Shown piece by piece: positions 1-64,000 of a stretch of DNA of 64,000 nucleotides. A program made the position numbers and the translations under genes. The DNA is from Candidatus Bathyarchaeota archaeon (GTDB taxonomy: Archaea; Thermoproteota; Bathyarchaeia; Bathyarchaeales; Bathycorpusculaceae): contig CAVZKL010000009.1 of the NCBI GenBank assembly GCA_963775895.1, positions 40,844 through 104,843 of the forward strand, written 5' to 3'. Each line of letters starts with the position of its first letter. Position 1 is the stretch's first letter. The notes under the pieces were generated by a model. The model saw nothing but the letters and a program-made list of their open reading frames with translations, was not told the origin of the DNA and ran no database searches.

Positions 1-81
1 CACGTATCTTGTCTATTACGACTTAATAAGTCTTGTCGTACGTCTGTTTTACACATCTACAGAAAAACCACGGTCACAAGC

Positions 82-1371
82 CTACAAAGTGAAGTCTCCA
101 AGATTCAACTGTTGAACTCTTTTGGAGACTATTTTGGTTTCAGAGTGTTTCTCTGCGAGCACTAGCTGCCCGTAGACTCCATCATAACCAGGGATGACTT
201 TGGCTTTCCGCTCGCGCACTCTCACGACGACGTCGGCAATCTCGTCGCCTGCAACCTCGCGCAACTGTTCTCGTGGAGCATCGATAACAACGGCATATTC
301 GTTGCCAAACTTTGCCACAAGCGAATTGTAGATACTCCACACCTTCTGAGTGTAGGGAGAGTCCGAACCCAAGACCGTTGCAATTATCTCCGAAAGAGGC
401 AACAAGCGCATGAAACCTATGGCTCCCTCAGGAGTGAAACCTTCGGGTCTGTCAGCCAACTCTTCGACCCGTTGTTCAACGCCTTTCGTAAGTTTCTTGC
501 GACACACTGGGCAGATGTTCGCAAACTTGGTCGCTTCCTTCGATGAAAGAGACACATTGCAATTTCTATGCCCAGTCCAATGATATTTCCCATAAGCCGG
601 GTCTGTTTCTATCGTGAATCTAAACCGTAAAGGATCCTTTAGCTTAATAGCTTCGGTAATCTGCTCATAGCTTGCCTTTTTCAATTCGAAGACGTTGGAC
701 TCCCGTCCCATACGCCACGGCCAGAAGCTGTGACTGTCACTGTTGGATACCAATGCGAATTTGTCAAGCTTACTAAGGCGCCAGTTCATCGGGGGGTCGG
801 AAGAGAGCCCTGTCTCTATAGCGTGAATGTGCTTGGTCATATCTTCGTAACATTCTTCAACACTTTCAAAACCGCTGAACGCACCGAAGATGCTGAACCA
901 TGGTGTCCAAGCATGAGCTGGAAAAATCATGTTAGCCGATGACGATTCCATGACCTCCTCAACTAGATTCGAAGCTGAAATGTTAAGCGTGGGCCTGCCG
1001 TCAATTCCCAAGTTTCCGTGCTTTGAAAGCCCATCGTTGATTTGTGCAGCAGCCTCGAGACTCGGCGAGAGTATGACATGGTGAACTTTCTTAACGTCGT
1101 TCTTGTGTTGGAAAATGGTGCAGACTTCAGTGGTTATCATGAAACGCACGGTTGGCGAGCTGTTATCTTTGAGTCTGTAAAGATGCGTATCCACATCTGG
1201 AACAAGGTTGTTGCGAAGCTCCTCAAACCATCGTGGGTGCGTGAAATCTCCTGTCCCCACAACGTTAAGACCCTTGATCTGTGCAAAACGTGCTATTTCT
1301 GAAACGCACATTCTTTCACTGGTCGCACGACTATAAGGGCCGTGAATGTGCAGATCAGCAATTACTCTCAA
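82..1371 (-). CDS. PHP-domain endonuclease Q family protein (TIGR00375-like)
   Basis: ADLHIH-x-x-YSRATS, GTGDFTHP, PAHAWTPW, ETGLSSDP, SNSDSHS and GKYHWTGHR..CPVC motifs; likely TTG start at 1371, with the upstream ORF extension probably non-coding. Confidence 0.85.
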   Translation of the reverse strand: MRVIADLHIHGPYSRATSERMCVSEIARFAQIKGLNVVGTGDFTHPRWFEELRNNLVPDVDTHLYRLKDNSSPTVRFMITTEVCTIFQHKNDVKKVHHVILSPSLEAAAQINDGLSKHGNLGIDGRPTLNISASNLVEEVMESSSANMIFPAHAWTPWFSIFGAFSGFESVEECYEDMTKHIHAIETGLSSDPPMNWRLSKLDKFALVSNSDSHSFWPWRMGRESNVFELKKASYEQITEAIKLKDPLRFRFTIETDPAYGKYHWTGHRNCNVSLSSKEATKFANICPVCRKKLTKGVEQRVEELADRPEGFTPEGAIGFMRLLPLSEIIATVLGSDSPYTQKVWSIYNSLVAKFGNEYAVVIDAPREQLREVAGDEIADVVVRVRERKAKVIPGYDGVYGQLVLAEKHSETKIVSKRVQQLNLGDFTL

Positions 1372-1697
1372 ATCATTCACCCATCCTACACTAGTCGTGT
1401 TTTCGTGAATACACGTTCCACGAGTTTTCCTGCATCTCCTTACAGTAGAATAGCGGTCATGAAAGTTATACGATTTGCGCGCAGAGAATGAAGAACAGCA
1501 GAATTCAATGAACCTACTTCCCTGAAAATACGCTCTAAGCCCTCGAATCCTACCAAGCAACTGCAATGCTAAGAAGCACGCGTCACGCCTCTCGGGTACC
1601 TCGTGAATCAGAACGTATACCAATTGAACCATGGTGGCATCAGACTTAAATCAAGCCCGCAACTAAGAACAACAAGATTCTTCCAAGAGGTTTAGGA

Positions 1698-2225
1698 TTG
1701 GCATCGAAAAAAGAGCCTATCTGGATAGCAAGAGAACTATCGAAATGTAGCGGATGCAGAAAATGCGAAATTGCATGCTCACTCTTCCATGAGAACCGAA
1801 TTTGGCCCACAGCTTCAAGAATAACAGTCTTCATGCTGGCTCCCGGGTTGGAGTTCCCACACTTCTGTGCGCAATGCGAAGATTATCCATGTGTTGGATC
1901 ATGCCCGACCAAAGCCCTCTCGATAAGCAAGAAAACAGGCGCCGTACTCGTCGACAACAAAAACTGCGTCGCCTGCGGCAAGTGCATAGTCGCCTGCCCT
2001 GGCAGAATCCCCCATATGCATCCTAGGGAGAAACACATCGTCATCTGCGATCTGTGCAATGGTGACCCACAATGCGTGAAAGCCTGCCGCGAAGGAAACT
2101 GGAACGTGCTCAAAACCGTCCCGAGAAACGAAGACGGCAACAAACTCTACGCAAGGAAGCCAGAAGAAATAGCCAGAGATCTGGGCGCCAAGATCTATGG
2201 AGACCAAGCGGAGGAATACTTGTGA
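1698..2225 (+). CDS. 4Fe-4S dicluster protein, probable electron-transfer subunit of the adjacent AOR
   Basis: Four Cys clusters (CSGCRKCEIAC, CAQCEDYPCVGSCP, CVACGKCIVACP, CDLC..PQCVKAC); stop lies 2 nt before the AOR start. Confidence 0.9.
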   Translation: MASKKEPIWIARELSKCSGCRKCEIACSLFHENRIWPTASRITVFMLAPGLEFPHFCAQCEDYPCVGSCPTKALSISKKTGAVLVDNKNCVACGKCIVACPGRIPHMHPREKHIVICDLCNGDPQCVKACREGNWNVLKTVPRNEDGNKLYARKPEEIARDLGAKIYGDQAEEYL

Positions 2226-2227
2226 TT

Positions 2228-4225
2228 ATGGGATATGCAGGCAAGTTTCTCGACGTTAATCTATCAACCCAAACCATCAGAGAAACAAAGTTCAGCGACG
2301 AGATACTCGAAGATTACGTTGGCGGCAGAGGCCTTGCCACAAAAATCCTCTGGGACAGAATTGGCAAAAAATGGGACAGAATAGACCCACTCGGACCCGA
2401 CAACCTTCTGTTATTTCTAACGGGACCGTTAACGGGATATTATCCGGGAGGGAGAACATGCGTTTCAGGCAAGTCGCCTCAGAGCAATGGAGTCGTAGGC
2501 TCCACCCTTTCTGGCGAATTCGGCGTCGAATTGAGATGCGCCGGATACGATGGTATAATCGTGAGCGGAGAATCGGCGAAACCCGTTTACTTGTTCATCA
2601 AGGATGCTGACGTTGAACTTCGAGACGCTAGCCACTTCTGGGGTAAAAATGGAAAACAAACAGTAGCAACGTTGACAAAAGAATGCAGAGGGCTTCTGAA
2701 AAAAAAGTATCCTCTGTTTGGCGAATGGAAAGAACCTGCAATGCTCTACACGGGGCCTGCTGGAGAGAAAAAAGTCAGAACTGCTGTTGTCATGACAAAA
2801 TGGTCCCATGCGGCAGGCTACGGGGGCTACGGCGCAGTAATGGGCACAAAAAAACTCAAAGCGGTGGTCGCAAGAGGAACTGGCCCGCTGCCAGAAGCGG
2901 CGGATATCCGCAGAGTTAAGAGATTAATCAGGATCATATGCAAGAACGTGTACAAATCGGAAATGTGGCGAAGATGGGGAACCGCAAGTGCAGGTTACGT
3001 CGTGGGAGCCAAACTGAGTTCAGAACCCGTTCGCAACTGGCAAGAAGAATGGCATGACGAAAAGAGCTTCGGTGTCGACAAGTTCGAAAACCGGCTCTGG
3101 GTCAAACAGTACTGGGGTGATTTCGGCTGTCCAACCACCTGTCTAAAACTCTCAGTCGTCAAGAATGGCAAGTACAAAGGAGCAATCACGGACAACCCGG
3201 ACTACGAGTTGCAGGCATACTTGGGGCCCAACTTGGGGATATTCACGCCTGAAGAGAACGTTTTTCTATCGTCACTGATCGATGATCTAGGACTCTGCGG
3301 CATACAAACAGGAAATGTAATGGCGTTTACTGCCGAACTGTTCCAAAAAGGAATTTTGACCAAAGAGGATCTGGGTGGCTTGGAGCCAAAATGGGGCGAT
3401 ACCGACGCTTTCGCTGAATTGGCAAAGAGAATAGCCACTCGAAAAGGAATAGGGGATGTATTGGCAGAAGGAACTTACCGTGCGGCACTGAAGATCGGAA
3501 AGATGAAGAAAAAGGATCTGCTTGCTTACGCGGTGCAAGCTAAAGGCATAGCAATCGGCGCTCACGGTATACGCAGCGGCAAAGATTATCCTGAAACAAT
3601 CTCATACGCATGCTCGGTGCAATGTGGGGATCACACCTCAACGACAGGACTGCCACTGGACAAGAACAGTGAACTAATCGAGATCTTCAACGATTCAGGA
3701 GTCTACTGCGACTTTAACTGCTTCTCGGTTCCGAAGAACGCAAGATTTGACCTCTACTCAGCCGTAACTGGCCTAAGATTGACTCTGAAAGAGTGGGTGA
3801 AAACCAAGGCGCGGAAGACTCTTCACCTTCAGAGAACCCTTCTTCTTCTAGGCGGTCCGGACACGAAATGGAACCCCACGATAGACGACGATAACCCTCC
3901 AAGGTTCTATGAACCCTTGCCTTCAGGTCCCTACAAAGGAAAAACAGCTGACAAAACCGCGATCGAAGAATACAAAAGCAGGTACTACAAAGCAGTCGAT
4001 TGGGACGAACACGGCATCCCAACTAGAAAAGCTCTAGAGAAACTTGGTTTGAAAGACGTAGATCTAGTACTGGAGAAAGTTCGAAAGAGCAGCCCAGTGA
4101 AGACTGCCCGAATTGAAAAAAGAAGAAAGGAACTGAAACTCAGATTATATGGAGTTCTTTTCCGATTTTCTCGAAAGCGTTTATGGCGAAATCGAGATCC
4201 TTCTTGGTTAACGCTGCGTTCATGA
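2228..4225 (+). CDS. Tungsten-dependent aldehyde:ferredoxin oxidoreductase family protein
   Basis: MGYAGKFLDVNLS start, GGRGLA, KSP, GAVMGTKKLKAV, DDLGLC, WDEHGIPT motifs; 3' end overlaps the convergent kbl gene. Confidence 0.9.
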   Translation: MGYAGKFLDVNLSTQTIRETKFSDEILEDYVGGRGLATKILWDRIGKKWDRIDPLGPDNLLLFLTGPLTGYYPGGRTCVSGKSPQSNGVVGSTLSGEFGVELRCAGYDGIIVSGESAKPVYLFIKDADVELRDASHFWGKNGKQTVATLTKECRGLLKKKYPLFGEWKEPAMLYTGPAGEKKVRTAVVMTKWSHAAGYGGYGAVMGTKKLKAVVARGTGPLPEAADIRRVKRLIRIICKNVYKSEMWRRWGTASAGYVVGAKLSSEPVRNWQEEWHDEKSFGVDKFENRLWVKQYWGDFGCPTTCLKLSVVKNGKYKGAITDNPDYELQAYLGPNLGIFTPEENVFLSSLIDDLGLCGIQTGNVMAFTAELFQKGILTKEDLGGLEPKWGDTDAFAELAKRIATRKGIGDVLAEGTYRAALKIGKMKKKDLLAYAVQAKGIAIGAHGIRSGKDYPETISYACSVQCGDHTSTTGLPLDKNSELIEIFNDSGVYCDFNCFSVPKNARFDLYSAVTGLRLTLKEWVKTKARKTLHLQRTLLLLGGPDTKWNPTIDDDNPPRFYEPLPSGPYKGKTADKTAIEEYKSRYYKAVDWDEHGIPTRKALEKLGLKDVDLVLEKVRKSSPVKTARIEKRRKELKLRLYGVLFRFSRKRLWRNRDPSWLTLRS

Positions 4226-5333
4226 TTGTCCGTATTCTGGCCTTGTCTCTTGCAACCATCGGGAAAACAATGGGCAATGCAAATATTCCCTCTTCGAAGA
4301 GTCGACTGCTCAGTCTCTTGGCTAGACCGCTTTCGCCAACGATGACCGGCGTGATTGGCGTTTCACTGTTTCCTATGTTGAAGCCCAGATCTTTCATAGC
4401 CTTCTTGAAACTCCTAGTGTTTTCCCAGAGTGTCCGCACATGCTGAGGCTCGCTTTCTAATACGTCCACTGCAGCTATGCATGCGGCTGCCACGGCTGGC
4501 GGATGTGATCCGCTGAGGAGCCACGTTCGTGACTTGTTGTAGGCGAAGTTGAAGAGGTCCTTTGACCCTGATACGTGTCCGCCTACTACGCCGAAGGCCT
4601 TTGAAAACGTGCCCATTTCCACTTGGACTTCGTCGCGACCGAGTTTGAAGTGCGAAACTATTCCTCTGCCGCCTTCACCCAGCACTCCTTCACCGTGAGC
4701 ATCATCGACGTAGACCATTGCGCCATGCTCGGCAGCGATTTTAGCGATCCGATCAAGCGGAGCGATGTCTCCGTCCATCGAGAATACGCCGTCGGTGATT
4801 ACCAGAATTCGCCTGTAGGGTGGTGAGTGCTTCTCTGCTTCGTCCAAGACGCGTGCCAGATCATTCGCGTCAGAGTGCTTGTAAACGGCCCTTTCGGCGT
4901 GCGCGAGCCGAACACCGTCAATTATGCTGCCGTGATTGAGTTCATCGCTGATTATCAAATCCTCTTTGCCAACTAGCTGTGGAATCAATCCAGCATTTGC
5001 CGCGAAACCCGTCTGATAAACAAGTGAGGCTTCGGCGTGCTTGAATTTTGCGAGGCGCTTCTCTAACTCGACGTGTAAGTCCATTGTTCCTGCGATAGGT
5101 CTTACCGATCCAGATCCTGCGCCGTGCGTTTGGACAGCCTTGAGCGCGGCTTCTTTAAGCTTGGGATGGTTGCTGAGTCCAAGATAGTTGTTGGAGCAGA
5201 ACATCAGAACTTTCTTTCCGTCAACAGTGCACCAAGGAGTGCTTGGACCTTGTAGAACTCGGATTTTCCAGTCAAGTTCGCTCTTCACCAGTGCTTCATA
5301 TTCTTCGCGCAGAAATCCTGTTGGGTTTCTCAT
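4140..5333 (-). CDS. kbl: Glycine C-acetyltransferase (2-amino-3-ketobutyrate CoA ligase), PLP class II
   Basis: SNNYLGL, SDELNHGSIIDG, TDGVFSMDGD, DDAHG, GTFSKA motifs; adjacent to threonine dehydrogenase. Confidence 0.85.
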   Translation of the reverse strand: MRNPTGFLREEYEALVKSELDWKIRVLQGPSTPWCTVDGKKVLMFCSNNYLGLSNHPKLKEAALKAVQTHGAGSGSVRPIAGTMDLHVELEKRLAKFKHAEASLVYQTGFAANAGLIPQLVGKEDLIISDELNHGSIIDGVRLAHAERAVYKHSDANDLARVLDEAEKHSPPYRRILVITDGVFSMDGDIAPLDRIAKIAAEHGAMVYVDDAHGEGVLGEGGRGIVSHFKLGRDEVQVEMGTFSKAFGVVGGHVSGSKDLFNFAYNKSRTWLLSGSHPPAVAAACIAAVDVLESEPQHVRTLWENTRSFKKAMKDLGFNIGNSETPITPVIVGESGLAKRLSSRLFEEGIFALPIVFPMVARDKARIRTIMNAALTKKDLDFAINAFEKIGKELHII

Positions 5334-5397
5334 GTTTGTCCTTCCGTTTTTGCTGTATTTTTTGTTCTCCTTCACTTAACTCTTTCTCGCTGAATTG

Positions 5398-6360
5398 CTA
5401 AAGTTTGCCATCAGCAAACTTTTTTGACAGTTTCTCTATCATGTCTTTGGTCATTCTGCGCAAGTCGTAGACGGGTTTGTGGCCCCAGTCTCGACGAGCG
5501 GTGCTGTCATCGATGGACATCGGCCACGAGTCAGCAATCTTCTGCCTGAAGTCGGGTTTGTAAGTACATTTGAACTCCGGAATGTGCTTTTTGATTTCTG
5601 CTGCCAATTCAGCCGCAGAAAAGCTCATTGCCGTTAGATTGTAGCTATCGTGACGTTTCACTTGTGAAGGGTCAGCTTCCATGAGGTCTATGGTCGCTTT
5701 GACGCAGTCGGGCATGTACATCATAGGCAAAACCGTGTCCTCACGCACGAAACACGTGTATTGCTTCTTTTTTATTGCCTCATAGAATATTCCCACCGCG
5801 TAGTCCGTGGTTCCCCCTCCCGGAGGGGTCTCACTGCTTATTATGCCTGGGTAACGCAGTCCTCTAACGTCTAGGCCAAACTTCGCGAAGTAGTAATTGC
5901 AGAGAAGTTCTCCTGCAACTTTGGCCACTCCGTAAATTGTTGTGGGGATCAACACCGTCTCTTGGGGCGTATTAACTCGAGGCGCAGTTGGCCCAAAGAC
6001 GGCGATTGAACTCGGCCAGAAAACTCGCGTCAACCTCTGTTCTCTCGCAGTCTCCAAAATGTTGTAGAGGCTGCCCATGTTCACGTTCCAAGCGAGTTGC
6101 GGGTCTTGTTCTCCGGTTGCAGAAAGAATGCCGGCCAAATGGTAGATTGTGTCTACGTCGTATTTCTCAACCGCTTCTTTGACTTTTTCTTTTTGACTGG
6201 TATCGATGACTTCGAAGGGGCCTGAATTCATCAGCGCGTCAGTCGGTTTCCTCTTGTGACCTGCCGCAATAACGTTCTCGTTGCCGTATTTCTTTCTCAA
6301 AGCAGGGGTGAGTTCTGAACCTATCTGGCCAGTGGCGCCCGTCACGAGAAGCTTTTTCAT
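5398..6360 (-). CDS. tdh: SDR-type L-threonine 3-dehydrogenase (NAD-dependent epimerase/dehydratase family)
   Basis: TGATGQIG, LSATGE, YGVAK, PGGGTTDYAV, ADSWP motifs typical of SDR-type TDH; operon with kbl. Confidence 0.85.
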   Translation of the reverse strand: MKKLLVTGATGQIGSELTPALRKKYGNENVIAAGHKRKPTDALMNSGPFEVIDTSQKEKVKEAVEKYDVDTIYHLAGILSATGEQDPQLAWNVNMGSLYNILETAREQRLTRVFWPSSIAVFGPTAPRVNTPQETVLIPTTIYGVAKVAGELLCNYYFAKFGLDVRGLRYPGIISSETPPGGGTTDYAVGIFYEAIKKKQYTCFVREDTVLPMMYMPDCVKATIDLMEADPSQVKRHDSYNLTAMSFSAAELAAEIKKHIPEFKCTYKPDFRQKIADSWPMSIDDSTARRDWGHKPVYDLRRMTKDMIEKLSKKFADGKL

Positions 6361-6533
6361 GTTCCGCCTGACCATCTGACGTTCTCCTTTTGTGAGCAAC
6401 GGTCTAAGATTTCTAGATATAAGAGTTTTCAGACCAAACAGGCTTTTCCACTATTCTTGAACGGCTTAGTCAACCTCACCATTTACCCAGAATATTCCTG
6501 AATGATAAACGGTTTATACCCGCTCTTCTTCAT

Positions 6534-7667
6534 TTGAAGATGACTGAAATGCTTCTAGGTTTCATCGTTAATCCAATAGCAGGAATGGGAGGTAAAGTGG
6601 GACTCAAAGGAACAGATGACGTGCTGAACGAAGCAATATCCAAAGGAGCAACGCCCATAGCGCCAGCCAGAGCCATCGAGTTCCTTGAGAAGCTGAAAAA
6701 GAATCTGAACGGAGAGTCCATTGAAGTCATCACCTGCCCCGGCATAATGGGTGAAAACGAAGCGAGAACTGCGGGCTTCAAGGTCAAAATCCTTCCTATG
6801 AAAATCAGAGAAAGAACCACAGCGAGGGACACGAAAACCGCGGTTGACCGTTTAATAACCTCAGAAGCGGACTTGATAGTGTTCGTCGGCGGAGACGGAA
6901 CAGCGAAAGACATCTTCGACGCGATGCAAAGGCGTCGCCAAACACCCGTGCTCGGCGTACCTTCCGGGGTGAAAATGTACAGCGGCATCTTTGCAGTCAA
7001 CCCCACGGACGCAGTGGAAGTGGTCCTAGCCTATGCACAGGGGCGTGCAAAACCAACGGACTTGGAAATAATGGATTCTGACGAGAAAGCAATACGGGAC
7101 GATGTCTTCGCCGTGAAACTTCACGGCTTCTTGAAAGCGCCGTTTCTTCCGGCGCACATTCAAGGGAGCAAAGAGGTGAGTCCCGACACTGACGACGAAG
7201 CTGACAATCAGAAGGCAATCGCTAAATTCATAATGGAGGAATTGCCTCGTCGAGCGACTTTGATTCTCGGTCCTGGAACCACCGTAAAACATGTTGCAGA
7301 AATGTTAGGAGTCAAGAAAACGGTTTTAGGAGTTGACGTCTATCAAAACGGACAAGTTGCTCTTGACGTTGACGAAAAGGAGATTCTGAACCTGATCAAG
7401 AGTTGGGAAAACACTTGGATTGTTCTTTCGCCGATCGGACACCAGGGTATACTGTTGGGAAGAGGAAACCAGCAGATAAGCCCCAGCATAATTGAGAAAG
7501 TCGGAAAAGCCCGAATCATCGTTGCGGCAACGAAAAGCAAACTGCAGAATATTGAAGGCAAAGTCTTGCGGGTTGACACAGGCGATGGTGAGACGGACAA
7601 AATGCTCAGAGGCTACGTCAGAGTGGTCACCGATTACAGAGAATGGAGATTGATGCAAATTCTTTAG
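6534..7667 (+). CDS. ATP-NAD kinase family protein
   Basis: GFIVNPIAGMGG, GGDGTAKD, GVKMYSG, LGRGNQQ, VDTGD motifs. Confidence 0.85.
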   Translation: MKMTEMLLGFIVNPIAGMGGKVGLKGTDDVLNEAISKGATPIAPARAIEFLEKLKKNLNGESIEVITCPGIMGENEARTAGFKVKILPMKIRERTTARDTKTAVDRLITSEADLIVFVGGDGTAKDIFDAMQRRRQTPVLGVPSGVKMYSGIFAVNPTDAVEVVLAYAQGRAKPTDLEIMDSDEKAIRDDVFAVKLHGFLKAPFLPAHIQGSKEVSPDTDDEADNQKAIAKFIMEELPRRATLILGPGTTVKHVAEMLGVKKTVLGVDVYQNGQVALDVDEKEILNLIKSWENTWIVLSPIGHQGILLGRGNQQISPSIIEKVGKARIIVAATKSKLQNIEGKVLRVDTGDGETDKMLRGYVRVVTDYREWRLMQIL

Positions 7668-7677
7668 CGCGTTTGTG

Positions 7678-8925
7678 TTAGGATCCAAACTTCTTGGTTT
7701 TACCGATGAAACTCATCATAATCGACATAAGGTCAATGCCTCTTATTCTGTTCAATCCGCCCATTGCGCACGTTCTTTCACCGAATTCGGTCACATCATC
7801 ACGGCGGACGTCTAGCCCCATTATCGCCACGGGAACGGGATCACCCTCATGATTTCTCGTCCGCAAGGAGGTGGTGTGATCAGCAGTGACTGCGAGATAC
7901 GTGGACGTCATGTCGGCGTGATCGATAATGTAGCTGAGCATCTCGTCAACGTGCTCTGTCGCATCTATTTTCAAGTGGGCGTTCCCGTCGTGACTAGCAA
8001 CATCAGTCGCCTTCACGTGAACCAATACAAAATCGTTTGACTTCAATGCACGTACAGCAGCTTTTGCCTTTGCTTGGTAATCAGTTTCCAGGGTTCCGGT
8101 GGCACCCTTAACGTCGATCAATTTCATTCCTGCGACTCTGCAAACTCCTCTTATTAGGGAAACCCCGGCGATGCATGCAGATTTGATGCCGAACTTTTCT
8201 TGAAGCAAAGGTATTTGCGGAACAGTGCCAGCGCTTCTGCACAGAATGATGTTAGCTTCTGGGAGTCCGCGTCGGGCCCTCGCCTTGTTGACTGGGTCCT
8301 CTGTCAAGACTTCGTGGAACTTGTCCATGAGCGCGTTAACGATAGCCGCTGTCCGTTGAGCCTCCTTGGTTCCGTCCAGAACCTTTATTTCCAAAACTTT
8401 CTTCCCAGCGGATTCTGGGTCAGAGTCGCTCACTGCGGTAGACAGTTTGGGCCCATGGATGATGAGGGCTGCTCGATGTTGAACAGCGTTTTTGAACGTG
8501 AACTTGACGTCTGGATATTTAACGAGTTTGACCTTCTGAAGTTTCGCCGAAAGTAGCGAAGCATCTTCGTTAGCGATTCTTCCTGCTCGTCTATCTAAGA
8601 CAACTAGGTCTTTATCGACGGTCGCAAAATTGCACCTGAAAGCAACGTCTCCGGAAAGAACCTCAAGACCCATGCCCAGTGCTTCGAGCGCGCCTCTCCC
8701 CCTGTAAACCTTTGACGGGTCGTATCCAAGCATTGCGAGCGTCGCAGTATCGCTTCCTGGTGGGATGCCTGGAGCAATCGGATCGATTATGCCGCAGATG
8801 CCGTTTGCAGCTATTCGGTTCATTGCAGGCTTTTTAGCCACTTCCAGAGGCGTCTTCCAACCCAATTCTTTCAAGGGCCTATCCGCCATTCCGTCAGCGA
8901 TAAGTAAGATTGCTTTGGGACCCAT
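7678..8925 (-). CDS. apgM: 2,3-bisphosphoglycerate-independent phosphoglycerate mutase
   Basis: DGMADRP, PGSDTA, GRGALEA, DRRAGRI, DVASHDG, TADHTT motifs. Confidence 0.92.
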   Translation of the reverse strand: MGPKAILLIADGMADRPLKELGWKTPLEVAKKPAMNRIAANGICGIIDPIAPGIPPGSDTATLAMLGYDPSKVYRGRGALEALGMGLEVLSGDVAFRCNFATVDKDLVVLDRRAGRIANEDASLLSAKLQKVKLVKYPDVKFTFKNAVQHRAALIIHGPKLSTAVSDSDPESAGKKVLEIKVLDGTKEAQRTAAIVNALMDKFHEVLTEDPVNKARARRGLPEANIILCRSAGTVPQIPLLQEKFGIKSACIAGVSLIRGVCRVAGMKLIDVKGATGTLETDYQAKAKAAVRALKSNDFVLVHVKATDVASHDGNAHLKIDATEHVDEMLSYIIDHADMTSTYLAVTADHTTSLRTRNHEGDPVPVAIMGLDVRRDDVTEFGERTCAMGGLNRIRGIDLMSIMMSFIGKTKKFGS

Positions 8926-9172
8926 TCTGAGTTCATTCCTCTTTGTTGAAAACTAGTGTTGAATTTGCTGCGTTGAGATTAAAGCGTTTGCGCATGTGGC
9001 TCCATGCTCCGGGAGAAAATGTTTAATAGTTTCTTCGTCGATGTGGTTGCAAGTGGTCAAAATGGGCGATTGCGTTCCACATCGCTGAATTCTGTGAAAA
9101 CGCAGCCCATTCTATGAAAAAATCCACGGAAAAACTATATTCTACCTCTAGAAAACAAAGGGAGAGATCTTA

Positions 9173-10636
9173 ATGGCAAGAACAACAAGAACGGATGAAA
9201 AAGTGATCTCGAGAGAAAAATGGAGCAAACATTTCGGCAAATGGTTTAGAAAAGTTTTGATTGAAGGAAAAATCTTCGATTACAGGTATCCGATTAAAGG
9301 ACTGGGAGTCTGGCTTCCTTACGGGTTCAAAATACGTGAAAGCGTTTTCAGGGTGATTCGAAATCAGCTGGACTCGACAGGACACGGTGAAGCCTTGTTT
9401 CCACTTCTAATCCCAGAAGCATCCTTGCAGAAAGAAGCTGAACACGTTGAAGGATTTGAAGCTCAGGTCTTCTGGGTGACCCAAGGCGGACAAGCGCAGC
9501 TAAAATCGCGACTGGCCCTAAGGCCGACGAGTGAAACCATCATAGGTCCTATGCAGCATTTGTGGATACGCTCATACACCGATCTGCCGTTGAAGCTCTA
9601 CCAAATAGTGACTGTTTTCAGGTACGAGACAAAAGCAACCAGACCGATTCTGAGGATGCGAGAGTTCGATTTCAAAGAGGCGCATACTGCACATGCTACA
9701 GAAGACGAGGCTGAAGCAGAAGTTAGAGAAGAAATCGACAACTACAAGAAAATCTTTGACAAACTGTGCGTGGCCTACTACATCTCAAGAAGACCCGAAT
9801 GGGACAAATTTGCTGGCGCAAAATACACGACTGCCTTCGACATGATTTGCCCAGACGGCAGAACGCTGCAAATAGGCACGGTGCACAACCTCGGTCAACA
9901 CTTCTCAAAAGCATTCGACGTCTCATACGAAACAAAAGACGGCGGCAGAGAATACGTGTGGCAGACATGCGCCGGCATTTCAGGAAGAGGAATAGCATCA
10001 GTACTGATCATGCATGGCGACGACCATGGAGTGACATTACCGCCTGAGATCGCGCCAATCCAGATCATAATTATCCCAATTCCGTACAAGGGAAAAACAG
10101 AACTCGTGAACAAAGAATGCCAGAAAGCCGCACATGAACTGGAACAGAAAGGGTTCAGAGTGGAAGTTGACCTCAGAGAAGACATCACACCGGGCTCAAA
10201 ATACTTTGACTGGGAACTGAGAGGAGTGCCAATTCGGGTTGAGATAGGCCCGCGAGACATCGAAAGAAACGAGGTCACAATCGTCAGAAGAGACAACCTT
10301 ACAAAACAAATCTGCAAGCGAAATGAACTGCCAGAACTCGTCAACAGCATCGCGAACGTCATGACTGATGACCTGAGACAAAGAGCGTGGGAGTGGACGA
10401 ATCGACACTTTCACCGAGCTAAAACTCTCGAAGAAACAAAAGGACTCCTTGAAAAACATGCTGGAATCGTTGAAGTACCTTGGTGTGGAAAAGCAGAGTG
10501 TGGCCACAAACTCGAAGAAACTGCCAACGCCCGAGTGTTAGGCACTCCGGAAGATGCAGAACAAGAAACAAAGGGAACGTGCGTAGTCTGTGGTGAAAAA
10601 ACTGAAACCGTGGTCAGGACAGCAATCGCTTACTAA
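9173..10636 (+). CDS. proS: Proline--tRNA ligase (archaeal/eukaryotic type)
   Basis: [24 protein letters not shown] motifs, anticodon-binding domain, C-terminal Zn site ending in AY. Confidence 0.95.
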
Positions 10637-10656
10637 CGTGAAGGATGCGCGCTTCG

Positions 10657-12492
10657 CTACAGCGAAAGCTTCACCCTTCCACTGAGTTCTCTTGCCACAT
10701 CCTCCAACCCTAGTTTCGTCAACGTTGACCCTGAAGGTATCCCACGTTCATCCCATCCTCGTTTTTGATAATATGCCTGTAACATATTGGTAAATTGGGC
10801 TTTGTCGAGTTTCTTGCCTTTCAACGGTCCTTGGGTCAAGGGCTCCTCAAACCAGCGCGCAGGAGGAAGGTCCATTTCAGCGCTCCATTTGCTGCCAAAT
10901 TCGCGGACCCAGAAAGCCCTGATTAGGTTGAAGACTCGGTCGGCGATCAAGTCCAGAGTCTTCCAAGGCATTTCCACTCCTGTCACTGCACGCAAGAACT
11001 TTGGGTACCACTCAAGCTCAAACCCCACTTCGATCCACGGTAACCGACAAACCGTTAAACATTCGAAAACTCCTCCGCGGATGCGTTGCAACTCGATGAC
11101 TTTGTCAACCTTCTCGGTCGTGTATCCTTCTCTGCCGGTTTTCACTTCCCAGGAAATCACCCATGCGTCTTTGTGATGAGCGCCGATGGAAGATGTCGCG
11201 TAGGCGAGAGCCATGGCGGGTGTTGTGTGACAATCGTACGCCGAAGTTTCCAGACCTTTAACATGCATGGCCCACCGATCCGATCCGTTCCCTATTTCTT
11301 GTGAAGCCGCATAGACTCCATCGGCTAGCATATTGCCCAAGTAGCCTTTCCGGTGCGCAATGTCCGTGATTAGGGCCCTGGTTGCTTTGTATTTGCCCCA
11401 CGGCAACCTTTCTTTGATAAGTCCCTTTTCAGATGCTTCCATGGCGAAGCCAAGAACGTTGCCTAACGAGATGGCGTCCAAACCGTACTCGTCAGCCACT
11501 CTGTTTAGTGCCGCGACACTCTTGAGGTTGCCCAATCCGATGTTTGATCCAAGCATGGCGACGTTTTCATAATCAAGTTCGGACTCCTTTCTGTCTGAAT
11601 CTTTGACGACGTTGCCGCAGGTCATGTTGCACATGGGGCAACCACGGTTGGAGACTTTCATTTTCTCCATGGCAAAGCCTCCTATGCCGTTTGCCTTTTT
11701 GAAAACTCCCTCGCGGTAGTTGCACGTTGGAAGCACACTGTTCTCTTGACTCCATTCGATCGTACTCATCGTGCCTTGACGTTTCCAGAAAACATAGTTA
11801 GGCTTCGCGAGAACTTCTCTGTACGCTTCATCTCCGAGATCCTTGATTTCCTTAGCATCGGCAGATGGCAACTCGTTAGAGCCGATAAAAATCACCGCCT
11901 TCAGGTTCTTGGAGCCCATGACGGCGCCCATGCCAGGTCTACCTCCAGCGCGGCCTTCTTGGGAAACGATATTAGCGTATTTCACGAGGTTTTCTCCAGC
12001 TTGGCCTATGCATAGAATGCCTGCCATCCGCCCGTAGGGCTCCGCGAGTTTTCTTTCGGTCTCAAAAGAGTTGGCACCCCACAATTCCCTCGCGTCAAAG
12101 AAGTCTGCGGCATCATCCCGAATCAGTAGAACTATCGGGTTTTTGGCCTTGCCTTCAACGACAACGGCGTCATATCCAGCTTTGCGCATTTGAACGGAGG
12201 CGAGGGTGCCTATGTTTCCGTCTCCGTAACCCCAAGTCAGTGGGCTCTTGGCAGCTACGATTAGTTTGCCACTGCTTGGAAGTGCAAAGCCTGTTAGTGG
12301 TCCTGCAGCAAAGACGAGTCGATTTTCAGGCGAAAGTGGGTCCACCCCAGGTTTGAGTTCATCCCAAAGGATTTTGGCGGCGAACCCTCTGCCCCCCAGA
12401 AAATTCTTTGCCATTTTGGCGTCGTACTTGTCTGCGACCGCTTTTTCTTTGCTGAGGTTCACGTGCAAAATTCTTCCGTTCCAACCGAACAT
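10657..12492 (-). CDS. Tungsten-dependent aldehyde:ferredoxin oxidoreductase family protein
   Basis: MFGWNG, GGRGFA, KSPLT, GAVMGSKNLKAV, CPMCNMTC, DEYGLDAIS, RGWDERGIP motifs. Confidence 0.92.
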   Translation of the reverse strand: MFGWNGRILHVNLSKEKAVADKYDAKMAKNFLGGRGFAAKILWDELKPGVDPLSPENRLVFAAGPLTGFALPSSGKLIVAAKSPLTWGYGDGNIGTLASVQMRKAGYDAVVVEGKAKNPIVLLIRDDAADFFDARELWGANSFETERKLAEPYGRMAGILCIGQAGENLVKYANIVSQEGRAGGRPGMGAVMGSKNLKAVIFIGSNELPSADAKEIKDLGDEAYREVLAKPNYVFWKRQGTMSTIEWSQENSVLPTCNYREGVFKKANGIGGFAMEKMKVSNRGCPMCNMTCGNVVKDSDRKESELDYENVAMLGSNIGLGNLKSVAALNRVADEYGLDAISLGNVLGFAMEASEKGLIKERLPWGKYKATRALITDIAHRKGYLGNMLADGVYAASQEIGNGSDRWAMHVKGLETSAYDCHTTPAMALAYATSSIGAHHKDAWVISWEVKTGREGYTTEKVDKVIELQRIRGGVFECLTVCRLPWIEVGFELEWYPKFLRAVTGVEMPWKTLDLIADRVFNLIRAFWVREFGSKWSAEMDLPPARWFEEPLTQGPLKGKKLDKAQFTNMLQAYYQKRGWDERGIPSGSTLTKLGLEDVARELSGRVKLSL

Positions 12493-12563
12493 GTCGTTTA
12501 CCTTCCTGAAAATCAGTTTGTGAATATATTCAGTTGACGGCAGATAAGGCTAACCCTTTGCCG

Positions 12564-13850
12564 TTAGATCACCAGTTTTTCTGGTTCTACGTTTCTGTTC
12601 TTCAGCCCCAAGTCGGTGACTTTGAATTTCTTGTCGCCGTAAAGATAGGCATATTCTTCTCCCCTGTAAAGGGCTGCCGCTATTCTCCCAATTGCGTCAG
12701 CTTTGAGTATTCCACTTCCACTGGCACCGCCAGCAACCATGACGCCGTTCTCTTCAAAAATCAACGGTTGACCGTCGATGCTATTGATTTCATACAGCCC
12801 TGCAAAAGCTGAAAAAGGTTGGCTGCCAGTGAATTGAGGGAAGTACTTCACCATGACCTGGTAAAGGCCATACGTGTAGTAGTTTTCTTCAGGTTCAGGT
12901 TCATCCTCGATCTTGAAGGCACGGGGAAACTCGTCAGCATAAGCAAGCCACAAGGCGTCTTCTTCAGGTGCTGGACGAATGTAAGCCGTGGGCTTTGGAA
13001 GAATCGTGAATGGTAGACATCCCGCTTTGCTGAACTCCCTGCAGAAGAGCAACTTCCTCAGTTCATCAGTCTTCGCTTTGATGGAGAATATCTGCCTCTT
13101 TTTCGCCTTGATAAAACATTCAACACCAACTGGGTCCAAAAGTTGGGAAGCCCATGCCCCCGTTGCAACTATCGTCTTCTTGGCTTTTATCGGGCCCTTT
13201 GCAGTTTCTACCCCCGTGACGGATGCGTCTTGCCAGAAGTACGGTTCGCCAGGCATTCCTAAAGGTTGACGAGGTTCGACTATAAGTCTATTCACTTCCG
13301 TGTGGTATTGTATTTTTCCACCGAGTTTGAGAAACTCGGACTCATAGAATTTGACGAGCGAATCAACATCGATCAAGCCTGCCTTTGGGATTAATACCCC
13401 TTTGTGAACGCCGCCCAAACCCATCATTTTGGCTTCATCATCATTCTCGAAATCAGTCCGCATGCCAAGTTTCCCAGCCAAGTCTGCGGAATCGTATTCA
13501 ACGTAATTGAAGCCTCTGCCCGCCAGTTCTTTCAAGACTGGAAGCATCCTACGGTAGCCGTCTTGATCAAAAAACCACAGGTAACCAGCCCAGCGCAGTT
13601 TCAAGTCAAACCTCAAATCGTCCTGTACGTGACGGTAAAACTCTGCTGACGAGTCTGCAAGAGCGAAGTTTGTGCCTGAGGTGAAAAGACAACGAAAAGC
13701 AGCTGCGCTCTTCGCTGTGCTGCCCTGTCCTGCGGCGCCGAGTCGGTCGACAATCAGGATGTTGAGGTCAGGGTTTGCTTTCTTGAGGTGGTATCCTGTT
13801 GATAAACCGACTATTCCTGCGCCCACTATTGCGGCATCGACCTCTACCAT
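12564..13850 (-). CDS. FAD-dependent oxidoreductase (DAO/sarcosine oxidase family)
   Basis: IVGAGIVG Rossmann motif, GSTAKSAA, ATGAW, GASGSGILKADAIGR; start taken at the ATG at 13850. Confidence 0.85.
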   Translation of the reverse strand: MVEVDAAIVGAGIVGLSTGYHLKKANPDLNILIVDRLGAAGQGSTAKSAAAFRCLFTSGTNFALADSSAEFYRHVQDDLRFDLKLRWAGYLWFFDQDGYRRMLPVLKELAGRGFNYVEYDSADLAGKLGMRTDFENDDEAKMMGLGGVHKGVLIPKAGLIDVDSLVKFYESEFLKLGGKIQYHTEVNRLIVEPRQPLGMPGEPYFWQDASVTGVETAKGPIKAKKTIVATGAWASQLLDPVGVECFIKAKKRQIFSIKAKTDELRKLLFCREFSKAGCLPFTILPKPTAYIRPAPEEDALWLAYADEFPRAFKIEDEPEPEENYYTYGLYQVMVKYFPQFTGSQPFSAFAGLYEINSIDGQPLIFEENGVMVAGGASGSGILKADAIGRIAAALYRGEEYAYLYGDKKFKVTDLGLKNRNVEPEKLVI

Positions 13851-14120
13851 AGGAAACCCATCGAATTTTGAATTCAAATATTGAAAACGTACGAGATTTA
13901 AACTTAGCTGTCTCGTTGCTATGAAAAGCATTTGAAGCAAACCATGGCTTCATACCAGAAGATTATGAATCATGAGTTATTCAGCGACGTTGGAATGGTT
14001 TGAACCCTTTTCCCCATAACACCCATCGTGAAGGGAGGACAGTCTCGTTCTGAAATGCTTATTTACCCCTGAGAAATATGTTCTACAACAAACGTTCAAA
14101 ATTGAAGGAGCAATTTGCAC

Positions 14121-15746
14121 ATGAAACGTCGAACCCTGGCAGTTTCCACCGTTTTTACAATCATCTTGATCTTGATTGCCGCCATAGTAGGCGCAATAAT
14201 ATCTTATGGATGGACCATGTCATCTTTCTTTCTGGAACCTGAGAAAGTCATCGACGTGACTATCACTGATCTGAATTTTCAGGTGAGCAACGCGAGACAC
14301 TTTGGCGTAACGATCATGAACCCTTCTCACTCTGTCTCTGACACGAACATAACAGAGATCTACGCGACGGCAACGGGATTGAACACGACGGTCGCGTCAG
14401 CCACCGACCCGGCACTCCCATTCATTCTCGCGCGGGGTACGGTTCAGACCTTTAACTGTTCACTGGTGTGGGGGGACGCCGCTGGCCAGGTTATAACTGT
14501 GCACGCGTTAACGAGCAATGATACGGAAGCCATACGCTCGGTGCAGACACAAAGCGTCCGACTAGTGATGAGCGCAGTTTTCAACGCGTCGGAAAGCGTC
14601 AACTACTTCAACGTAAGCGTCACGAGCGTGAACGCACCCATCGACCTCACTCTGAACCGAGTGTTGTTCGACTTCAACGCCGTGAACAACACGAACTTGA
14701 ATTTTATTACTCTTCCCCAGGTGATTCATTCAAATGAAACGATAAACTTCACCTGCAACGTTGCGTGGGAAGGATACGTGAACCCAGTTCTGAGAGTGGA
14801 GACTGAAGAGGGCTATGCGGTTCAAATAACAACGGAGGCGAATGCAATCGTTAGCCTGCAAGTTGCTGGAATCAGCTTCAACGCTACGAACACCAATGAA
14901 GTTGACGTGACGCTGTTCAATTCGAATGAATCAACCAACAGTGTAGACGTTTCAAACATGACATTTTCATATGATAACAGCACTTTCGTAATAAACGGAA
15001 GTCTTTCAAACCCGACCTTACCAGCAACGATTGGCATAAATCAATCAGTTGTTTTTGCGTGCAAGTGGGATTGGAGCAACTTGCGTAATATGACCGTAAC
15101 GGTGAACGCCTACACCTTGCAAGGATTCGTCGGCGTCTCCAACACCACGGTAACGCCTCTAAGCGTGGCCGCAAACATAACAGCTGTGAATTTCGATTTG
15201 AGCGACACAGGAATTTTCTCAGTCAACGTGACCAATATGCCCTACTCGCTCAGCGCCGTCAATGTTACCAGCATCTATATCAACCAAGCTAATGCCAGCT
15301 TCAATCCAACGACGTTAAGCGCAGGACAGCAAGCCACAGTAGCGTGCAACTATAACTGGTCAGGCTTTATAGGACAAGACGCGAGAATAACAGTCTACTT
15401 CAATTCCGACTCAAACGGATTCTCAGAGGTCTACAATTTCCACATCCCGTACATCAAAGTCACAGGCGCAACCTTCTTGTCCAATTCAGACAACAGCTTC
15501 TACGTGAATGTCACCGTCCACAACAGCGAGTTTTCCAAGGTCAACGCCACGATCACAACCGTGCAAGTCAGTACGAATAACACAACAGTTCCAATCACTG
15601 GAGTCACAGGATACACGATCAACGTGGGATCAGATATTGCAATAGTCTGTCCGTGGTATTGGAAGCAGTATTCGACCCAAAACATAACTGTGACCGTTTA
15701 CACTGCGGACGGAACAGTAGCGTCAGCAACCTTTGAAGTCCCGTAG
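14121..15746 (+). CDS. Membrane-anchored or secreted beta-rich glycoprotein with a pilin-like N-terminus
   Basis: Basic N-terminus plus hydrophobic helix; many N-x-S/T sequons; about five internal repeats ending in F/V-x-C-x-x-x-W. Confidence 0.7.
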   Translation: MKRRTLAVSTVFTIILILIAAIVGAIISYGWTMSSFFLEPEKVIDVTITDLNFQVSNARHFGVTIMNPSHSVSDTNITEIYATATGLNTTVASATDPALPFILARGTVQTFNCSLVWGDAAGQVITVHALTSNDTEAIRSVQTQSVRLVMSAVFNASESVNYFNVSVTSVNAPIDLTLNRVLFDFNAVNNTNLNFITLPQVIHSNETINFTCNVAWEGYVNPVLRVETEEGYAVQITTEANAIVSLQVAGISFNATNTNEVDVTLFNSNESTNSVDVSNMTFSYDNSTFVINGSLSNPTLPATIGINQSVVFACKWDWSNLRNMTVTVNAYTLQGFVGVSNTTVTPLSVAANITAVNFDLSDTGIFSVNVTNMPYSLSAVNVTSIYINQANASFNPTTLSAGQQATVACNYNWSGFIGQDARITVYFNSDSNGFSEVYNFHIPYIKVTGATFLSNSDNSFYVNVTVHNSEFSKVNATITTVQVSTNNTTVPITGVTGYTINVGSDIAIVCPWYWKQYSTQNITVTVYTADGTVASATFEVP

Positions 15747-15804
15747 CGCATCCACAACCTTTATTTCATTTTTCGAGCCAACCACACGAAGAAGCGTGAC
15801 ACTC

Positions 15805-17010
15805 TTGACAAGCGTCAAACCTACAGAAAGAGTGCGCGAAGTTGAATATCCAATTCGTGACGTCATTCCATACGCGAAACAGGTCGCGAAAACAGGCAAG
15901 AAGATCTACTATCTAAACATCGGCGACCCAAACGCATTCGATTTTGACACGCCAATCCACATAAAACAAGCCTTAATCAAAGCAGTTCAAGAGAAAGCGA
16001 ACGCTTACTCACCTTCAGAGGGACTGCAAGAGCTCAGAGAGGCGATAAGTCAAAAAGAGAAAAGAGTCAACGATGTTGAATTCTCACCAGACGACGTCAT
16101 TGTAACCTCTGGAATTTCTGAAGGTATCCAAATGGTGATGGCAGCACTCATCAACCGTGGAGACGAAATTCTCCTTCCAGGACCGACGTACCCACCATAC
16201 ATTGCCTATGCAAAATTCTTTGGTGGAATTCCCATCACATATAGAACCGTCGAAGAAAAAGGCTGGCAACCAGACACCGACGACATTAGAAAGAAAGTGT
16301 CCAAGAAAACCCGCGCCATAACAATAATAAATCCAAACAACCCATGCGGGGCACTGTATGACGAAAAAATAGTAAGAGAAATGTCCGACATAGCCGCCGA
16401 GCACGACATCCCAATCGTTGCAGATGAAATCTACGACCGAATAGTCTTCGAGAAAAAACTCGTTAGCACAGCTCACTTGGCCAAAGACGTACCAGTTATA
16501 GGGCTAAATGGCTTCTCGAAAGTCTATCTGATGACAGGCTGGAGACTCGGCTACGTTTATTTCCACAGTTCAGATGGTCGGTTAAGAGAAATGAAGGAGT
16601 GCATAGAGAAAGAGGGCAGACTAAGACTCTGCGTAAACACGCCAGTCCAAAAAGCCGGAGTAGCCGCCTTGAATGGCCCTCAGGACCATATTGGACCAAC
16701 CGTCGAGAAAATTCGACAGAGAAGCCTTTTTGCATGGAAAAGGCTGAACGAGATTGAAGGAATCAGCTGCGCAAAACCGCAAGCAGCTTTTTACGTTTTT
16801 CCCAAGATTCACGGTGTAGGGTCGAAATGGAAGACAGATATGGAATTTGTACTCGATCTCCTGAGAGAGACGGGTGTGCTTTTTGTCCATGGATCTGGCT
16901 TCGATCCTGTTTACGGAGCTGGACACGTGAGAGGAGTTGTCCTTCCCCCGCCTGAGGATCTAACGAAGGCACTTGATGAAGTTGAAGGCTTCATGAAGAA
17001 ACATGGGTAG
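15805..17010 (+). CDS. PLP-dependent aminotransferase class I/II (alanine aminotransferase-like)
   Basis: LNIGDP, NPNNPCG, DEIYD, GFSKVYLMTGWRLGY motifs. Confidence 0.9.
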   Translation: MTSVKPTERVREVEYPIRDVIPYAKQVAKTGKKIYYLNIGDPNAFDFDTPIHIKQALIKAVQEKANAYSPSEGLQELREAISQKEKRVNDVEFSPDDVIVTSGISEGIQMVMAALINRGDEILLPGPTYPPYIAYAKFFGGIPITYRTVEEKGWQPDTDDIRKKVSKKTRAITIINPNNPCGALYDEKIVREMSDIAAEHDIPIVADEIYDRIVFEKKLVSTAHLAKDVPVIGLNGFSKVYLMTGWRLGYVYFHSSDGRLREMKECIEKEGRLRLCVNTPVQKAGVAALNGPQDHIGPTVEKIRQRSLFAWKRLNEIEGISCAKPQAAFYVFPKIHGVGSKWKTDMEFVLDLLRETGVLFVHGSGFDPVYGAGHVRGVVLPPPEDLTKALDEVEGFMKKHG

Positions 17011-17040
17011 AAATAGGCTGAAACTCTCTTAATTCTGGCG

Positions 17041-17931
17041 TTATTGATAGATGACTATTCCTTCCTTTGGGTCGCGAACGAGTTTCGTGAATTCTGCCTG
17101 CAATCGTCTTGTGATTGCACCAGGCTTGCCGTCATTTATCTGTCTCTTGTTTATTTCTCTGAGTGGTATGATTTCCGAAGCTGTTCCGGTGAAAAAGACT
17201 TCGTCAGCGTTGAAGAGCTGAAACGGAGTGATGATTGTTTCTTTCACATCATAACCCAATCGCTTTGCCAAGTCCTGAACCGCTTCCGCGGTTATGCCGC
17301 GCAACGCCCCCGTGTAGGTTGGCGGTGTGCACAGCTTCCCCTTTTTCACCATGAATATGTTCTCGGCTACTCCCTCGCACACAAAGCCGTTCTTATCAAG
17401 GACTATTGCTTCGTCTACTCCCCATATGTTCGCCTCGATCTTGGCTAGAATGCTGTTGAGGTAGTTGAGAGATTTTATTTCGTGCGACGTAGCATCAACG
17501 GGATCTCTCTTAACCCATGAAATCAGCGCGGCTATACCTTTTTCCTTGGCATCGTCGCCATGCAGCATGATCGAGTCGGTTATTATTATTATCGTCGGTT
17601 TGGGGCATCTGCGCGGGTTCAGTCCAAGGTCTCCTTTGCCTCTTGTGACCACAAGACGAATGTAGGCATCTTTCAGTTTGTTTCTGCGCAGGGTTTCAAG
17701 CGTTCTCTGTATCATTTCCTCTCTACTAATGGGGATTTGAAGCATTATCATGTGAGCTGAACTGTAAAGTCTGTCTATGTGTTCCTTTAACCTGAAAACC
17801 ACTCCGTTGTAGGCGCGGATGCCTTCGAATATGCCATCACCATAGAGTAGACCATGATCGAAAACTGAAATCTTCGCTTCAGACTTTGGATAGAAGTTTT
17901 CATCTATATAGACCTGCAGCTCGCTGTCCAA
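17041..17931 (-). CDS. ilvE: Branched-chain amino acid aminotransferase
   Basis: DHGLLYGDGIFEGIRAY, KSLNYLN, EGVAENIF, LRGIT, TGTASEI motifs. Confidence 0.92.
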   Translation of the reverse strand: MDSELQVYIDENFYPKSEAKISVFDHGLLYGDGIFEGIRAYNGVVFRLKEHIDRLYSSAHMIMLQIPISREEMIQRTLETLRRNKLKDAYIRLVVTRGKGDLGLNPRRCPKPTIIIITDSIMLHGDDAKEKGIAALISWVKRDPVDATSHEIKSLNYLNSILAKIEANIWGVDEAIVLDKNGFVCEGVAENIFMVKKGKLCTPPTYTGALRGITAEAVQDLAKRLGYDVKETIITPFQLFNADEVFFTGTASEIIPLREINKRQINDGKPGAITRRLQAEFTKLVRDPKEGIVIYQ

Positions 17932-18016
17932 ATTGTTCCCTCCTGAAACGCGAATTTAGTCTAAGAAGTCAAGGTTTCATATATCTTTTGGAAAGACCCA
18001 CCAGTTCTCACCGTCA

Positions 18017-19888
18017 CTAACCGTAGAATTGAGGTCTTTTCGACAGATATTTAGGTAAAGGCAGAGGTCTGAACGGTTTGCTTTTGACTGTCTTTTCAAC
18101 TTCAGACACAAAGTCCGCCAACTTGAGCCTGCGCAGTTCTCCAGTTGAACGGTCCCGTACAGGAAGCACTCCGGATTCAAGTTCTTTCTGACCTACAACG
18201 ATTACGCATGGAACCCATTCCATTTCGGCCTCCCGCACTTTCTTCTGCAGTGTGAGCGTGCGATCGTCAATGTCTACGCGTATGTGATGTGCTTCTATCT
18301 GTTCGGCGATTTTCTCTACTTCTTTGAGAAAGCTGTCGGACACGGGGACGAGACGGACCTGCGTGGGAGAGAGCCAAAAGGGAAGCATTGGCGGTTTGCC
18401 TTTTTTCTGCATCTTGTAGGCTTTTTCCAACAACGCGTAAACGTCTCTTTCGATAGCTCCGCTTGGGGAACAATGCAGTATGAGCGGATATTGCTTCTCT
18501 CCTTTCTCGTCAACAAACGTTATCCCATATCTCCTGGCGTTCTCAACGTCAATCTGATCTGTTGAAAGAGCCGCAGCCTTGTCCTGATTGTCGACGTAGT
18601 TCATGTCCCACTTCATCACGTAGTAGAAGAAACGTTCGTTCCACATTTCGACCAACATGGGCTTAGCGAAAATCTTTGCCAAGGAGGCTATGAACTTCTT
18701 GTTTTCTTCATAGAAATCCTTGGTGAATCTGATCCCCACTTCAAAGTCGTCTTTGTTGAGTCCAATCTCTTCCAGGATTTTCGTGCTCAGTTTAAACCGA
18801 ACCTCGAACTCCTTCTTTGCTTGTCGTAAGTCTTCGCAGAACGCGTGGCAGTCAGGCATGCTGAATGCTCTGAGTCGCCTCAGACCCACAACTTCACCGC
18901 TTTTTTCTTTCCTGAAACTGTACCGGGTTAACTCGTAGACTTTCATGGGTAATTGCTTGTAGGAGAACTGAGCATCATGCACCATCAAGAATTGTCCGAA
19001 GCACGCGGCGAACCTCAGGAAGAGCTCCTTATCCTCGGATTTCAGCAAGTATTGTCTGGCTGGGAAACGGTTCAGGTAATCTGCCAAGCTTGGGTGCTGA
19101 AAATCATACATCACTGGAGTCTCGACTTCCATGGCCCCATACTCGTTCATCTTCGCACTGACAAAAGTCTCAAGTAGAGCCTTGATGAGGCGCCCCTTTG
19201 GGTACCAACGGATGTTGCCTGGATCGCTTCCAAGCTCGTAATCCGCGATTTCCAGCTTCTTCATAAGTGTTACGTGAGGAGGCATCTGCTGGCTCGCTCT
19301 CACCTTGGATATCTCGTATCTAGAAAACTTTTGCAGATTCTCGTGCCCTTTGAATTTGAACTCCTCCACCGGCACGAGTTTTCCGTCTGTCTGTAGAATG
19401 TACCAGTAGGATCTGAGCTTCTCCTCAGCCTTCACCGCTTCGGAAATCTTTTCTTCATCCTTCTTCGCCTTACTGGTTGTTGGTAGAATTTCACGTGACT
19501 GTTCCGCGAGAGGATGCCCCTTAACCGAGATCGCAAATTGCTTGTTCCACCCGAAAGGCGCACGGTGTGTTTCTATGCCTTTCTCGGACGCGTAAGATTC
19601 CATCGCTTTCACGATCTTCAGTGCTTCTGAAGGCTTTGCCAACTTGCTGCTCAAGTGAGCGTAGGGGTAGATTAGAATGCGGTTTACTCCAAGTTTTCCG
19701 AGGAAGGCTTGGACCTCGTCAATTGCCTTCTGTCCGACTGATATATCGTCGCCTTCTTCTACGGCTGTGAAGAGCACGATCAGTTCCTCTAGACGATTCT
19801 CTCTCTTGTCTGCTTCCTCAGCGAGCGCAATCTCCTTTTCAACTGGTTTGTACACGATGAAATTAGAATGCAACTGTAAAATTCTCAT
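18017..19888 (-). CDS. thrS: Threonine--tRNA ligase with archaeal editing domain
   Basis: MRILQLHS, YPYAHLS, LRFAACFGQF, MPDCH, LHCSPSGAIER motifs. Confidence 0.95.
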   Translation of the reverse strand: MRILQLHSNFIVYKPVEKEIALAEEADKRENRLEELIVLFTAVEEGDDISVGQKAIDEVQAFLGKLGVNRILIYPYAHLSSKLAKPSEALKIVKAMESYASEKGIETHRAPFGWNKQFAISVKGHPLAEQSREILPTTSKAKKDEEKISEAVKAEEKLRSYWYILQTDGKLVPVEEFKFKGHENLQKFSRYEISKVRASQQMPPHVTLMKKLEIADYELGSDPGNIRWYPKGRLIKALLETFVSAKMNEYGAMEVETPVMYDFQHPSLADYLNRFPARQYLLKSEDKELFLRFAACFGQFLMVHDAQFSYKQLPMKVYELTRYSFRKEKSGEVVGLRRLRAFSMPDCHAFCEDLRQAKKEFEVRFKLSTKILEEIGLNKDDFEVGIRFTKDFYEENKKFIASLAKIFAKPMLVEMWNERFFYYVMKWDMNYVDNQDKAAALSTDQIDVENARRYGITFVDEKGEKQYPLILHCSPSGAIERDVYALLEKAYKMQKKGKPPMLPFWLSPTQVRLVPVSDSFLKEVEKIAEQIEAHHIRVDIDDRTLTLQKKVREAEMEWVPCVIVVGQKELESGVLPVRDRSTGELRRLKLADFVSEVEKTVKSKPFRPLPLPKYLSKRPQFYG

Positions 19889-19909
19889 CGACTATGCTCC
19901 TCCCAATGC

Positions 19910-20116
19910 TTAGGCGCTGTACCGCCACTTCTCAAGTTGCTTGTCTTTTTTCGTTTTCTTCTTGTACTCCTTGTAATGTTCCTTGCACAAGTATGCGTGT
20001 CTTTCGTCGGTCACTTTCAACCCTGCTTTCTTTACCTTTGGAGCTGAAAGCGAGCGAACAGCACTCCCGCCGCAACCGGATATGTTGCATTTCACGCCTT
20101 TTTCTATACGTCCCAC
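19910..20116 (-). CDS. Small basic Cys/His (Zn-binding) hypothetical protein
   Basis: C-x4-C ... LCKEHY; tight spacing between the pfkB gene and thrS. Confidence 0.7.
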   Translation of the reverse strand: MGRIEKGVKCNISGCGGSAVRSLSAPKVKKAGLKVTDERHAYLCKEHYKEYKKKTKKDKQLEKWRYSA

Positions 20117-20162
20117 GTTCAGTGCCTCTCTTGAATCAAATTATGTTGCAATAGAATACACT

Positions 20163-21076
20163 TCATCCCTTAATTTCTTTTTCATACAGAACTCGAGCCC
20201 TTCGGTAAATCTCATCACCATTGCCGAAACAAGTGGGGCCCACACCTTCAACCACGAGCGAAGCAACCGCAGAACCGACGTATGAACACCAAGAGATATC
20301 CTCGCCACGAACGTATTCTGCCAGAAAACCTCCGATGAAAGCGTCTCCAGCACCAGTGGGATCAACAAGTCTTTCAGGCGTGAACGCAGGAACTTCGTGA
20401 ATCGCTCCTTCGACCGAAACAACAGCACCTTTAGCCCCCAAGGTGACTACGACGATTTTGGCACCACGATCATGAACCGCCTTGATGGCCGAGGTCAATT
20501 CAGACAACCCAGTCACAGCTTCAATTTCAACGAGTGAAGATTTGAAGATGTCAACGAGTTCTAAAATGCGCCTGTCGGTTAAGGGAACGATAGTTACGGT
20601 CCCTGCATCATCGAAACTCCTTACGAGTCCTTGTGGGTCAAGGGAAACGACTTTCCCGCAGCCTTTCAGCTCTTGGATTCCGTCAAAACCGATTTCGTGG
20701 GCTATAGATCCAACGTGAACTGCTTCAGCTTTGGGAACATGCGACAGGTCTTCAATAGTTATTGGAGAGGCCCTGCATTCTGACCGCAGAGATCGTTCTG
20801 ACAAATCAGCACTGTACTTCAGTTCAAAACGGGTCGTTTGCGAATTAACATCTTTCGTAACGTTTGACAGGTCAATGCCTTCTTGCCCAAGCCACCATCT
20901 GTAAGCCTCTGGGAAGTCACAGCCAACTTTGGAAACCACGGCGACTCGAGCACCCAGACGCCGAGCCGCAAGTGAGACATACGCGGAAGCACCGCCTAAT
21001 ACAACGAATCGGTTTTTCCTATCAGGTAGCAGAATTGAATCTATAGAAAGTGCCCCACTGACACAATGTCAAACAC
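20163..21076 (-). CDS. PfkB family carbohydrate kinase (frameshift near 21048)
   Basis: DPQG, VTLGAKG, DPTGAGDAF motifs; the N-terminus MFDIVSVGHF.SIDSI..LGGASAY is recovered across a 1-nt shift in a T run. Confidence 0.85.
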
Positions 21077-21319
21077 GCGCGTCTCTGACCTCGCCAACAA
21101 TATCAGAGCATATTGAACTTAAAACCAGCGGAATCCTCGTTTCTTAAGCTCAGAACTCCATGCTGAGTTCCTGCACTTGACAACATTTCCATTTGTTTTT
21201 CTCAGATAGATTCTGCAGATGGTTGCGCCAATTCTGTTTTCCTCGATCGCAGTTTCGAAACACAGTTCTAACGCTAATTTTGCGCAGCGACTGGTCAACT
21301 GAAAGACGCAAAAGCATTT

Positions 21320-21673
21320 TCAAAACTTTGTTTGCAAAAGAAGAATCGCTTTGGCCAGATCTCCACCGCTCTCTTCCAGCGCCCTGCGAGCCTCGTCCAA
21401 GCTCTTCCCAGTCTGGTCGGCGACAAGCCTAACGTCCTCTTCAGCTATTCCGGCCGCTTTGTGCTCAGCGGCCTTCTCAGTGACCTTGCCTCCAGTGACC
21501 TGAAAAATCTTCTGTCCCTGCACGTCAAGTATCGCAACTTCAGGTTCTTCAATCTTGATTTCCTTGCTGTTTGTTCTTATCACAACCTCTTGAACGTCGG
21601 CGACCGCATCCATACTCATGCCCATTCGTTGCATCATTCTCTTGGCTTCTCTTGGATTAACACGTCTCTGCAT
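21320..21673 (-). CDS. nac: Nascent polypeptide-associated complex protein
   Basis: NPREAKRMMQRMG N-terminus and UBA-like GDLAKAIL C-terminus. Confidence 0.9.
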   Translation of the reverse strand: MQRRVNPREAKRMMQRMGMSMDAVADVQEVVIRTNSKEIKIEEPEVAILDVQGQKIFQVTGGKVTEKAAEHKAAGIAEEDVRLVADQTGKSLDEARRALEESGGDLAKAILLLQTKF

Positions 21674-21717
21674 GATACCACCTTGACTTCAATCCTTACT
21701 ATTGAATACTCATATAC

Positions 21718-22194
21718 TTAACCTTCATCCAGACAGCCTCGTCTCACCTTAACGGCGACGCCTCGCTTAAACGCCTTCATTTCATCCCCTGACAACAAAG
21801 CGCGTCCAACAGCAAGGACCTTGCTGTTACTATCAAGGATTATCACCTCGTCTTTCGCGCGTATTTCGCTATCTGCCCTGATGACGTGCGCGGCAAACAC
21901 GTCGCCTCCTTCGATGATGAATTTTGAAACGTCATCTCGAATGGTTACAAAACATTTTGCGGAAGGTGCTTTTTGGGCGATGCGGTTAGCGCCTTCGATG
22001 CTGAGGGAGAACAAACCGTCTGTCGGACGCATCGTGGCGATCCGCTTTTCACCCGAGAATACGTACCGGATACGGCCTGTTCGCATTGAGAAGGAGATTT
22101 TGACTCCATTTGGAAACAGTTTGGCGCCTACACCTCGGCCAAACTGATAATCTCCCACGGCTCTTATTCGCACTAGAGCGTCTTCCAAACTCAC
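21718..22194 (-). CDS. PUA-domain protein (resembles the archaeosine tRNA-guanine transglycosylase C-terminal region)
   Basis: DYQFG, TGRIR, GDVFAAHV, AVGRALL, GVAVKVR motifs. Confidence 0.8.
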   Translation of the reverse strand: MSLEDALVRIRAVGDYQFGRGVGAKLFPNGVKISFSMRTGRIRYVFSGEKRIATMRPTDGLFSLSIEGANRIAQKAPSAKCFVTIRDDVSKFIIEGGDVFAAHVIRADSEIRAKDEVIILDSNSKVLAVGRALLSGDEMKAFKRGVAVKVRRGCLDEG

Positions 22195-22260
22195 GCACCG
22201 TTTGCTAAGCTTATTCGTTCGACAACTATAAAGACGACCTCAATATTAAGAGCAACTCAG

Positions 22261-22809
22261 GTGCGACAATTGCGGTGCGAAGTCTGCGGATGCAGAATCG
22301 GCGGAAAACCTTTCAACGTTATCATCGAGGGAGCAAGGCTGACCGTCTGCGGTGAATGCGCAAAGCATGGAAAGATCTGTTACGATGAACCTAAGCCTAA
22401 ACTGACATTCGCGAAGCCAAAAGCAAGACCGGTGATGTTGAGGGTTCAGCCAAAACCTAAGCCCCCATCCGTGGACACTAGCTTGGAGTTGGTTGAAGAT
22501 TACGGTGTCAAAATAAGAAAGGCAAGAGAGCAACTTGGACTTTCCCACGAAGAACTGGGCAAGCGAATAAACGAGAAAGTCTCTCTCCTCCGGAAAATCG
22601 AAACTGGAAAAATGACGCCTGACGATAAGCTTGCGGCGGCACTAGAACATGCACTGAAAATCAAGCTGATCGTGCTTGCGAAGGAAGTTAAGGTCATTGA
22701 AGCCAAAATACCCAAGAAGCCAAGTCGGGAATTGACTTTTGGAGACTTGATTCAGCTGAAGAAGAAAGGCGGGGATGAGGAGGAAACTGCCGAACGAAAG
22801 CGATCCTAG
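22261..22809 (+). CDS. Archaeal multiprotein bridging factor aMBF1 (Zn ribbon + HTH)
   Basis: CEVCG..VCGECAKHG, IRKARE.LGLS, KIETGK motifs. Confidence 0.9.
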   Translation: MRQLRCEVCGCRIGGKPFNVIIEGARLTVCGECAKHGKICYDEPKPKLTFAKPKARPVMLRVQPKPKPPSVDTSLELVEDYGVKIRKAREQLGLSHEELGKRINEKVSLLRKIETGKMTPDDKLAAALEHALKIKLIVLAKEVKVIEAKIPKKPSRELTFGDLIQLKKKGGDEEETAERKRS

Positions 22810-24055
22810 TTCAACGCCGATGGCACTTTGAAAAGCCAGCCCTTGATGAACTTGAAAGTCTCGCGAAGACCGCAGACTACGAAGTTGTTGGAAGACTGGA
22901 GCAAGTCAGAGAACCGGATGCACGTTATCAAATAGGCGCCGGAAAGGTTGAGGAACTAGCCGAACTCGTGAAGAAAAACGGCGCGGAAAAAGTCATATTC
23001 GACAACCTGCTAAGACCTCTTCAATCTTACAACCTTGCCAAAGCCACAAATGTTGAGGCCATCGACCGTTTTCAACTAATCCTCGAAATCTTTACGAGAA
23101 GAGCCACAACCACCGAAGCAAACCTACAAATTCGTTTAGCGAAACTCCAATATGATCTGACCCAAGCCAAAGAAAGAGTGAGACTTGCAAAGAGAGGAGA
23201 ACAGCCAGGTTTCATGGGACTCGGAGCCTACGAAGTTGATGTTTACTACGAGAGCGTAAAAAGGGAAGTGCATGCAATACGACGAAAACTGAAGACTATC
23301 AGAGGAAAAAGAGTGTTACATCGAGAAAGAAGAACGGAACTGGGATTTACGACCATTTCACTGGCAGGATACACGAAGGCTGGAAAAAGCTGTTTGTTCA
23401 ACTCTCTTGCAGAAGAAACCGTTCAGGTCGATGCATCATTGTTCACAACGCTTTCAACGACGACACGGCTCGTGACTTTCTCGAAAAGGAAGTTTTTGCT
23501 CACGGATACCGTTGGCTTCATAGATCGGCTTCCACTAACGCTGATAGAGGCTTTTCGTTCAACACTCGAAGAGACAATATACTCCGACCTCTTACTTTTG
23601 ATGGTTGACGCAAGTGAAACAATGGACACGATGGAAAGAAAACTCGGCACTTGTCTAGAAACGATAGACCGCATAGGAGCTTCCGGGATACCGACGATCA
23701 CGGTACTGAACAAGATTGACCTAATATCGGCTGAAGAGACCCAGCAGAAAATCGAACGCTTGAAAGATAAGGCTACGAGCTTGGTTCCCATATCGGCACT
23801 AAAAGGAACGAACATCGAACTTCTGAAGCACGAAATACTGAACCAGCTGAGAGACTACGTGCGCGTATCATTTACGGCACAAATGAATAAGGAAACGATG
23901 CCCTTCATGGCGTGGCTTTTCAATAATGCCAACGTGCAACTGCAGAATACAAGTCGGACTCGGTCCACGTGGTTTTCGAATCAAACCCAGCCTTCGCCGA
24001 AAAAGTCAGAAACCGCGTTCTGAAGGAATTTAACGGTAAGATCGAGAAAGTCTGA
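22775..24055 (+). CDS. hflX: GTPase HflX (start uncertain; frameshift near the 3' end)
   Basis: GYTKAGKS, FTTLSTT, DTVGFI, NKID, ISAL motifs; the frame extends upstream of 22968 (KAILVQRR..ELESLA); the C-terminus continues in another frame to TGA at 24055. Confidence 0.88.
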
Positions 24056-24063
24056 GAGAAAAC

Positions 24064-24615
24064 ATGTCGAAAGTCGTCGTACTCCGATGGGGACACAGGC
24101 CACAAAGAGACGCAAGACTAACCACGCACGTTGCTTTGGTGGCCAGAGCTCTGGGAGCAGACGGTCTGCTGCTGTCAGACGTGGAAGATTCAAATATCAA
24201 AGATTCAATTGACAAAGTCACACGAGAATGGGGTGGCTCATTCTTTTTCGAAGCAGGAACGGGCTGGAAAAAGATCGTAAAAGAATGGAAAAGGAAGGGC
24301 GGTGTCATAGTCCACTTGACAGCATACGGAGAGAACATTCAGAGCAGCAACGTAATGGAACGTATCAAACAATCTGGGAAAGATTTGTTGATCATAGTTG
24401 GAAGCCAAAAAGTGCCTGGAGAGTTCTTCTCCAAAGAAGTGTCAGATTTCAATGTGGCCGTCGGAAACCAGCCTCATTCAGAGTGCGCAAGCCTTGCAGT
24501 TTTTCTTGACCGCTTCTTCAATGGAGAAGAATTGGCGAGAAAATTCGACAAAGCCAAGATGAGTATCATTCCCCAAGAAAGAGGAAAGAAGACGAATCAT
24601 GAAAATTCAACGTGA
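24064..24615 (+). CDS. trm56: tRNA (cytidine(56)-2'-O)-methyltransferase
   Basis: GHRPQRDARLTTHVAL, HLTAYG, GSQKVP, NQPHSE motifs. Confidence 0.92.
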   Translation: MSKVVVLRWGHRPQRDARLTTHVALVARALGADGLLLSDVEDSNIKDSIDKVTREWGGSFFFEAGTGWKKIVKEWKRKGGVIVHLTAYGENIQSSNVMERIKQSGKDLLIIVGSQKVPGEFFSKEVSDFNVAVGNQPHSECASLAVFLDRFFNGEELARKFDKAKMSIIPQERGKKTNHENST

Positions 24616-24711
24616 GACTTCACTTTTCTTTTCGTAAAGAGATTTAAAGTCGAACCGGGTACTTATATATCATAGAGAGTAGTGTTGAAAAGGAGAAACA
24701 AAAGGACTAAC

Positions 24712-25224
24712 ATGTTATCAAACATCGATGACGCAACTCTAACAAGAGTTGCCCAAGCACTCGGCGAAGATGATGCGATCAAACTCATCGAAATCCTCAA
24801 AAACGCTGAGGAAACGACAGACGATGAGATAGCCACGAAGACGGGCATAAGGTTGAATTCCGTCCGCAAGATCCTCTACAAGCTTTATGATCATTCTCTT
24901 GTGAGCCTACGAAGAACACGCGATCCTAAGACTGGCTGGTTCGTTTTCCATTGGAGATTACAGTCAGACCAGCTGGAAGGCTTCATCCAGAGCCAGAAAC
25001 GACGAGTCCTTGAAAAACTCGACATTCGCCTTGAATTTGAGAAAAACCATGACTTCTACTACTGTTACACGCCAGGATGTAAGCGGGTACCTTTTGAAGA
25101 TGCCGTTGAACTGGTTTTCAAATGCCCGACATGCGCAAAGCCCTTGATGCACTATGACAATGAAAAAACTCTTGAAGTGCTGTCAAAGAAGGTCGAAATC
25201 CTAAGGAAGGAGCTCGGTGAGTGA
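24712..25224 (+). CDS. tfe: Transcription factor E (TFE alpha)
   Basis: TDDEIA..VRKILYKL wHTH, RDPKTGWF, Zn ribbon FKCPTC. Confidence 0.92.
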   Translation: MLSNIDDATLTRVAQALGEDDAIKLIEILKNAEETTDDEIATKTGIRLNSVRKILYKLYDHSLVSLRRTRDPKTGWFVFHWRLQSDQLEGFIQSQKRRVLEKLDIRLEFEKNHDFYYCYTPGCKRVPFEDAVELVFKCPTCAKPLMHYDNEKTLEVLSKKVEILRKELGE

Positions 25225-25756
25225 TCGGCTTCCTACAAGGGAACAGGCACTGAGATTTCTTAGGCAGAGTGGATGCAAACAGAACGTAATAAGGCATGTC
25301 GAAGTGGTTTCTGAACTGGCTTGCGAAATCGCAGAAGCCTGTAGAGAAAATGGACACCCAGTTGATTTAAAGCTCGTGGAAGTAGGCGCACTTCTCCATG
25401 ATATTGGAAGAGGCAAGACCCACACGGTACATCACGCGGTTGTGGGAGCCCAAATAGCCACATCCTTGGGCTTGCCCGAGCAGGTAGTATCGATAATAAA
25501 GAAGCATGTTGGCGGAGGAATAACAGCTAAAGAGGCCAAAAGACTCGGATGGCCCAAAGACGTTTACGTTCCACAGACGCTTGAAGAAAAAATTGTATGC
25601 TACGCAGATAAGCTTGTCGAGGGCTCACGTCGCATCCCAATAGAGAAAACAGCCAGGCAATTCGAACAGGAACTGCCGCGATCCGCAGTCGAAAGAATAT
25701 GGAAACTTCACGAAGAGATGTTAACACTAGTCGGCGATTGCGATTGCCTTCCGTGA
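25217..25756 (+). CDS. HDIG-domain phosphohydrolase (TIGR00295-like)
   Basis: GALLHDIG, HAVVG, EEKIVCYADKL motifs; follows tfe. Confidence 0.85.
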   Translation: MSDRLPTREQALRFLRQSGCKQNVIRHVEVVSELACEIAEACRENGHPVDLKLVEVGALLHDIGRGKTHTVHHAVVGAQIATSLGLPEQVVSIIKKHVGGGITAKEAKRLGWPKDVYVPQTLEEKIVCYADKLVEGSRRIPIEKTARQFEQELPRSAVERIWKLHEEMLTLVGDCDCLP

Positions 25757-26529
25757 CTTTGCTGGCAAGAGCCCGCAACGATTTCCTGCTGCGTCAAGCT
25801 GAAGGAAATCTGAAATCTGTCCTCAAAACGCTAGAAGTTAAGTTAGACATATCACGTGCGAATGCTCAAGGATGGATAAAAGTTTCGATTTCTGGCGAGG
25901 ACGAGAAAGTCGCGCTGCAATATTTGACCGAGAAAATCGGACTGTGTCCGGTGGAACTGGAGAAGATCGCCAAGTTCTCAACGTTCAAAGGGTTCATAAC
26001 AGATGGACAACATAATAAAAATGAACTCCGCGTGGACATAGGGGTCTTTGCCCCTGAGCGTGTCGACGCGTCGATTCCTTTGTGCTGTCTGCAAGCCCAG
26101 CTTGGCGATGGAAGAAAAATAGCCATTACCAAACTGTGTGAACTGTTCGGTCTACGAGAGAACGTTCCTTTGGACATAAGAATTACAAATGTCGATTTTC
26201 AGAAAAGATAGATAGAAGCCGAATTTTCAGACAAACAACAGAAGCAGTTTTCAGATTGGACGCAGTCGATGTTGGACCGACTGTTGATAATTGGCGCCTC
26301 CTATTCTGAAATCAAATCAACGATAAGGAAATTGCAGATCGATCGTGATGTCGTCAAGATTGAGACGCTTGGAATGTTCGAGTATGCAGTTGTTTGCAAA
26401 CTTGGAACTGATGCTGCGGGACTGATCCCGAAAATCGGCAAGAATCTTGAGAGAGCCGTTTTTACGGTTTTCAACCCGAGGAACATCCTAAGACTCTTGG
26501 GGTCCGAAATTACGCTCTCTACTTTCTAG
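25744..26529 (+). CDS. DUF2110-like protein interrupted by an in-frame TAG at 26209-26211
   Basis: ORFs 25699-26211 and 26269-26529 share a frame separated by one TAG; VCKLGTDAAGLIPKIG motif; located after tfe and the HDIG gene. Confidence 0.7.
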
Positions 26530-27427
26530 AAACCAGATACACGCCTGCGAACATGATGAGACCACCTACTGCGGTGAACAATGTCAGGGTCTCTCCTCCG
26601 AACTTCGTCGCAAACAGCACGGTGATCAGTGGTTCTGCAAAAAGAAATGAACTGACAACCGCCGCTTTGACTTGACTGGCAACATTGAACCAGATGAAGT
26701 ATCCTGCCAATGAACACGTGAGAGCTAAGAAAAGAATGGCCGCCCAACTTTGAAGACTCATCGACAGCAGTTTGCCAAGCGAACCCTCGATCAGAGAGAA
26801 TGGAATCAAACACAGACCGCCCAAGATGCTTGCGTAAGCCGAAACCAGGAACGGGCTATATTTCTGCATCATCGTCTTACCAGAGAGAGTGAATGTTGTC
26901 CAGAGAATCGGTGTCAGAAGCAGGACCAGGGTTCCTAGAATAAAATTCAGGTTGGTTCGCAGCTGCATTGACCCGCCTGCTATGATCGTGAACGTTCCTA
27001 TAGCAGCTATTACGATCCCGAGAATTTGCCTACGCGCCAGATTTTCTTTGAACAGCACCGAAGAAAGAACCGTTATGAATAGGGGAGATAGAAGGCAGAC
27101 CATTATTGCGGCAATAGAGGAGTTTGCCATTTCAATGCCCGTATATTGTGCGATGAAAAAGAAGGTGATGCCTGTGAAGGCAAGGACAAAGAGTCGCGGT
27201 ATGTCTTTCCGGGCAACAGATAGTTCATATTTTCTGTTCCGAATCTTGTTTGCGCCCAATACTGCGAGAAACATTGGACTGGCCACTAGAAACCTGGCGG
27301 TTGCGATTGCGGTGGGTGTTACACCTTCATTTAGCGGTATTATTACCACCACGAAGGAGCCGCCCCAAACTGTTATTACGAGCATCATCAGAAAAGCGTT
27401 GAGCGGGGTTATCGTTCGAGTTGACAT
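26519..27427 (-). CDS. EamA/DMT family transporter
   Basis: About ten TM helices; WGGSF, ARF and EP motifs. Confidence 0.88.
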   Translation of the reverse strand: MSTRTITPLNAFLMMLVITVWGGSFVVVIIPLNEGVTPTAIATARFLVASPMFLAVLGANKIRNRKYELSVARKDIPRLFVLAFTGITFFFIAQYTGIEMANSSIAAIMVCLLSPLFITVLSSVLFKENLARRQILGIVIAAIGTFTIIAGGSMQLRTNLNFILGTLVLLLTPILWTTFTLSGKTMMQKYSPFLVSAYASILGGLCLIPFSLIEGSLGKLLSMSLQSWAAILFLALTCSLAGYFIWFNVASQVKAAVVSSFLFAEPLITVLFATKFGGETLTLFTAVGGLIMFAGVYLVSRK

Positions 27428-27525
27428 GTGAAAGAACTCGCGCTTGTTAGGGGATGATTTGATGAAAGATGAACATTCGCGACAAACCTTATGGTGCTCT
27501 GCTTGATGGAGTCTTCATGGAACGT

Positions 27526-27927
27526 CTATTGTCTTTCTATCAGCTCGATCAATGTTCCATCTGGATCTTCTATGAACGCTATTACTGGCCCGGTTGGACC
27601 TAACTTGTACGGTTCATCAGTGATAGTGATCCTGTTTTTCTGCATTATGGCAATCGTTTGCTTCATGTCTTTGATCTCAAAGGCAATGTGGTCAAACACC
27701 CTTTCTTCGTATTCTGCCTGAACGAATTTCTTCTGTTTCCTGAACCAGGTCAACTCTAGCCTCGCACCTTTTCCTTCAGGGTCCTGCAGAAAAGCAATTT
27801 CGGCGTCATTTTGTGGGATTTCTCGCCGGCTCAACAGTTTAAGTCCCATCAACCTGTTGTAGAAGTCAATCGACTTATCCATGTTGCTCGTTCTAACACT
27901 CGTGTGAGCAAATATCATCAAATTCAC
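27526..27927 (-). CDS. VOC family protein (lactoylglutathione lyase-like)
   Basis: HTSVR, SIDFY, LELT, DHIAF, FIEDPDGTLIELIE motifs. Confidence 0.88.
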   Translation of the reverse strand: MNLMIFAHTSVRTSNMDKSIDFYNRLMGLKLLSRREIPQNDAEIAFLQDPEGKGARLELTWFRKQKKFVQAEYEERVFDHIAFEIKDMKQTIAIMQKNRITITDEPYKLGPTGPVIAFIEDPDGTLIELIERQ

Positions 27928-28395
27928 CCGTGTACAGTGTAGTTGCCGACTATATAGAAATGATGCCAGAACAAGGTCAGGCGTGCGCGGGCCAGAGACT
28001 TGGAATCCTTTCGGGAACTGAGAAGAAGAGTCGCGGAACTGGCCAACAACTGGAAACGTAGAAACATTTTCGGAGAATTATTCGCTGTTTTTTCAGCCAT
28101 TGTGTACCTCCCCTCCTCGTTTTCAATGTATCATGAATATTAGGATCCAAATATGAGTGGCTTTTTGCTGCACTTTAGGGTTAGAACCTTGACCCAATAA
28201 CATCATGAGGGATCCGACTTGGAAACAACATGTCGAAAGCGTTTACCGCTACGAGTATACGTAGATTCTGTTACAAGAAATTCCTGAGATGGTGGGACAA
28301 GCCATAAGAATCGTAATGACTTAGTTATACCTAAAGAGAAGAATCGTTCATCAAGAAAGACGAATCTTGTTCTTTTGTGAGAAGTAGGTGGTTAC

Positions 28396-28521
28396 ATGCG
28401 GAAGAAAGGAGAAACATCAGTACAAGATCGAACACGGCCTCAACCTCGGAAGAAGAAGGAAAGAGAAAAGCAGCGTAAGGATAAAAAGCTTGCCAGACTT
28501 GAAAGGCAACAGTCCAGATAG
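28396..28521 (+). CDS. Putative 41-aa basic peptide
   Basis: AGGTGG ribosome-binding-like site, then MRKKGETSVQDRTRPQPRKKKEREKQRKDKKLARLERQQSR*. Confidence 0.4.
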   Translation: MRKKGETSVQDRTRPQPRKKKEREKQRKDKKLARLERQQSR

Positions 28522-28612
28522 GCTTAGTTAGTGTACGATGTCTTGGCACGAATGATGCGAAACGCACGCGCGCGCTCCCACAAATGATAGATAGATTTAA
28601 TATATCTTACCC

Positions 28613-29167
28613 GTGCAACAAACACGTATGCCAAAAGGGATCAAAGCAGTTATTCTCACCGCCGATAAGTTTGAGGACATGGAGTTGTTCTTTCCATATT
28701 TCCGCTTACTCGAAGAAGGGGTAGAGGTCGATATAGCTGCGCCCAAGAAGGGACATATCGAAGGAGAGCACGGTTACGGAGTCGAAGTCGATAAGAGCTT
28801 TGACGATATCCAATCGGATGATTATGATCTATTGTTGATTCCTGGCGGGTCGCCAGATGGAGCCCCGTCGGTGGTTAGGAAGGACACCAGGGCTCAAGCC
28901 ATTGCAAAGTCGTTTTTCAACTCCAACAAACCCGTTTCCTCTATCTGTCATGGTCCTTGGCTCTTGGCTTCCTCAGGCCTGGTAAATGGAAGACGCTTGA
29001 CTTCTTACTGGCATGATGGCGTTCCAGAGGACATAAAGAAAGCAGGCGGCATATACGAGGACAAAGAAGTAGTTGTTGACGGTAACCTTGTCACGTCACG
29101 CTATCCTGGGGATTTGCCCGCATTCATGCGAGAAACAATACGGATGGTCAACAGGATCAAAAAATAG
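28613..29167 (+). CDS. PfpI/DJ-1 family protein (intracellular protease/deglycase)
   Basis: FEDMEL, IPGG, ICHGPW, VVVDGNLVTSR motifs. Confidence 0.9.
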   Translation: MQQTRMPKGIKAVILTADKFEDMELFFPYFRLLEEGVEVDIAAPKKGHIEGEHGYGVEVDKSFDDIQSDDYDLLLIPGGSPDGAPSVVRKDTRAQAIAKSFFNSNKPVSSICHGPWLLASSGLVNGRRLTSYWHDGVPEDIKKAGGIYEDKEVVVDGNLVTSRYPGDLPAFMRETIRMVNRIKK

Positions 29168-29200
29168 TCTATGGAAACGTCCGGAACAGAATTTCCATGC

Positions 29201-29236
29201 TTGGTTGATGGATAAAACTTTACCCCAACCAACCAA
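29201..29236 (+). repeat. Palindromic cassette-boundary site, copy 1
   Basis: TTGGTTGATGGATAA-AACT-TTACCCCAACCAACCAA. Confidence 0.8.
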
Positions 29237-29295
29237 AGTCTTGATTTCAGTGTGGAACATAATCTTTAATTAGATATTGTTACGATTTCCTGTGT

Positions 29296-29553
29296 ATGGT
29301 GACTGAGAAGGAGAAGCGTCGCCTGAGACTTTACGGTGTCATCATAGTTTTGGTAAGCATCTGGGCGTTTTTCTTTGGATCAGGAAGAGGAATATTGGCA
29401 CAGTACTCCTATCTGGTTTGGGGGGCACCTATACTGGCTCTTGGAGCCGCAGTCGTCATTATCAGCTATCTCCTGCCTTCAAAAGAGACATCCCGAAAAG
29501 AGAACCTGAAAAACATTCAACCAGCCAAGAACCAAGCACAGCAGGTTGAATGA
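29296..29553 (+). CDS. Small two-TM membrane protein (cassette cargo)
   Basis: 85-aa ORF with two hydrophobic helices, alone between site copies 1 and 2. Confidence 0.7.
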   Translation: MVTEKEKRRLRLYGVIIVLVSIWAFFFGSGRGILAQYSYLVWGAPILALGAAVVIISYLLPSKETSRKENLKNIQPAKNQAQQVE

Positions 29554-29581
29554 AGCCTAAGCCACTTATTAGTAGAAAGAC

Positions 29582-29621
29582 GGTTTGGGTTTGGGGGTAA
29601 ACTTTACCCCAATCAACCAAA
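29582..29621 (+). repeat. Palindromic cassette-boundary site, copy 2 (followed by CGCGCGCGC)
   Basis: GGTTTGGGTTTGGGGGTAA-ACT-TTACCCCAATCAACCAAA. Confidence 0.8.
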
Positions 29622-29700
29622 CGCGCGCGCTGTGGTCAACGTTAGAGTAAAGCTTAATTGAGTGTTTTGTTCTGAGGCAATTAGGTTGGAGGTGGATTTC

Positions 29701-30186
29701 TTGAACCTTTTTGGGCATAAGACAGAACCTAAGGTTCTGTTGACTTATGATGTGATGATGAAATGCAAGTGCGGAGTGTGTCCAGTCCAAGCTAATAGTG
29801 CGTGTGCCAAACCTAAGATAATGGCTAGAGATGAAATGATGAAGAACCCGAGCTCTGAAATAAAGAGGATCATGACCCCTGGAATGATGCAGAACCTGGA
29901 AATGATGAAGAACATGAGCCCTGAAATGATGAAGAACATGTCAAAAGAACAGATGAAGAACTTGAGCGATGAAATGATGAAGAACACGCCAAGAGAACAG
30001 ATTGCGACTATGATGCCTAAAGTGGAAGATATGCCTGGGCCTTATTGTGCTAACGGTGTTGCAGTCTGTAAAGACCTTGATTTCAGCAAGACGTGCATTT
30101 GCAGCGGGTGCCAGGTTTTCAAGGACTTTAGTCTCATGAAAGGTAAACCAATGAGCTACTTCTGTAAAGACGGCAAAGCTATATAA
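29701..30186 (+). CDS. Cys-rich DUF2769-like protein with a Met-rich repeat insert
   Basis: CKCGVCPVQ..C and YCANG..C..CICSGCQV..YFC motifs; EMMKN repeats; GGAGGTGG SD before the TTG at 29701. Confidence 0.7.
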   Translation: MNLFGHKTEPKVLLTYDVMMKCKCGVCPVQANSACAKPKIMARDEMMKNPSSEIKRIMTPGMMQNLEMMKNMSPEMMKNMSKEQMKNLSDEMMKNTPREQIATMMPKVEDMPGPYCANGVAVCKDLDFSKTCICSGCQVFKDFSLMKGKPMSYFCKDGKAI

Positions 30187-30340
30187 TTTTTTTTCCACAC
30201 CTTTCTTCATCCGCATCTCCATCCACGTGGCCCTAGCCGTTTTTTGATTAGATTTCAGTCCTACCAACCAAGAACTAGGTGTAGAGCTTCCAATGGAGCA
30301 AGTTATCTTCCGCTAAAAGTGAAAGACCTTCTTCGCTTGA

Positions 30341-30375
30341 TTGTTGTTGGATAAAACTTCCCCCAAACCAACAAC
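30341..30375 (+). repeat. Palindromic site, copy 3 (upstream of the integrase)
   Basis: TTGTTGTTGGATAA-AACT-TCCCCCAAACCAACAAC. Confidence 0.75.
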
Positions 30376-30425
30376 AGACTTGTAACGAAGAACTTCCCCT
30401 CGCCCCCGCCCGGGTGCAAGCGCAA

Positions 30426-31488
30426 ATGTCTAACAAACATAATGTCGTATTGTATCTAGACAAGAAATTGGTTGAAAAGGCTCGTAGTTTTGGCTTCAAT
30501 CTCAGTAAGACCTTCGAAAATCGCTTGAAACACTTGTTGACGCAATTTTCACAGGTCAATTCTTTGAACAGCACTGAAAACAATAGTAATCTTGGTGATT
30601 GGTGGGCCGAGCCGGACTTGAACCGGCGACCTTTGGCTCGTAAAGCCCCAGAATCACCATCAGAAAATGAAAGTCAAATGCTTGAGCGATTTCATGACTT
30701 TCAAATTGTCGACTTGAGAAGAAACAAAAGAACAGCTTACGAAAAAAGTCTGGTTCACAAAGAGACTACTCAAAGCGGTTGCGAAAAGTCCTAATGACAT
30801 TACGGCAGATAACTTGAGAGGTTACTTGAAAACACTTGAAGGTTACAGTGCATCTTACTACAAAAATGCGTTGACGGCTCTAAAAGTGTTTTTCAGAGAC
30901 TTCTTGAAGATGCCTGAAGTTGTTGAGACTAAGTTTCCACATCAAATCTTCAGACCAAAACAGATTCTGAGCAGAGAACAACTGAGACAGTTTTACTCGT
31001 GTCTTGAAACAGCGAAAGAGAAAGCATTATTCATGTTGTATGCGACGACTGGGTTGAGAAGAGAAGAAATTCTATCACTCAAATCCGAAAACATTGACTT
31101 CAGTAAACGAATGATAATACCAAACAATCATGACGGTGAAACTAAGAAGTCATGGGTCAGCTTTTACAATGAAGAAGCAGAACAAGTACTGCAGGAATAC
31201 ATGAAAACAAAGAAGCCTTCTAGAAGTCAGAGATTATTCCCGATGCAGAGAGACGAAGTTGTTGAGCTATGGAAATCTGCCAGAGAAGAGATCAATATTG
31301 ACATTACGCCACAGAAGCTGCGTCAATGGTTCTGTTCAGAAATGTTAAGGTTAGGCGTATCTGAAACTTATGTTGATGCTTTCTGTGGTAGAGTGCCGAA
31401 GTCAGTCTTAGCCAGACATTATGCCGACTTCTCGCCGCAAAAACTCGAAGAAATCTACGAGAAAGCTAATGTCAAGATTCTATCATAG
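30426..31488 (+). CDS. Tyrosine recombinase/integrase, SSV1-like with the att site inside the gene; RHH-like N-terminus; 1-nt frameshift in an A run at about 30742-30747
   Basis: TTGLRREE (R), GETKK (K), TPQKLRQW (R), GRVPKSVLARHY (Y); removing one A gives a continuous ..TAYEKVWFTKRLLKAVAKSPNDITADNLRGYLK.. Confidence 0.88.
30600..30647 (-). repeat. att site: duplicate of the tRNA-Val 3' half
   Basis: 48-nt match to 37818-37865 with two mismatches (GGGCCGAGCCGG vs GGGCCGGACCGG). Confidence 0.92.
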
Positions 31489-31501
31489 GCGCGCGCGAGG
31501 A

Positions 31502-33182
31502 CTAGGTTTCTGCTTTTCTCAATAGTTCTTCAGCGTTCTTAACTGAGATACGGTAGAAGATCAAGGTTATGACGGCAGCGATTATTGAGCTCAACACAAC
31601 AGCTACATAGAGGTCCATAAAAGGTTGAGCCAGACTTGGGACAAAAGATGAAAGCAGATACGGCGCGAAAGGAACCAGTATTGCTATTGCCACGAGGAAA
31701 CATAAGATCAGGTTGATGAAGCCCTGCAAAGTTCGAATCATTCTCGGTCGAGGAACTTCAGTAAAGTCGGCTCCCTTTATGCCGTTCGACAATGAAATAG
31801 ATCCCAATGTGAACGCCAAGAAGATCGATTCAAGCAGTGCCACAAAAACAGTCCTTAGGGAAGGGTGAAAAGCTATGAATCCAACGGTGCCTGTGACAAC
31901 CAAAATTGCGAGTGAGAAGAAGATTATGAAAAAGTACTTGCTCTTCACAAGACTCTTGGGGGAAATCGGAGATGAGTAGATCCGCCAGATTGTCATTCCT
32001 TCTTCACCTATCATGAACGTACCCAGCATTGTCGCCATAGCAGCGCTCGGAAGGAGGAAAACTAAAGCAACCAAAAACAATGATGCTTCGGTCGGAACTG
32101 GTCTCCCCATTTGGCCTAGAGCCCTGCATGATTGGTGCCAAGATGATTACTATTGGTAGTATGAAAACAACCATCAACTCTCGACGACGAGTAAACGCCT
32201 TCAGATCCTTTCTGATCAGCGCACCCTCTGTCGTAGAAAAACCTAGTCTGCCGAGTAGACCAATTTTTGGTGCGTAAACGCTTCGTGATACCGTGATAGC
32301 AGGAGGCTCGTAAAGTCCGTACCTTCCGTTAAGGAAAGTGGCAAGGTAGAACAAGGCAGCTATGAATCCGAGGGAAAGAACCACGAAAGCGATGCCCTGC
32401 AAAATCAACCCATTTAGGAAACTGTACAGCGTCATACCCAACCACACAAAAGGTATAAACCAAATCGCGCTCTGCGCCGACGCAATAGTCTGCACCAGGT
32501 AAATTCCTCCTGAGCCCGAAACCACGTAGAAATATACGATATAGAATACCAAAAAAAGCAGCAGGGAACCCACGAACCTCACCCAAATCGCGGCTCGACC
32601 AGTGGACTTGTAGATTGCGCCTATGAATCTGACCTGTAGGACTCTGAAAACCTCAGTCACTGCACTGGCCATGAAAGCAGAGGCACATACGGCGAGGATT
32701 GTTGCTGCTGCGGCGGCGACCTGGCCAGTGAACGTGGAAAACAGGACTATGGCTGGTGCGATGAACAGTATTGAAACAAGCGGAATACCAAGAAGGTTGG
32801 TCAGAATGGATGCAAGAGTGTGCTCCCCCCAAGTGATGGGCAGCCAATAAGGCGCCTGAAGGGAAAACTTGGCTCCACTACGCTGAATCTGCTGCAACAT
32901 AGTAAAAACTAGACTATAGATCAGCACCAGGGTCGGTAGACCAAGAAAAAGGCTCAACATGCCTTGGTTAGCCAGAGCAGCAAAATTCGGATCAGTCGCC
33001 GAAGCTGAAACGTAAAACATACCCGCAAGTGCGCCCACCACCAGACCCAGAACCAAAGCCCCTCCGTAGAGCACATAAGTGAAGATTCTGCTCTCGCGAA
33101 ATCTTGTCAGTCTCCTCCCTCTGAGAAATCGACCAGATTTCATGTCTATTCGCATAAGGTGCAGTACGTTCTTCCAGTTCAT
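31502..33182 (-). CDS. ABC-2 type transporter permease (frameshift near 32110)
   Basis: Two consecutive multi-TM ORFs (33182-32004, 32110-31502) downstream of an ABC ATPase; KDLKAFTRRRE and SPIS..SLVKSK motifs. Confidence 0.8.
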
Positions 33183-33958
33183 TTCAACAGTTCCTCTACA
33201 ACTGGTCTTATGTCACCAGTGCCCGTCAGCTTGAGGAAGATGTCTTCCAAGGCGGAATCAGGCAGTTTCGCCATTTCCCTCAACTCATCCATTGTACCTA
33301 GTGCCAAGAGCTTTCCGTGGTACATGATGCCTATGCGGTCGCAGAGCGCTTGGGCTATTTCCAATACGTGTGTAGACATCATCGTGGTCACTCCCTGAGC
33401 TTTCAGCTCATGCAGAAAGTCTTTGACAATTCGAGCGGACCTGGGGTCTAGACCGCTCAATGGTTCATCAAGAATCAACAGTTTCGGTTTGTGCATAAAC
33501 GCCGAAATCAATGCGACCTTCTGTTTCATTCCCTCGGAGTAGCTGCTTATCATGTCGCCTTCTCTGCCCTCTAGCTCAAGGGCCTTCAGATACTCGTTGA
33601 TTCTAGCTTTCTTTGCTTCAGTCTGCAAGCCGTATACGTCGCCTATGAAATCCAAGTATTCGATTCCAGTCAGGAACTCGTAGAGACGTGGAGATTCTGG
33701 AACATAACCGACGAGCCTTTTCACCGCAACTGGATCCCCCTGCACATCTATCCCCAGGACATTAAGCGTGCCCGAGTCAGGCTGAACCAAACCGAGAAGC
33801 ATCTTCATGGTGGTCGATTTACCTGAGCCATTTGGCCCCAACAGACCGAAGATTTCACCCGATCTAATGCTCAAGTCAACGTTGTCAACGGCCGAGATTT
33901 CGCCATAGCGTTTGACGATTCTCTTGATTTCGACCGCAGACGAATAGTCTGTTGCCAT
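33179..33958 (-). CDS. ABC transporter ATP-binding protein
   Basis: GPNGSGKST, YSEGMKQK, LILDEP, STH motifs. Confidence 0.92.
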   Translation of the reverse strand: MATDYSSAVEIKRIVKRYGEISAVDNVDLSIRSGEIFGLLGPNGSGKSTTMKMLLGLVQPDSGTLNVLGIDVQGDPVAVKRLVGYVPESPRLYEFLTGIEYLDFIGDVYGLQTEAKKARINEYLKALELEGREGDMISSYSEGMKQKVALISAFMHKPKLLILDEPLSGLDPRSARIVKDFLHELKAQGVTTMMSTHVLEIAQALCDRIGIMYHGKLLALGTMDELREMAKLPDSALEDIFLKLTGTGDIRPVVEELLK

Positions 33959-34514
33959 CATTAACGCACTCTCGACATTATACAACAACCTATGTATTTG
34001 AAATCGGCTTATGTCTTTCTATTTTCTGTTTGAAGGGTCAATTTCAGCGCGCGCATACCTCAGACGCAAATGCGAACTCTAACACGAACAAAACCGAACC
34101 AACAAAACACCATCACTTTTCAGAGGGTCCCTGGAAGGTTTGTGACGTAGTTTGTGTGTTTGACGTTTGCGCTGTTTGTCAGCGATTTGTGTGTGCGATC
34201 AGTTGTTGGTCGATAGTCTATCGTGCTACTGTATGTGTTGTATCGTACGAAGCGAACAAAGAGTCTGAAGAGAGATGCTTCGTTATTCTATTGTTCGCGC
34301 GCGCTAATCTAATAGAAATCTTAGAAATTCTCTTTTTCTTCTCAGCTTAGAAATTAGAATTTGGAAAGTTACCTGACTTTTTGAACAACATTGAGACAGC
34401 ATTGCAGAATATCAGACATAATCAAGGGTAGTGTTGTCAGGTGGCTACCTCATGAAGAGGTTTGAGAGAACTAAGAGACTGAAGAGAGATAGACTATTGC
34501 ACTATTCTCGCGCG

Positions 34515-34646
34515 CTATTTCTTACCTTTATTATATTCTGCAGGGAGTTCAACGTTCCGCTTCTCTTTCCTTTTCAGTTCCTTTTCTCTCTGCGATTTCA
34601 TGTGGTGTTTATGATCCATAGCTTTCTCTTTCTTGCCTTTGGGCAC
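34515..34646 (-). CDS. Putative 43-aa basic peptide
   Basis: AAGGAGGG SD, then MPKGKKEKAMDHKHHMKSQREKELKRKEKRNVELPAEYNKGKK*; the stop codon overlaps a CGCGCGC run. Confidence 0.45.
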   Translation of the reverse strand: MPKGKKEKAMDHKHHMKSQREKELKRKEKRNVELPAEYNKGKK

Positions 34647-34858
34647 AATTCACCCTCCTTAAGATTAGACTCTGCTCTTACGTCTATTAAAATTGCGCGT
34701 GCTTTGCCGTAGTAGAAACTGATGGATCGATCGATCAATGAGAGCAGTGGTTGAACAATAATATCATTACGGAGAGGTTGCAAAGAACTGAGAGGCTTGA
34801 CAGAGGTTCGTCGTCGTGTACACGAAGTGCACGTAAATGTGAAACGCGCGCGTCCTTG

Positions 34859-35269
34859 TCACGCTGGCACGCGCTTTGGGCCTTCTATACTCTTGAATGC
34901 CAATATGAAGCTTGCTGCGGGCAGAATAAACCCAACCGGCAGTAAAGGGAGAGCTGCAGCTCCCGGTATCAAAAATAGAAAGGAAGGCAGTCCATAAAAT
35001 CCGCCGGCAGCCATTCCCATCAAAATCAATATTCCACCTGGTATCGGTTTTCGATACCAGACGAGTATGCCGCCGACAATCATTAGAAACCCGCCTATGT
35101 AGAGGAAGGGCAAAAAAAGAAAATACGCAACGTTCGTCGCAAACAAAGTGAGAACTCCACTCGTAAGCCCTAACGCGGCTGAAACTTGGCGATAAACTGT
35201 TTTCCTCGCCACTACTCTGGAATCCGACTGCGCGGCTCTGGGGGAATTATTCGATTCGGACAAACTCAA
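34859..35269 (-). CDS. Hypothetical multi-TM membrane protein
   Basis: 136-aa ORF with about four hydrophobic helices. Confidence 0.7.
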   Translation of the reverse strand: MSLSESNNSPRAAQSDSRVVARKTVYRQVSAALGLTSGVLTLFATNVAYFLFLPFLYIGGFLMIVGGILVWYRKPIPGGILILMGMAAGGFYGLPSFLFLIPGAAALPLLPVGFILPAASFILAFKSIEGPKRVPA

Positions 35270-35463
35270 ATCGTCCTAGAGTAGACTGATAAGTCTGTGC
35301 TCTTATTTCTTGCGAATTGATTGACAGGTCTCATAGAATCTGTTCTGCCTAGTCACCTGAACACAGAGCCCCCATGCGTCAAAACCTTAACACTTCGAGT
35401 CAGTCAACTCGCAAAGATAGTTTCTGACGTGTGAAGGGAATTGCGGTTTTTGGTTGAATTTTT

Positions 35464-35497
35464 TGGGTTTGGGTTTGAGATAAGACTTTACCCAACC
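35464..35497 (+). repeat. Palindromic site, copy 4 (right arm cut by CGCGCGCGC)
   Basis: TGGGTTTGGGTTTGAGATAA-GACT-TTACCCAAC. Confidence 0.78.
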
Positions 35498-35543
35498 GCG
35501 CGCGCATTGGTAGAAGACAATTGATCTTGGGGGTTCACGCCTT

Positions 35544-35933
35544 TCATTCAGAACGAGACTGTCTCACATGTCTAATCGCGAGGTACGTCACGACGATACC
35601 GATCAGAGCAAAGAGGATTCCCCAAATGTCAATTGAAGACAACAGGTAGATGTAGTAGATCGATCCTGCAAATATGATCAAACCGTAGAGCATCATCGAA
35701 TAGACAAAGATGTTTTTCTTTTCCCAAAACAAGCTCACCAAGATCACGGCTACGCATGGAAACAACAAACCGGCCGATATGATAGTGATGAGCGTTCCTG
35801 CAGCGTCAATATTCCCTCCTGACAAAACAAGAATGAAGTAAAGAATCAGTGCATCAAGAACTGTGGCTGCCATAGAATAGAACAATGTAGTGAGTCTTGG
35901 CTTCAGTCCATCATCAGAAGACGTGTCTTCCAT
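35544..35933 (-). CDS. Hypothetical four-TM membrane protein (cassette cargo)
   Basis: ATG at 35933; hydrophobic ORF alone between site copies 4 and 5. Confidence 0.72.
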   Translation of the reverse strand: MEDTSSDDGLKPRLTTLFYSMAATVLDALILYFILVLSGGNIDAAGTLITIISAGLLFPCVAVILVSLFWEKKNIFVYSMMLYGLIIFAGSIYYIYLLSSIDIWGILFALIGIVVTYLAIRHVRQSRSE

Positions 35934-35992
35934 ATGAGTGACTTTCTTCGTTCTCGCTCTAAAGTCTTGCGAAGAGCTAAAATTGCGCGTGC

Positions 35993-36017
35993 GATAAAAC
36001 TTTACCCCCAAACCCAA
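35993..36017 (+). repeat. Palindromic site, copy 5 (left arm replaced by GCGCGTGC)
   Basis: GATAA-AACT-TTACCCCCAAACCCAA. Confidence 0.78.
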
Positions 36018-36069
36018 GCCTTGCGATGCAAAAACAAGTATTTTAATACCGAGTTGAACGCTTTGTTGT

Positions 36070-36486
36070 GTGGGGAAAGATTTGTCACAGCAACAACCAC
36101 CGCCACCACCACCGCCAATACCAACAAAGAGAACAGGTTATCCAATTGCCGCAGCCATTCTAGCAATCATTGCTTCTGGTATAGAAGCGCGCTACATCGT
36201 ATTCCTTTTTGTTGGGGCACCTGGTTCGCTTTGGGTGTTAATAGGAATCTTCGCTGTTGTCGTTTTTGCATTTGGTTTGACGGGGGGAATATTCTCGATA
36301 GGACGGAGACACTTTGGGTTGTCAATATTCGGGATGAGTCTTCTAACACTTATGGGATTTTTCGCGCTGTTAATCCCTGCGCTGTTCGGTGAACTGAACA
36401 GCGGATTGTATGTTGGAATACCCATAATCATCCCTTCAATCTTGAGCGTTATCTTCACTGCCATATCCAAGAGTGAGTTCACTTAG
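36070..36486 (+). CDS. Hypothetical membrane protein with a Gln/Pro-rich N-terminus
   Basis: QQQPPPPPPP followed by four TM helices. Confidence 0.72.
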   Translation: MGKDLSQQQPPPPPPPIPTKRTGYPIAAAILAIIASGIEARYIVFLFVGAPGSLWVLIGIFAVVVFAFGLTGGIFSIGRRHFGLSIFGMSLLTLMGFFALLIPALFGELNSGLYVGIPIIIPSILSVIFTAISKSEFT

Positions 36487-36509
36487 GAAGCTTAGCGCGT
36501 ATTCGCGAG

Positions 36510-36991
36510 GTGATGTTGATGAACATTCACTTAAGAGAAGCAAAAGCAACTGACATGCCATTAGTGAAGAAAATCGCTGTTGAAACATCGTGGGAATATA
36601 TCCCTGAAACACAGAAAAAGCTTCTCGATAGAGAGAAATGGAATATGCGTGTGATTGAGTATTATGAGAATGTGTTGAAGGAGGAAAATAGCGAGGTCTT
36701 TATCGCAGAGGATGAACACCATAAGTATGTTGGACACTTGATCGTTGGACAAACCAGAGGCACGATTACTGAGCTGAGCTTCGGCTATATTTACGATATT
36801 TTTATTGAAGAGAAATTCAGAGGCAAGGAAATCGGGAAGATGCTTTGGAAAAGGCGGAAGATTATTGTCGAGAGAAAGGGCATTCCAGAATTGCTCTTTC
36901 GGTATCAGCGACAAATGACTCTGCAATAAAGCTTTACAGCAGAACTGGATACAAACCAGAACGAATAACCATGGCAAAAGAGATAACCTGA
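36510..36991 (+). CDS. GNAT family N-acetyltransferase (frameshift near 36848)
   Basis: GYIYDIFIEEKFRGKEIGK motif A; the C-terminus (..LSVSATNDSAIKLYSRTGY..) continues in another frame to TGA at 36991. Confidence 0.8.
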
Positions 36992-37004
36992 CAGTAGTTT
37001 TGTG

Positions 37005-37040
37005 TGTGTGTTTGGGATAAAACTTTACCCCAACCAACAA
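37005..37040 (+). repeat. Palindromic site, copy 6
   Basis: TGTGTGTTTGGGATAA-AACT-TTACCCCAACCAACAA. Confidence 0.8.
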
Positions 37041-37099
37041 TGCGTGAATGAGACTTCGTTTGTTTTTTCTTATTCCTGCTAGTGAACACCTGCCAACAG

Positions 37100-37517
37100 T
37101 CATCGTTGACTCTCGGAAACCCTGATTTGCCGTAGAATATTCGCAGTGTCGTATTCGACCCATTCTTCAACGATTTTTCCAGCCTTGAACAGAACAATAT
37201 CCATGTAGGATATCGCAATTCGCTTTCCAGTTGCGGGAACGCCCTGATATTCTCCGGTATGAGTGCAATACATTGTTATGCGATTAGCGACCTTGTCATT
37301 TTCAGCGATTTGGTCTTCCACAACTGCTTCAATGTTAGAGAACGCCTTGAGAAACACCATTTCATCTCTTTTTCTCTCCTGAGTTCATCGATTCTCCACC
37401 TCCTCTAGGATGGAGAACGTAGCCGGAGCCTATGAATTTCATTACAGCACCTATATCTCCAGTATTATACGCCTCAAAGTAGCTACGAGCTATCGCCTTG
37501 TTGAGTACAGAAGACAT
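37100..37517 (-). CDS. SnoaL-like ester cyclase family protein (one frameshift)
   Basis: MSSVLNKAIARSYFEAYNTGD ... IAENDKVA..THTGEYQGVPATGK..GKIVEEW. Confidence 0.8.
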
Positions 37518-37561
37518 AATATGCAGACACCACCGTCAATTTGTCAGTATCTGACGGCATT

Positions 37562-37590
37562 TAGATAAGACTTTACCCTCAAGCCCAATC
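37562..37590 (+). repeat. Palindromic site, copy 7 (upstream of Int(N))
   Basis: TAGATAA-GACT-TTACCCTCAAGCCCAATC. Confidence 0.72.
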
Positions 37591-37643
37591 ACCAGACTTA
37601 TAACATAGAACGTCCCCTCGCCCCTGCCCGGGTGCAAGCACAA

Positions 37644-37907
37644 ATGTCAAACAAACACAATCTCGTCTTATATGTTGATCAAGATTTGGTTGAGAAGTCG
37701 CGTAATCTTGGCTTCAATTTGAGTAAGACCTTCGAAAATCACTTGAAACACTTGTTGACGCAGTTTTCACAGGTCAATTCTTTGAACAACACTGAAAACA
37801 ATAGTAATCTTGGTGATTGGTGGGCCGGACCGGACTTGAACCGGCGACCTTTGGCTCGTAAAGCCAATGTCCTAACCAAGCTAGACGACCGGCCCCCAGT
37901 TCACTGA
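37644..37907 (+). CDS. Integrase N-terminal fragment Int(N), RHH-like, reading into the tRNA on the opposite strand
   Basis: Near-identical to the 30426-30647 product (MSNKHNLVLYVDQDLVEK..GDWWAGPDLNRRPLARKA). Confidence 0.8.
   Translation: MSNKHNLVLYVDQDLVEKSRNLGFNLSKTFENHLKHLLTQFSQVNSLNNTENNSNLGDWWAGPDLNRRPLARKANVLTKLDDRPPVH
37818..37895 (-). tRNA. tRNA-Val(TAC)
   Basis: Reverse complement GGGCCGG TC GTCTAGCTTGGTTAGGAC A TTGGC TT-TAC-GA GCCAA AGGTC GCCGG TTCAAGT CCGGT CCGGCCC A CCA folds as a cloverleaf. Confidence 0.95.
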
Positions 37908-38040
37908 TTCTTAAATAATTGCTCTATTAAACTTGACTATCTGCTAACAAGCAAGGAGCGATTATTTCTTATAGTGCCAAGCAACAATTGGTACGATCAA
38001 ATCTGTCAGCAAAAGCACCCATTCACAAAAGTGAAAGTTC

Positions 38041-39116
38041 ATGAAAAGAATACTCGTGACAGGCGCGGGCGGACCCGCCGGAATAAACTTCACGATGTCG
38101 CTCAGAATAGCCCCTGAAAAAACTTTTCTTGCAGGAACAGAAGCAGACCAACACTTCATTCACCTAGCAGTAACCGACAGAACATATCTATGTGCCCCGA
38201 GCAACAGATCCCGAATATATTCGGCAAGTTGAACGAGATAATTAATAAAGAAAAAATCGAGTTCTTTCATGCCCAACCCGACATCGAGGTGGAAGTCGTT
38301 TCCGCCAACCGAGAGAAACTCGACGCACCCGTTTTTCTGCCTTCCAAGAAGACGGTTGAAACTTGCCAAGACAAATTTGAATCTTCGAAACTCTGGAGAA
38401 AGAAGAACGTACCAGTTGCAAAGTTGATGGAGATCGCAGACGAAAACGACATCGACAAAGCATTTCAAGAATTGGGCGCTCCCTTATGGATAAGGGCAAG
38501 CCACGGGGCAGGCGGAGTTGGAAGCACGCCAGCCGACAACAAGGAGACCGCACTTTCATGGATCACATACTGGAAATCGCGCAAGAAAGCATGGAAATTC
38601 ATAGCACAGGAACACTTGCCTGGAAGAAACCTTGCATTCCACAGCCTGTGGAAGGACGGCGAGCTTGTTGTGTCGATGGCAAGAGAGCGCATCGAATACA
38701 TTTACCCACACCTTGCACCTTCAGGAATAACGGGCACTCCGGCAGTGCAGAGAACCGTACATGACAAGAGGGTGAACAAGATTGGAAGCCAAGCAGTTCT
38801 CGCAATAGACCCGAAGTTCAATGGAATAGCATGTGTTGACCTCAAAGAAAACGAGAAAGGAACGCCATGCGTAACCGAAATCAACGCAGGACGAATGTTC
38901 ACGACATCTTACTTCTTCTCTTTCGCCAGCAAGATCATCCGCAGGGACTACTACGCAAACATTCCCTATCTCTACGTGAAACTCGCCTTCAAAGAGAAGA
39001 TCCCAGACGTTCCGAAATACGACGCACTACCCGAAAACGTGTACTGGATTCGCCACATCGACGCGCCAGCACGGCTTGTCAAGGACGGAAAGGTTCTCGG
39101 GGAAATGTACCGTTGA
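38041..39116 (+). CDS. ATP-grasp domain protein (carbamoyl-phosphate-synthase-like; frameshift near 38200)
   Basis: ILVTGAGGPAG N-terminus, QEHLPG, VDLKEN..TEINAGR motifs. Confidence 0.8.
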
Positions 39117-39607
39117 CAGAAGCAGTCATCTTCGATCTAGACGGCACCCTAGTTAACCTGCCGATCGATTATGACGCGCTATTCCAAGAATTCAAAGAAA
39201 TCATGAAAACATCGCGGGTTCGGCCATTAACAGAAACGATAGCCAAACTGGACGAAAAAACGAAGAAACAAGTCTTTCTTGCCTGGGAAAAAAGCGAACT
39301 GGAAGCGTTTGAAGAAGCCACGCCTAACGAAGAAGGGATGAGCCTTTACAGAGAGTTTACTCAAAAACCCAAGGCTCTCGTTACCATGCAGGGACGAAAT
39401 CTCGTCAAAAATGTAATTCAGAAACTGAGTTTAAGATTTGACTTCATGGTCACAAGGGAAGATTCATTGAACAGACGAGAACAATTCGAAATCGCTGCCA
39501 AAAAGCTGAGAGTACCCTTTCAGAAGGTTCTTTTCGTGGGAAACACCCTTGAGGATAGGAAAGCTGCTAAAGAAGTCGGATGCAAATTCGTGAGGGTGGG
39601 AGAATGA
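39113..39607 (+). CDS. HAD family hydrolase
   Basis: IFDLDGTL motif I; LFVGNT..D motif IV. Confidence 0.82.
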   Translation: MTEAVIFDLDGTLVNLPIDYDALFQEFKEIMKTSRVRPLTETIAKLDEKTKKQVFLAWEKSELEAFEEATPNEEGMSLYREFTQKPKALVTMQGRNLVKNVIQKLSLRFDFMVTREDSLNRREQFEIAAKKLRVPFQKVLFVGNTLEDRKAAKEVGCKFVRVGE

Positions 39608-40636
39608 GAATCTGGTATGATGCGTTAACTGGCAAACATGTCAGGTACGCCGTGGCAGTTGCAGAACGCCTAAGGAGGAAGGGACATGAAATCACACTGA
39701 CTACAAGAAAACATCCAGACACCCTACCTTTGGCGGACTACCTGAATGAAAGCTTTGTCGCCGTTGGGAAATTCAACCCCAAATCCTTACTGACAAGGCT
39801 AACAGAAGGCACACGACGACAACTCAAATTCTGCCAGAATCTTCGAAAAGAACCCTCCGGACGTAGCAATTTCACACGGTTCATCCGATCTCTGCAGAGT
39901 TGCATTCGGACTCAACAAACCTATAATCACAACCGTAGACACACCGTACGCAGATGCAGTCCACCGCCTTACTTTACCGTTATCAAAGCACATCGTTGCC
40001 TCAAACGCGATTCCTGCAAGAATCCTGCAAACCTATAACCCTAAGGCCGAATACACACGTTTTGAAGGCGTTGACGAAGTTGCGTGGATCAAAGGCTTCA
40101 AACCAAAGAAACAGTATGATTTTGGCAGACCACTCATTGTCATCAGACCGCTCGAAGAAAGAGCAGTTTATACAAAGGACAGAACGAATCTAGTCCAACT
40201 CGCCAAGAGACTTACAAAACTGGGCAACGTCGTATATCTTTCGAGATATGCACGCAAATCCGTCGATGGCTTGACGGTTCCAAACGGATTCGTCGATTCA
40301 GCAAGTCTAACTGCACAAGCCGACCTGTTCGTAGGAGTCGGAGGTACGATAACCCGAGAAGCAGCCTTACAGGGAACGCCAGCAATAGTAGTTAAAGTCT
40401 TCGAGGAACAATATGTTAACGAGTTTCTTTCCGAGAAGGGGTTCCCCATCTTCGAAACAGAGCCCTCAAATGCCTTCAAACTAGCAGAAAAACTGCTGGG
40501 AAAGAAACATGATGTCAAGCAATTGTTAGCGCAACTAGAAGACCCTGCAGACACAATCAAGAGAATCGTTGAAAAAATGCAAAAAAAGCTGACACGGGCT
40601 CAAATGCGCTCTGCAGCAAAATCCTTTCAAGATTAA
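39604..40636 (+). CDS. DUF354 family (GT-B-like) protein, with frameshifts
   Basis: MRIWYDALTGKHVRY N-terminus and GVGGTITREAALQGTP motif; split across several frames. Confidence 0.75.
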
Positions 40637-40667
40637 ACGCGCGACAATGACCATTTCTGTGCGCGCG

Positions 40668-40924
40668 TTCCTGAAACCCATTTTCCAGACGACATCATAA
40701 CCGACATACATAACTTGCTCCCTGACATTGTTGGAGATTTCAGTAATAAGAACGCGAAGACTCAGAGTTTTTTGATTGAAGAATTGCAACAGCAAGGCTG
40801 GAAGTTAGCACCCTACTTCACTGCAAAACCGAAAAACATAACACAACGAATCAAAACTTGGATTCATAGTACTGTAAGACTTTGTAAAGCAGGATGGGAA
40901 AAGTTGTTTGCCAGGAAAGTCTAG
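40668..40924 (+). pseudogene. 5'-truncated gene remnant beginning at a GCGCGCG run
   Basis: Open frame PETHFPDDIITDIHNLLPDIVG..FARKV* with no convincing start; begins immediately after 40661-40667. Confidence 0.45.
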
Positions 40925-41008
40925 AATGCCTAGACGGTTGCCTAGAAGGTTAAGGGAGTAGAAGACGTTGTTGAGGTTAGATAATCGTTTACATGAGGAG
41001 TAGAATGG

Positions 41009-41887
41009 ATGTTGAAGCTTGACCTAGTGATGTGGACTAAAAACGGTGAGATCACATTGCCAGCGGTCTTGGAGAGGATCAATAGTGTTGTGCCCTCAGA
41101 TGCGGTTAATCAACGCTTGATCGTGGATGACGCGAGCACTGACTCGACGAGAACTATTGCTGAGCGTTTCGGCTGGTTCGCTGTTTCAAATCAAGGTCAT
41201 GGGGTCAGTGATGGTGCAAACACCGCCTTGAAGCATGTTGAAACTGATTGCTTCGCAAGCTTCGAGCAAGACTTGTACCTCAGTAAGGACTGGTTTAACA
41301 AAATCGTCCCACGCGTCGCAGGCGGAAAGTACGCTGTCGCAAGTGGGATGAGGTTTGCGGATGCGCCAGTTCCGTTGAGGAAATTGGAGCAGTATGCTGC
41401 CAGAAAGTATAGAGGCGAAAGATATTTGAGTAGCTGGCTACGGAGAAGGGAACCAGTAAGCTTCAATTTTGGCAAAACCTTCGACAACACAGTTTACAAT
41501 ACGGAAGTACTCAAAGCTATCGGAGGCTTTCCCTCTGTCTTGAGAAACGCAGGTGTGGACACTGCATTGGCCTACAAGCTGAGAAGAATGGGCCTTGATT
41601 GGTATGTTGATTATAGCGTGCAGAGTCTCCATCTTCGCCATAATCTGCGACACGAACTAGAACATCAATTTTGGCATGGGCAACAGCAACGTGAAGTGTG
41701 GAAGGGTGTCGAAGCGTTTTCTGGCGACAGGATGCCCGTGAATGCTTGGAGCGTCATATTTCGGTTACTTATTTCGCCAGCAACAGGGCTTTTTGTCGCA
41801 TTAAAAATGGGTGACGCTAGAATAACCGTTGTCAATATTCTGACGAGATTTTACTTCACTTGGGGGTTTCTGCAAGGTAATGGTTAA
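41009..41887 (+). CDS. Glycosyltransferase family 2
   Basis: LIVDDASTDST motif; paralog of 43108-43995. Confidence 0.85.
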   Translation: MLKLDLVMWTKNGEITLPAVLERINSVVPSDAVNQRLIVDDASTDSTRTIAERFGWFAVSNQGHGVSDGANTALKHVETDCFASFEQDLYLSKDWFNKIVPRVAGGKYAVASGMRFADAPVPLRKLEQYAARKYRGERYLSSWLRRREPVSFNFGKTFDNTVYNTEVLKAIGGFPSVLRNAGVDTALAYKLRRMGLDWYVDYSVQSLHLRHNLRHELEHQFWHGQQQREVWKGVEAFSGDRMPVNAWSVIFRLLISPATGLFVALKMGDARITVVNILTRFYFTWGFLQGNG

Positions 41888-41901
41888 CTTTACGCGCGCG
41901 C

Positions 41902-42160
41902 TTATGAGGAACAACCAAAAGCAACACGCTTGCGTTTTTCAACACGTCTTTAAAGGCTTTGAGAGCTTTGATGGGGTTAACGATATGCTCCGCGCGCTCC
42001 CAAATGGTCTCTCTAGAGAAAATGCAGTTATCAAGACCTTCGACCATCCTATATACTGGCAAAATTGATCTCGCGGAAAAGATGGAGCTGGGACCACCAA
42101 TTTCCAACCGTTTTTCCCCTCAAAGTACGCTTTTGGGTATGCTTGAAGATTACGGCGCAT
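41902..42160 (-). pseudogene. SAM-dependent methyltransferase remnant, internally deleted and 3'-truncated
   Basis: EIGGPS...DNCIFSRETIWE|RA|EHIVNPIKALK..VLK...LLLVVPHK|; both breaks coincide with (CG)n runs. Confidence 0.6.
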
Positions 42161-42253
42161 AGGCGCACGCGCAACATAAACGAATGCGACTTCAAAACAC
42201 ACTTAAGCTTATATGCTGCAATATCCATCTCTCAACCTCTCCGGTGAGAAAGA

Positions 42254-43111
42254 ATGTCCAAAGAAACAGTACTCATCGTTGGACTAGGTGAAGTTGGACA
42301 CTCACTTTATGATCTTTTTAAAGAAAACGACAAGTTCGACGTGTATGGCCATGACATAGACGAAGAAACAACCAAAGCACTAACGGGAAAGACCGAGCTT
42401 TCATACGGCGTTGACGTGATGCACATATGCATTCCCTGCAGAAAACAGGACACATTCGTGCAAACCACGGTCGATTACATAAGAAAGGTCAAACCCAAAC
42501 TGACTATTATCGACAGCACCGTTCCTCCTGGGACAACAAAGAAGATCTACGAGCTTACGAAGGCTCCTATAGCCGATTCCCCGATACGAGGAATGCACAA
42601 AAACCTAGAAACAATGAAAAGAGACATCCGTTTCTGGACAAAATATGTCGGTGGCGCAACAGAACAATCAGCTGCCCAAGCCAAAAAGCACTTTGAGAAG
42701 CTCGGACTGAAAGTCAAGGTGCTGAAGAGTCCAGCTGAGACAGAACTGGCCAAACTTTTCGAGACAACCTACAGAGCGTGGATGATAGCTTGCTTCCAAG
42801 AAATGCACAGGATCTCGCGGCACTTCAACGCAGACTTCGACCAGGTTGTCGACATGTTAGAAGAAATTCATCGGATTGACTTCAATAAACCGTTACATTT
42901 TCCAGACGTGATAGGAGGACACTGCCTCATACCCAACACCGAACTGTTGCTCTCGGCTTATGATTCCAAGTTTCTGCGTTTGATTGTGGAATCTAATGAA
43001 AGACGCAAAGAAGAAATTAAGGACGCGAAAATACGAGAGGAAGTCGAGAAAGTCAAGAAAAGAGCCATAGCGCTTGAGAATGACCTTAAAGCCAAACACA
43101 AGCTGGACTAG
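42254..43111 (+). CDS. UDP-glucose/GDP-mannose dehydrogenase family protein (short form)
   Basis: IVGLGEVG, IIDSTVPPGTT, ETELAKLFE, IGGHCL motifs. Confidence 0.82.
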   Translation: MSKETVLIVGLGEVGHSLYDLFKENDKFDVYGHDIDEETTKALTGKTELSYGVDVMHICIPCRKQDTFVQTTVDYIRKVKPKLTIIDSTVPPGTTKKIYELTKAPIADSPIRGMHKNLETMKRDIRFWTKYVGGATEQSAAQAKKHFEKLGLKVKVLKSPAETELAKLFETTYRAWMIACFQEMHRISRHFNADFDQVVDMLEEIHRIDFNKPLHFPDVIGGHCLIPNTELLLSAYDSKFLRLIVESNERRKEEIKDAKIREEVEKVKKRAIALENDLKAKHKLD

Positions 43112-43995
43112 CCTCTCGGCGTTCTAGCTTGAAGCAATCCTCTCATGTAATAGAGCCGAATCAAAGGATGAATATACGTTATTGACGGCTCCTTCATTCT
43201 TACAGCCATGAAAAGACCCGTAAAGGGAGAGATGAGAAAACGATACACCACAGCCGATTTTGTAATGGGAGGGGGTTTATTCATCTTGTCCTCTATCCGC
43301 CTATTGATTTCGTATAGCTGTGTCGCATACCAATATTGATGGCTCAGCTCCTGCTGCAAACCCTGTCTGAGATGAACAGACTGAACAGAGTAATCCACAA
43401 CCCAACGATAACCACTCCGTGCGATCTCGTAAGCCAAAATCGTTTCAACACCCGCATTCACAGACAGCTTAGGAAAACCACCCAAAGCCCTAACAACTTT
43501 GGTCTTGTAAATTGTGTTGTCAAGAGTTTTCCCGAGAACAAAAGCTGACATTTGGCGAGTTCTCAACCAAGGAGCCATTTCTGATTCGCCGCGATACTTC
43601 TTGGCTACGTATTGCTGGAGTTTCCTCACGCCCCTCGGCTTGTCAGCAAAACGCATTCCACACGCTACAGCCACTTCGGGCACCTCAATTTGGGGTGCGA
43701 TCTTATCCCACCAGTCAGGAGCCAATAACAAATCTTGTTCAAAGCTTATGAAATAGTCTGTCGTAACTGAATGCAAAGCGGTGTTGGCACCATCGCTTAT
43801 GCCCTGTCCTTCATTGAAGATAACGTCCCAGTTGTGTGATTCTGCAATCTGCCTTGTTTTATCAGTGCTTCTATCGTCAACAATCAACTTTCTGTTAACA
43901 TATTCACTGGGTATCACATGATCTATTCGGTTCAGTACCAAGTCCAAGGTCTCAGAACCATTCTTGGTCCACATCACCAGATCGACCCTTTTCAA
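43108..43995 (-). CDS. Glycosyltransferase family 2
   Basis: LIVDDRSTDKT and SFEQD motifs. Confidence 0.85.
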   Translation of the reverse strand: MKRVDLVMWTKNGSETLDLVLNRIDHVIPSEYVNRKLIVDDRSTDKTRQIAESHNWDVIFNEGQGISDGANTALHSVTTDYFISFEQDLLLAPDWWDKIAPQIEVPEVAVACGMRFADKPRGVRKLQQYVAKKYRGESEMAPWLRTRQMSAFVLGKTLDNTIYKTKVVRALGGFPKLSVNAGVETILAYEIARSGYRWVVDYSVQSVHLRQGLQQELSHQYWYATQLYEINRRIEDKMNKPPPITKSAVVYRFLISPFTGLFMAVRMKEPSITYIHPLIRLYYMRGLLQARTPRG

Positions 43996-44212
43996 TATTA
44001 TCCCTGCTTTTGCACGTCAGCCCACAACTTAACTCCTCCAATCCAATAAGACTTCCGTGTTCTTTCAGCGAATCTCACGAGGAAGCGCTCGAGAAGCAAC
44101 CGATATGCGGTTTTCGAGGTGAAAACCATCAGACAGAAGAAAACCCTGCAAAAAGCTAAAACAAGGCACTGACATATATGAAAGCAATACGGATCAGGAA
44201 GGAACGGTGAGT

Positions 44213-45283
44213 ATGAAAGGCGTAATTTTGCACGGCGGTCATGGCACGAGACTGCGACCATTCACACATACTGGACCAAAACAGCTGATTCCTGTTGCAA
44301 ACAAACCGATTTCGCAATACGTTCTGGAGGATTTGCGAGACAGCGGAATCAAAGATATCGCCATAATACTGGGCGACGTGATGCCAGAAAAAGTGAGAAC
44401 TATTATGGTGACGGGAAAAAATTCGGCGTAAAAATCAAGTATATCAGTCAGCCGAAACCAGGGGGAATCGCCGAGGCAGTCGGTTTGACCGAAGATTATG
44501 TTGGCAGCGATCTTTTCATCGTGTACCTTGGAGATAATCTCCTTAAAGGTGGAATCGCCAAGTGCGTTCGAGAATTCAAAGAGAAAAAACATGATGCAAT
44601 GATATTGCTTAGCAGGGTAAAAGATCCTCAACAGTTCGGCGTGGCAGAATTTGACAAGAAAGGAAAAATTGTGAGGCTCATTGAAAAGCCGAAAAAACCA
44701 CCAAGCAACTACGCGCTTACTGGCATATACTTCCTTAGGCCAGTGATCTTCAAGATGATAAAGAAGTTGAAGCCTTCTCGGCGAGGAGAACTCGAGATTA
44801 CCGAAGCTCTACAAATGCTGCTTGACGAGGGCTACCAAGTTGGCCACCGTATCGTGGAAGGCTGGTGGAAAGACACTGGAACGATTGAAGACATAATCGA
44901 CGCCAACATTCTCGTACTCGATGAAATTGAAACTTCTATAAAAGGAACGGTTGAAGACACTTCGTGCATCCAAGGACGCGTCTCAATAGGAAACAGGATC
45001 GATCGTCAAAAAGGGAGCTCTAATCAGAGGACCGGCAATCGTGGGAGAAAATTCGACTATAGAAAGTGGCGTTTACATTGGACCGTACACGTCGATCGGC
45101 AACGATGTCCAGATCAAGAAGGGTGAAATAGAAAACTCGATAATAATGGACAACTGCACAGTATGCGTAAACTCGCGCATAATTGACAGCATGATAGGTT
45201 CAAACTCGGAAATAACAACTGATAGCAAGGGACCGAAGGGTCACAGGCTAATAATAGGCGAGAACTCGAGAATAGTGCTTTGA
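44213..45283 (+). CDS. rfbA: Glucose-1-phosphate thymidylyltransferase (long form), two frameshifts
   Basis: GGHGTRLRP..PKQLIPVANKP, YLGDN, EKP, RGELEITEA, WKDTG motifs and a hexapeptide-repeat C-terminus. Confidence 0.85.
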
Positions 45284-45284
45284 G

Positions 45285-45761
45285 ATGAGAAGCATGATAG
45301 AAGGTGTTATCACTAAACCGTTGAAAACGGTAGCCGATGAAAGAGGATGGCTCACAGAAGTACTCAGAAACGACTGGGAACACTTCAAAAAATTTGGACA
45401 AGTATACGTTACAGCAGCCTACCCTCAGGTGGTTAAAGCCTGGCATATGCACAAAAAACAGACGGACAACATGGCATGCATCAAGGGCATGGTAAAACTT
45501 GTGCTGTACGACGGTAGAAAGAAATCGAAGACCAAGAATGAAACGAACGAGCTGACAATCGGGGAGAGGAACCTGTTATTGGTTCACATCCCACCCGAGG
45601 TTTGGCACGGGTTCAAAACCATAAGCGAAGACTATGCACTAATCTTGAACGTGCCCACCGAACTTTACAATTACGAAAAACCAGACGAGCATAGGTTACC
45701 GCCAGACACAGACAAGATTCCGTACGAATGGAAACTCGCATCGTGGCTCAAGCACGGGTGA
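45285..45761 (+). CDS. rfbC: dTDP-4-dehydrorhamnose 3,5-epimerase family protein
   Basis: DERGWL, KAWHMH, IPPEVWHGFK motifs. Confidence 0.85.
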   Translation: MRSMIEGVITKPLKTVADERGWLTEVLRNDWEHFKKFGQVYVTAAYPQVVKAWHMHKKQTDNMACIKGMVKLVLYDGRKKSKTKNETNELTIGERNLLLVHIPPEVWHGFKTISEDYALILNVPTELYNYEKPDEHRLPPDTDKIPYEWKLASWLKHG

Positions 45762-45855
45762 ATTGATGACCTTTCTTTGAAATCATGATACTTTGGAAAA
45801 CAGTGTTTTTATACGAAGAATGAATTCTTCTGGTAAGATCAGTCGAGCGGAGAAA

Positions 45856-47349
45856 GTGTTGATCAAACTGAGAGTCGACGTCGACTATCCTTACCCATCA
45901 CGATTGAGAAGCTTCATTTGCACAGCTCTGGGAATAAAGGCCGGCGGAGACTACCTCAAGAATTCAAAGATACTCGCAAGAATGATCAACGAATCCTCCA
46001 AGGGAAGTCAAGGCTTATTGGTTCTTCACGCCTAAAACGATGCCTGACCAACAGCTCATGCGGTTGCTGAATGAAGAAAGACACGAAGTCGCCCTTCACA
46101 TCGCAAACAACCCCTACAAAGAGATGAACCTGCTTCAGAAGACGACCGGCAGAAAACTCGAGTACTACACCGTTCACGGAACAGCCCGCTTTCTCGCCAG
46201 AGCTGATGTGGAGACGTTGGACCTTCAAAGCCCCACAAATCCCTGATAGATTATCCGCTCATTTCATTTTACCAATTCCCGACATTTGGACTCGACGTCT
46301 ACTGCTTCAATCACAGCGAACGATCAGTCAAAGAAAATGGCTGCCGAACAGGTAAAAGAAGGAAAGATTCTCCACGTTCACCCGATATGGCTATTTCCAG
46401 CGCGGAAAAATGAACCATCGAGGACCCTACTACGAAACGCTACGTACAGTACTTGACGTAGACAACGACCTCAAAGCCCTAAACATAAACAAAAGAAAAT
46501 TCTTCAAAATTGCCAGAGACAGTTGGGAATACGATAGAGACAATCTTCCATCAGACGTGCTCATCGATAAACTAGGCGAAAGAGATGTTGACATTTACAC
46601 TTTTATCGAGAGGAAATGGAGCAGAACCCATTTCAAATCCGCCAAAACAGTGGAAAGGAACTAGCGACAACATTGCTTTCATCGAAGTAACAAACTACGA
46701 AGATTGGCTCCAGAAAATAGGCAAGAAAACTCGCAACATGATCCGGAAAGCCGAAAAAAGCGGGATAACAGTGAAAACTGTGGAGCCGGACGACAATTTC
46801 GCAGCAAGGCATCTGGAGAATATACAACGAAACGCCGATAAGACAAGAAAGAGGATTCCCTCACTATGGAGAATCATTGCGACAAGTGACTCGAGAACTT
46901 CGTTTAACACCAAACTGCACCTACATCGGAGCTTACCTGCAAGAAGGAACTGGTTGGCTTCATACAACTTGTTCATGGCGACAATCTGTCTCGAATATCT
47001 CAAATCCTCTCCATGCAGATCCACTGGGACAAAGCAGTTAACAACGCCTTGTTGGCAAAGGCAATTGAAGTGTGCGCTAACCAAAAAGGATCGATGGATA
47101 ATGTATGGAAGAATTGGAAATCACCCGTCACTGGACGAGTTCAAGAAGAACAATGGATTCTACAAGCTTGAATTGACGCGATTTTACGTTCCAATAACTC
47201 AGGCGAGGCAGAATGGGCAATCGGCACTGGGACTTCACAGGGAGTTGAAGGATTCGCTGCCGCAGTCGATGAAGTATCCTTTGATACCGCTCTACAATTG
47301 GGTCAGTAGAACCAAAATGAGGACGAGAATCTTCTTCAAGGAAAAATGA
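45856..47349 (+). CDS. Hypothetical protein(s): deacetylase-like N-part and FemAB/GNAT-like C-part, multiple frameshifts
   Basis: LRVDVDYP and HEVALH; GKKTRNMIRKAEKSG and SLDEFKKNNGF; fragmented across frames. Confidence 0.55.
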
Positions 47350-47458
47350 GCATTGTCCAAAGTGACTAGCCAGCAGTCTCACGCGAAGAAAGTCCATAAT
47401 CGAAGCAATATTAAATAATCTCACGCAAGTATGCTTTGAGCTAAAGCGGGGTAACCGC

Positions 47459-48970
47459 GTGACCACGAAGGACATTAGACTGCAATCGGGTTTCATAGTC
47501 TTTGCTGCCAAGATAAGCAGCGTCGCAACAGGGCTGGTTTTCCAGTTCATAGTTGCTCACGCATTAGTGCGCAGCCGTGAATACGACATTTGGTTCAACA
47601 TCAACGACTTAAACGCATACTTCGTACTTCTTGCGGGTGTGCTGCCATTCTGGGCGATGCGGTACGTAACCAGAGACAAGGAGGGATCGGTGAAGACGGG
47701 GATTTTTGCAAACCTCATGATTTCCGCAGTTGCCTCGGTCGTTTACGTACTCCTCATACCTTCTGTGATGTCAGCACTCCAAGTCAACATGCTTTATCTT
47801 CCAATATACTTGCTCATGGCGATTCAGATAGTCGAAATCCATTCCATAGCGATAATGGAGTCTTGTCTGCAAGCCAGAATCCCGCAGAATGTAGGTTACG
47901 GATTGCTCGTGCAGCAAATCACTAAAGTGATCGTTGGCATCGTGTTGATTGTCGGGTTCAAACAGTTACTTCTCGGAGCCGTGGTCGCGACAATAGTAGG
48001 CTACGCTATTCAGACTTTCTACTACGTCAAGACCTTTGCGGTGGAACTGAGGAAGAGACTGTGCATCGGATACATCGGAGAGTGGCTGAAAGGTTCGCTT
48101 GCAAACATCTACAATGTCATTGGCAATCAAATAGCCGCGTACATTTTCATAATGCTCTTCACGTACGTTGACAGCGCTAGGGGAATTTACGGAGCGGCAG
48201 CAACGATTGTTAACGTGATAACCTTCTCCTCTTACCTGTCTTTTGCCCTGTATCCGAAGCTCCTTGCTGAAAAGAAAATGGACGATGTGGCGAGTTCAAT
48301 GAAAATGGTATTGATGTTCGCCGTGCCATTGACGGTTGGCGCCGTCGCACTTGCAGACTCGTACATAACACTTCTGAGACCTGGAGCTGCTGGTGCAGGA
48401 CCCGTTCTCATGGTCTTGGCATTAGACTCTTTTGTAGTGGTGATATCCGGTTTCTACAGCTCAATTCTATACGGCGTTGAAACAGTCGACGAAGGATCAA
48501 AGCTCTCTCTTCGTCAACTCGTGAAGAGCCGATTGTTTATAGCCTTCTCACTTCCGTATCTTCACTCTGCCATCGCGCTTCCAACCGCCTATTACGTACT
48601 AACGAACTACGCACAGAAACAGCCTTTTCAAGCCGCGCTCTACGTGAGTATAATCAACGCTGTTGTCCGCTTTTTGATGTTCCTGATCCTAATTGTAGTC
48701 GTTCGCGGCATGGCAAAGATCCACATCCCCTGGAAGAGCATTTCAAAGTACGTTTTTGCCGCAGCGGTGATGGGCATAATTCTTTATGTCAGTCCCCACC
48801 CGACGACGGCTTCCTCGACACTTTTTGAAGCAGCAGTCACGCTCGTTGAAACAGGAATCGGAGGTCTCATCTACCTAGGCGTACTGATGGCCATAGACAA
48901 AGATGCTAGAAGATTGCCCCGCGAAATCATAAATGAATTCAGACAAAAGCAGACGGCGGCCGACAGTTAG
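47459..48970 (+). CDS. Polysaccharide flippase-like (MOP/Wzx) membrane protein
   Basis: About 14 TM helices, LYPKLL motif, located in the glycosylation cluster. Confidence 0.7.
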   Translation: MTTKDIRLQSGFIVFAAKISSVATGLVFQFIVAHALVRSREYDIWFNINDLNAYFVLLAGVLPFWAMRYVTRDKEGSVKTGIFANLMISAVASVVYVLLIPSVMSALQVNMLYLPIYLLMAIQIVEIHSIAIMESCLQARIPQNVGYGLLVQQITKVIVGIVLIVGFKQLLLGAVVATIVGYAIQTFYYVKTFAVELRKRLCIGYIGEWLKGSLANIYNVIGNQIAAYIFIMLFTYVDSARGIYGAAATIVNVITFSSYLSFALYPKLLAEKKMDDVASSMKMVLMFAVPLTVGAVALADSYITLLRPGAAGAGPVLMVLALDSFVVVISGFYSSILYGVETVDEGSKLSLRQLVKSRLFIAFSLPYLHSAIALPTAYYVLTNYAQKQPFQAALYVSIINAVVRFLMFLILIVVVRGMAKIHIPWKSISKYVFAAAVMGIILYVSPHPTTASSTLFEAAVTLVETGIGGLIYLGVLMAIDKDARRLPREIINEFRQKQTAADS

Positions 48971-49236
48971 AAAAGCAACCGCTTCAGAAGATTGTTCAGC
49001 TCTTCCTTGGTCTCTAGTCCTCTGAGGATCACTTTTCCGCTTCCGTAGAGCCTAAAAGAATAATTCTCGTACGCTAGCTCGGATACTATTCCGGCTATTG
49101 ACTTCTTCACTGTGGCTCTTTCCAGTATTTTCTTGATCACTTCATCCTTCTTCTCATACTTGAAGGTGACTATCACGTCCTTTTCTTTGCCACACGTCCC
49201 GTCGATTCTTGCCACATAATCTTCAACGCTGGTCAT
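48967..49236 (-). CDS. Hypothetical protein (last gene of the Fe-S operon)
   Basis: Overlapping start/stop with the SufS gene. Confidence 0.7.
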   Translation of the reverse strand: MTSVEDYVARIDGTCGKEKDVIVTFKYEKKDEVIKKILERATVKKSIAGIVSELAYENYSFRLYGSGKVILRGLETKEELNNLLKRLLF

Positions 49237-50477
49237 AGGGACTCGCCGATCTCCTTCAGGACTTCTGTGAACCTGTCTATTTCCTCAGTGGTGTTGTAAA
49301 TGTAGAAGCTCGCCCTTGCGGACGAACTCAATTTCAATAGTTCGTGGAGGGGTTGCGCACAGTGAAAACCGCTTCGAACCATTATTCCGTAATTGTCAAG
49401 GAAAAGGGCCACATCGTGGGAACTTAAACCCTTGATGCCGAAAGGAATTATCCCGCACTTTGCAGAGACTTCTTTTGTTCCGTAGACCTCCAGTTTGTCA
49501 CAACAGTCTAGCATCCGTGGCAACGCGTATTCGGTGAGCTTTTCTTCGTGTTTTTTCACGTTTTCCATACCCAAGCGTTTCAGGTACTTTACGGCTGCCA
49601 TCAGTCCGACAGCGCCTTCTACGTTGGGTGTTCCAGCTTCGAATTTCCATGGAAGAACGTTCCAAGTTATTGAGCAGTTCTTGGTCTTGGAGTCAATCGA
49701 GACTTCGCGTATCATCGCTCCTCCGCCTTGGAAAGGTTCCATTCCTTCCAACACGTTTCGCTTGCCGTACAGAACTCCGATACCCGTCGGCCCAAGCATC
49801 TTGTGGCCCGAAAACGCAAGAAAGTCTACGTCCAAGTCCTTGACGTTCACGGGCATGTGTGGGACTGACTGAGCCCCATCAACCAGCACCATTGCCTCGT
49901 GCTCATGTGCAATTTCAGCAATCTTTCTCACGTCATTCACTATTCCGGTGACGTTGGAGACGTGAGACACGCAAACCAGTTTCGTCTTTTTTGAGACAAG
50001 TTTTTCAAAGGAATCATAATTCAACGTTCCATCGGCGTTTATGTCGATGAATTTTATTCTGAACCCGGTAATCTTTGAGATTATTTCCCACGGGACTAGG
50101 TTGCTGTGATGTTCCATCAACGAAATGATTATTTCGTCGTTTTTGCCTAGGTTTCGAAGACCCCACGCGTACGCGACCAAGTTTATGGCTTCGGTTGTTC
50201 CCCTGACAAAGATTGTCTCTTCCATGCCTTTTGCGCCTATGAACTTGGCGATTTCTTCATGCGCACTTTCATAGAGCTCTGAGGCTTCTTGCGATAGCGT
50301 GTACACTGCGCGGTGCACGTTTGCGTTGTGTTTTCTGTAAAAGTCTTCGATTGCTTCGATCACTTGCCGGGGTTTCTGAGAGGTTGCCGCGTTGTCAAAG
50401 TAAATGAGTGGGTGATCGTTTACCTTACGCTTCAGAATAGGGAAGTCCTCTCGGATCTTGTAGGGATCGAACATCAT
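49233..50477 (-). CDS. sufS: SufS-type cysteine desulfurase
   Basis: YFDNAATSQKP, EHHSN, SGHKMLGPTG, RSGFHCAQP motifs. Confidence 0.92.
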   Translation of the reverse strand: MMFDPYKIREDFPILKRKVNDHPLIYFDNAATSQKPRQVIEAIEDFYRKHNANVHRAVYTLSQEASELYESAHEEIAKFIGAKGMEETIFVRGTTEAINLVAYAWGLRNLGKNDEIIISLMEHHSNLVPWEIISKITGFRIKFIDINADGTLNYDSFEKLVSKKTKLVCVSHVSNVTGIVNDVRKIAEIAHEHEAMVLVDGAQSVPHMPVNVKDLDVDFLAFSGHKMLGPTGIGVLYGKRNVLEGMEPFQGGGAMIREVSIDSKTKNCSITWNVLPWKFEAGTPNVEGAVGLMAAVKYLKRLGMENVKKHEEKLTEYALPRMLDCCDKLEVYGTKEVSAKCGIIPFGIKGLSSHDVALFLDNYGIMVRSGFHCAQPLHELLKLSSSARASFYIYNTTEEIDRFTEVLKEIGESL

Positions 50478-50974
50478 TTTCCTTCTGCTGCCTTCATTCT
50501 TTTCTCAAGCATCTTCGCAAGCTGTTCTTCTTCCAAAGCTTGTTTTTCCTCAAAACTCGGTTCTTTCTGTATCCAGTCAGGGGTTGAGCCTTTCAGGCTG
50601 AAATATTTTCTTATAGCTCTCTTCAGGGCACCTACGGCCAGTATGCCACAGTGAAACTTCACGCTCGGTAATCCACCGACGGCTTCTGCGACGCTCTTGT
50701 AGGAGACGTTCCAAGCCTCTGCGAGCTTCATACCTTTTATCATTTCAGTGACTATGCTGGACGTGGCAATGTTCGCTGCACAACCGTAGCTTTCGAAAGA
50801 TGCTTTCTCAATCACTTCTTTGTCATCGATCTTCAGGTAGAAAGTTATCATGTCACCGCACATCGGGTTTCCTGCAATGGCTGACACGCTAGCGTCTTCC
50901 ATTTTTCCAAGGTTTTTCGGGTTCTTAAACAATTCCAGTATTTTCGGGTTATAGGGTAATGGTGCACGTGACAT
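50474..50974 (-). CDS. iscU: Fe-S cluster assembly scaffold (IscU/NifU-N family)
   Basis: NPKNLG, GNPMCGD, YGCAA, KFHC motifs. Confidence 0.88.
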   Translation of the reverse strand: MSRAPLPYNPKILELFKNPKNLGKMEDASVSAIAGNPMCGDMITFYLKIDDKEVIEKASFESYGCAANIATSSIVTEMIKGMKLAEAWNVSYKSVAEAVGGLPSVKFHCGILAVGALKRAIRKYFSLKGSTPDWIQKEPSFEEKQALEEEQLAKMLEKRMKAAEGK

Positions 50975-52200
50975 TAGTATTCACCTGCTGCAGAACCTGT
51001 TATTCCTCTTATCCGTTCAACTGCCCTAGGAATTACTTCCAAGGTATAGTTTATGTCTTCTTCTGTGTGAAGCCTCGAAACCTTCATCAAGAGACTACCG
51101 TGTGCCTGATCGAACTTTTTCCCTATCGCTACCAAAACGTGGCTTGGCTGCAGCAATCTTCTGGAACAAGCGCTTCCGCTCGAAACGTACACACCGCTCA
51201 GACTGAGTTCGATCGTGAGAGCTTCTCCCTCACACCGCAGAAAACTGATGTTTGCGTTATCAGGAGCTCTTTTCGATCCTGCGGGTCCGTTGGATTCTAC
51301 GTCTGGTATTGTGCAGGTTATCCCCTCGACGAGTTTGTCCCGCAAAAATCGCATTTTCATTGTGTTACCCTCAAAATTCCTGAAAGTCAGTTCAGAAGCC
51401 ACAGTGAAACCAACGATCAACGGAGTGTTCTCTACTCCAGGCCAGAGTCTTTGAGTACCGATCTGTCCCTCCAAGATTCTTTCAAGATCAACGCCTTCCT
51501 TCACGTACAGGCAACCCACGCCGCGAGGTCCAAGAATCTTGTAACTGCTGACAGTGGCCAGATCCACATCTAAGGTTCTTACGTCGAAGGGAATCTTGCC
51601 ATACGCGTCTGAAGCGTCAGTGTGAAAAACCGCTTCTGCGTTCTTGTCTTGAACTATTTCCACTGCCTCTTTGATCGGTTGGATCGTGCCTATTTCATGG
51701 TTCACGGTCGATATGCTCACTATGGCTGTTTCATGATTGACAGCTTCGCTTAATCTGTCCAGGTTTAGGAAGCCCTCGCGGTCAACGGGGATTTTTGTCA
51801 CGTGAAAACCGCTTTTCTGAAGTAGCTCAGCAACTTGAATGACGTTGATGGGTTCGATCTCTGACACAACGATGTTCTTGGCTTTTTCCTTCATCGACAT
51901 GGCTACTCCGGTTATTGCGAGGTTGTTGGCTTCTGTTTCTCCTGGCGTGAAGTTTACTTCCTCAAGGTTCTTACATTTCAAGAACGAGGCTATTTTTTGT
52001 GATGACTCCATTATTGTTTCAAACGCTTCCCAACCTGGTTTATGAGTCAAAGTCGGGTTGCCATACGCCATTTTGTTGAAGTACGGCAGCATCGCCTTCA
52101 CAACTTCTTCTGGAACCGGAGCCGAATTCTCAAGGTCAAGGTACACTTCACGTTTCAGTCCCTTGTGCGCTTTCAGCAGTTCTTTGACATTCTCAACCAT
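50974..52200 (-). CDS. iscS: IscS/NifS-type cysteine desulfurase
   Basis: YGNP, NHEIGTIQP, SSYKILGPRG, SSGSAC motifs. Confidence 0.88.
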   Translation of the reverse strand: MVENVKELLKAHKGLKREVYLDLENSAPVPEEVVKAMLPYFNKMAYGNPTLTHKPGWEAFETIMESSQKIASFLKCKNLEEVNFTPGETEANNLAITGVAMSMKEKAKNIVVSEIEPINVIQVAELLQKSGFHVTKIPVDREGFLNLDRLSEAVNHETAIVSISTVNHEIGTIQPIKEAVEIVQDKNAEAVFHTDASDAYGKIPFDVRTLDVDLATVSSYKILGPRGVGCLYVKEGVDLERILEGQIGTQRLWPGVENTPLIVGFTVASELTFRNFEGNTMKMRFLRDKLVEGITCTIPDVESNGPAGSKRAPDNANISFLRCEGEALTIELSLSGVYVSSGSACSRRLLQPSHVLVAIGKKFDQAHGSLLMKVSRLHTEEDINYTLEVIPRAVERIRGITGSAAGEY

Positions 52201-52354
52201 CGCAACCCAGATCCTGTACGCACTTCCTTTGTCTAGTACTCGATCGTTCTAATAGAAAAACATAACCCAGAAAGCGAAGCTTTTGACACACGCAACGCTT
52301 TAAACCGTCTCAGTAATAATGCTGTTGTAACACTGGGGAGATAGGCGCATACAG

Positions 52355-54586
52355 GTGAAGGTAACCGACTTATCCATACCAGAAGCGGTTAAAGAATTAA
52401 TCATCAGATCAGGAATAGCCGAGCTTTATCCTCCGCAAGAAGAAGCTATAAAAGCTGGAGCATTAGAAGGAAGAAACCTGGTTTTGGCAAGTCCAACGGC
52501 TTCGGGCAAAACGCTCGTCGCCGAGTTCTGCGCCCTCAAGCACGTCTTGGAAAAGAACGGGAAAGTCGTTTACCTCACACCACTTAGGGCATTGGCAAAC
52601 GAGAAGTTTGACGAATTCGGAAAATACGCTGCAATCACGAAAAAAGATGGAAAGAGGTTCAGAGCAGGCATCAGCACAGGCGACTTTGACAGCACAGACC
52701 CCTGGTTGGAAAGATATGACGTAATCATAACGACGAATGAAAAGGCTGACTCACTCCTGAGACACAGGGCCAAATGGATGGATGATATTTCGCTTGTCGT
52801 AGCCGATGAGGTACATCTGCTGAACGATGCTGAGCGTGGACCAACCTTGGAAGTAGTTCTGGCGAGGCTCATGCAAGTCAACCCAGATATTCAAATCCTA
52901 GCCCTAAGCGCTACGATAAGCAATGTTGATGAACTCGCGGAGTGGCTAAAAGCAGAACACGTCACAACCGAATGGCGCCCGGTCCCACTGAAAGAAGGAG
53001 TCCTATTGCACGAGGAAATCCAGTACAAGGACGGAGACGCCCGCAAGATAGAGAAGAAAACGAGAGACCCAACCATAAACTTGGCTCTGAACACGGTGAA
53101 AACAGGCGGTCAAGCGCTCATCTTCTCATCAACCCGCAAGAACGCGGTGACAATGGCGAAAAAAGTGGCGGGCGAAATCGTCACCGTTCTGTCTAAACCT
53201 GCGAGACGCGCTCTTGAGCACGAGGCCGAAAGGATTCTTTCAACTGGTGAAAGAACACGGCTCGGCGAATCGCTAGCAGAACTGGTCAGATGTGGCACGG
53301 CATTCCATCATGCAGGTCTGGCTGGAGGACACAGAAGAATAATTGAAGATTCATTCCGCGCTGGGAAAATCAAAATTCTGACAGCCACACCGACTCTGGC
53401 TTTCGGCGTCAACTTGCCCGCGAGAACAGTTATTTTGCAGGATTATAGACGTTACGAAGCGGGATACGGTTACTATCCCATCAGCGTGCTCGAGTACAAG
53501 CAAATGGCGGGCAGAGCTGGAAGACCGAAATACGACAAGACGGGAGAAGCCATACTGATAGCCAAAACAAGTGACGAAGCAGATTACTTGGTACAAAGTT
53601 ACGTTCTCGCCAAGCCGGAGCGAATCTGGTCGCGACTGGCAGTTGAGAGAATAATGAGGGCGCATGTGCTCGCCACGATCGCATCGGATTTTGCGCATAC
53701 GGAAAACGGCATCTATGAATTCTTCGGGAGAACCTTCTACGCTTATCAATATGACATAGATGCTATCAAGAGCTTAGTGGCGAAGATTCTCAAGTATTTG
53801 TACGATGAGGAAATGATCGAGGTCTTCGGTGAAAACATCAACGCGACGAAGTTTGGAAAGCGCGTCAGCGAACTGTACATAGACCCTGTTTCAGCAGTCA
53901 TAATCCGTGATGGAATGAGAAGCAACAGGGAATACATGACAGAGGTCAGCCTTCTCCACATGATCGCTCACACACCAGACATGGGACCAGTTTTACGTCC
54001 ATACACAAACGAAATGGATCAAATAGCGCTCTACATGGAAGAGCATAGACAAGAGTTTCTCTTTGCCCCTCCCGCAGAATGGGAAGACAACATAGGATAC
54101 GAAGAATTTCTGGGAGAAGTGAAGACTGCCATGACACTCAACGCGTGGATTGACGAGATGAGCGAGGACTGGCTGATGGACAGGTTCAGGGTTCAGCCGG
54201 GTGACCTCTACAGAACGCTTGAAAGCGCAAAGTGGCTGCTTCACGCAACGCACGAACTGGCCATGCTCTTCGGCAATAAAGAGATCCTCCCTCTGACGTT
54301 CGAAGTGGAACAGAGAGTCGAAAAGGGAGTCAAGAAAGAAATACTGCCGCTCGTAAAACTCGAGGGAGTCGGCAGGGTCCGCGGAAGAATACTCTTCAAC
54401 TCAGGGTACAAGACAATTGAAGAAATCAAAAACGCCAAGGTTGAGGATCTAACAAACCTACCCCTAATCGGTCCGAAACTGGCAAAGAAAATCAAGGAAC
54501 AGGTCGGCGGTTTCATAAAAAAAGACACGTGGGAGAGACTCGAGAAAGAGAACGAATGGAAACAGAGGGCTCTGACAGAATACTGA
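52355..54586 (+). CDS. hel308: Ski2-like DNA helicase Hel308/Hjm
   Basis: PTASGKT, DEVH, SAT, FHHAGL, QMAGRAGRP motifs and C-terminal HhH. Confidence 0.93.
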   Translation: MKVTDLSIPEAVKELIIRSGIAELYPPQEEAIKAGALEGRNLVLASPTASGKTLVAEFCALKHVLEKNGKVVYLTPLRALANEKFDEFGKYAAITKKDGKRFRAGISTGDFDSTDPWLERYDVIITTNEKADSLLRHRAKWMDDISLVVADEVHLLNDAERGPTLEVVLARLMQVNPDIQILALSATISNVDELAEWLKAEHVTTEWRPVPLKEGVLLHEEIQYKDGDARKIEKKTRDPTINLALNTVKTGGQALIFSSTRKNAVTMAKKVAGEIVTVLSKPARRALEHEAERILSTGERTRLGESLAELVRCGTAFHHAGLAGGHRRIIEDSFRAGKIKILTATPTLAFGVNLPARTVILQDYRRYEAGYGYYPISVLEYKQMAGRAGRPKYDKTGEAILIAKTSDEADYLVQSYVLAKPERIWSRLAVERIMRAHVLATIASDFAHTENGIYEFFGRTFYAYQYDIDAIKSLVAKILKYLYDEEMIEVFGENINATKFGKRVSELYIDPVSAVIIRDGMRSNREYMTEVSLLHMIAHTPDMGPVLRPYTNEMDQIALYMEEHRQEFLFAPPAEWEDNIGYEEFLGEVKTAMTLNAWIDEMSEDWLMDRFRVQPGDLYRTLESAKWLLHATHELAMLFGNKEILPLTFEVEQRVEKGVKKEILPLVKLEGVGRVRGRILFNSGYKTIEEIKNAKVEDLTNLPLIGPKLAKKIKEQVGGFIKKDTWERLEKENEWKQRALTEY

Positions 54587-54706
54587 GAAAACAAGATTAC
54601 CGCGCATCAAGCACGGCGCCCAAGGGATAGGGGGAGGGTGCTAATGGTTGAAACTTCAGGCAATACAGGAGGGCTCGCCTGTTTTTCTATTCCTAAGGCT
54701 ACTCGG

Positions 54707-56075
54707 TTATTGTTGCCCTCTTGCCCTGCGCTCCTTCAAGGTTTCCTTAACGGCCAAGTTCACCTGCTTGACAGAGGTGCCCAAATAATTCCTTGGATTC
54801 AGAGATGCTGCGATTTCCTTCTCGTCTAGTTTTCCACTGATCGTTCTGTCTTCCAGAAGCACGTCCTTCAAAGGTCTTTTCTCGACCTCACTCTTTATCG
54901 TTAATTTCCGAAGAAGCTCATGAGCTGTTTGCCGGCTCACACCTTTTTTCGTTAAAGCAATCATCACTGATTCGGACATAAGACGCCCCTGAGTCATGAG
55001 CCATGTTTTTCAGCATTCGTTTCTCGTCGATGCGCAGGCTTCTCACTATGCTGGTCATCAGGTAAAGCAAGTAGTCTGTTAGAATACAAGTTTCGGGGAG
55101 CAGAAAACGTTCCGTTGAAGACTGGGTGAGGTCTCTTTCATGCCATGTTATTACGTCTTCCAAAGCAGGTATGACCAGACCTCTTATGATTCGGGCAAGA
55201 CCGCAGACTCGTTCGCACAGCTCAGGATTTCGTTTCTGAGGCATGGTAGAACTGCCAACCTGTTTATCCAGCTCGAAATATTCGAACATTTCGGCGATCT
55301 CGGGTCTCTGCAGTTCTCGTATCTCAGTGGCGAAATTCTCCAAGGAAGAGGAAATCATAGCTAAAACGCATGCTAGTTCGGCATGGCGGTCTCTCTGAAC
55401 TATCTGAGTTGAAATGTCAGCAGCTTCGATCCCAAGCCTGTCCATGACAAGTTCCTGAAGCCGCATCGCATGTTCGCCTAAACCAGCTTGTGTCCCAACG
55501 GCTCCGCTCATTTTTCCAACCAAAATGCGCTCTTTGCACTGTTGGAGTCTCTTTGCATGTCTTGAAATTTCACGCATCCACACGGCAAATTTGAAGCCTA
55601 ACGTTATGGGCAAGGCGTGCTGTCCATGTGTTCTCCCTACCAATATCGTGCGTTTGTATCGAATGGCTTTTTCCATCATGACTCTTTCAAATTCGTCGAG
55701 CCTTTTCTCTATGAGCCCTAATGCGTCTTTCAGCAAAAGAGCGTTAGCCGTGTCCACTATGTCGTAGCTCGTCGCTCCCAGATGAACATAGCCGCTGCTC
55801 GATCCGCAGACTTCAGCTAAGGCACGAACCAGCGATGCAACGTCATGCTTTATCTCGCGTTCGATCTCTTTGATCCGGGTCAGTTTCACGTACTTCAGAG
55901 AAGCCATTGCCTCGATCTTTTCAGCGTCCTTTCGAGGTATGTCACCAACTTCAGCGTGTGCCCAAGCCAAAGCAGCTTCAACATCAAGCATTTTCTGAAC
56001 ACGATTCTGTTCTTCAAAAATGTTTCTCATCTCAGGAGTTCCGTAGCGTCCCGTGTCTATCGGAAGAATGGGCAA
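54707..56075 (-). CDS. purB: Adenylosuccinate lyase (frameshift near 55000)
   Basis: HLGATS, GRTHGQHA, GSSTMPQKRNP, HERDL motifs; C-terminus in ORF 54707-54997. Confidence 0.9.
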
Positions 56076-56272
56076 ACTTCCTTAACCTCGCAACTAGACT
56101 ATATCAACTAGAGATTAATGTCTTGCCAATCGATCGATCGAAAAATGTGACACATGATTCAAATGGATGAATCGTCCATCATATTCACGCGAAACACTAT
56201 ATTTCGGGCGTTTCCTTCAGTTCTATCGCAGATAGAATCATCGCAGAGCGGCTAGTCCAAAGGAGTCACTGA

Positions 56273-57737
56273 ATGGGCGGATTGATAGCTCTTCTCGACA
56301 AGAATGGTGAGGATGCAACCGAAGCAGCGTTTACTATGCTTGGTGCGTTGAGTTTGGAGCACGCTGATGCTTACGGTATGGCATCACCTTCCATCATCAA
56401 GGTTGAAAAGGCATTTGAGAAGTTGCGATGCCTAAAATTACGTTCGAACACAGTGCATCGGTCACGTTTTTTCTAGGATTCTTGTCCAAGACAAAGCTCA
56501 GCCCTTGCGAATAGGGGACGCTTCCCTAGTTTTTGAAGGCAGAATTTTCCCTGCTCAAAACCTAAAGTGCGATGCAGAAATCTTTGCCCTGAAAGTTTCG
56601 GAAGGTGAAACTGAAAGCCTCAAGAAGTTCGTAAGAGAAACTGGGGGCGACTTCGTCTTCGTGTTGATGAAGCCTGAAAGGCTCCTTGCTGGAAGAGATG
56701 TTTTGGGAGCGAAACCACTCTACTACGGCGAGAATAAGATCTTTGCGGGTTTGGCTTCCGAACGCAAAGCTTTGTGGAAGATTGGAATTAGAGATGTTAA
56801 CTCCTTTCCTCCCGGCACAGTCGCAGAGGTCAGTAAACATGGATTTAGATTTGTCGGGGCAAAAAGAATTGTCGCCTCAAATCCAACGCAGCAGACTATT
56901 GAACATGCTTCAAGAAGACTGGAGAAACTCCTCGAAAAATCAGTCTGCGAACGCATAGCTGGACTAGAGGAAGTTGCAGTCGCGTTTTCAGGAGGATTAG
57001 ACAGCAGCATTATTGCGTTTCTGGCCAACAGGTCAGGAGCACACGTGCAATTGGTTCATGTGAGTCTGGAGAATCAGTCCGAAACGGAACACGCCAAAAA
57101 CGTTGCAGAGGAACTGAAACTACCAATACATTCCGGCATTTATACTGAGAAAGATGTGTTGGAAACGCTTCCTAATGTGCTGCGCCTTATTGAAGAGAAC
57201 GACCCCGTCAAAACGAGTGTGGGAATTCCGTTTTTCTGGATGGCAAAGACAGCGGCGCAGTTGAGGCAAAAGGTAGTTCTTGCAGGTCAAGGAGGTGATG
57301 AGCTCTTTGCAGGTTACAAAAGGTACGTCGACGATTACATCAGTAAAGGACCCGAGAAAGCCCAACAAACCATTTTTCAAGACATCATAGAAATGCACAG
57401 AAGCAATCTGGAAAGAGACGTTAAAATCTGCAACTTTCACGGCATAGAACTCAGACTCCCCTTCGCAACATATGAAATGGCCAAGTTCGCTTTGGGTTTG
57501 CCACTTGAGCTGAAGCTGCAGCCCACGCAAAACACACTCAGAAAGCTCGTTCTCCGGCAAGTAGGACACAACCTTGGACTGCCACAGTCGGTGGTCGATA
57601 GACCAAAGAAGGCTGTGCAGTACACTACAGGAGTCAACAAGGTGCTTGACAGACTTGCAAGGCGAAACAAGCAGTCACTGATGGAATATTTGAGTAGCGC
57701 ATATCAAACTGTTCTGAATAAAGATGACCTTGCATGA
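56273..57737 (+). CDS. Asparagine synthetase (glutamine-hydrolysing) family protein (frameshift near 56460)
   Basis: RDVLGAKPLYY, FSGGLDSS, GQGGDELFAGY, RPKKAVQY motifs. Confidence 0.85.
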
Positions 57738-57864
57738 ATAGAAAAATCGCAGTTTCCTCGCGCCGAGAGAGTAGAACAAACCTTTAGAAGATGAAAAAAG
57801 TTCGAGAAGTTTTTGGAGTTCGGCTTAGATTATGTCAGAAATTAGAGATCAGTCGTATGGTTTT

Positions 57865-58047
57865 TTACTCGACTACCTGGATCGCGCTTTCAGGGCATTG
57901 TACTTCGCATGCCCGGCACACCAGACACTCTTCAACTTTCACCGGAACGGATTTCTTGTCCTTGACTTCATAGACCGCGACGGGACACGTATCAACGCAT
58001 GTTCCGCAACCTGTGCATTTGGCATTATCAACCACGATTTTGACCAT
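57865..58047 (-). CDS. Ferredoxin, 2x[4Fe-4S]
   Basis: CTGCGTCVDTCP and CLVCRACEVQCP. Confidence 0.92.
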   Translation of the reverse strand: MVKIVVDNAKCTGCGTCVDTCPVAVYEVKDKKSVPVKVEECLVCRACEVQCPESAIQVVE

Positions 58048-58116
58048 TTTCTTGTTCCTTCCTATGTTGGATTTTCATTCAGAGCAAAAAAGTAGAATAA
58101 AAGTGTTTAGGTGGAT

Positions 58117-59874
58117 TTAACGAATTTCTTCACGTAACCTTAAGAGGATTCCCCTTATTGACGTCTGTGCTCTTTCTTTTCGTTTTTCATATTCTCCCTT
58201 CAGCCTTCTATAAGCTTCCAGCGAGAGTTCTCCGTGGCTGTGTCGCGATTCGATGGCCTTAACGTTGGCCTCGACCTCACGCAACTGAGCCTCAGCGACT
58301 TCAAGCTGATCCATTAGGTTTGAATAGTGACCGCCGCTAGAATGAATCACTCCCATAAGCCCTTCCAAGTTCCGAGTTGAACTGTCGAGTCGTGTTTCTA
58401 AGGTCTTGCGTTGGACTTTGTACCGTTGCCGAGGTATTCTCCCTTTTTGCGCCCGGCTTTCAAGCACGTCAATTTCGTTGAGGATCTTCATTCTTTCTTC
58501 GTACATATCTACGAACGACCTGAGATCCTCTGAACGAACGATCCTCACTCCTGTTGGAACTGCGACCTGAGCTGCAGCCCTGGGCCTTCTGAGAATCACA
58601 ACGCCCAGAACCCCGATCATCGTCATGACCATGATCCACGTGGTTGGCCTAAAGGCAGCCCAGAAGTAACTGTATTCATAATCAATTCCGATACTGTAGC
58701 CGTTTAACGCCGTCACGCCCTGCTTGTTTATGGTCACCGTCTCTTGGAAAACGTTTCTATTGATATCAATCGAGCCCTCCGTAAGGTCACTTATTGATTG
58801 TATTTTCGCGCCTTCAGGAAGCACGAAAGTCACGGATGTGTTGTTCACGTAGTAATCCAAGTCTTCGAACAAAGTCATGTTAACCGAGAAACTGCTGCTT
58901 CCGCTTTGCGTCTTGACGTAGGAACCGCTGGGCAAACTGTAATGCACAATGAAGCTCGTGGAACGACTGACGTCGACCGGCAGGGTAAAGTTGAGCGTGT
59001 AGCGACTCGTGTTGGCAACGACTTCGGTTGGCACACTCATGGTTCGCCCGACTTGATCATCTGCACTCACTCCTGTCGCGCCAGCAGGCAACTGCACGTC
59101 TATTTGGCTGATACTGAAGGATTGCGCGTTCGTGATGTAGTAGGCGTCCGAACCCGTGATAGCTCCGGACTCACCTACTCCTATCGTGCGATCCAGCTCG
59201 TTTACGTCAAAAACCTGCATCCCATAATCAGCCATGTTGAAGGTGATGTCGGACCCGTTGTAAGCAAACGCTGCCAAGTTCTGCTCACTGTAGGTGACGT
59301 TATCGTCACTGTAGGTGAGGTTATCAATCGTCCCTTTGATGTAAGTGGCATTCGCTGGCAGCGAGATTGAACCGTTAAACGTGTTAACATTCTCTGTCAG
59401 ACTTGGAAACTGCGGAAAAACTAAAGTGTACAGGCTTGCATTTTGTCCATCTTGGATGACCAGACCATTAGAAAATAGGACAACTACACTGAAAACCTGT
59501 GGAACTCCACCTAAGTCAATTCTTATGCCGTAGTAGCCACTTCGCCCTTCTAGAGGTTCGTTTAAACTTACTGGAAAAGTGTTTGAACTGGTGTTTGCTC
59601 CATAGGCAAAACAATTAACCACGTACGAACCAAACCCGTAAGGAAAACCAAGCAGAAAGCTATCAGGCGTTTGTCCTGACAGCTGTACAGTGTCATTCAT
59701 GAGAACGTAGCCATTACGCATGATCTGCAAGTTCTGATCAACATGATCTATTACGTAACCGTCACTTGCCCTGACTTTCTTCAGGTTGGCAGGAATCGAG
59801 GCGATGAATACCAAGGCCATGACCAATACAATGAACGCGAATGTTGCCTTCTTCAAACAGTTATCCTCCGCCAC
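58117..59874 (-). CDS. Type I membrane glycoprotein, possibly ribophorin-I-like
   Basis: Signal/TM segment, beta-rich domain with VTFVLPEGAKI, TM helix, helical cytoplasmic tail. Confidence 0.6.
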   Translation of the reverse strand: MAEDNCLKKATFAFIVLVMALVFIASIPANLKKVRASDGYVIDHVDQNLQIMRNGYVLMNDTVQLSGQTPDSFLLGFPYGFGSYVVNCFAYGANTSSNTFPVSLNEPLEGRSGYYGIRIDLGGVPQVFSVVVLFSNGLVIQDGQNASLYTLVFPQFPSLTENVNTFNGSISLPANATYIKGTIDNLTYSDDNVTYSEQNLAAFAYNGSDITFNMADYGMQVFDVNELDRTIGVGESGAITGSDAYYITNAQSFSISQIDVQLPAGATGVSADDQVGRTMSVPTEVVANTSRYTLNFTLPVDVSRSTSFIVHYSLPSGSYVKTQSGSSSFSVNMTLFEDLDYYVNNTSVTFVLPEGAKIQSISDLTEGSIDINRNVFQETVTINKQGVTALNGYSIGIDYEYSYFWAAFRPTTWIMVMTMIGVLGVVILRRPRAAAQVAVPTGVRIVRSEDLRSFVDMYEERMKILNEIDVLESRAQKGRIPRQRYKVQRKTLETRLDSSTRNLEGLMGVIHSSGGHYSNLMDQLEVAEAQLREVEANVKAIESRHSHGELSLEAYRRLKGEYEKRKERAQTSIRGILLRLREEIR

Positions 59875-60009
59875 ATTCTACAAGTTTTAGGCTTCCTATC
59901 TATTGATAAGCCCATTTATTTACTTTTGGAACCTGCGCCACATCTGGCACATATAATCGCGCTTGCGTTTTGGAAAATTATCAAACGGTCCACGAGAGAA
60001 ATTGATTGC

Positions 60010-60363
60010 TTAAGGCTCACCGTGCTTCAGATAAAAGTCATGTTCCTTCTTAGGTCCGAAGCCCCTTACACCTTTTTCCTTAAGTTGCCTTTTCAGTTTT
60101 CTAGCATACTGCACATCTATCTCGCCTCTTTTTTCCAGGTAGGTAATAATCACCTCTGCCTGTTTATCCGTCTCGCATCGACGAATGAAGTCCACCACAT
60201 CGGGCAAGTAGTCAACGAACCTTGCCTGCGCCACGTGCCGTTCTCCAGTATCATTTTCGGTTATCACGGAGTTGATAGGCACTTTGTTTTCGTCTGAGAC
60301 CATTTCTTCGGCCAGGTTGGGAAACATTCGTCTGAAGGCTTTTTTGTCGAGACGCATGATCAT
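60010..60363 (-). CDS. DUF2095 family protein
   Basis: FPNLAEE, YLPDVVDFIRRC, GVRGFGPKKE motifs. Confidence 0.78.
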   Translation of the reverse strand: MIMRLDKKAFRRMFPNLAEEMVSDENKVPINSVITENDTGERHVAQARFVDYLPDVVDFIRRCETDKQAEVIITYLEKRGEIDVQYARKLKRQLKEKGVRGFGPKKEHDFYLKHGEP

Positions 60364-60454
60364 TCCTTCGAAGCGAGTGACCTGCTCAGTTTTATTTATG
60401 GAAAGTGGTCATATTTAAGCGTCTTTTTTTGTGAAAAGAAAAAAGAATTGAGAC

Positions 60455-61084
60455 CTAGCTCGGAACAAATCTCTGCGTCGGGCTCTCTTCAAGAACTCTT
60501 TCAAGATCAGCCATCTGCAGGCCCGTGACTTCATCTCCATATATTGCGCATTTTGGTTTCAAGCAAGATTCTTCTGGGCTGTGAACGATGATCTCGACTG
60601 GTTCCCCGATCGGAGATTCTGCGTGTATGTGGAAAGAGGTTTTCCTCTTTCCCTTCTTCGTCACGTTAACCCACTCGGCCTTCTCTATTTTCAGGTCAAC
60701 TTGCCTAAGCAGTTTAAGAACTTCTTCGGGCTCCTCGTGGTGAACGATCATATCTATGTCACTATCATGATGAATCGTGCCCCGCCAGACGCTTCCGACC
60801 AAGAGCGGATCATATTTCCGAAGCAATTTCATAATCCGCAGCGCTTCTCTACGCATTCTAACTAAGCGTTCCTGTCTCGCTGGGCCCTCATTCTCCTCCG
60901 CAATCCTGTCCATTTCCATGGCAACATCGATGTTTGTAGGCATATAATGGAGCCCGAATGTTTTTGCAGCTTTTAACTTGGCTTGTCTGTACTCTTTTTC
61001 AACGCCGTTATAAAGGAGGTTGGCTGCTTCTGTGGCAACTCTTTTTCTCGAAATTGTCGAGCTGGCGGGCAAATATATCACCAA
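60455..61084 (-). CDS. Nucleotidyltransferase domain protein
   Basis: LVGSVWRG..DSDIDM motif. Confidence 0.8.
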   Translation of the reverse strand: MVIYLPASSTISRKRVATEAANLLYNGVEKEYRQAKLKAAKTFGLHYMPTNIDVAMEMDRIAEENEGPARQERLVRMRREALRIMKLLRKYDPLLVGSVWRGTIHHDSDIDMIVHHEEPEEVLKLLRQVDLKIEKAEWVNVTKKGKRKTSFHIHAESPIGEPVEIIVHSPEESCLKPKCAIYGDEVTGLQMADLERVLEESPTQRFVPS

Positions 61085-61115
61085 AAAAACTCTGGGGTCA
61101 GTGTCGAACTTAAGC

Positions 61116-62385
61116 TTAGTGCTTCAGAATCTGTTCGTAAAGGACCAACGTTTTTTCTGCGATCTTGTCCCACGTGAATTCGTTCAGAACTCTTTTCCGG
61201 CCGTTTTTTCCAAGCCACTTTTTCCTTATCATTGTTTTCCAAGACACTGTTTATTCCCCATGCGATATCCGAGGGGTTGCTTGGATCTATGTGGTAACCG
61301 CATTGCTCTTCGCCGCAGCAGACAACGATCTCGCGCATGCCGCTTATACCAGCGGCGCCGACAACGACTGGACGTTCCATCGCCATTGCTTCAAGAACGA
61401 CTATCCCGAAAGGCTCGTAGAAGCTTGGAAAAACCGCCAAGTCGCAGGCAGCGTAATGAAGGATACGTTCTTCTTCCGGAATGAACTCAAACCTGAACTT
61501 GACGAAATCACTCATCTTCGTGGCCTTCACCAGGTTCATCAAGTATTCCTGCAGATCGCCCAAGCCTACGATAACAAGTTTTGCTTTGGGGTTTTTCTGA
61601 AGAATGTGAGGCAAGGCCATGATCAGTTTATCGACGCCCTTCACTCCGACTAGGCGGCCTATGAAAAGAATCATTTCTTCATCATCCTTGATGCCGTACA
61701 CGGCTCTTATTTTCTTGACTTGGTCGGTGGTTACGGCACTTGGATTGTATTTTTCAGGGTCGACACCGTTATAGGAGACTTGGATTTTTTCCCGGGGAAA
61801 ACCGAGCCCGATCAGCTCATCTTTCATAGCGTAAGAAACAGTCACTATCAGATCAGCGACTCGGGCAGCGTGAAGCTCTATGTTGCTGACAGTGGTTGAA
61901 CCGTTTCCAAGAGTTCGTCCTTTTTCCGTCGAGTGAACATGAAAAGCGAACGGCATCCCAGTCTCTCTCTTGACCGTCATCCCGCCTATGGCTGAAAGCC
62001 AGTCATGAGCCACTACAAGATCGTATCTGATGTCCTCTTTCCTGATAAGTTCGTTGACAAGTTTAGAAGCGCTTAGGTAGTTGTAAACGAGGATTTTTGA
62101 GAAGAGCTGTATCCCTCTTCCCCACTTCTTAATGTCCTCAGCAACGACGTCTGGCAACGAATCAGAAATGTCAATGTGTAGAGGCCGGTGGATTTCGATT
62201 CCTCGCCATATTTCTCTTGTTGGCAAGCTTCCGGCATCATCGTTCATCGTGAAGACTGTCACATCGTTGTCCATCAGGACGAATTTGCGCGTGATTTCAG
62301 CCGCATATGTGCCCAATCCGCCGACGATCTTTGGAGGATATTCATAGACGAGAACTGCAAGCTTCATAGTCTTCATCGTTGTCAT
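61116..62385 (-). CDS. Glycosyltransferase family 4 (3' frameshift)
   Basis: EYPP..GGLG, HDW, FIGRL..KGV, EPFGIVVLEAMA motifs; the likely C-terminus ..FTWDKIAEKT..KH* lies in another frame. Confidence 0.88.
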
Positions 62386-62598
62386 TTTGTTTATAGCTCT
62401 TTATTGATACGGAAATTGGCTTTATTTATCTTCCTTACTCAGAATATGCTTAGTCCAAAGCCATTATACATCCGACCACTGAAAACATCCATGCGGCAAA
62501 CTTTTCTGCGATTCAATGGTTGACAATCAATGCTGCCTTTGAAACAAACTCCCGAACAACGAGTGAGAGTGAAAAACCTATTAAGCCTGAAAGGACGA

Positions 62599-63167
62599 CT
62601 TTAAGTAAGTGCAATAGCATGAGCCTGTCATCTGTAAAACTTCTGATTCTTGAAAAAATGTGGATGTTTGACGGACCTGCAAAACCTGCGGAGATAGCTA
62701 AGAGTGTGGACATGAACTTTCCAGCCGTCATGATGCACCTCTTAGGACTTGCCAAGGCAAAGTATGTGAATTCACCTGAAAAGGGCCTCTACATTATTAC
62801 CGACAAGGGGAAAAGAGCGCTAGGAATCCCTGAGATGAACCAACAAAAGGCAAGCGAAATATTGAAGCACTTACCAGCAGAGAAATCCTTCCACTTCTAC
62901 GCGGATATCGGAAAACCGTTGAATACTTCCGTGGCGAGTCTCGAAGGATTCTGCGAGAAAATACAGAAGATTGATTTGAACTCGATCGAGTTTCACGTTC
63001 GGCACGGAGATTTCGAAGCTTGGTTTACACATTTGGGTGACACAGAACTGGCAAAGAAAGTCTCGATTCTAGAAAAGCAGAAAATGCGGGGAGAAGATCT
63101 TCGAAAGAAGCTCTATGAGCTTGTTCACAAACGGTACCAAGAACTGGCAAAGATAAGAGGCACTTAG
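62599..63167 (+). CDS. wHTH + DUF5752-like protein
   Basis: N-terminal HTH; FHFYADIG..SIEFH..GDFEAW motifs. Confidence 0.7.
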
Positions 63168-63350
63168 CCAAGTTTGGACGGGACTACCTGAACTGCCTTC
63201 CCAGCTTACCAAGCAGGGATACGAACTGCCTTAGGATCGAGTTTGCCAATTTTTGGATTCGTATCTCTGGATTCAGAGCATTTTGGCACTTATACTGGAG
63301 AAACTATCAAATAACCAGAAACTCATAATTGGTGCCGAGAGGGCTTCTTC

Positions 63351-63851
63351 TTGAGCAACTCTAAGGTAGTATCTGTAAAGGTTCCAATTGAAGTGTACGA
63401 AGAAATGCTTCTGCGAGTTCCAGAAGGCGAACGCAGCGACTTCATCCGCGACGCGATAGAGGAGAAGCTGCAGAAAACCCCCAAGCCAAACAAGATTTTG
63501 GAGCTGGAAAAACGTGTGACTACGATGGAAAGGGAGCTTTCAGAGATTAAAAAGAACCTCGCAGACTTGGAGCTGTTAACGTATGATCGTGGGAAAACCA
63601 ACCCGCACTCTTTTGCAATTGATGAAATAGATCACAGAATTGTCGATTATATCATGCACTACAAGGGGGCTACGACACCAGAGCTGGCAGAGTATCTAAA
63701 GACCAACAGGTGGCTTGTCTTGAACAGACTAAGAAGAATGCAGAAGGAATCCAGAAAACAGCTCGGGAAATACGTGATAGAATACCAAGCTGGAGAGAGA
63801 TCGGGAAAGAAGAGAGCGTGGTGGGTTAACGAAGAGCTCGTCGAAACATAG
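63351..63851 (+). CDS. Putative transcription regulator (RHH + coiled coil + wHTH)
   Basis: VSVKVP..RSDFIRDAIEEKL and ATTPELAEYL motifs. Confidence 0.72.
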   Translation: MSNSKVVSVKVPIEVYEEMLLRVPEGERSDFIRDAIEEKLQKTPKPNKILELEKRVTTMERELSEIKKNLADLELLTYDRGKTNPHSFAIDEIDHRIVDYIMHYKGATTPELAEYLKTNRWLVLNRLRRMQKESRKQLGKYVIEYQAGERSGKKRAWWVNEELVET

Positions 63852-63896
63852 TTGAGAATAGCAAGAATTAATTCTGTTTGTGTCGATGTATTGTCT

Positions 63897-64000
63897 GGGC
63901 CCGTAGCCCAGTCAGGATCAAGGCGTCGAATCAGCGTTGATGCGCAAGCCTCCGGGCATCAATCATGGAAGAAAGCCGGAGAACAGGGGTTCAAATCCCC
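63897..64000 (+). tRNA. tRNA-Arg(CCG) with two BHB introns (63929-63947 at position 29/30; 63956-63973 at 37/38); 3' end lies beyond the window
   Basis: GGGCCCG acceptor stem; spliced anticodon arm TCGGC-CT CCG GA-GCCGG; T arm GGGG TTCAAAT CCCC; both introns form bulge-helix-bulge motifs. Confidence 0.85.

Follow-up and report, generated by a model that had tools for sequence, protein, structure and literature searches.

The alternating CG runs of an accessory island in this bathyarchaeial genome belong to a family built on a short palindrome, GCGCGCGC, which is strongly over-represented in one lineage, kept out of conserved DNA, positioned at breakpoints, and missing from the intact homologues at two truncation joints. 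On balance, we favour the view that the octamer marks seams left by illegitimate recombination of an end-joining type, which may either write it or prefer it. Such a palindrome at joined, swapped and deleted accessory blocks suggests that variable genome regions are assembled in a manner not yet described.

Within the window (the whole stretch of DNA analysed, 64 kb long), a scan recovered 11 alternating-CG runs of at least 7 nt, all of them within 28567-41997 (Table 1); the other 50 kb holds seven runs, every one a 6-mer. Counted on both strands, the 7-mer CGCGCGC/GCGCGCG gives 25 matches, all inside the same interval, against 5.56 ± 3.02 expected from 100 dinucleotide-preserving shuffles, none of which reaches 25. 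A prior sequence-only reading had listed these 7-9-nt runs and described the housekeeping DNA as having only occasional 6-mers, and both descriptions are accurate, as is its remark that several runs lie 0-6 nt from stop codons, which follows from the ORF coordinates and the sequence (the DUF354 case being a 6-mer). Among the shorter or variant copies that it named, the one at 40638-43 is a 6-mer, and those at 34695, 35985 and 42163 have no run of at least 6 nt. An additional 6-mer, absent from its list, lies at 36187-92. It had further proposed that two runs replace an arm of a palindromic site: those at 29622 and 35497 both adjoin a recurrent element, an arm of which is clearly shortened only at 35497.

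Table 1. Features of the accessory island, in coordinates of the window
Feature	Position	Strand	Remarks
CG run CGCGCGCGC	28567-28575		8 nt past the end of a 266-bp segment (28294-28559) with a second copy on contig C19 (96% identity); ~25 nt upstream of the TATA-like box of a DJ-1/PfpI gene
Element with core GATAAAACTTTACC	29209-29240	+	simple GT-rich and CA-rich arms
Other GATAAAACTTTACC-core copies	near 29581-29621, 35462-35496, 35990-36020, 37000-43, 37562-90	all +	
CG run	29622-29630		immediately 3' of a GT-arm/core/CA-arm element; the 560-bp gene module begins next
Gene module	29633-30191	+	Cys-rich ORF, weak DUF2769 match
Tyrosine integrase	30414-31488	+	two ORFs in different frames
Integrase N-terminal ORF	30414-30794	+	carries an att-like copy of the tRNA-Val 3' half
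Integrase catalytic ORF	30814-31488	+	
CG run	31489-31497		fills most of the 13-nt gap between the stops of the integrase (31486-88; 0 nt away) and the minus-strand ABC permease (31502-04; 4 nt away)
CG run	34047-34054		59 nt upstream of the ABC ATPase start
CG run	34296-34304		within a 410-bp stretch absent from the X4 contig; a copy of a ~50-nt motif (…CTGAAGAGAGAT…) lies just before
Module	34345-34837		found in four genus genomes, 85-95% identity
CG run	34509-34515		overlaps by 1 nt the TAG stop (34515-17) of a 34-codon minus-strand ORF
CG run	34845-34852		right homology breakpoint of module 34345-34837; 6 nt from the stop of the minus-strand gene 34859-35269
CG run	35497-35505		shortens the CA-rich arm of a GATAAAACTTTACC-core element; the stop of the minus-strand gene 35544-36017 lies 38 nt away
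GNAT acetyltransferase module	36511-37008	+	two copies in a sister genome, 91-93% identity
tRNA-Val	37818-37895	-	joined to another copy of the integrase N-terminal region, the two spanning 37561-37895
6-mer CGCGCG	40638-40643		1 nt past the stop (40634-36) of a broken DUF354 gene
7-mer GCGCGCG	40661-40667		
CG run	41893-41901		5 nt past the GT2 stop (41885-87)
CG run, 7 nt	41991-41997		between the two GT2-region genes

The runs are not confined to this island but occur throughout the genome and the lineage. The 1.77-Mb genome (Bathyarchaeia; 89% complete; a metagenome bin with co-assembled strains) contains 381 runs of at least 7 nt, and counts set against a first-order Markov model bear out an excess: GCGCGCGC occurs at 254 sites, or 508 counting both strands, versus 41.4 expected, and this 12.3-fold ratio is the highest among all 8-mers that occur at least 60 times. 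Between lengths 3 and 6 the runs decay ~4.7-fold per step, with 6-mers at expectation, and there is a jump at exactly GCGCGCGC, the 8-mer form G..C being found 126 times versus 29 for C..G; likewise, AGCGCGCGCT has 56 sites versus one for its backwards control. A peak this sharp at exactly 8 nt speaks against a tract having grown stepwise or by free tailing. With GCGCGCGC as the core, the commonest form is A-GCGCGCGC-T, flanking position +1 is T-rich (55%), and positions +2 to +15 are at background. All 10 of the same-genus genomes searched have an excess of the octamer (29-464 sites each; ~1 per 7 kb here). In eight further genera of the family the range is 0-14 sites, and elsewhere in the class the motif is patchy. 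Ten further assemblies, including a chromosome in a single contig, contain the runs as well, as do contigs from four other studies. GCGCGCGC is the core of a lineage-specific family of a short palindrome, scattered in the mostly intergenic, non-conserved DNA of this genome and its relatives.

By crude gene calls (ORFs of at least 90 codons, chosen greedily, which leave 18% of the DNA uncovered), 273 of the 381 runs (72%) lie outside ORFs. There are 57 pairs of neighbouring intergenic regions with a run in each, against 25.3 ± 4.4 expected, and 36 islands amounting to 9.6% of the genome contain 218 of the runs. Rather than being equally frequent in core genes, they shun conserved DNA: in a 400-kb sample of a sister genome, the 38% alignable to this genome holds 3 of 119 runs. 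Across 43 syntenic gaps, a run is found in one genome only in six cases, in the other only in four and in both in one, such that a single one of the 11 run-bearing gaps has it in common.

The sequence-only reading had taken the runs for junction scars or a recombination target, and their link to junctions is supported by four independent comparisons: among paralogous repeats, between two near-identical regions that were co-assembled, between sister species at 88-96% identity, and with contigs of other metagenomes. When runs were mapped to synteny breaks, 11 of the 38 sister-species breakpoints were found to carry one, against 0.79 ± 0.86 expected and a maximum of 4 in 500 controls. Repeat ends lie at most 5 bp from a run in 18 of 333 cases (1.8 expected), and for recent repeats, with at least 85% identity, a run is present at 24 of 67 ends (4.2 expected). 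Five of the 56 contig ends also have one (0.3 expected), with no sequence in common among the contig ends beyond the runs, and loose contig ends from other studies have TAGCGCGCGCG at further positions. Alternative segments between identical flanks have one run each, at one end (gaps 3, 8 and 13), and at C10:42000-42900 there are dense arrays of small units, each bracketed by runs. Yet 12 of the 19 sister-species gaps and 43 of the 67 recent-repeat ends are without a run, which indicates that runs are neither required for rearrangement nor its sole outcome. The interpretation is only partly supported because of these run-less gaps, because most of the 381 runs have no assignable known event, because the sharp GCGCGCGC excess is more in keeping with a recognised 8-bp site than with a free-length tract, and because the octamer may be either written or preferred.

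Two runs sit at individual deletion joints. Where contig C16 has the joint 2985-2996 (CGTAGCGCGCGT), contig C2 has 439 bp, and where C2 has the joint 6573-6581, C16 has 1334 bp. Each joint truncates an ORF for which full-length homologues exist elsewhere (71% over residues 1-126 of 126 in genome G009; residues 2-135 of 141 at most in four genomes). Neither endpoint carries a run in the long alleles; the run goes with the truncated form and not with the intact homologue. The direction of the event is known for these two only, the 21-kb versus 0.5-kb alternative not being among them.

In the island itself, the left end of module 34345-34837 differs in each genome, with two of these ends adjoining their own CG run (ACGCGCGCGCCCGC and AGCGCGCGCT, each running up to the breakpoint); past 34845-34852, three other genomes stay alike and the window diverges right behind its own run. 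Module 29633-30191 occurs at scattered sites in four genomes of the genus at 87-93% identity, against ~68-78% for core DNA, and in four other genomes it has no run at the point matching 29622-29630. The two sister-genome copies of the GNAT module begin to diverge from each other at CG runs. A metagenome contig (run X4, depth 9.5) joins the run at 34047-34054 straight to 34465, with ~410 bp to its right absent. The run at 34509-34515 is kept in three of four homologous copies from other genomes, with one base changed in one of these, and one homologous copy has a 13-bp deletion there. If a run persists in both copies of a repeat, it varies by point substitution as do the flanks, suggesting that once formed it behaves as ordinary sequence. 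By eye, TATA-like boxes are seen in the modules, which seem to carry their own promoters.

On one rival reading, the octamer serves accessory genes as a signal in cis. It might, for instance, be bound by a dimeric regulator or silencer, or act where transcription units end as a signal for a boundary or for termination. Its location at breakpoints would then follow only from genes and their signals being the units that survive. An exact 8-10-bp palindrome with preferred A/T flanks has the usual shape of a dimeric-protein site, several runs in the window lie just upstream of TATA-like boxes, and gene ends are favoured, with a run within 10 nt of 32 of 266 flanking 3' ends versus 6 of 248 5' ends and a density that is highest in convergent spacers (1.23 per kb, versus 0.68 in divergent ones). 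Nevertheless, there is no T-run behind the palindrome of the kind seen in intrinsic terminators, no fixed distance from run to gene start was found, runs are seldom in common between syntenic gaps, the same module comes with or without a run depending on the genome, and two runs adjoin truncated gene remnants. Moreover, runs are ~9 times commoner at recent-repeat ends than at gene stops in general (24/67 versus 77/1824 genome-wide). We therefore regard a cis-acting signal as unlikely, if a serious contender.

A site-specific mobile system, with the runs as its footprints, targets or cassette ends, is rather improbable. The candidates would be an unseen cut-and-paste element leaving GCGC...GCGC, or integron-like cassettes using the GATAAAACTTTACC element and the run as recombination sites. 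The one-ended alternative segments, the run-bracketed arrays, and the patchy class-wide spread, which resembles that of a mobile agent, are in keeping with this. So are the presence of an integrase in the island and the GATAAAACTTTACC-core element, which has inverted arms and an asymmetric core, is genus-specific (20-40 copies per near-complete genome versus 0-5 elsewhere) and starts some modules, including one common to contig C23 that begins exactly at the core near 35990. However, the orientation of this element is mixed in other clusters, and the genome has only one further integrase locus (on C7), giving two against 381 runs. The island integrase has matches to Phage_integrase and to the archaeal phage integrase family, carries an att copy of tRNA-Val within its own gene, and appears to be a tRNA-targeting enzyme; the tRNA-Val and the adjoining repeat of the integrase N-terminal region (300 bp; 37561-37865 versus 30347-30647, 88% match) have the anatomy of a tRNA integration hot spot. 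A cut-and-paste transposon or MITE should have terminal inverted repeats and a repeated body, and across 245 run pairs the 16 nt beyond the run give 4.3 of 16 matches inside versus 4.3 outside; contig ends are alike in nothing beyond the runs, and the 361 island ORFs yielded no recurrent transposase. Integron cassettes likewise are modules the size of a gene that have a short site at one end, forming arrays near an integrase and placing the same module in varied contexts, but attC sites are structured sites of 55-140 bp and cassette ends are fixed, whereas the archaeal junction element spans 7-10 bp around an octamer, with flanks at background, module ends that differ between copies, apparent promoters of the modules' own and an apparently tRNA-targeting integrase. 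The REP/BIME palindromes of bacteria are similarly intergenic, GC-rich, multi-copy and near gene ends, and REPs are points of rearrangement and IS insertion; they are, however, imperfect palindromes of 20-40 nt that form hairpins and depend on RAYT transposases for their movement, in contrast to an 8-10-bp unit with background flanks and no such transposase among the island ORFs.

HIP1 (GCGATCGC) and the alternate HIPs of cyanobacteria offer the nearest likeness in form, being octameric GC-rich palindromes in strong excess that are a lineage trait of unsettled function; HIP1 was reportedly first noticed at the edges of a deletion in a Synechococcus metallothionein locus. An octamer of this type would reflect methylation-linked biased repair or chromosome-level selection unrelated to DNA joining, and its lineage-inherited, 12-fold excess agrees with this, HIP1 itself being described as 15- to 300-fold over-represented (PMC5861425). 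HIP1 is reported to be conserved across relatives within and between ORFs (PMC5861425), whereas the archaeal octamer is mainly found outside ORF calls, is kept out of conserved DNA and is unshared at syntenic gaps. Alternate HIPs are reported to be paired with a matching methyltransferase, and HIP1 has a density of ~1 per kb (PMC4390886), against ~1 per 7 kb here. A C5 methyltransferase (PF00145) was not found in this genome (89% complete) or in the closed sister genome, and two of 10 genus genomes have one; N4/N6 methyltransferase (PF01555) matches are near-universal and uninformative. Nor can a bias in point mutation put an octamer where a deletion has been joined. We consider a HIP1-type origin quite improbable.

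Chance, base composition or an assembly or sequencing artefact, which the five contig ends at runs and the mixture of strains in the bin might suggest, is negligible as an explanation, being contradicted by the shuffles, the Markov excess, the other assemblies and the contigs from other studies.

We return to the seam of an end-joining-type process as the preferred reading. As seams, the runs lie where gene-sized modules have gained new neighbours, where alternative segments swap between the same conserved flanks and where deletions have cut into genes, most likely through illegitimate recombination in which the octamer is one partner end. Either a break would be made at an existing octamer, or repaired beside one, or the octamer would be inserted as a filler of the joint. 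We infer that the octamer participates in joining, as opposed to being a mere survivor at joints, and that an enzyme would recognise or make it; a search for an octamer-specific nuclease, methyltransferase or transposase found none. Mycobacterial Ku-LigD joints show overhang fill-in, short additions and deletions, and we know of no constant GC-alternating filler in Ku-LigD end joining. Across the class, Ku shows no correlation with the motif (2 of 11 motif-rich genomes versus 21 of 139 others). Within the genus, however, Ku is found in 7 of 10 genomes versus 1 of 20 relatives outside it, and the bacterial-type Ku-LigD gene set is complete, forming a predicted end-joining operon that could seal such joints. 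In this genome, its genes for Ku, the LigD primase-polymerase, the ligase and the phosphoesterase lie together at locus L087 (positions 3398-6453), where the ligase is read as two overlapping ORFs.

A scan of the window found 20 maximal alternating C/G runs of at least 6 nt. The 11 of 7–9 nt match exactly those picked out in the sequence-only reading and all lie within 28567–41997, while the other 50 kb holds seven 6-mers only. The excess is real: dinucleotide-preserving shuffles gave 5.56 ± 3.02 copies of the 7-mer, and none of 100 reached the 25 counted on both strands. The run-to-stop distances of 0–6 nt reported for six genes likewise agree with the ORF coordinates, and Pfam supports the gene names (integrase, ABC ATPase and permease, DUF354 in two pieces, and GT2).

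The metagenome bin holding the window, G000 (1.77 Mb, 28 contigs, 47.7% G+C), contains 381 runs of at least 7 nt. Their core, the octamer GCGCGCGC, is counted 508 times on both strands against a first-order Markov expectation of 41.4; since a palindrome counts twice, this corresponds to 254 sites. It tops the 8-mers by count, and its observed/expected ratio of 12.3 is the highest among 8-mers seen at least 60 times. From 3 to 6 nt the number of runs drops about 4.7-fold per extra base, with the 6-mers near this trend; at 8 nt there are 126 runs of the G..C form versus 29 of the C..G form, and at 9 nt about 40 of each. Of the 126 G..C 8-mers, 61 are flanked as A-GCGCGCGC-T, which makes this the most frequent form, and AGCGCGCGCT has 56 sites, against one for its backwards-letter control. 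The first flanking base, read outward, is T in 55% of cases and the flanks past it are at background; the unit is therefore a free-standing palindrome of 8–10 bp rather than the end of some longer repeat.

The octamer is a lineage trait. All ten other genomes of the genus carry GCGCGCGC, with 29–464 sites each. Elsewhere in the family, eight further genera have 0–14, and a genus from a different family of the order has 53. When 150 further class genomes, sampled evenly, were scored by AGCGCGCGCT, the count was near zero in most and 24–131 in 11, mainly from two other families. In one distant motif-rich genome, all three sites inspected lie between ORFs.

Within G000 the runs are placed unevenly. 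Relative to crude gene calls (ORFs of at least 90 codons, taken longest first and covering 82% of the DNA), 273 of the 381 runs are outside ORFs, 101 inside and seven on an edge. Their density per kb is 1.23 in convergent, 0.81 in tandem and 0.68 in divergent spacers, and a run lies within 10 nt of 32/266 flanking 3' ends but only 6/248 flanking 5' ends. The runs also cluster beyond what spacer length accounts for: 57 pairs of neighboring spacers both bear runs, against 25.3 ± 4.4 expected (maximum 40 in 1000 permutations), and 218 of the 381 runs fall in 36 islands making up 9.6% of the genome. A closed sister genome has 119 runs in its first 400 kb, just three of them within the 38% of that DNA that aligns to G000, and runs per 10 kb drop as conservation rises (Spearman -0.51, p = 0.0008). 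The collinear conserved blocks shared by these two genomes leave 43 gaps between them: a run is present in one genome only in six, in the other only in four and in both in one, the chance expectation for shared-run gaps being about 0.8. The scarcity in conserved DNA and the unshared gaps thus indicate that the runs are no conserved landmarks and that their turnover follows the variable DNA.

The sequence-only reading had proposed that the runs are junction scars or a second recombination target in accessory DNA. Comparisons of homology breakpoints bear on this. Among repeats of at least 150 bp within G000, 18/333 ends have a run no more than 5 bp away versus 1.8 expected, the maximum being seven in 200 trials with ends shifted by 150–600 bp. 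For repeats of at least 85% identity, a run of at least 6 nt was found within 12 bp in one or more copies at 24/67 assessable ends (4.2 by the shift control), in both copies at four of these and in one copy at 20; older repeats show it at 8/120 ends versus 2.2 expected. Gene stops in general have a run in 77/1824 cases, and hence the link to recent-repeat ends is not merely a side effect of placement at gene ends. In the alignments the run usually starts 0–3 nt from where homology stops, and in one module, whose left ends differ among genomes, two such ends each adjoin a run of their own.

A comparison between sister species at 88–96% identity yielded 19 gaps between collinear blocks, seven of which involve a run. 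A run lies within 12 bp, in either genome, at 11/38 of their breakpoints, compared to 0.79 ± 0.86 expected (maximum 4 in 500 controls), and of the 18 runs in the span compared, 12 fall in the unaligned 22%. In three gaps, unrelated segments occupy the same place, each with one run at one end. A 21-kb versus 0.5-kb alternative in sister genomes may have arisen in either direction and is not counted as a deletion, the 21 kb being mostly missing from two genomes. We also dropped a count of gene remnants by blastx of run flanks (controls 37, runs 21) as confounded, because any position within a gene yields a one-sided match.

Together, these observations confirm and extend what was first noticed in the window: a lineage-wide and highly over-represented octamer is a mark of seams in accessory DNA. 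The interpretation given in the sequence-only reading is partly supported: its link to junctions is strong and its mechanism is unproven. Just two events are polarized, and the bin mixes strains. Most runs and most breakpoints are unexplained by each other.

The two polarized events come from contigs C2 and C16 of G000, which have about 7 kb in common at 90–93% identity and may be paralogues or co-binned strains. Both of their cleanest length differences involve a run: at one joint, CGTAGCGCGCGT in C16 replaces 439 bp of C2, and at the other, GCGCGCGC in C2 replaces 1334 bp of C16. In the long allele at each joint an ORF spans the breakpoint, and these ORFs have homologues elsewhere, one at 71% identity over residues 1–126 of 126 (in one genome) and the other with matches up to 2–135 of 141 (in four genomes). 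The full-length homologues indicate that the short alleles are deletions leaving gene remnants. In both events the octamer is at the joint and a run is absent from either endpoint of the long allele. This comparison with intact homologues, called for in the sequence-only reading, thus favors a run that is new at the joint (n = 2 only). A third length difference, in another contig pair, is without a run. These two joints favor insertion of the octamer at joints. One metagenome contig, in which the run at 34047–54 is kept and joined straight to 34465 without the adjoining DNA, favors breaks at pre-existing octamers.

Contig ends of the bin are likewise enriched, with 5/56 lying within 25 bp of a run versus 0.3 expected and with no common sequence beyond the runs, which fits assembly branches arising from strain differences at those points. 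Several contig pairs (C6/C22/C12, C13/C25 and C2/C16) overlap at 90–98.5% identity over 3–7 kb, so that either more than one strain was binned together or large duplications occurred recently. Contigs, not reads, from four other studies carry pieces of the island of accessory DNA in the window, with loose ends reading TAGCGCGCGCG at further positions. The summed depth of island pieces is in the hundreds to thousands, versus about 30 for the flanks in metagenome set X1; as this depth mixes organisms, it is only a hint that the island pieces are widespread.

As to mechanism, the data show directly the octamer's excess, its pattern across the lineage, its placement in variable DNA, its association with breakpoints and the two deletion joints; that it takes part in DNA joining is inferred, an end-joining-type process being the most likely. 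We counted three lines of evidence for such a process: breakpoints that fall at arbitrary spots in genes and modules and, in 20/24 cases, have the octamer on just one side; the replacement of segments between fixed flanks; and a complete bacterial-type end-joining operon in G000 together with the pattern of Ku in the genus. The operon (locus L087, 3398–6453; contig C22, about 27.4–30.5 kb) encodes a LigD primase-polymerase, Ku, an ATP-dependent ligase in two overlapping ORFs and a phosphoesterase, and is set among tRNA synthetase genes. Ku is found in 7/10 genomes of the genus, including all five that are at least 93% complete, and in 1/20 relatives outside it; it is rare in the sampled class (24/151 genomes). 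Ku fails as a general determinant of the motif, being present in 2/11 motif-rich versus 21/139 other class genomes, with no correlation.

From the sharp optimum at 8 bp, we favor recognition by some protein (such as a nuclease, recombinase or binding protein) over a freely growing tract. Sites of this size exist among restriction enzymes, such as CGCGCGCG, and some phage telomere-resolution sites have a CG-alternating palindrome at their center. No candidate for the recognizing protein emerged. We found no C5 methyltransferase in G000 or the closed sister genome, and matches to N4/N6 methyltransferases show no pattern tracking the octamer and are uninformative. The 361 island ORFs include no transposase or nuclease family, the largest family being ABC ATPases with five members, and paired runs have no terminal inverted repeats beside them, the sole 16/16 match being an inverted duplication in C22. 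This 1.3-kb stretch (C22:3891–5225), which duplicates a membrane ATPase-like fragment, matches its reverse complement at 93.5% identity with GCGCGCGC at both bounds, and may be real or an assembly artefact. Taking up end joining again, we consider it an unlikely proposal that some Bathyarchaeia have dedicated joint-making, whereby broken or incoming DNA ends would be given or cut to a self-complementary GC-alternating end. Any two ends could then anneal and be ligated, with GCGCGCGC left behind as a universal seam. If true, this would be a means of sequence-independent gene capture and gene erosion that marks the genome itself.

Bathyarchaeia are abundant, uncultured archaea of sediments and wetlands, and to our knowledge nothing is known of how the variable parts of their genomes are put together. 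The seam mark offers a simple means of locating islands, as well as rearrangements of recent date, accounts for some assembly breaks and points to a putative enzyme that recognizes or makes an 8-bp palindrome. Its nearest analogue is HIP1 of cyanobacteria, which is an octameric GC-rich palindrome in large excess and of unknown function, with sites conserved within and between ORFs and with matching methyltransferases (PMC4390886, PMC5861425). The archaeal octamer shares the form and the excess but departs from the defining features of HIP1 in being mostly outside ORF calls and unconserved. It may also depart from them in having no matching methyltransferase, as no C5 enzyme was found in G000 or the closed sister genome. 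It can be seen as an archaeal counterpart to the long-unsolved HIP1 puzzle with opposite properties (intergenic, unconserved and at breakpoints), a contrast that may ease testing of a recombination link. Like integron attC sites, it marks where modules end close to an integrase, but its length is far below that of an attC site and the modules end at varying points; like REP elements, it is intergenic and rearrangement-prone, but it has neither their length nor their hairpin. A literature search on the octamer, highly iterated palindromes, archaea, and integrons or end joining in Bathyarchaeia found no description of it; alternate HIPs may be listed in the supplements of the HIP1 papers.

In the window itself, the runs lie in an island (see table) with a 300-bp direct repeat of 88% identity (30347–30647 and 37561–37865) that comprises the coding region of the integrase N-terminus and the 3' half of tRNA-Val. 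One copy is inside the integrase gene and the other is fused to the tRNA. Integrases with an att site inside their own gene leave this arrangement; the repeat is the trace of repeated integration by such an enzyme, and the region is therefore an integration hot spot. G000 has only two integrase loci. Pieces of the island are 82–96% identical to scattered places in G000 and other species of the genus, against about 68–78% for core DNA.

Features of the accessory island (window positions)
Feature	Position	Strand	Remark
Integrase gene	30414–31488		read in two frames, 30414–30794 and 30814–31488
tRNA-Val	37818–37895	minus	fused to a copy of the integrase N-terminal part
Recurring island piece	28294–28559
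Recurring island piece	29633–30191
Recurring island piece	31503–32012
Recurring island piece	34345–34837
Recurring island piece	35542–35975
Recurring island piece	35990–36487
Recurring island piece	36511–37008
Second element	29209–29240	plus
Second element	29581–29621	plus
Second element	35462–35496	plus
Second element	35990–36020	plus
Second element	37000–37043	plus
Second element	37562–37590	plus

The island also carries a second element, composed of a GT-rich arm, the core GATAAAACTTTACC(CC) and a CA-rich arm, which, allowing at most one mismatch, has 25 copies in G000, 20–40 in near-complete genomes of the genus and 0–5 in other genomes. CG runs often adjoin it, and its core is the exact starting point of some shared modules. 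Its inverted arms and asymmetric core would suit a recombinase site, a promoter or RNA hairpin also being possible. In other metagenomes, joints between copies of this element have sides of 20–29 nt and may reflect cross-mapping. Viral contigs also carry the second element; one of them, an 11.2-kb IMG/VR contig (L055), is a fragment of a head-tailed provirus (capsid, portal and large terminase) from a related organism; it has the GATAAAACTTTACC element and four CG runs in 11 kb, with a Shedu-like and a TIR-domain gene beside, and has no bearing on origin.

Two genes of the island are broken: the ABC permease (31502–33182) consists of two overlapping ORFs, a paralogue in C16 being intact with 546 codons, and the DUF354 gene (39580–40636) is split into an N-terminal and a C-terminal piece. 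A motif of about 50 nt (…GAGAACTAAGAGACTGAAGAGAGAT…) has three copies, at 34250–34295, 34465–34508 and 34770–34844, each followed by a CG run within 20–45 nt, and is kept in homologous modules of other genomes. Finally, a 57-nt stretch resembling a promoter plus leader (28099–28155, minus strand), with a Shine-Dalgarno-like GGAGGGGAGGT and a start codon, lies upstream of the ORF at 27924–28100 and recurs in at least 20 places in G000 at 94–99% identity and in other genomes of the genus at about 88–93%.

Follow-up and report, generated by a model that had tools for sequence, protein, structure and literature searches.

Platforms that capture and shuffle gene cassettes are known mainly as integrons, which have also been reported in archaeal MAGs. 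In an integron the IntI integrase lies beside the array, and cassettes and their sites stand in one orientation downstream of attI/Pc. The folded structure of the attC sites is conserved while their sequence is variable, and they carry R''/R' ends (GTTRRRY). Known tyrosine-recombinase cores have arms of 11-13 bp around a spacer of 6-8 bp. The pdif/dif site, recognised by Xer recombinases, has 28 bp, of which 6 form the spacer between two arms of 11 bp each. The initial annotation of a 64-kb stretch of DNA from a Bathyarchaeia MAG (hereafter the window, meaning the whole stretch analysed) proposed an archaeal system of gene-cassette capture and shuffling, with an adjacent integrase acting on attI- and attC-like sites. 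One part of this proposal stands, as cassette-like modules do differ between genomes at the site in question, which we call S. The tie to the adjacent integrase does not.

We scanned both strands of the window for the S pattern (GATAARACTTTACCC), allowing up to 3 mismatches, with 100 shuffles as a control. Eight matches were found versus 2.67 expected, and none of the shuffles reached eight. Seven of the eight lie on the plus strand between ORFs, in agreement with the initial annotation, and the copy at 29595 is a perfect palindrome (GGGGTAAA-C-TTTACCCC). The eighth (36072-36086, minus strand, 3 mismatches) is without the typical S flanks and looks like a chance match. The sites were said to enclose one or two small genes, which is true of five of the six intervals; the exception, 30350-35479, covers 5.1 kb and contains, besides the integrase and a 4-TM gene, an ABC-transporter pair and about 0.8 kb of non-coding sequence. 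Two copies were also placed about 60-70 nt upstream of integrase N-termini, and indeed the distances from core to ATG are 61 and 65 nt.

Table. Features of the window, in window coordinates.
Feature	Position	Strand	Description
GC-run	28564-28577	.	At the end of the 266-nt stretch 28294-28559
S copy 1	29211-29225	+	Exact core; GT-rich left and AC-rich right flank; between DJ-1/PfpI gene and 2-TM gene
S copy 2	29595-29609	+	Palindromic variant GGGGTAAACTTTACCCC, 3 mismatches; GC-run 29621-29630 starts 12 nt further on
S copy 3	30350-30364	+	2 mismatches; 61 nt upstream of integrase ATG at 30426
SSV-type tyrosine integrase gene	30426-31488	+	N-terminal part, att, C-terminal part; PF00589 E 6.9e-16, PF16795 E 3.7e-9
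att copy 1	30614-30647	+	Exact 34-nt repeat of tRNA-Val 3' half, within integrase ORF
ABC-transporter module	31489-34054	-	ATPase 33179-33988; permease 31502-33182, split into two ORFs
Stretch of ~0.8 kb with no convincing gene	34047-34853	.	GC-runs at 34047, 34295, 34508, 34695 (GCGCGTGC) and 34844
S copy 4	35479-35493	+	Exact; GC-run 35496-35505 directly after; between two minus-strand membrane-protein genes
S copy 5	35993-36007	+	Exact; GCGCGTGC just before; left edge of module 35990-36487
S copy 6	37016-37030	+	Exact; between 3' ends of GNAT gene and SnoaL-like gene
S copy 7	37564-37578	+	Exact; 65 nt upstream of ATG (37644) of integrase N-terminal fragment
Integrase N-terminal fragment	37644-37817	+	Matches residues 1-58 of the other copy with 84% identity; runs into tRNA-Val
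tRNA-Val(TAC), integration target	37818-37895	-	
att copy 2	37832-37865	+	Within tRNA-Val

S has the core GGATAAAACTTTACCCC; its 5' flank is rich in G and free of C, its 3' flank rich in C and free of G. Among the aligned copies of the MAG a word of 15-17 nt is nearly invariant. The inverted arms around a spacer that the initial annotation described are present but have only 6 bp (GG(A)TAAA / TTTACC around 2-3 nt), unlike the longer arms and spacers of known tyrosine-recombinase cores. Its statement that GTTRRRY ends are absent is confirmed in the window sequence. The flanks were also described as able to fold into hairpins. Of the six window copies that we folded (29595 left out), two did better than mononucleotide shuffles (z -2.7 and -3.3) and the other four did not (z 0.0, 0.9, -0.6 and 1.2); overall, z fell below -2 in only 7 of 35 copies, with a median dG of -3.5 kcal/mol. 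The conserved feature of S is therefore its sequence and not a hairpin, the reverse of attC.

Within the 64-kb window S does occur only at this cluster, as first noted, but the genome holds about 36 copies on 11 contigs and both strands. With up to 2 mismatches there are 39 matches in the 1.77-Mb MAG, 31 of them between genes as called by our own crude ORF scorer. Beyond this MAG, an exact S 15-mer is found in all 10 further members of the genus that were compared, and in 4 of 30 genomes from outside the genus (0-1 match for a reversed 15-mer control). S is thus genus-wide and multi-locus rather than confined to the tRNA-Val locus. We found no published description of S in the literature searched.

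A long, nearly invariant and partly palindromic word is what a dimeric protein might bind, and S could be the putative operator, silencer or insulator of acquired genes for a genus-specific protein, conserved by function and travelling as part of the modules' regulatory region. As read from the sequence, several genes of the window have their TATA-like boxes 30-55 nt downstream of an S copy, and S is retained upstream of the integrase promoter in all four related elements. However, at 64 sites, gene starts and gene ends face the 5' side of S 35 and 29 times, respectively, and the 3' side 28 and 36 times; 18 of the 64 lie between two gene ends, and distances from S to gene starts are scattered. 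The orientation of S is independent of the direction of the flanking genes, and S is not a transcription signal. Furthermore, the exact 15-letter pattern is present in 20 of the 36 aligned copies of the MAG, a uniformity probably greater than that of a typical regulon, yet in close species the copies at orthologous positions decay, with differing substitutions or a deletion. Renewal by copying fits this combination better than site-by-site selection. We consider a protein-binding site unlikely.

We next turn to the integrase. The island at tRNA-Val includes a 7.2-kb element (~30600-37865) integrated in the manner of SSV, with att inside the integrase ORF, so that integration splits the gene, and a tRNA gene as target, together with the N-terminal remnant of a second integrase, which forms the right end of the element where it runs into tRNA-Val. 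PF16795, one of the two families matched by the integrase, is named 'Archaeal phage integrase'. The frame appears broken near an A-run at ~30742-30748, as read from the sequence, and the stop codon abuts a GC-run (31489-31498). As in fusellovirus-like elements, an N-terminal part stands by the tRNA and the att repeat forms the boundary. Unlike them, this element carries cassette-like small genes and an ABC transporter, with no replication or virion gene recognised, and at its left end the N- and C-terminal parts are fused, as might be left by tandem integration. At the same tRNA-Val, two further members of the genus (G001 and G002) carry neither integrase nor S.

The initial annotation took this integrase to shuffle cassettes at S; the copy that precedes the integrase would serve as attI and the remaining ones as attC. 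Seven copies in one orientation beside an integrase, S just ahead of each integrase start in the window as in the related elements on L007 and L008, and single-orientation runs elsewhere (6 of 6 sites in both L106 and L117) are all as such a platform predicts. However, the integrase has its own att inside the ORF and targets tRNA-Val, and 3 of the 7 window copies of S lie outside the integrated element. Elsewhere in the MAG we find only one further, broken copy of the integrase (C7) and a weak match, versus about 36 S sites. An SSV-type integrase homologue occurs in only 3 of the 173 S-holding sequences of our pooled set, and in G001, which is a single contig, none of the 13 exact S sites lies within 5 kb of a tyrosine-recombinase match. 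In addition, S is found at many loci in both orientations, has no GTTRRRY ends and does not conserve a structure. An integron run by the adjacent integrase is therefore not supported, and neither is the attI/attC analogy; as an explanation of the arrays it is very improbable. The integrase gene is itself one more S-bounded module. S is its upstream edge in all four related elements, and the integrase modules of the window (two copies), L007 and L008 are similar only from S rightwards; between the two window copies, similarity begins 3 nt before S copy 3. That the integrase is itself a module fits the position of S upstream of it as well as attI does.

Comparison of related genomes shows that module content differs between S sites and that homology blocks end at S. 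Spacing of 172 adjacent S pairs has a median of 905 nt, and 625 proteins encoded next to S fall into 498 clusters (425 singletons), bearing out the first description of sites that separate mostly single-gene, unrelated modules. In one example, window positions 35990-36487 (S plus a 138-aa gene) recur at 57669-58174 of contig C23 with 87% identity. In a second example, a 1.0-kb Fer4 cassette is shared between distant species (G000 C16 39327-40371 and G009 L011 11754-10690; 93.4% over 1065 nt), and the match ends at the outer edge of S on both sides, where the S copies are inverted. Identity of the core genes flanking it is 74-80% at the protein level and 70-76% at the DNA level, and the same cassette lies in a third context in G005, again between S sites. 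A glance at the flanks of this cassette showed no target-site duplication. Two close species, G002 and G008, differ by a swapped segment bounded by two S sites, and a homology block between G008 and G001 stops exactly at the S core. Lastly, a 10-kb island with 8 S sites in G009 fills a spacer that is empty in G000, G004 and G005; its genes are unrelated (cyclophilin, methyltransferase, dockerin, TRAM, GNAT, Fer4 and glyoxalase).

To extend these examples we pooled 28 contigs and 145 loci picked for holding S (173 sequences, 336 S sites). Internal block ends fall at S in 124 of 542 cases, versus 14.5 at random positions (maximum 25), and intergenic homology breakpoints in 118 of 439, versus 31.3 at random intergenic positions (maximum 44), a 3.8-fold enrichment; these counts are not independent, because HSPs are reciprocal, populations are related and the loci were chosen for holding S. 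In 120 junction pairs homology does not extend past S; another 4 pairs are collinear, and 20 leave no room to judge. Because alignments run into the shared S core by construction, the exact crossover point is not readable. Between anchors of at least 85% identity, 87 of 91 gaps with S are broken versus 182 of 244 plain gaps; at 90% or more the figures are 49 of 53 and 152 of 183 (p = 0.12). The baseline break rate of plain gaps is thus 75-83%, so the islands are mosaic at ordinary gaps too.

This baseline is what would be expected if S were a REP- or MITE-like selfish or structural repeat that spreads alone between genes, the seams being a by-product of mosaic islands and of BLAST blocks that stop in unconserved spacers or extend into one conserved word. 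Like REP/BIME elements, S is dispersed, genus-specific, intergenic, imperfectly palindromic, ~35-45 bp long and single or clustered, with copies 55 nt apart on C10 and 11-60 nt apart in the pooled set; its decay at orthologous positions also suits such a repeat. On the other hand, the Y1/RAYT transposase (PF01797) is absent from all 11 genomes of the genus, in a search whose control was positive in 6 of 14 reference genomes. The flanks of S are compositional (G-rich, then C-rich) and not complementary, few copies form a stable hairpin, and S coincides with gene-module seams: the Fer4 cassette in its three contexts, the swap with S on both sides and the breakpoint enrichment all argue against spread of S alone. 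Nor did a non-systematic look reveal a filled/empty pair differing by S alone. We regard a REP-like repeat as possible but improbable.

Alongside S, runs of (GC)n mark some module edges. They bound the ABC-transporter module (31489-31498 and 34047-34054), with which metagenome contig L158 shares 91% identity that ends at 34054. They also divide the gene-poor stretch that follows into pieces of ~150-250 nt, within which 34391-34837 is 88% identical to L004 2395-2838 from another species. The 266-nt stretch before the first tabulated run has a 96% identical copy on contig C19, next to an S copy there instead of a GC-run. These runs are 77% intergenic, tend to come after stop codons and sometimes stand exactly at indel junctions; at one locus GCGCGC(G) sits precisely where relatives have a gene, in 2 of 3 indels. 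As with cyanobacterial HIP1, an 8-bp palindrome is many-fold over-represented in particular lineages; the intergenic and junction-associated placement of the runs sets them apart from it.

How the arrays compare with described cassette systems can now be stated. Like integrons, they consist of mostly single-gene modules of ~0.5-1.4 kb split by short, partly palindromic sites; their pool is very diverse, with many GNATs, glyoxalase-like proteins, methyltransferases and small unknown proteins, and, within the caveats on breakpoints given above, their cassettes are mobile units whose content differs between close relatives. Unlike integrons, they have no IntI-type integrase beside them (the adjacent one matches PF00589 and PF16795) and no attI/Pc platform, occupy many loci per genome and hold genes in either direction, which probably carry their own promoters. 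Site orientation is uniform in the window (7 of 7), but 103 adjacent pairs are direct and 69 inverted in the pooled set (n = 172). The arrays also resemble the pdif (XerC/D) modules of Acinetobacter, bounded by a short conserved site in either orientation, as the Fer4 cassette is by inverted S copies, with no dedicated recombinase gene beside them. However, pdif modules are on plasmids while S arrays are chromosomal, and base counts of the aligned S copies show, by inspection, no 11-6-11 dif layout.

Where S occurs, that it is independent of transcription direction and that it coincides with homology breakpoints are observed directly, and a cassette-like architecture is supported. We propose that S is a genus-shared junction sequence that lies, within hypervariable islands, between accessory modules of mostly one gene which assort independently, with DNA exchange at or next to S, an explanation about as likely to be right as wrong. 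New S copies would arise together with the insertion or swapping of a module, either through an enzyme acting in trans or through short-homology recombination within the 15-40 bp common to S copies, and modules would circulate among the species of the genus. More tentatively, and with less confidence, S may be the attC equivalent of an IntI-independent, trans-acting cassette system of the whole genus, in which modules of one S and one gene would be excised, exchanged between species and inserted at many loci by a recombinase not yet linked to the arrays. Since a GC-run replaces the relatives' gene in the indels above, (GC)n runs may be a second junction type or an empty docking site. We found neither a recombinase tied to S, most arrays having none nearby, nor a circular intermediate or site-by-site junction at S. 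Candidate enzymes would be the Xer-like recombinase of the host, another of the tyrosine recombinases, of which each genome has roughly 10, or an integrase of the Cas1 family, the last because 6 of the genus's 16 Cas1 matches have an exact S within 2.5 kb; the Cas1 genes near S are mostly fragments.

Even if S proves REP-like, a 15-mer that is identical throughout a genus whose species share ~70% core-gene nucleotide identity is unusual. If instead cassettes are exchanged at many loci with no link to an integrase, an abundant lineage of sediment archaea would have an independent route to gain and shuffle accessory genes, which would explain the gene-by-gene mosaicism of its islands. S, and perhaps the GC-runs, would then serve as a simple sequence tag by which the genus's pool of mobile genes could be harvested from metagenomes.

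The motif S, GATAARACTTTACCC, occurs seven times on the + strand of the window between 29211 and 37578, each copy lying between ORFs as the initial annotation had described. Five copies are exact, one has two mismatches (30350) and one has three (29595). With up to three mismatches the window gives 8 matches against 2.67 expected, a number reached in none of 100 shuffles; the eighth match (36072, - strand) lacks the typical flanks, which are G-rich and C-free on the 5' side (GT- or GA-rich) and C-rich and G-free on the 3' side, with GA/CT variants also found. The reported placement of S upstream of both integrase N-termini is also correct, the cores stopping 61 nt short of the ATG at 30426 and 65 nt short of that at 37644. 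Other parts of that description were overstated: the inverted arms are present but short (GG(A)TAAA / TTTACC around 2-3 nt), hairpin folding is significant in two of the six window copies folded but not in the others, and the interval 30350-35479, described as holding one or two small genes, is 5.1 kb long with several.

The motif had not been noticed elsewhere in the window. Beyond the window, we find that S is multi-locus and genus-wide. The window's own MAG (G000; 1.77 Mb, 28 contigs, 88.8% completeness) contains 39 matches at up to two mismatches, on 11 contigs and both strands, and 31 of these lie between called genes. Removal of four flank-less matches (three inside called genes) and addition of a palindromic variant gave a set of 36 copies, 20 of which agree exactly with the 15-letter pattern. 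The exact 15-mer is found in all 10 other genomes of the genus, in up to 28 copies; of 30 genomes from other genera, four have it, in 1-2 copies per genome, and a reversed S control gave 0-1 matches. The core genes of these species share only ~68-77% DNA identity. In the single contig of G001 (2.35 Mb), the 13 exact copies fall into two orientation runs, one of minus copies (2.29 to 0.39 Mb) and one of plus copies (0.86-2.29 Mb) (chance of two or fewer runs on a circle ~0.02, hand estimate), which raised the idea of replichore polarity; the G000 contigs, by contrast, mix S orientations at short range.

Feature coordinates in and around the element at tRNA-Val
Feature	Coordinates	Strand	Remarks
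DJ-1/PfpI, 2-TM protein, weak DUF2769 match			genes left of the element
Integrase	30426-31488		domain matches: PF00589; PF16795 ('Archaeal phage integrase')
GC-runs	31489, 34047, 34295, 34508, 34844, 35496		31489 directly after the integrase stop
ABC ATPase, permease, membrane proteins, GNAT, SnoaL-like protein			other cargo
Second integrase N-terminal fragment	37644-37817		84% identity over 58 residues; runs into tRNA-Val
tRNA-Val(TAC)	37818-37895	-	

The integrase in the window belongs to an ordinary SSV-type integrative element. A 34-nt piece of the tRNA-Val 3' half has an exact second copy within the integrase ORF (30614-30647), and an att within the integrase gene is the SSV-type layout, delimiting an integrated element of ~7.2 kb (30600-37865). 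Since the left integrase copy also has its N-terminal part, we infer a tandem integration in which the older element was largely lost; no third att copy lies within the window. The same tRNA-Val is unoccupied in G001 and G002, with no S and no integrase, and its distance from the glyoxalase gene is 2.7 kb there versus 9.9 kb in the window. The cargo genes are small and mutually unrelated. By sequence reading the integrase frame is broken near the A-run 30742-30748 and, judged by ORF breaks, the permease (32004-32110), GNAT (~36929) and SnoaL-like gene (37360-37362) also look broken; these four interruptions may reflect either decay or errors of assembly. Small gaps are present in the integrase region of contigs from other samples. 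Another dispersed repeat, distinct from S and ~57-78 nt long, lies at 28078-28155, with at least 25 copies at 86-99% identity on many contigs of the MAG and weaker copies in other genus genomes. Between 28000 and 38000 the tRNA alone reaches the Rfam gathering threshold, and no other credible RNA gene appears at E up to 1; S thus matches no known RNA family.

The proposal that this SSV-type integrase runs S is not supported by its distribution: a homologue is present in only 3 of 173 S-holding sequences, and the MAG has only one further degraded copy and a weak match. Genus genomes have ~10 tyrosine-recombinase matches each, and in G001 none lies within 5 kb of the 13 exact copies; we found no recombinase tied to S. 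An attC-like hairpin is ruled out by a median dG of -3.5 kcal/mol, with z < -2 in 7 of 35 copies. Adjacent S copies are direct in 103 pairs and inverted in 69 (p ~0.01 by hand, normal approximation), and same-orientation runs also occur in two loci from elsewhere (6/6 in L106 and 6/6 in L117). The architecture works like that of an integron array or of Acinetobacter pdif modules, but S arrays fail the tests that define an integron (IntI, attC structure and single orientation). The integron reading as first written is unsupported, and we consider an array driven by this integrase very improbable.

Other known functions were also considered. A promoter or terminator is ruled out, as the position and orientation of S are unrelated to gene starts and ends: among 64 sites flanked on either side by called genes, 35 gene starts and 29 gene ends face the 5' side, 28 and 36 the 3' side, and all four gap types occur (18, 18, 17 and 11). 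A protein-binding regulatory or insulating site is a reading that we judge improbable. Copies of S are uniform within and across species and decay at orthologous positions, which argues for renewal by copying and not for selection site by site. A self-spreading REP/MITE-like repeat is also unlikely to be the explanation: S fails the tests that define REP/RAYT, PF01797 being present in none of 11 genomes, and the copies lie at the seams of gene modules.

These seams are seen in individual cases. For instance, 35990-36487 (S plus the gene for a 138-aa membrane protein) recurs on contig C23 with 87% identity, bounded there by S and a GC-run, and the 266 nt at 28294-28559 recur on C19, where they adjoin an S copy. 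Similarity between the two integrase copies begins 3 nt before S, and in two further MAGs the integrase modules can likewise be aligned from S to the right only (4/4). In a second example, G000 and G009, whose core genes share 74-80% protein identity, have in common a 1.0-kb cassette for a 4Fe-4S protein (C16 39327-40371 in G000) at 93.4% identity. On each side the match runs to the outer edge of an S copy and stops there, the two copies being inverted; the flanks are unrelated, and G005 has the same cassette with S copies on either side in a third context. A spacer that stands empty in G000, G004 and G005, and is occupied by other genes in G001, G002 and G008, holds in G009 an island of 10 kb with ~12 unrelated genes and 8 S copies. 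Among G001, G002 and G008, whose shared blocks are 90-95% identical, one replaced segment has S at both borders and another homology block ends exactly at an S core.

Pooled data show the same closeness of homology breakpoints to S. We pooled the 28 contigs and 145 loci, including 80-odd listed metagenome contigs and others holding the 17-mer, for a total of 2.75 Mb and 336 S copies, and scored homology-block ends (blocks of 200 nt or more with at least 80% identity) that fell -40 to +55 nt from a core. Internal block ends lie at S in 124 of 542 cases versus 14.5 at random positions (maximum 25), and intergenic block ends in 118 of 439 versus 31.3 at random intergenic positions (maximum 44), in counts that are non-independent (reciprocal pairs, related populations and loci chosen for holding S). 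Among junction pairs judged where each contig continues for 400 nt or more, homology is undetectable past S in 120, while 4 are collinear and 20 have no room; 73 distinct S copies are involved. By construction, each block runs on into the shared core, and the crossover point is therefore not locatable. For the same reason, namely that block ends on both sides include the core, the idea from nine hand-read cases that the core belongs to the 3'-side module failed in the pooled data. A scan of 1061 GT-tracts, 15 of them followed by S, was uninformative.

A gap-wise comparison is less favorable. Homology is broken at 87 of 91 S gaps versus 182 of 244 plain gaps when anchors share at least 85% identity (odds ratio 7.4), and at 49 of 53 versus 152 of 183 when they share at least 90% (p = 0.12). 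The islands are mosaic almost everywhere, and these gap results weaken the junction reading of S, as does the use of our own codon-usage ORF picker for the gene calls. Adjacent S copies have a median spacing of 905 nt (quartiles 512 and 1415). In 138 loci, 625 proteins lie within 2.5 kb of S and form 498 clusters, of which 425 are singletons; the largest are GNAT (19), methyltransferase (7), Cas1 (7, mostly fragments) and HAD hydrolase (5). The MAG includes strain-variant overlaps of several kb between contigs at 91-98.5% identity (C12/C6, C13/C25, C22/C6, C16/C2 and C10/C5), which suggest two strains binned together, so some 'paralogues' may be alleles. Parts of 29000-38000 occur in 20 sequencing runs, with no single run containing half of its words. 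No circular junction was seen, but the run data are Logan assembled contigs only and are uninformative on this point. S-S 'joints' in four of the runs have a shorter side of only ~20 letters, are other repeat copies of the community, and are evidence neither for nor against site-by-site recombination, and the joints 30533>37818 and 37748>30595 fall ambiguously in the duplicated integrase N-terminal part.

Alternating GC-runs form a second motif of the same islands. Runs of 7-10 nt are found genome-wide and, in the window, over 28564-35505. GCGCGCGC occurs 254 times in the MAG versus ~18 from base composition (hand estimate), and the excess is genus-specific: each of the 10 other genus genomes has 29-464 copies, against 0-14 in most other genera. 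The runs tend to sit 0-20 nt past stop codons; of those of at least 7 nt, 294 of 381 (77%) lie outside called genes, versus a non-genic share of 18.5% of the genome. Ends of repeated segments are near GC-runs in 24 of 180 cases versus 5.9 at random intergenic positions, and pooled homology-block ends in 54 of 542 versus 6.5 expected. When three species are compared at one locus, GCGCGC(G) stands in G001 at precisely the points where its relatives hold 3.7-kb and 1.1-kb inserts; the junctions opposite the G002/G008 gene inserts are at ~3551-3558 and 9583 of locus L027. GC-run gaps are not broken more often than plain gaps (41/64 versus 182/244 and 33/44 versus 152/183), so the claim rests on block-end closeness and three junctions read by eye, and a role of GC-runs in junctions is a lead, short of a finding. 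The non-coding, GC-run-cut segment 34391-34837 is 88% identical to G008 (L004 2395-2838), with neighbouring core genes at ~70%; its summed depth in metagenome contigs is far above that of its flanks, indicating that some of the segment recurs in the community. On C10 (41500-53800) and C7 (31000-36500), a GC-run or S is present at nearly every gene boundary, and modules A, B and C (260-320 nt, 87-99% identical) occur in differing orders on C7, C10, C11 and C22.

Viral sequences and Cas1 genes are also found near S. The exact 16-mer occurs in 26 IMG/VR stretches, but typical flanks occur in only 7 contigs (11 sites), where S adjoins and never enters tightly packed virus-like gene blocks; the other 19 matches look like chance, in unrelated and mostly low-GC contigs. 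In L048, L041 and L046, S and GC-runs lie just outside dense one-strand gene blocks that look like putative virus structural modules. Of 16 Cas1 matches in the genus, six lie no more than 2.5 kb from an exact S copy, and one of the six begins 88 nt downstream of S. Cas1 genes near S (G001:C1 2258379-2259146 (L179), G002:C1 236822-237340, G005:C13, G008:C10, G009:C18 and loci L093, L129, L131, L148, L151 and L164) are mostly fragments or carry stop codons, and Cas1 is at present an unlikely S enzyme because most copies are fragments. No CRISPR-like array lies beside seven Cas1 ORFs in 6 of 138 metagenome loci, nor a repeat array near two intact G002 Cas1 genes within 8.7 and 12.3 kb, and a relation to CRISPR is rejected, the repeat beside an intact Cas1 in G004:C24 being unrelated to S.

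Full-text searches found no account, in main texts, of S or of GC-run punctuation in Bathyarchaeia, and passages of PMC10541130 have nothing on the S motif. Based on the module seams and block ends, we propose, at about an even chance, that S is a junction element of mobile, mostly single-gene modules, where DNA exchange occurs. New S copies would arrive together with modules, which would circulate between species; an enzyme would act in trans, or else short homology would be provided by the 15-40 bp that S copies share. The seam sequence itself is real: it is found across the genus in highly mosaic and cassette-like islands, and its proposed role is testable.
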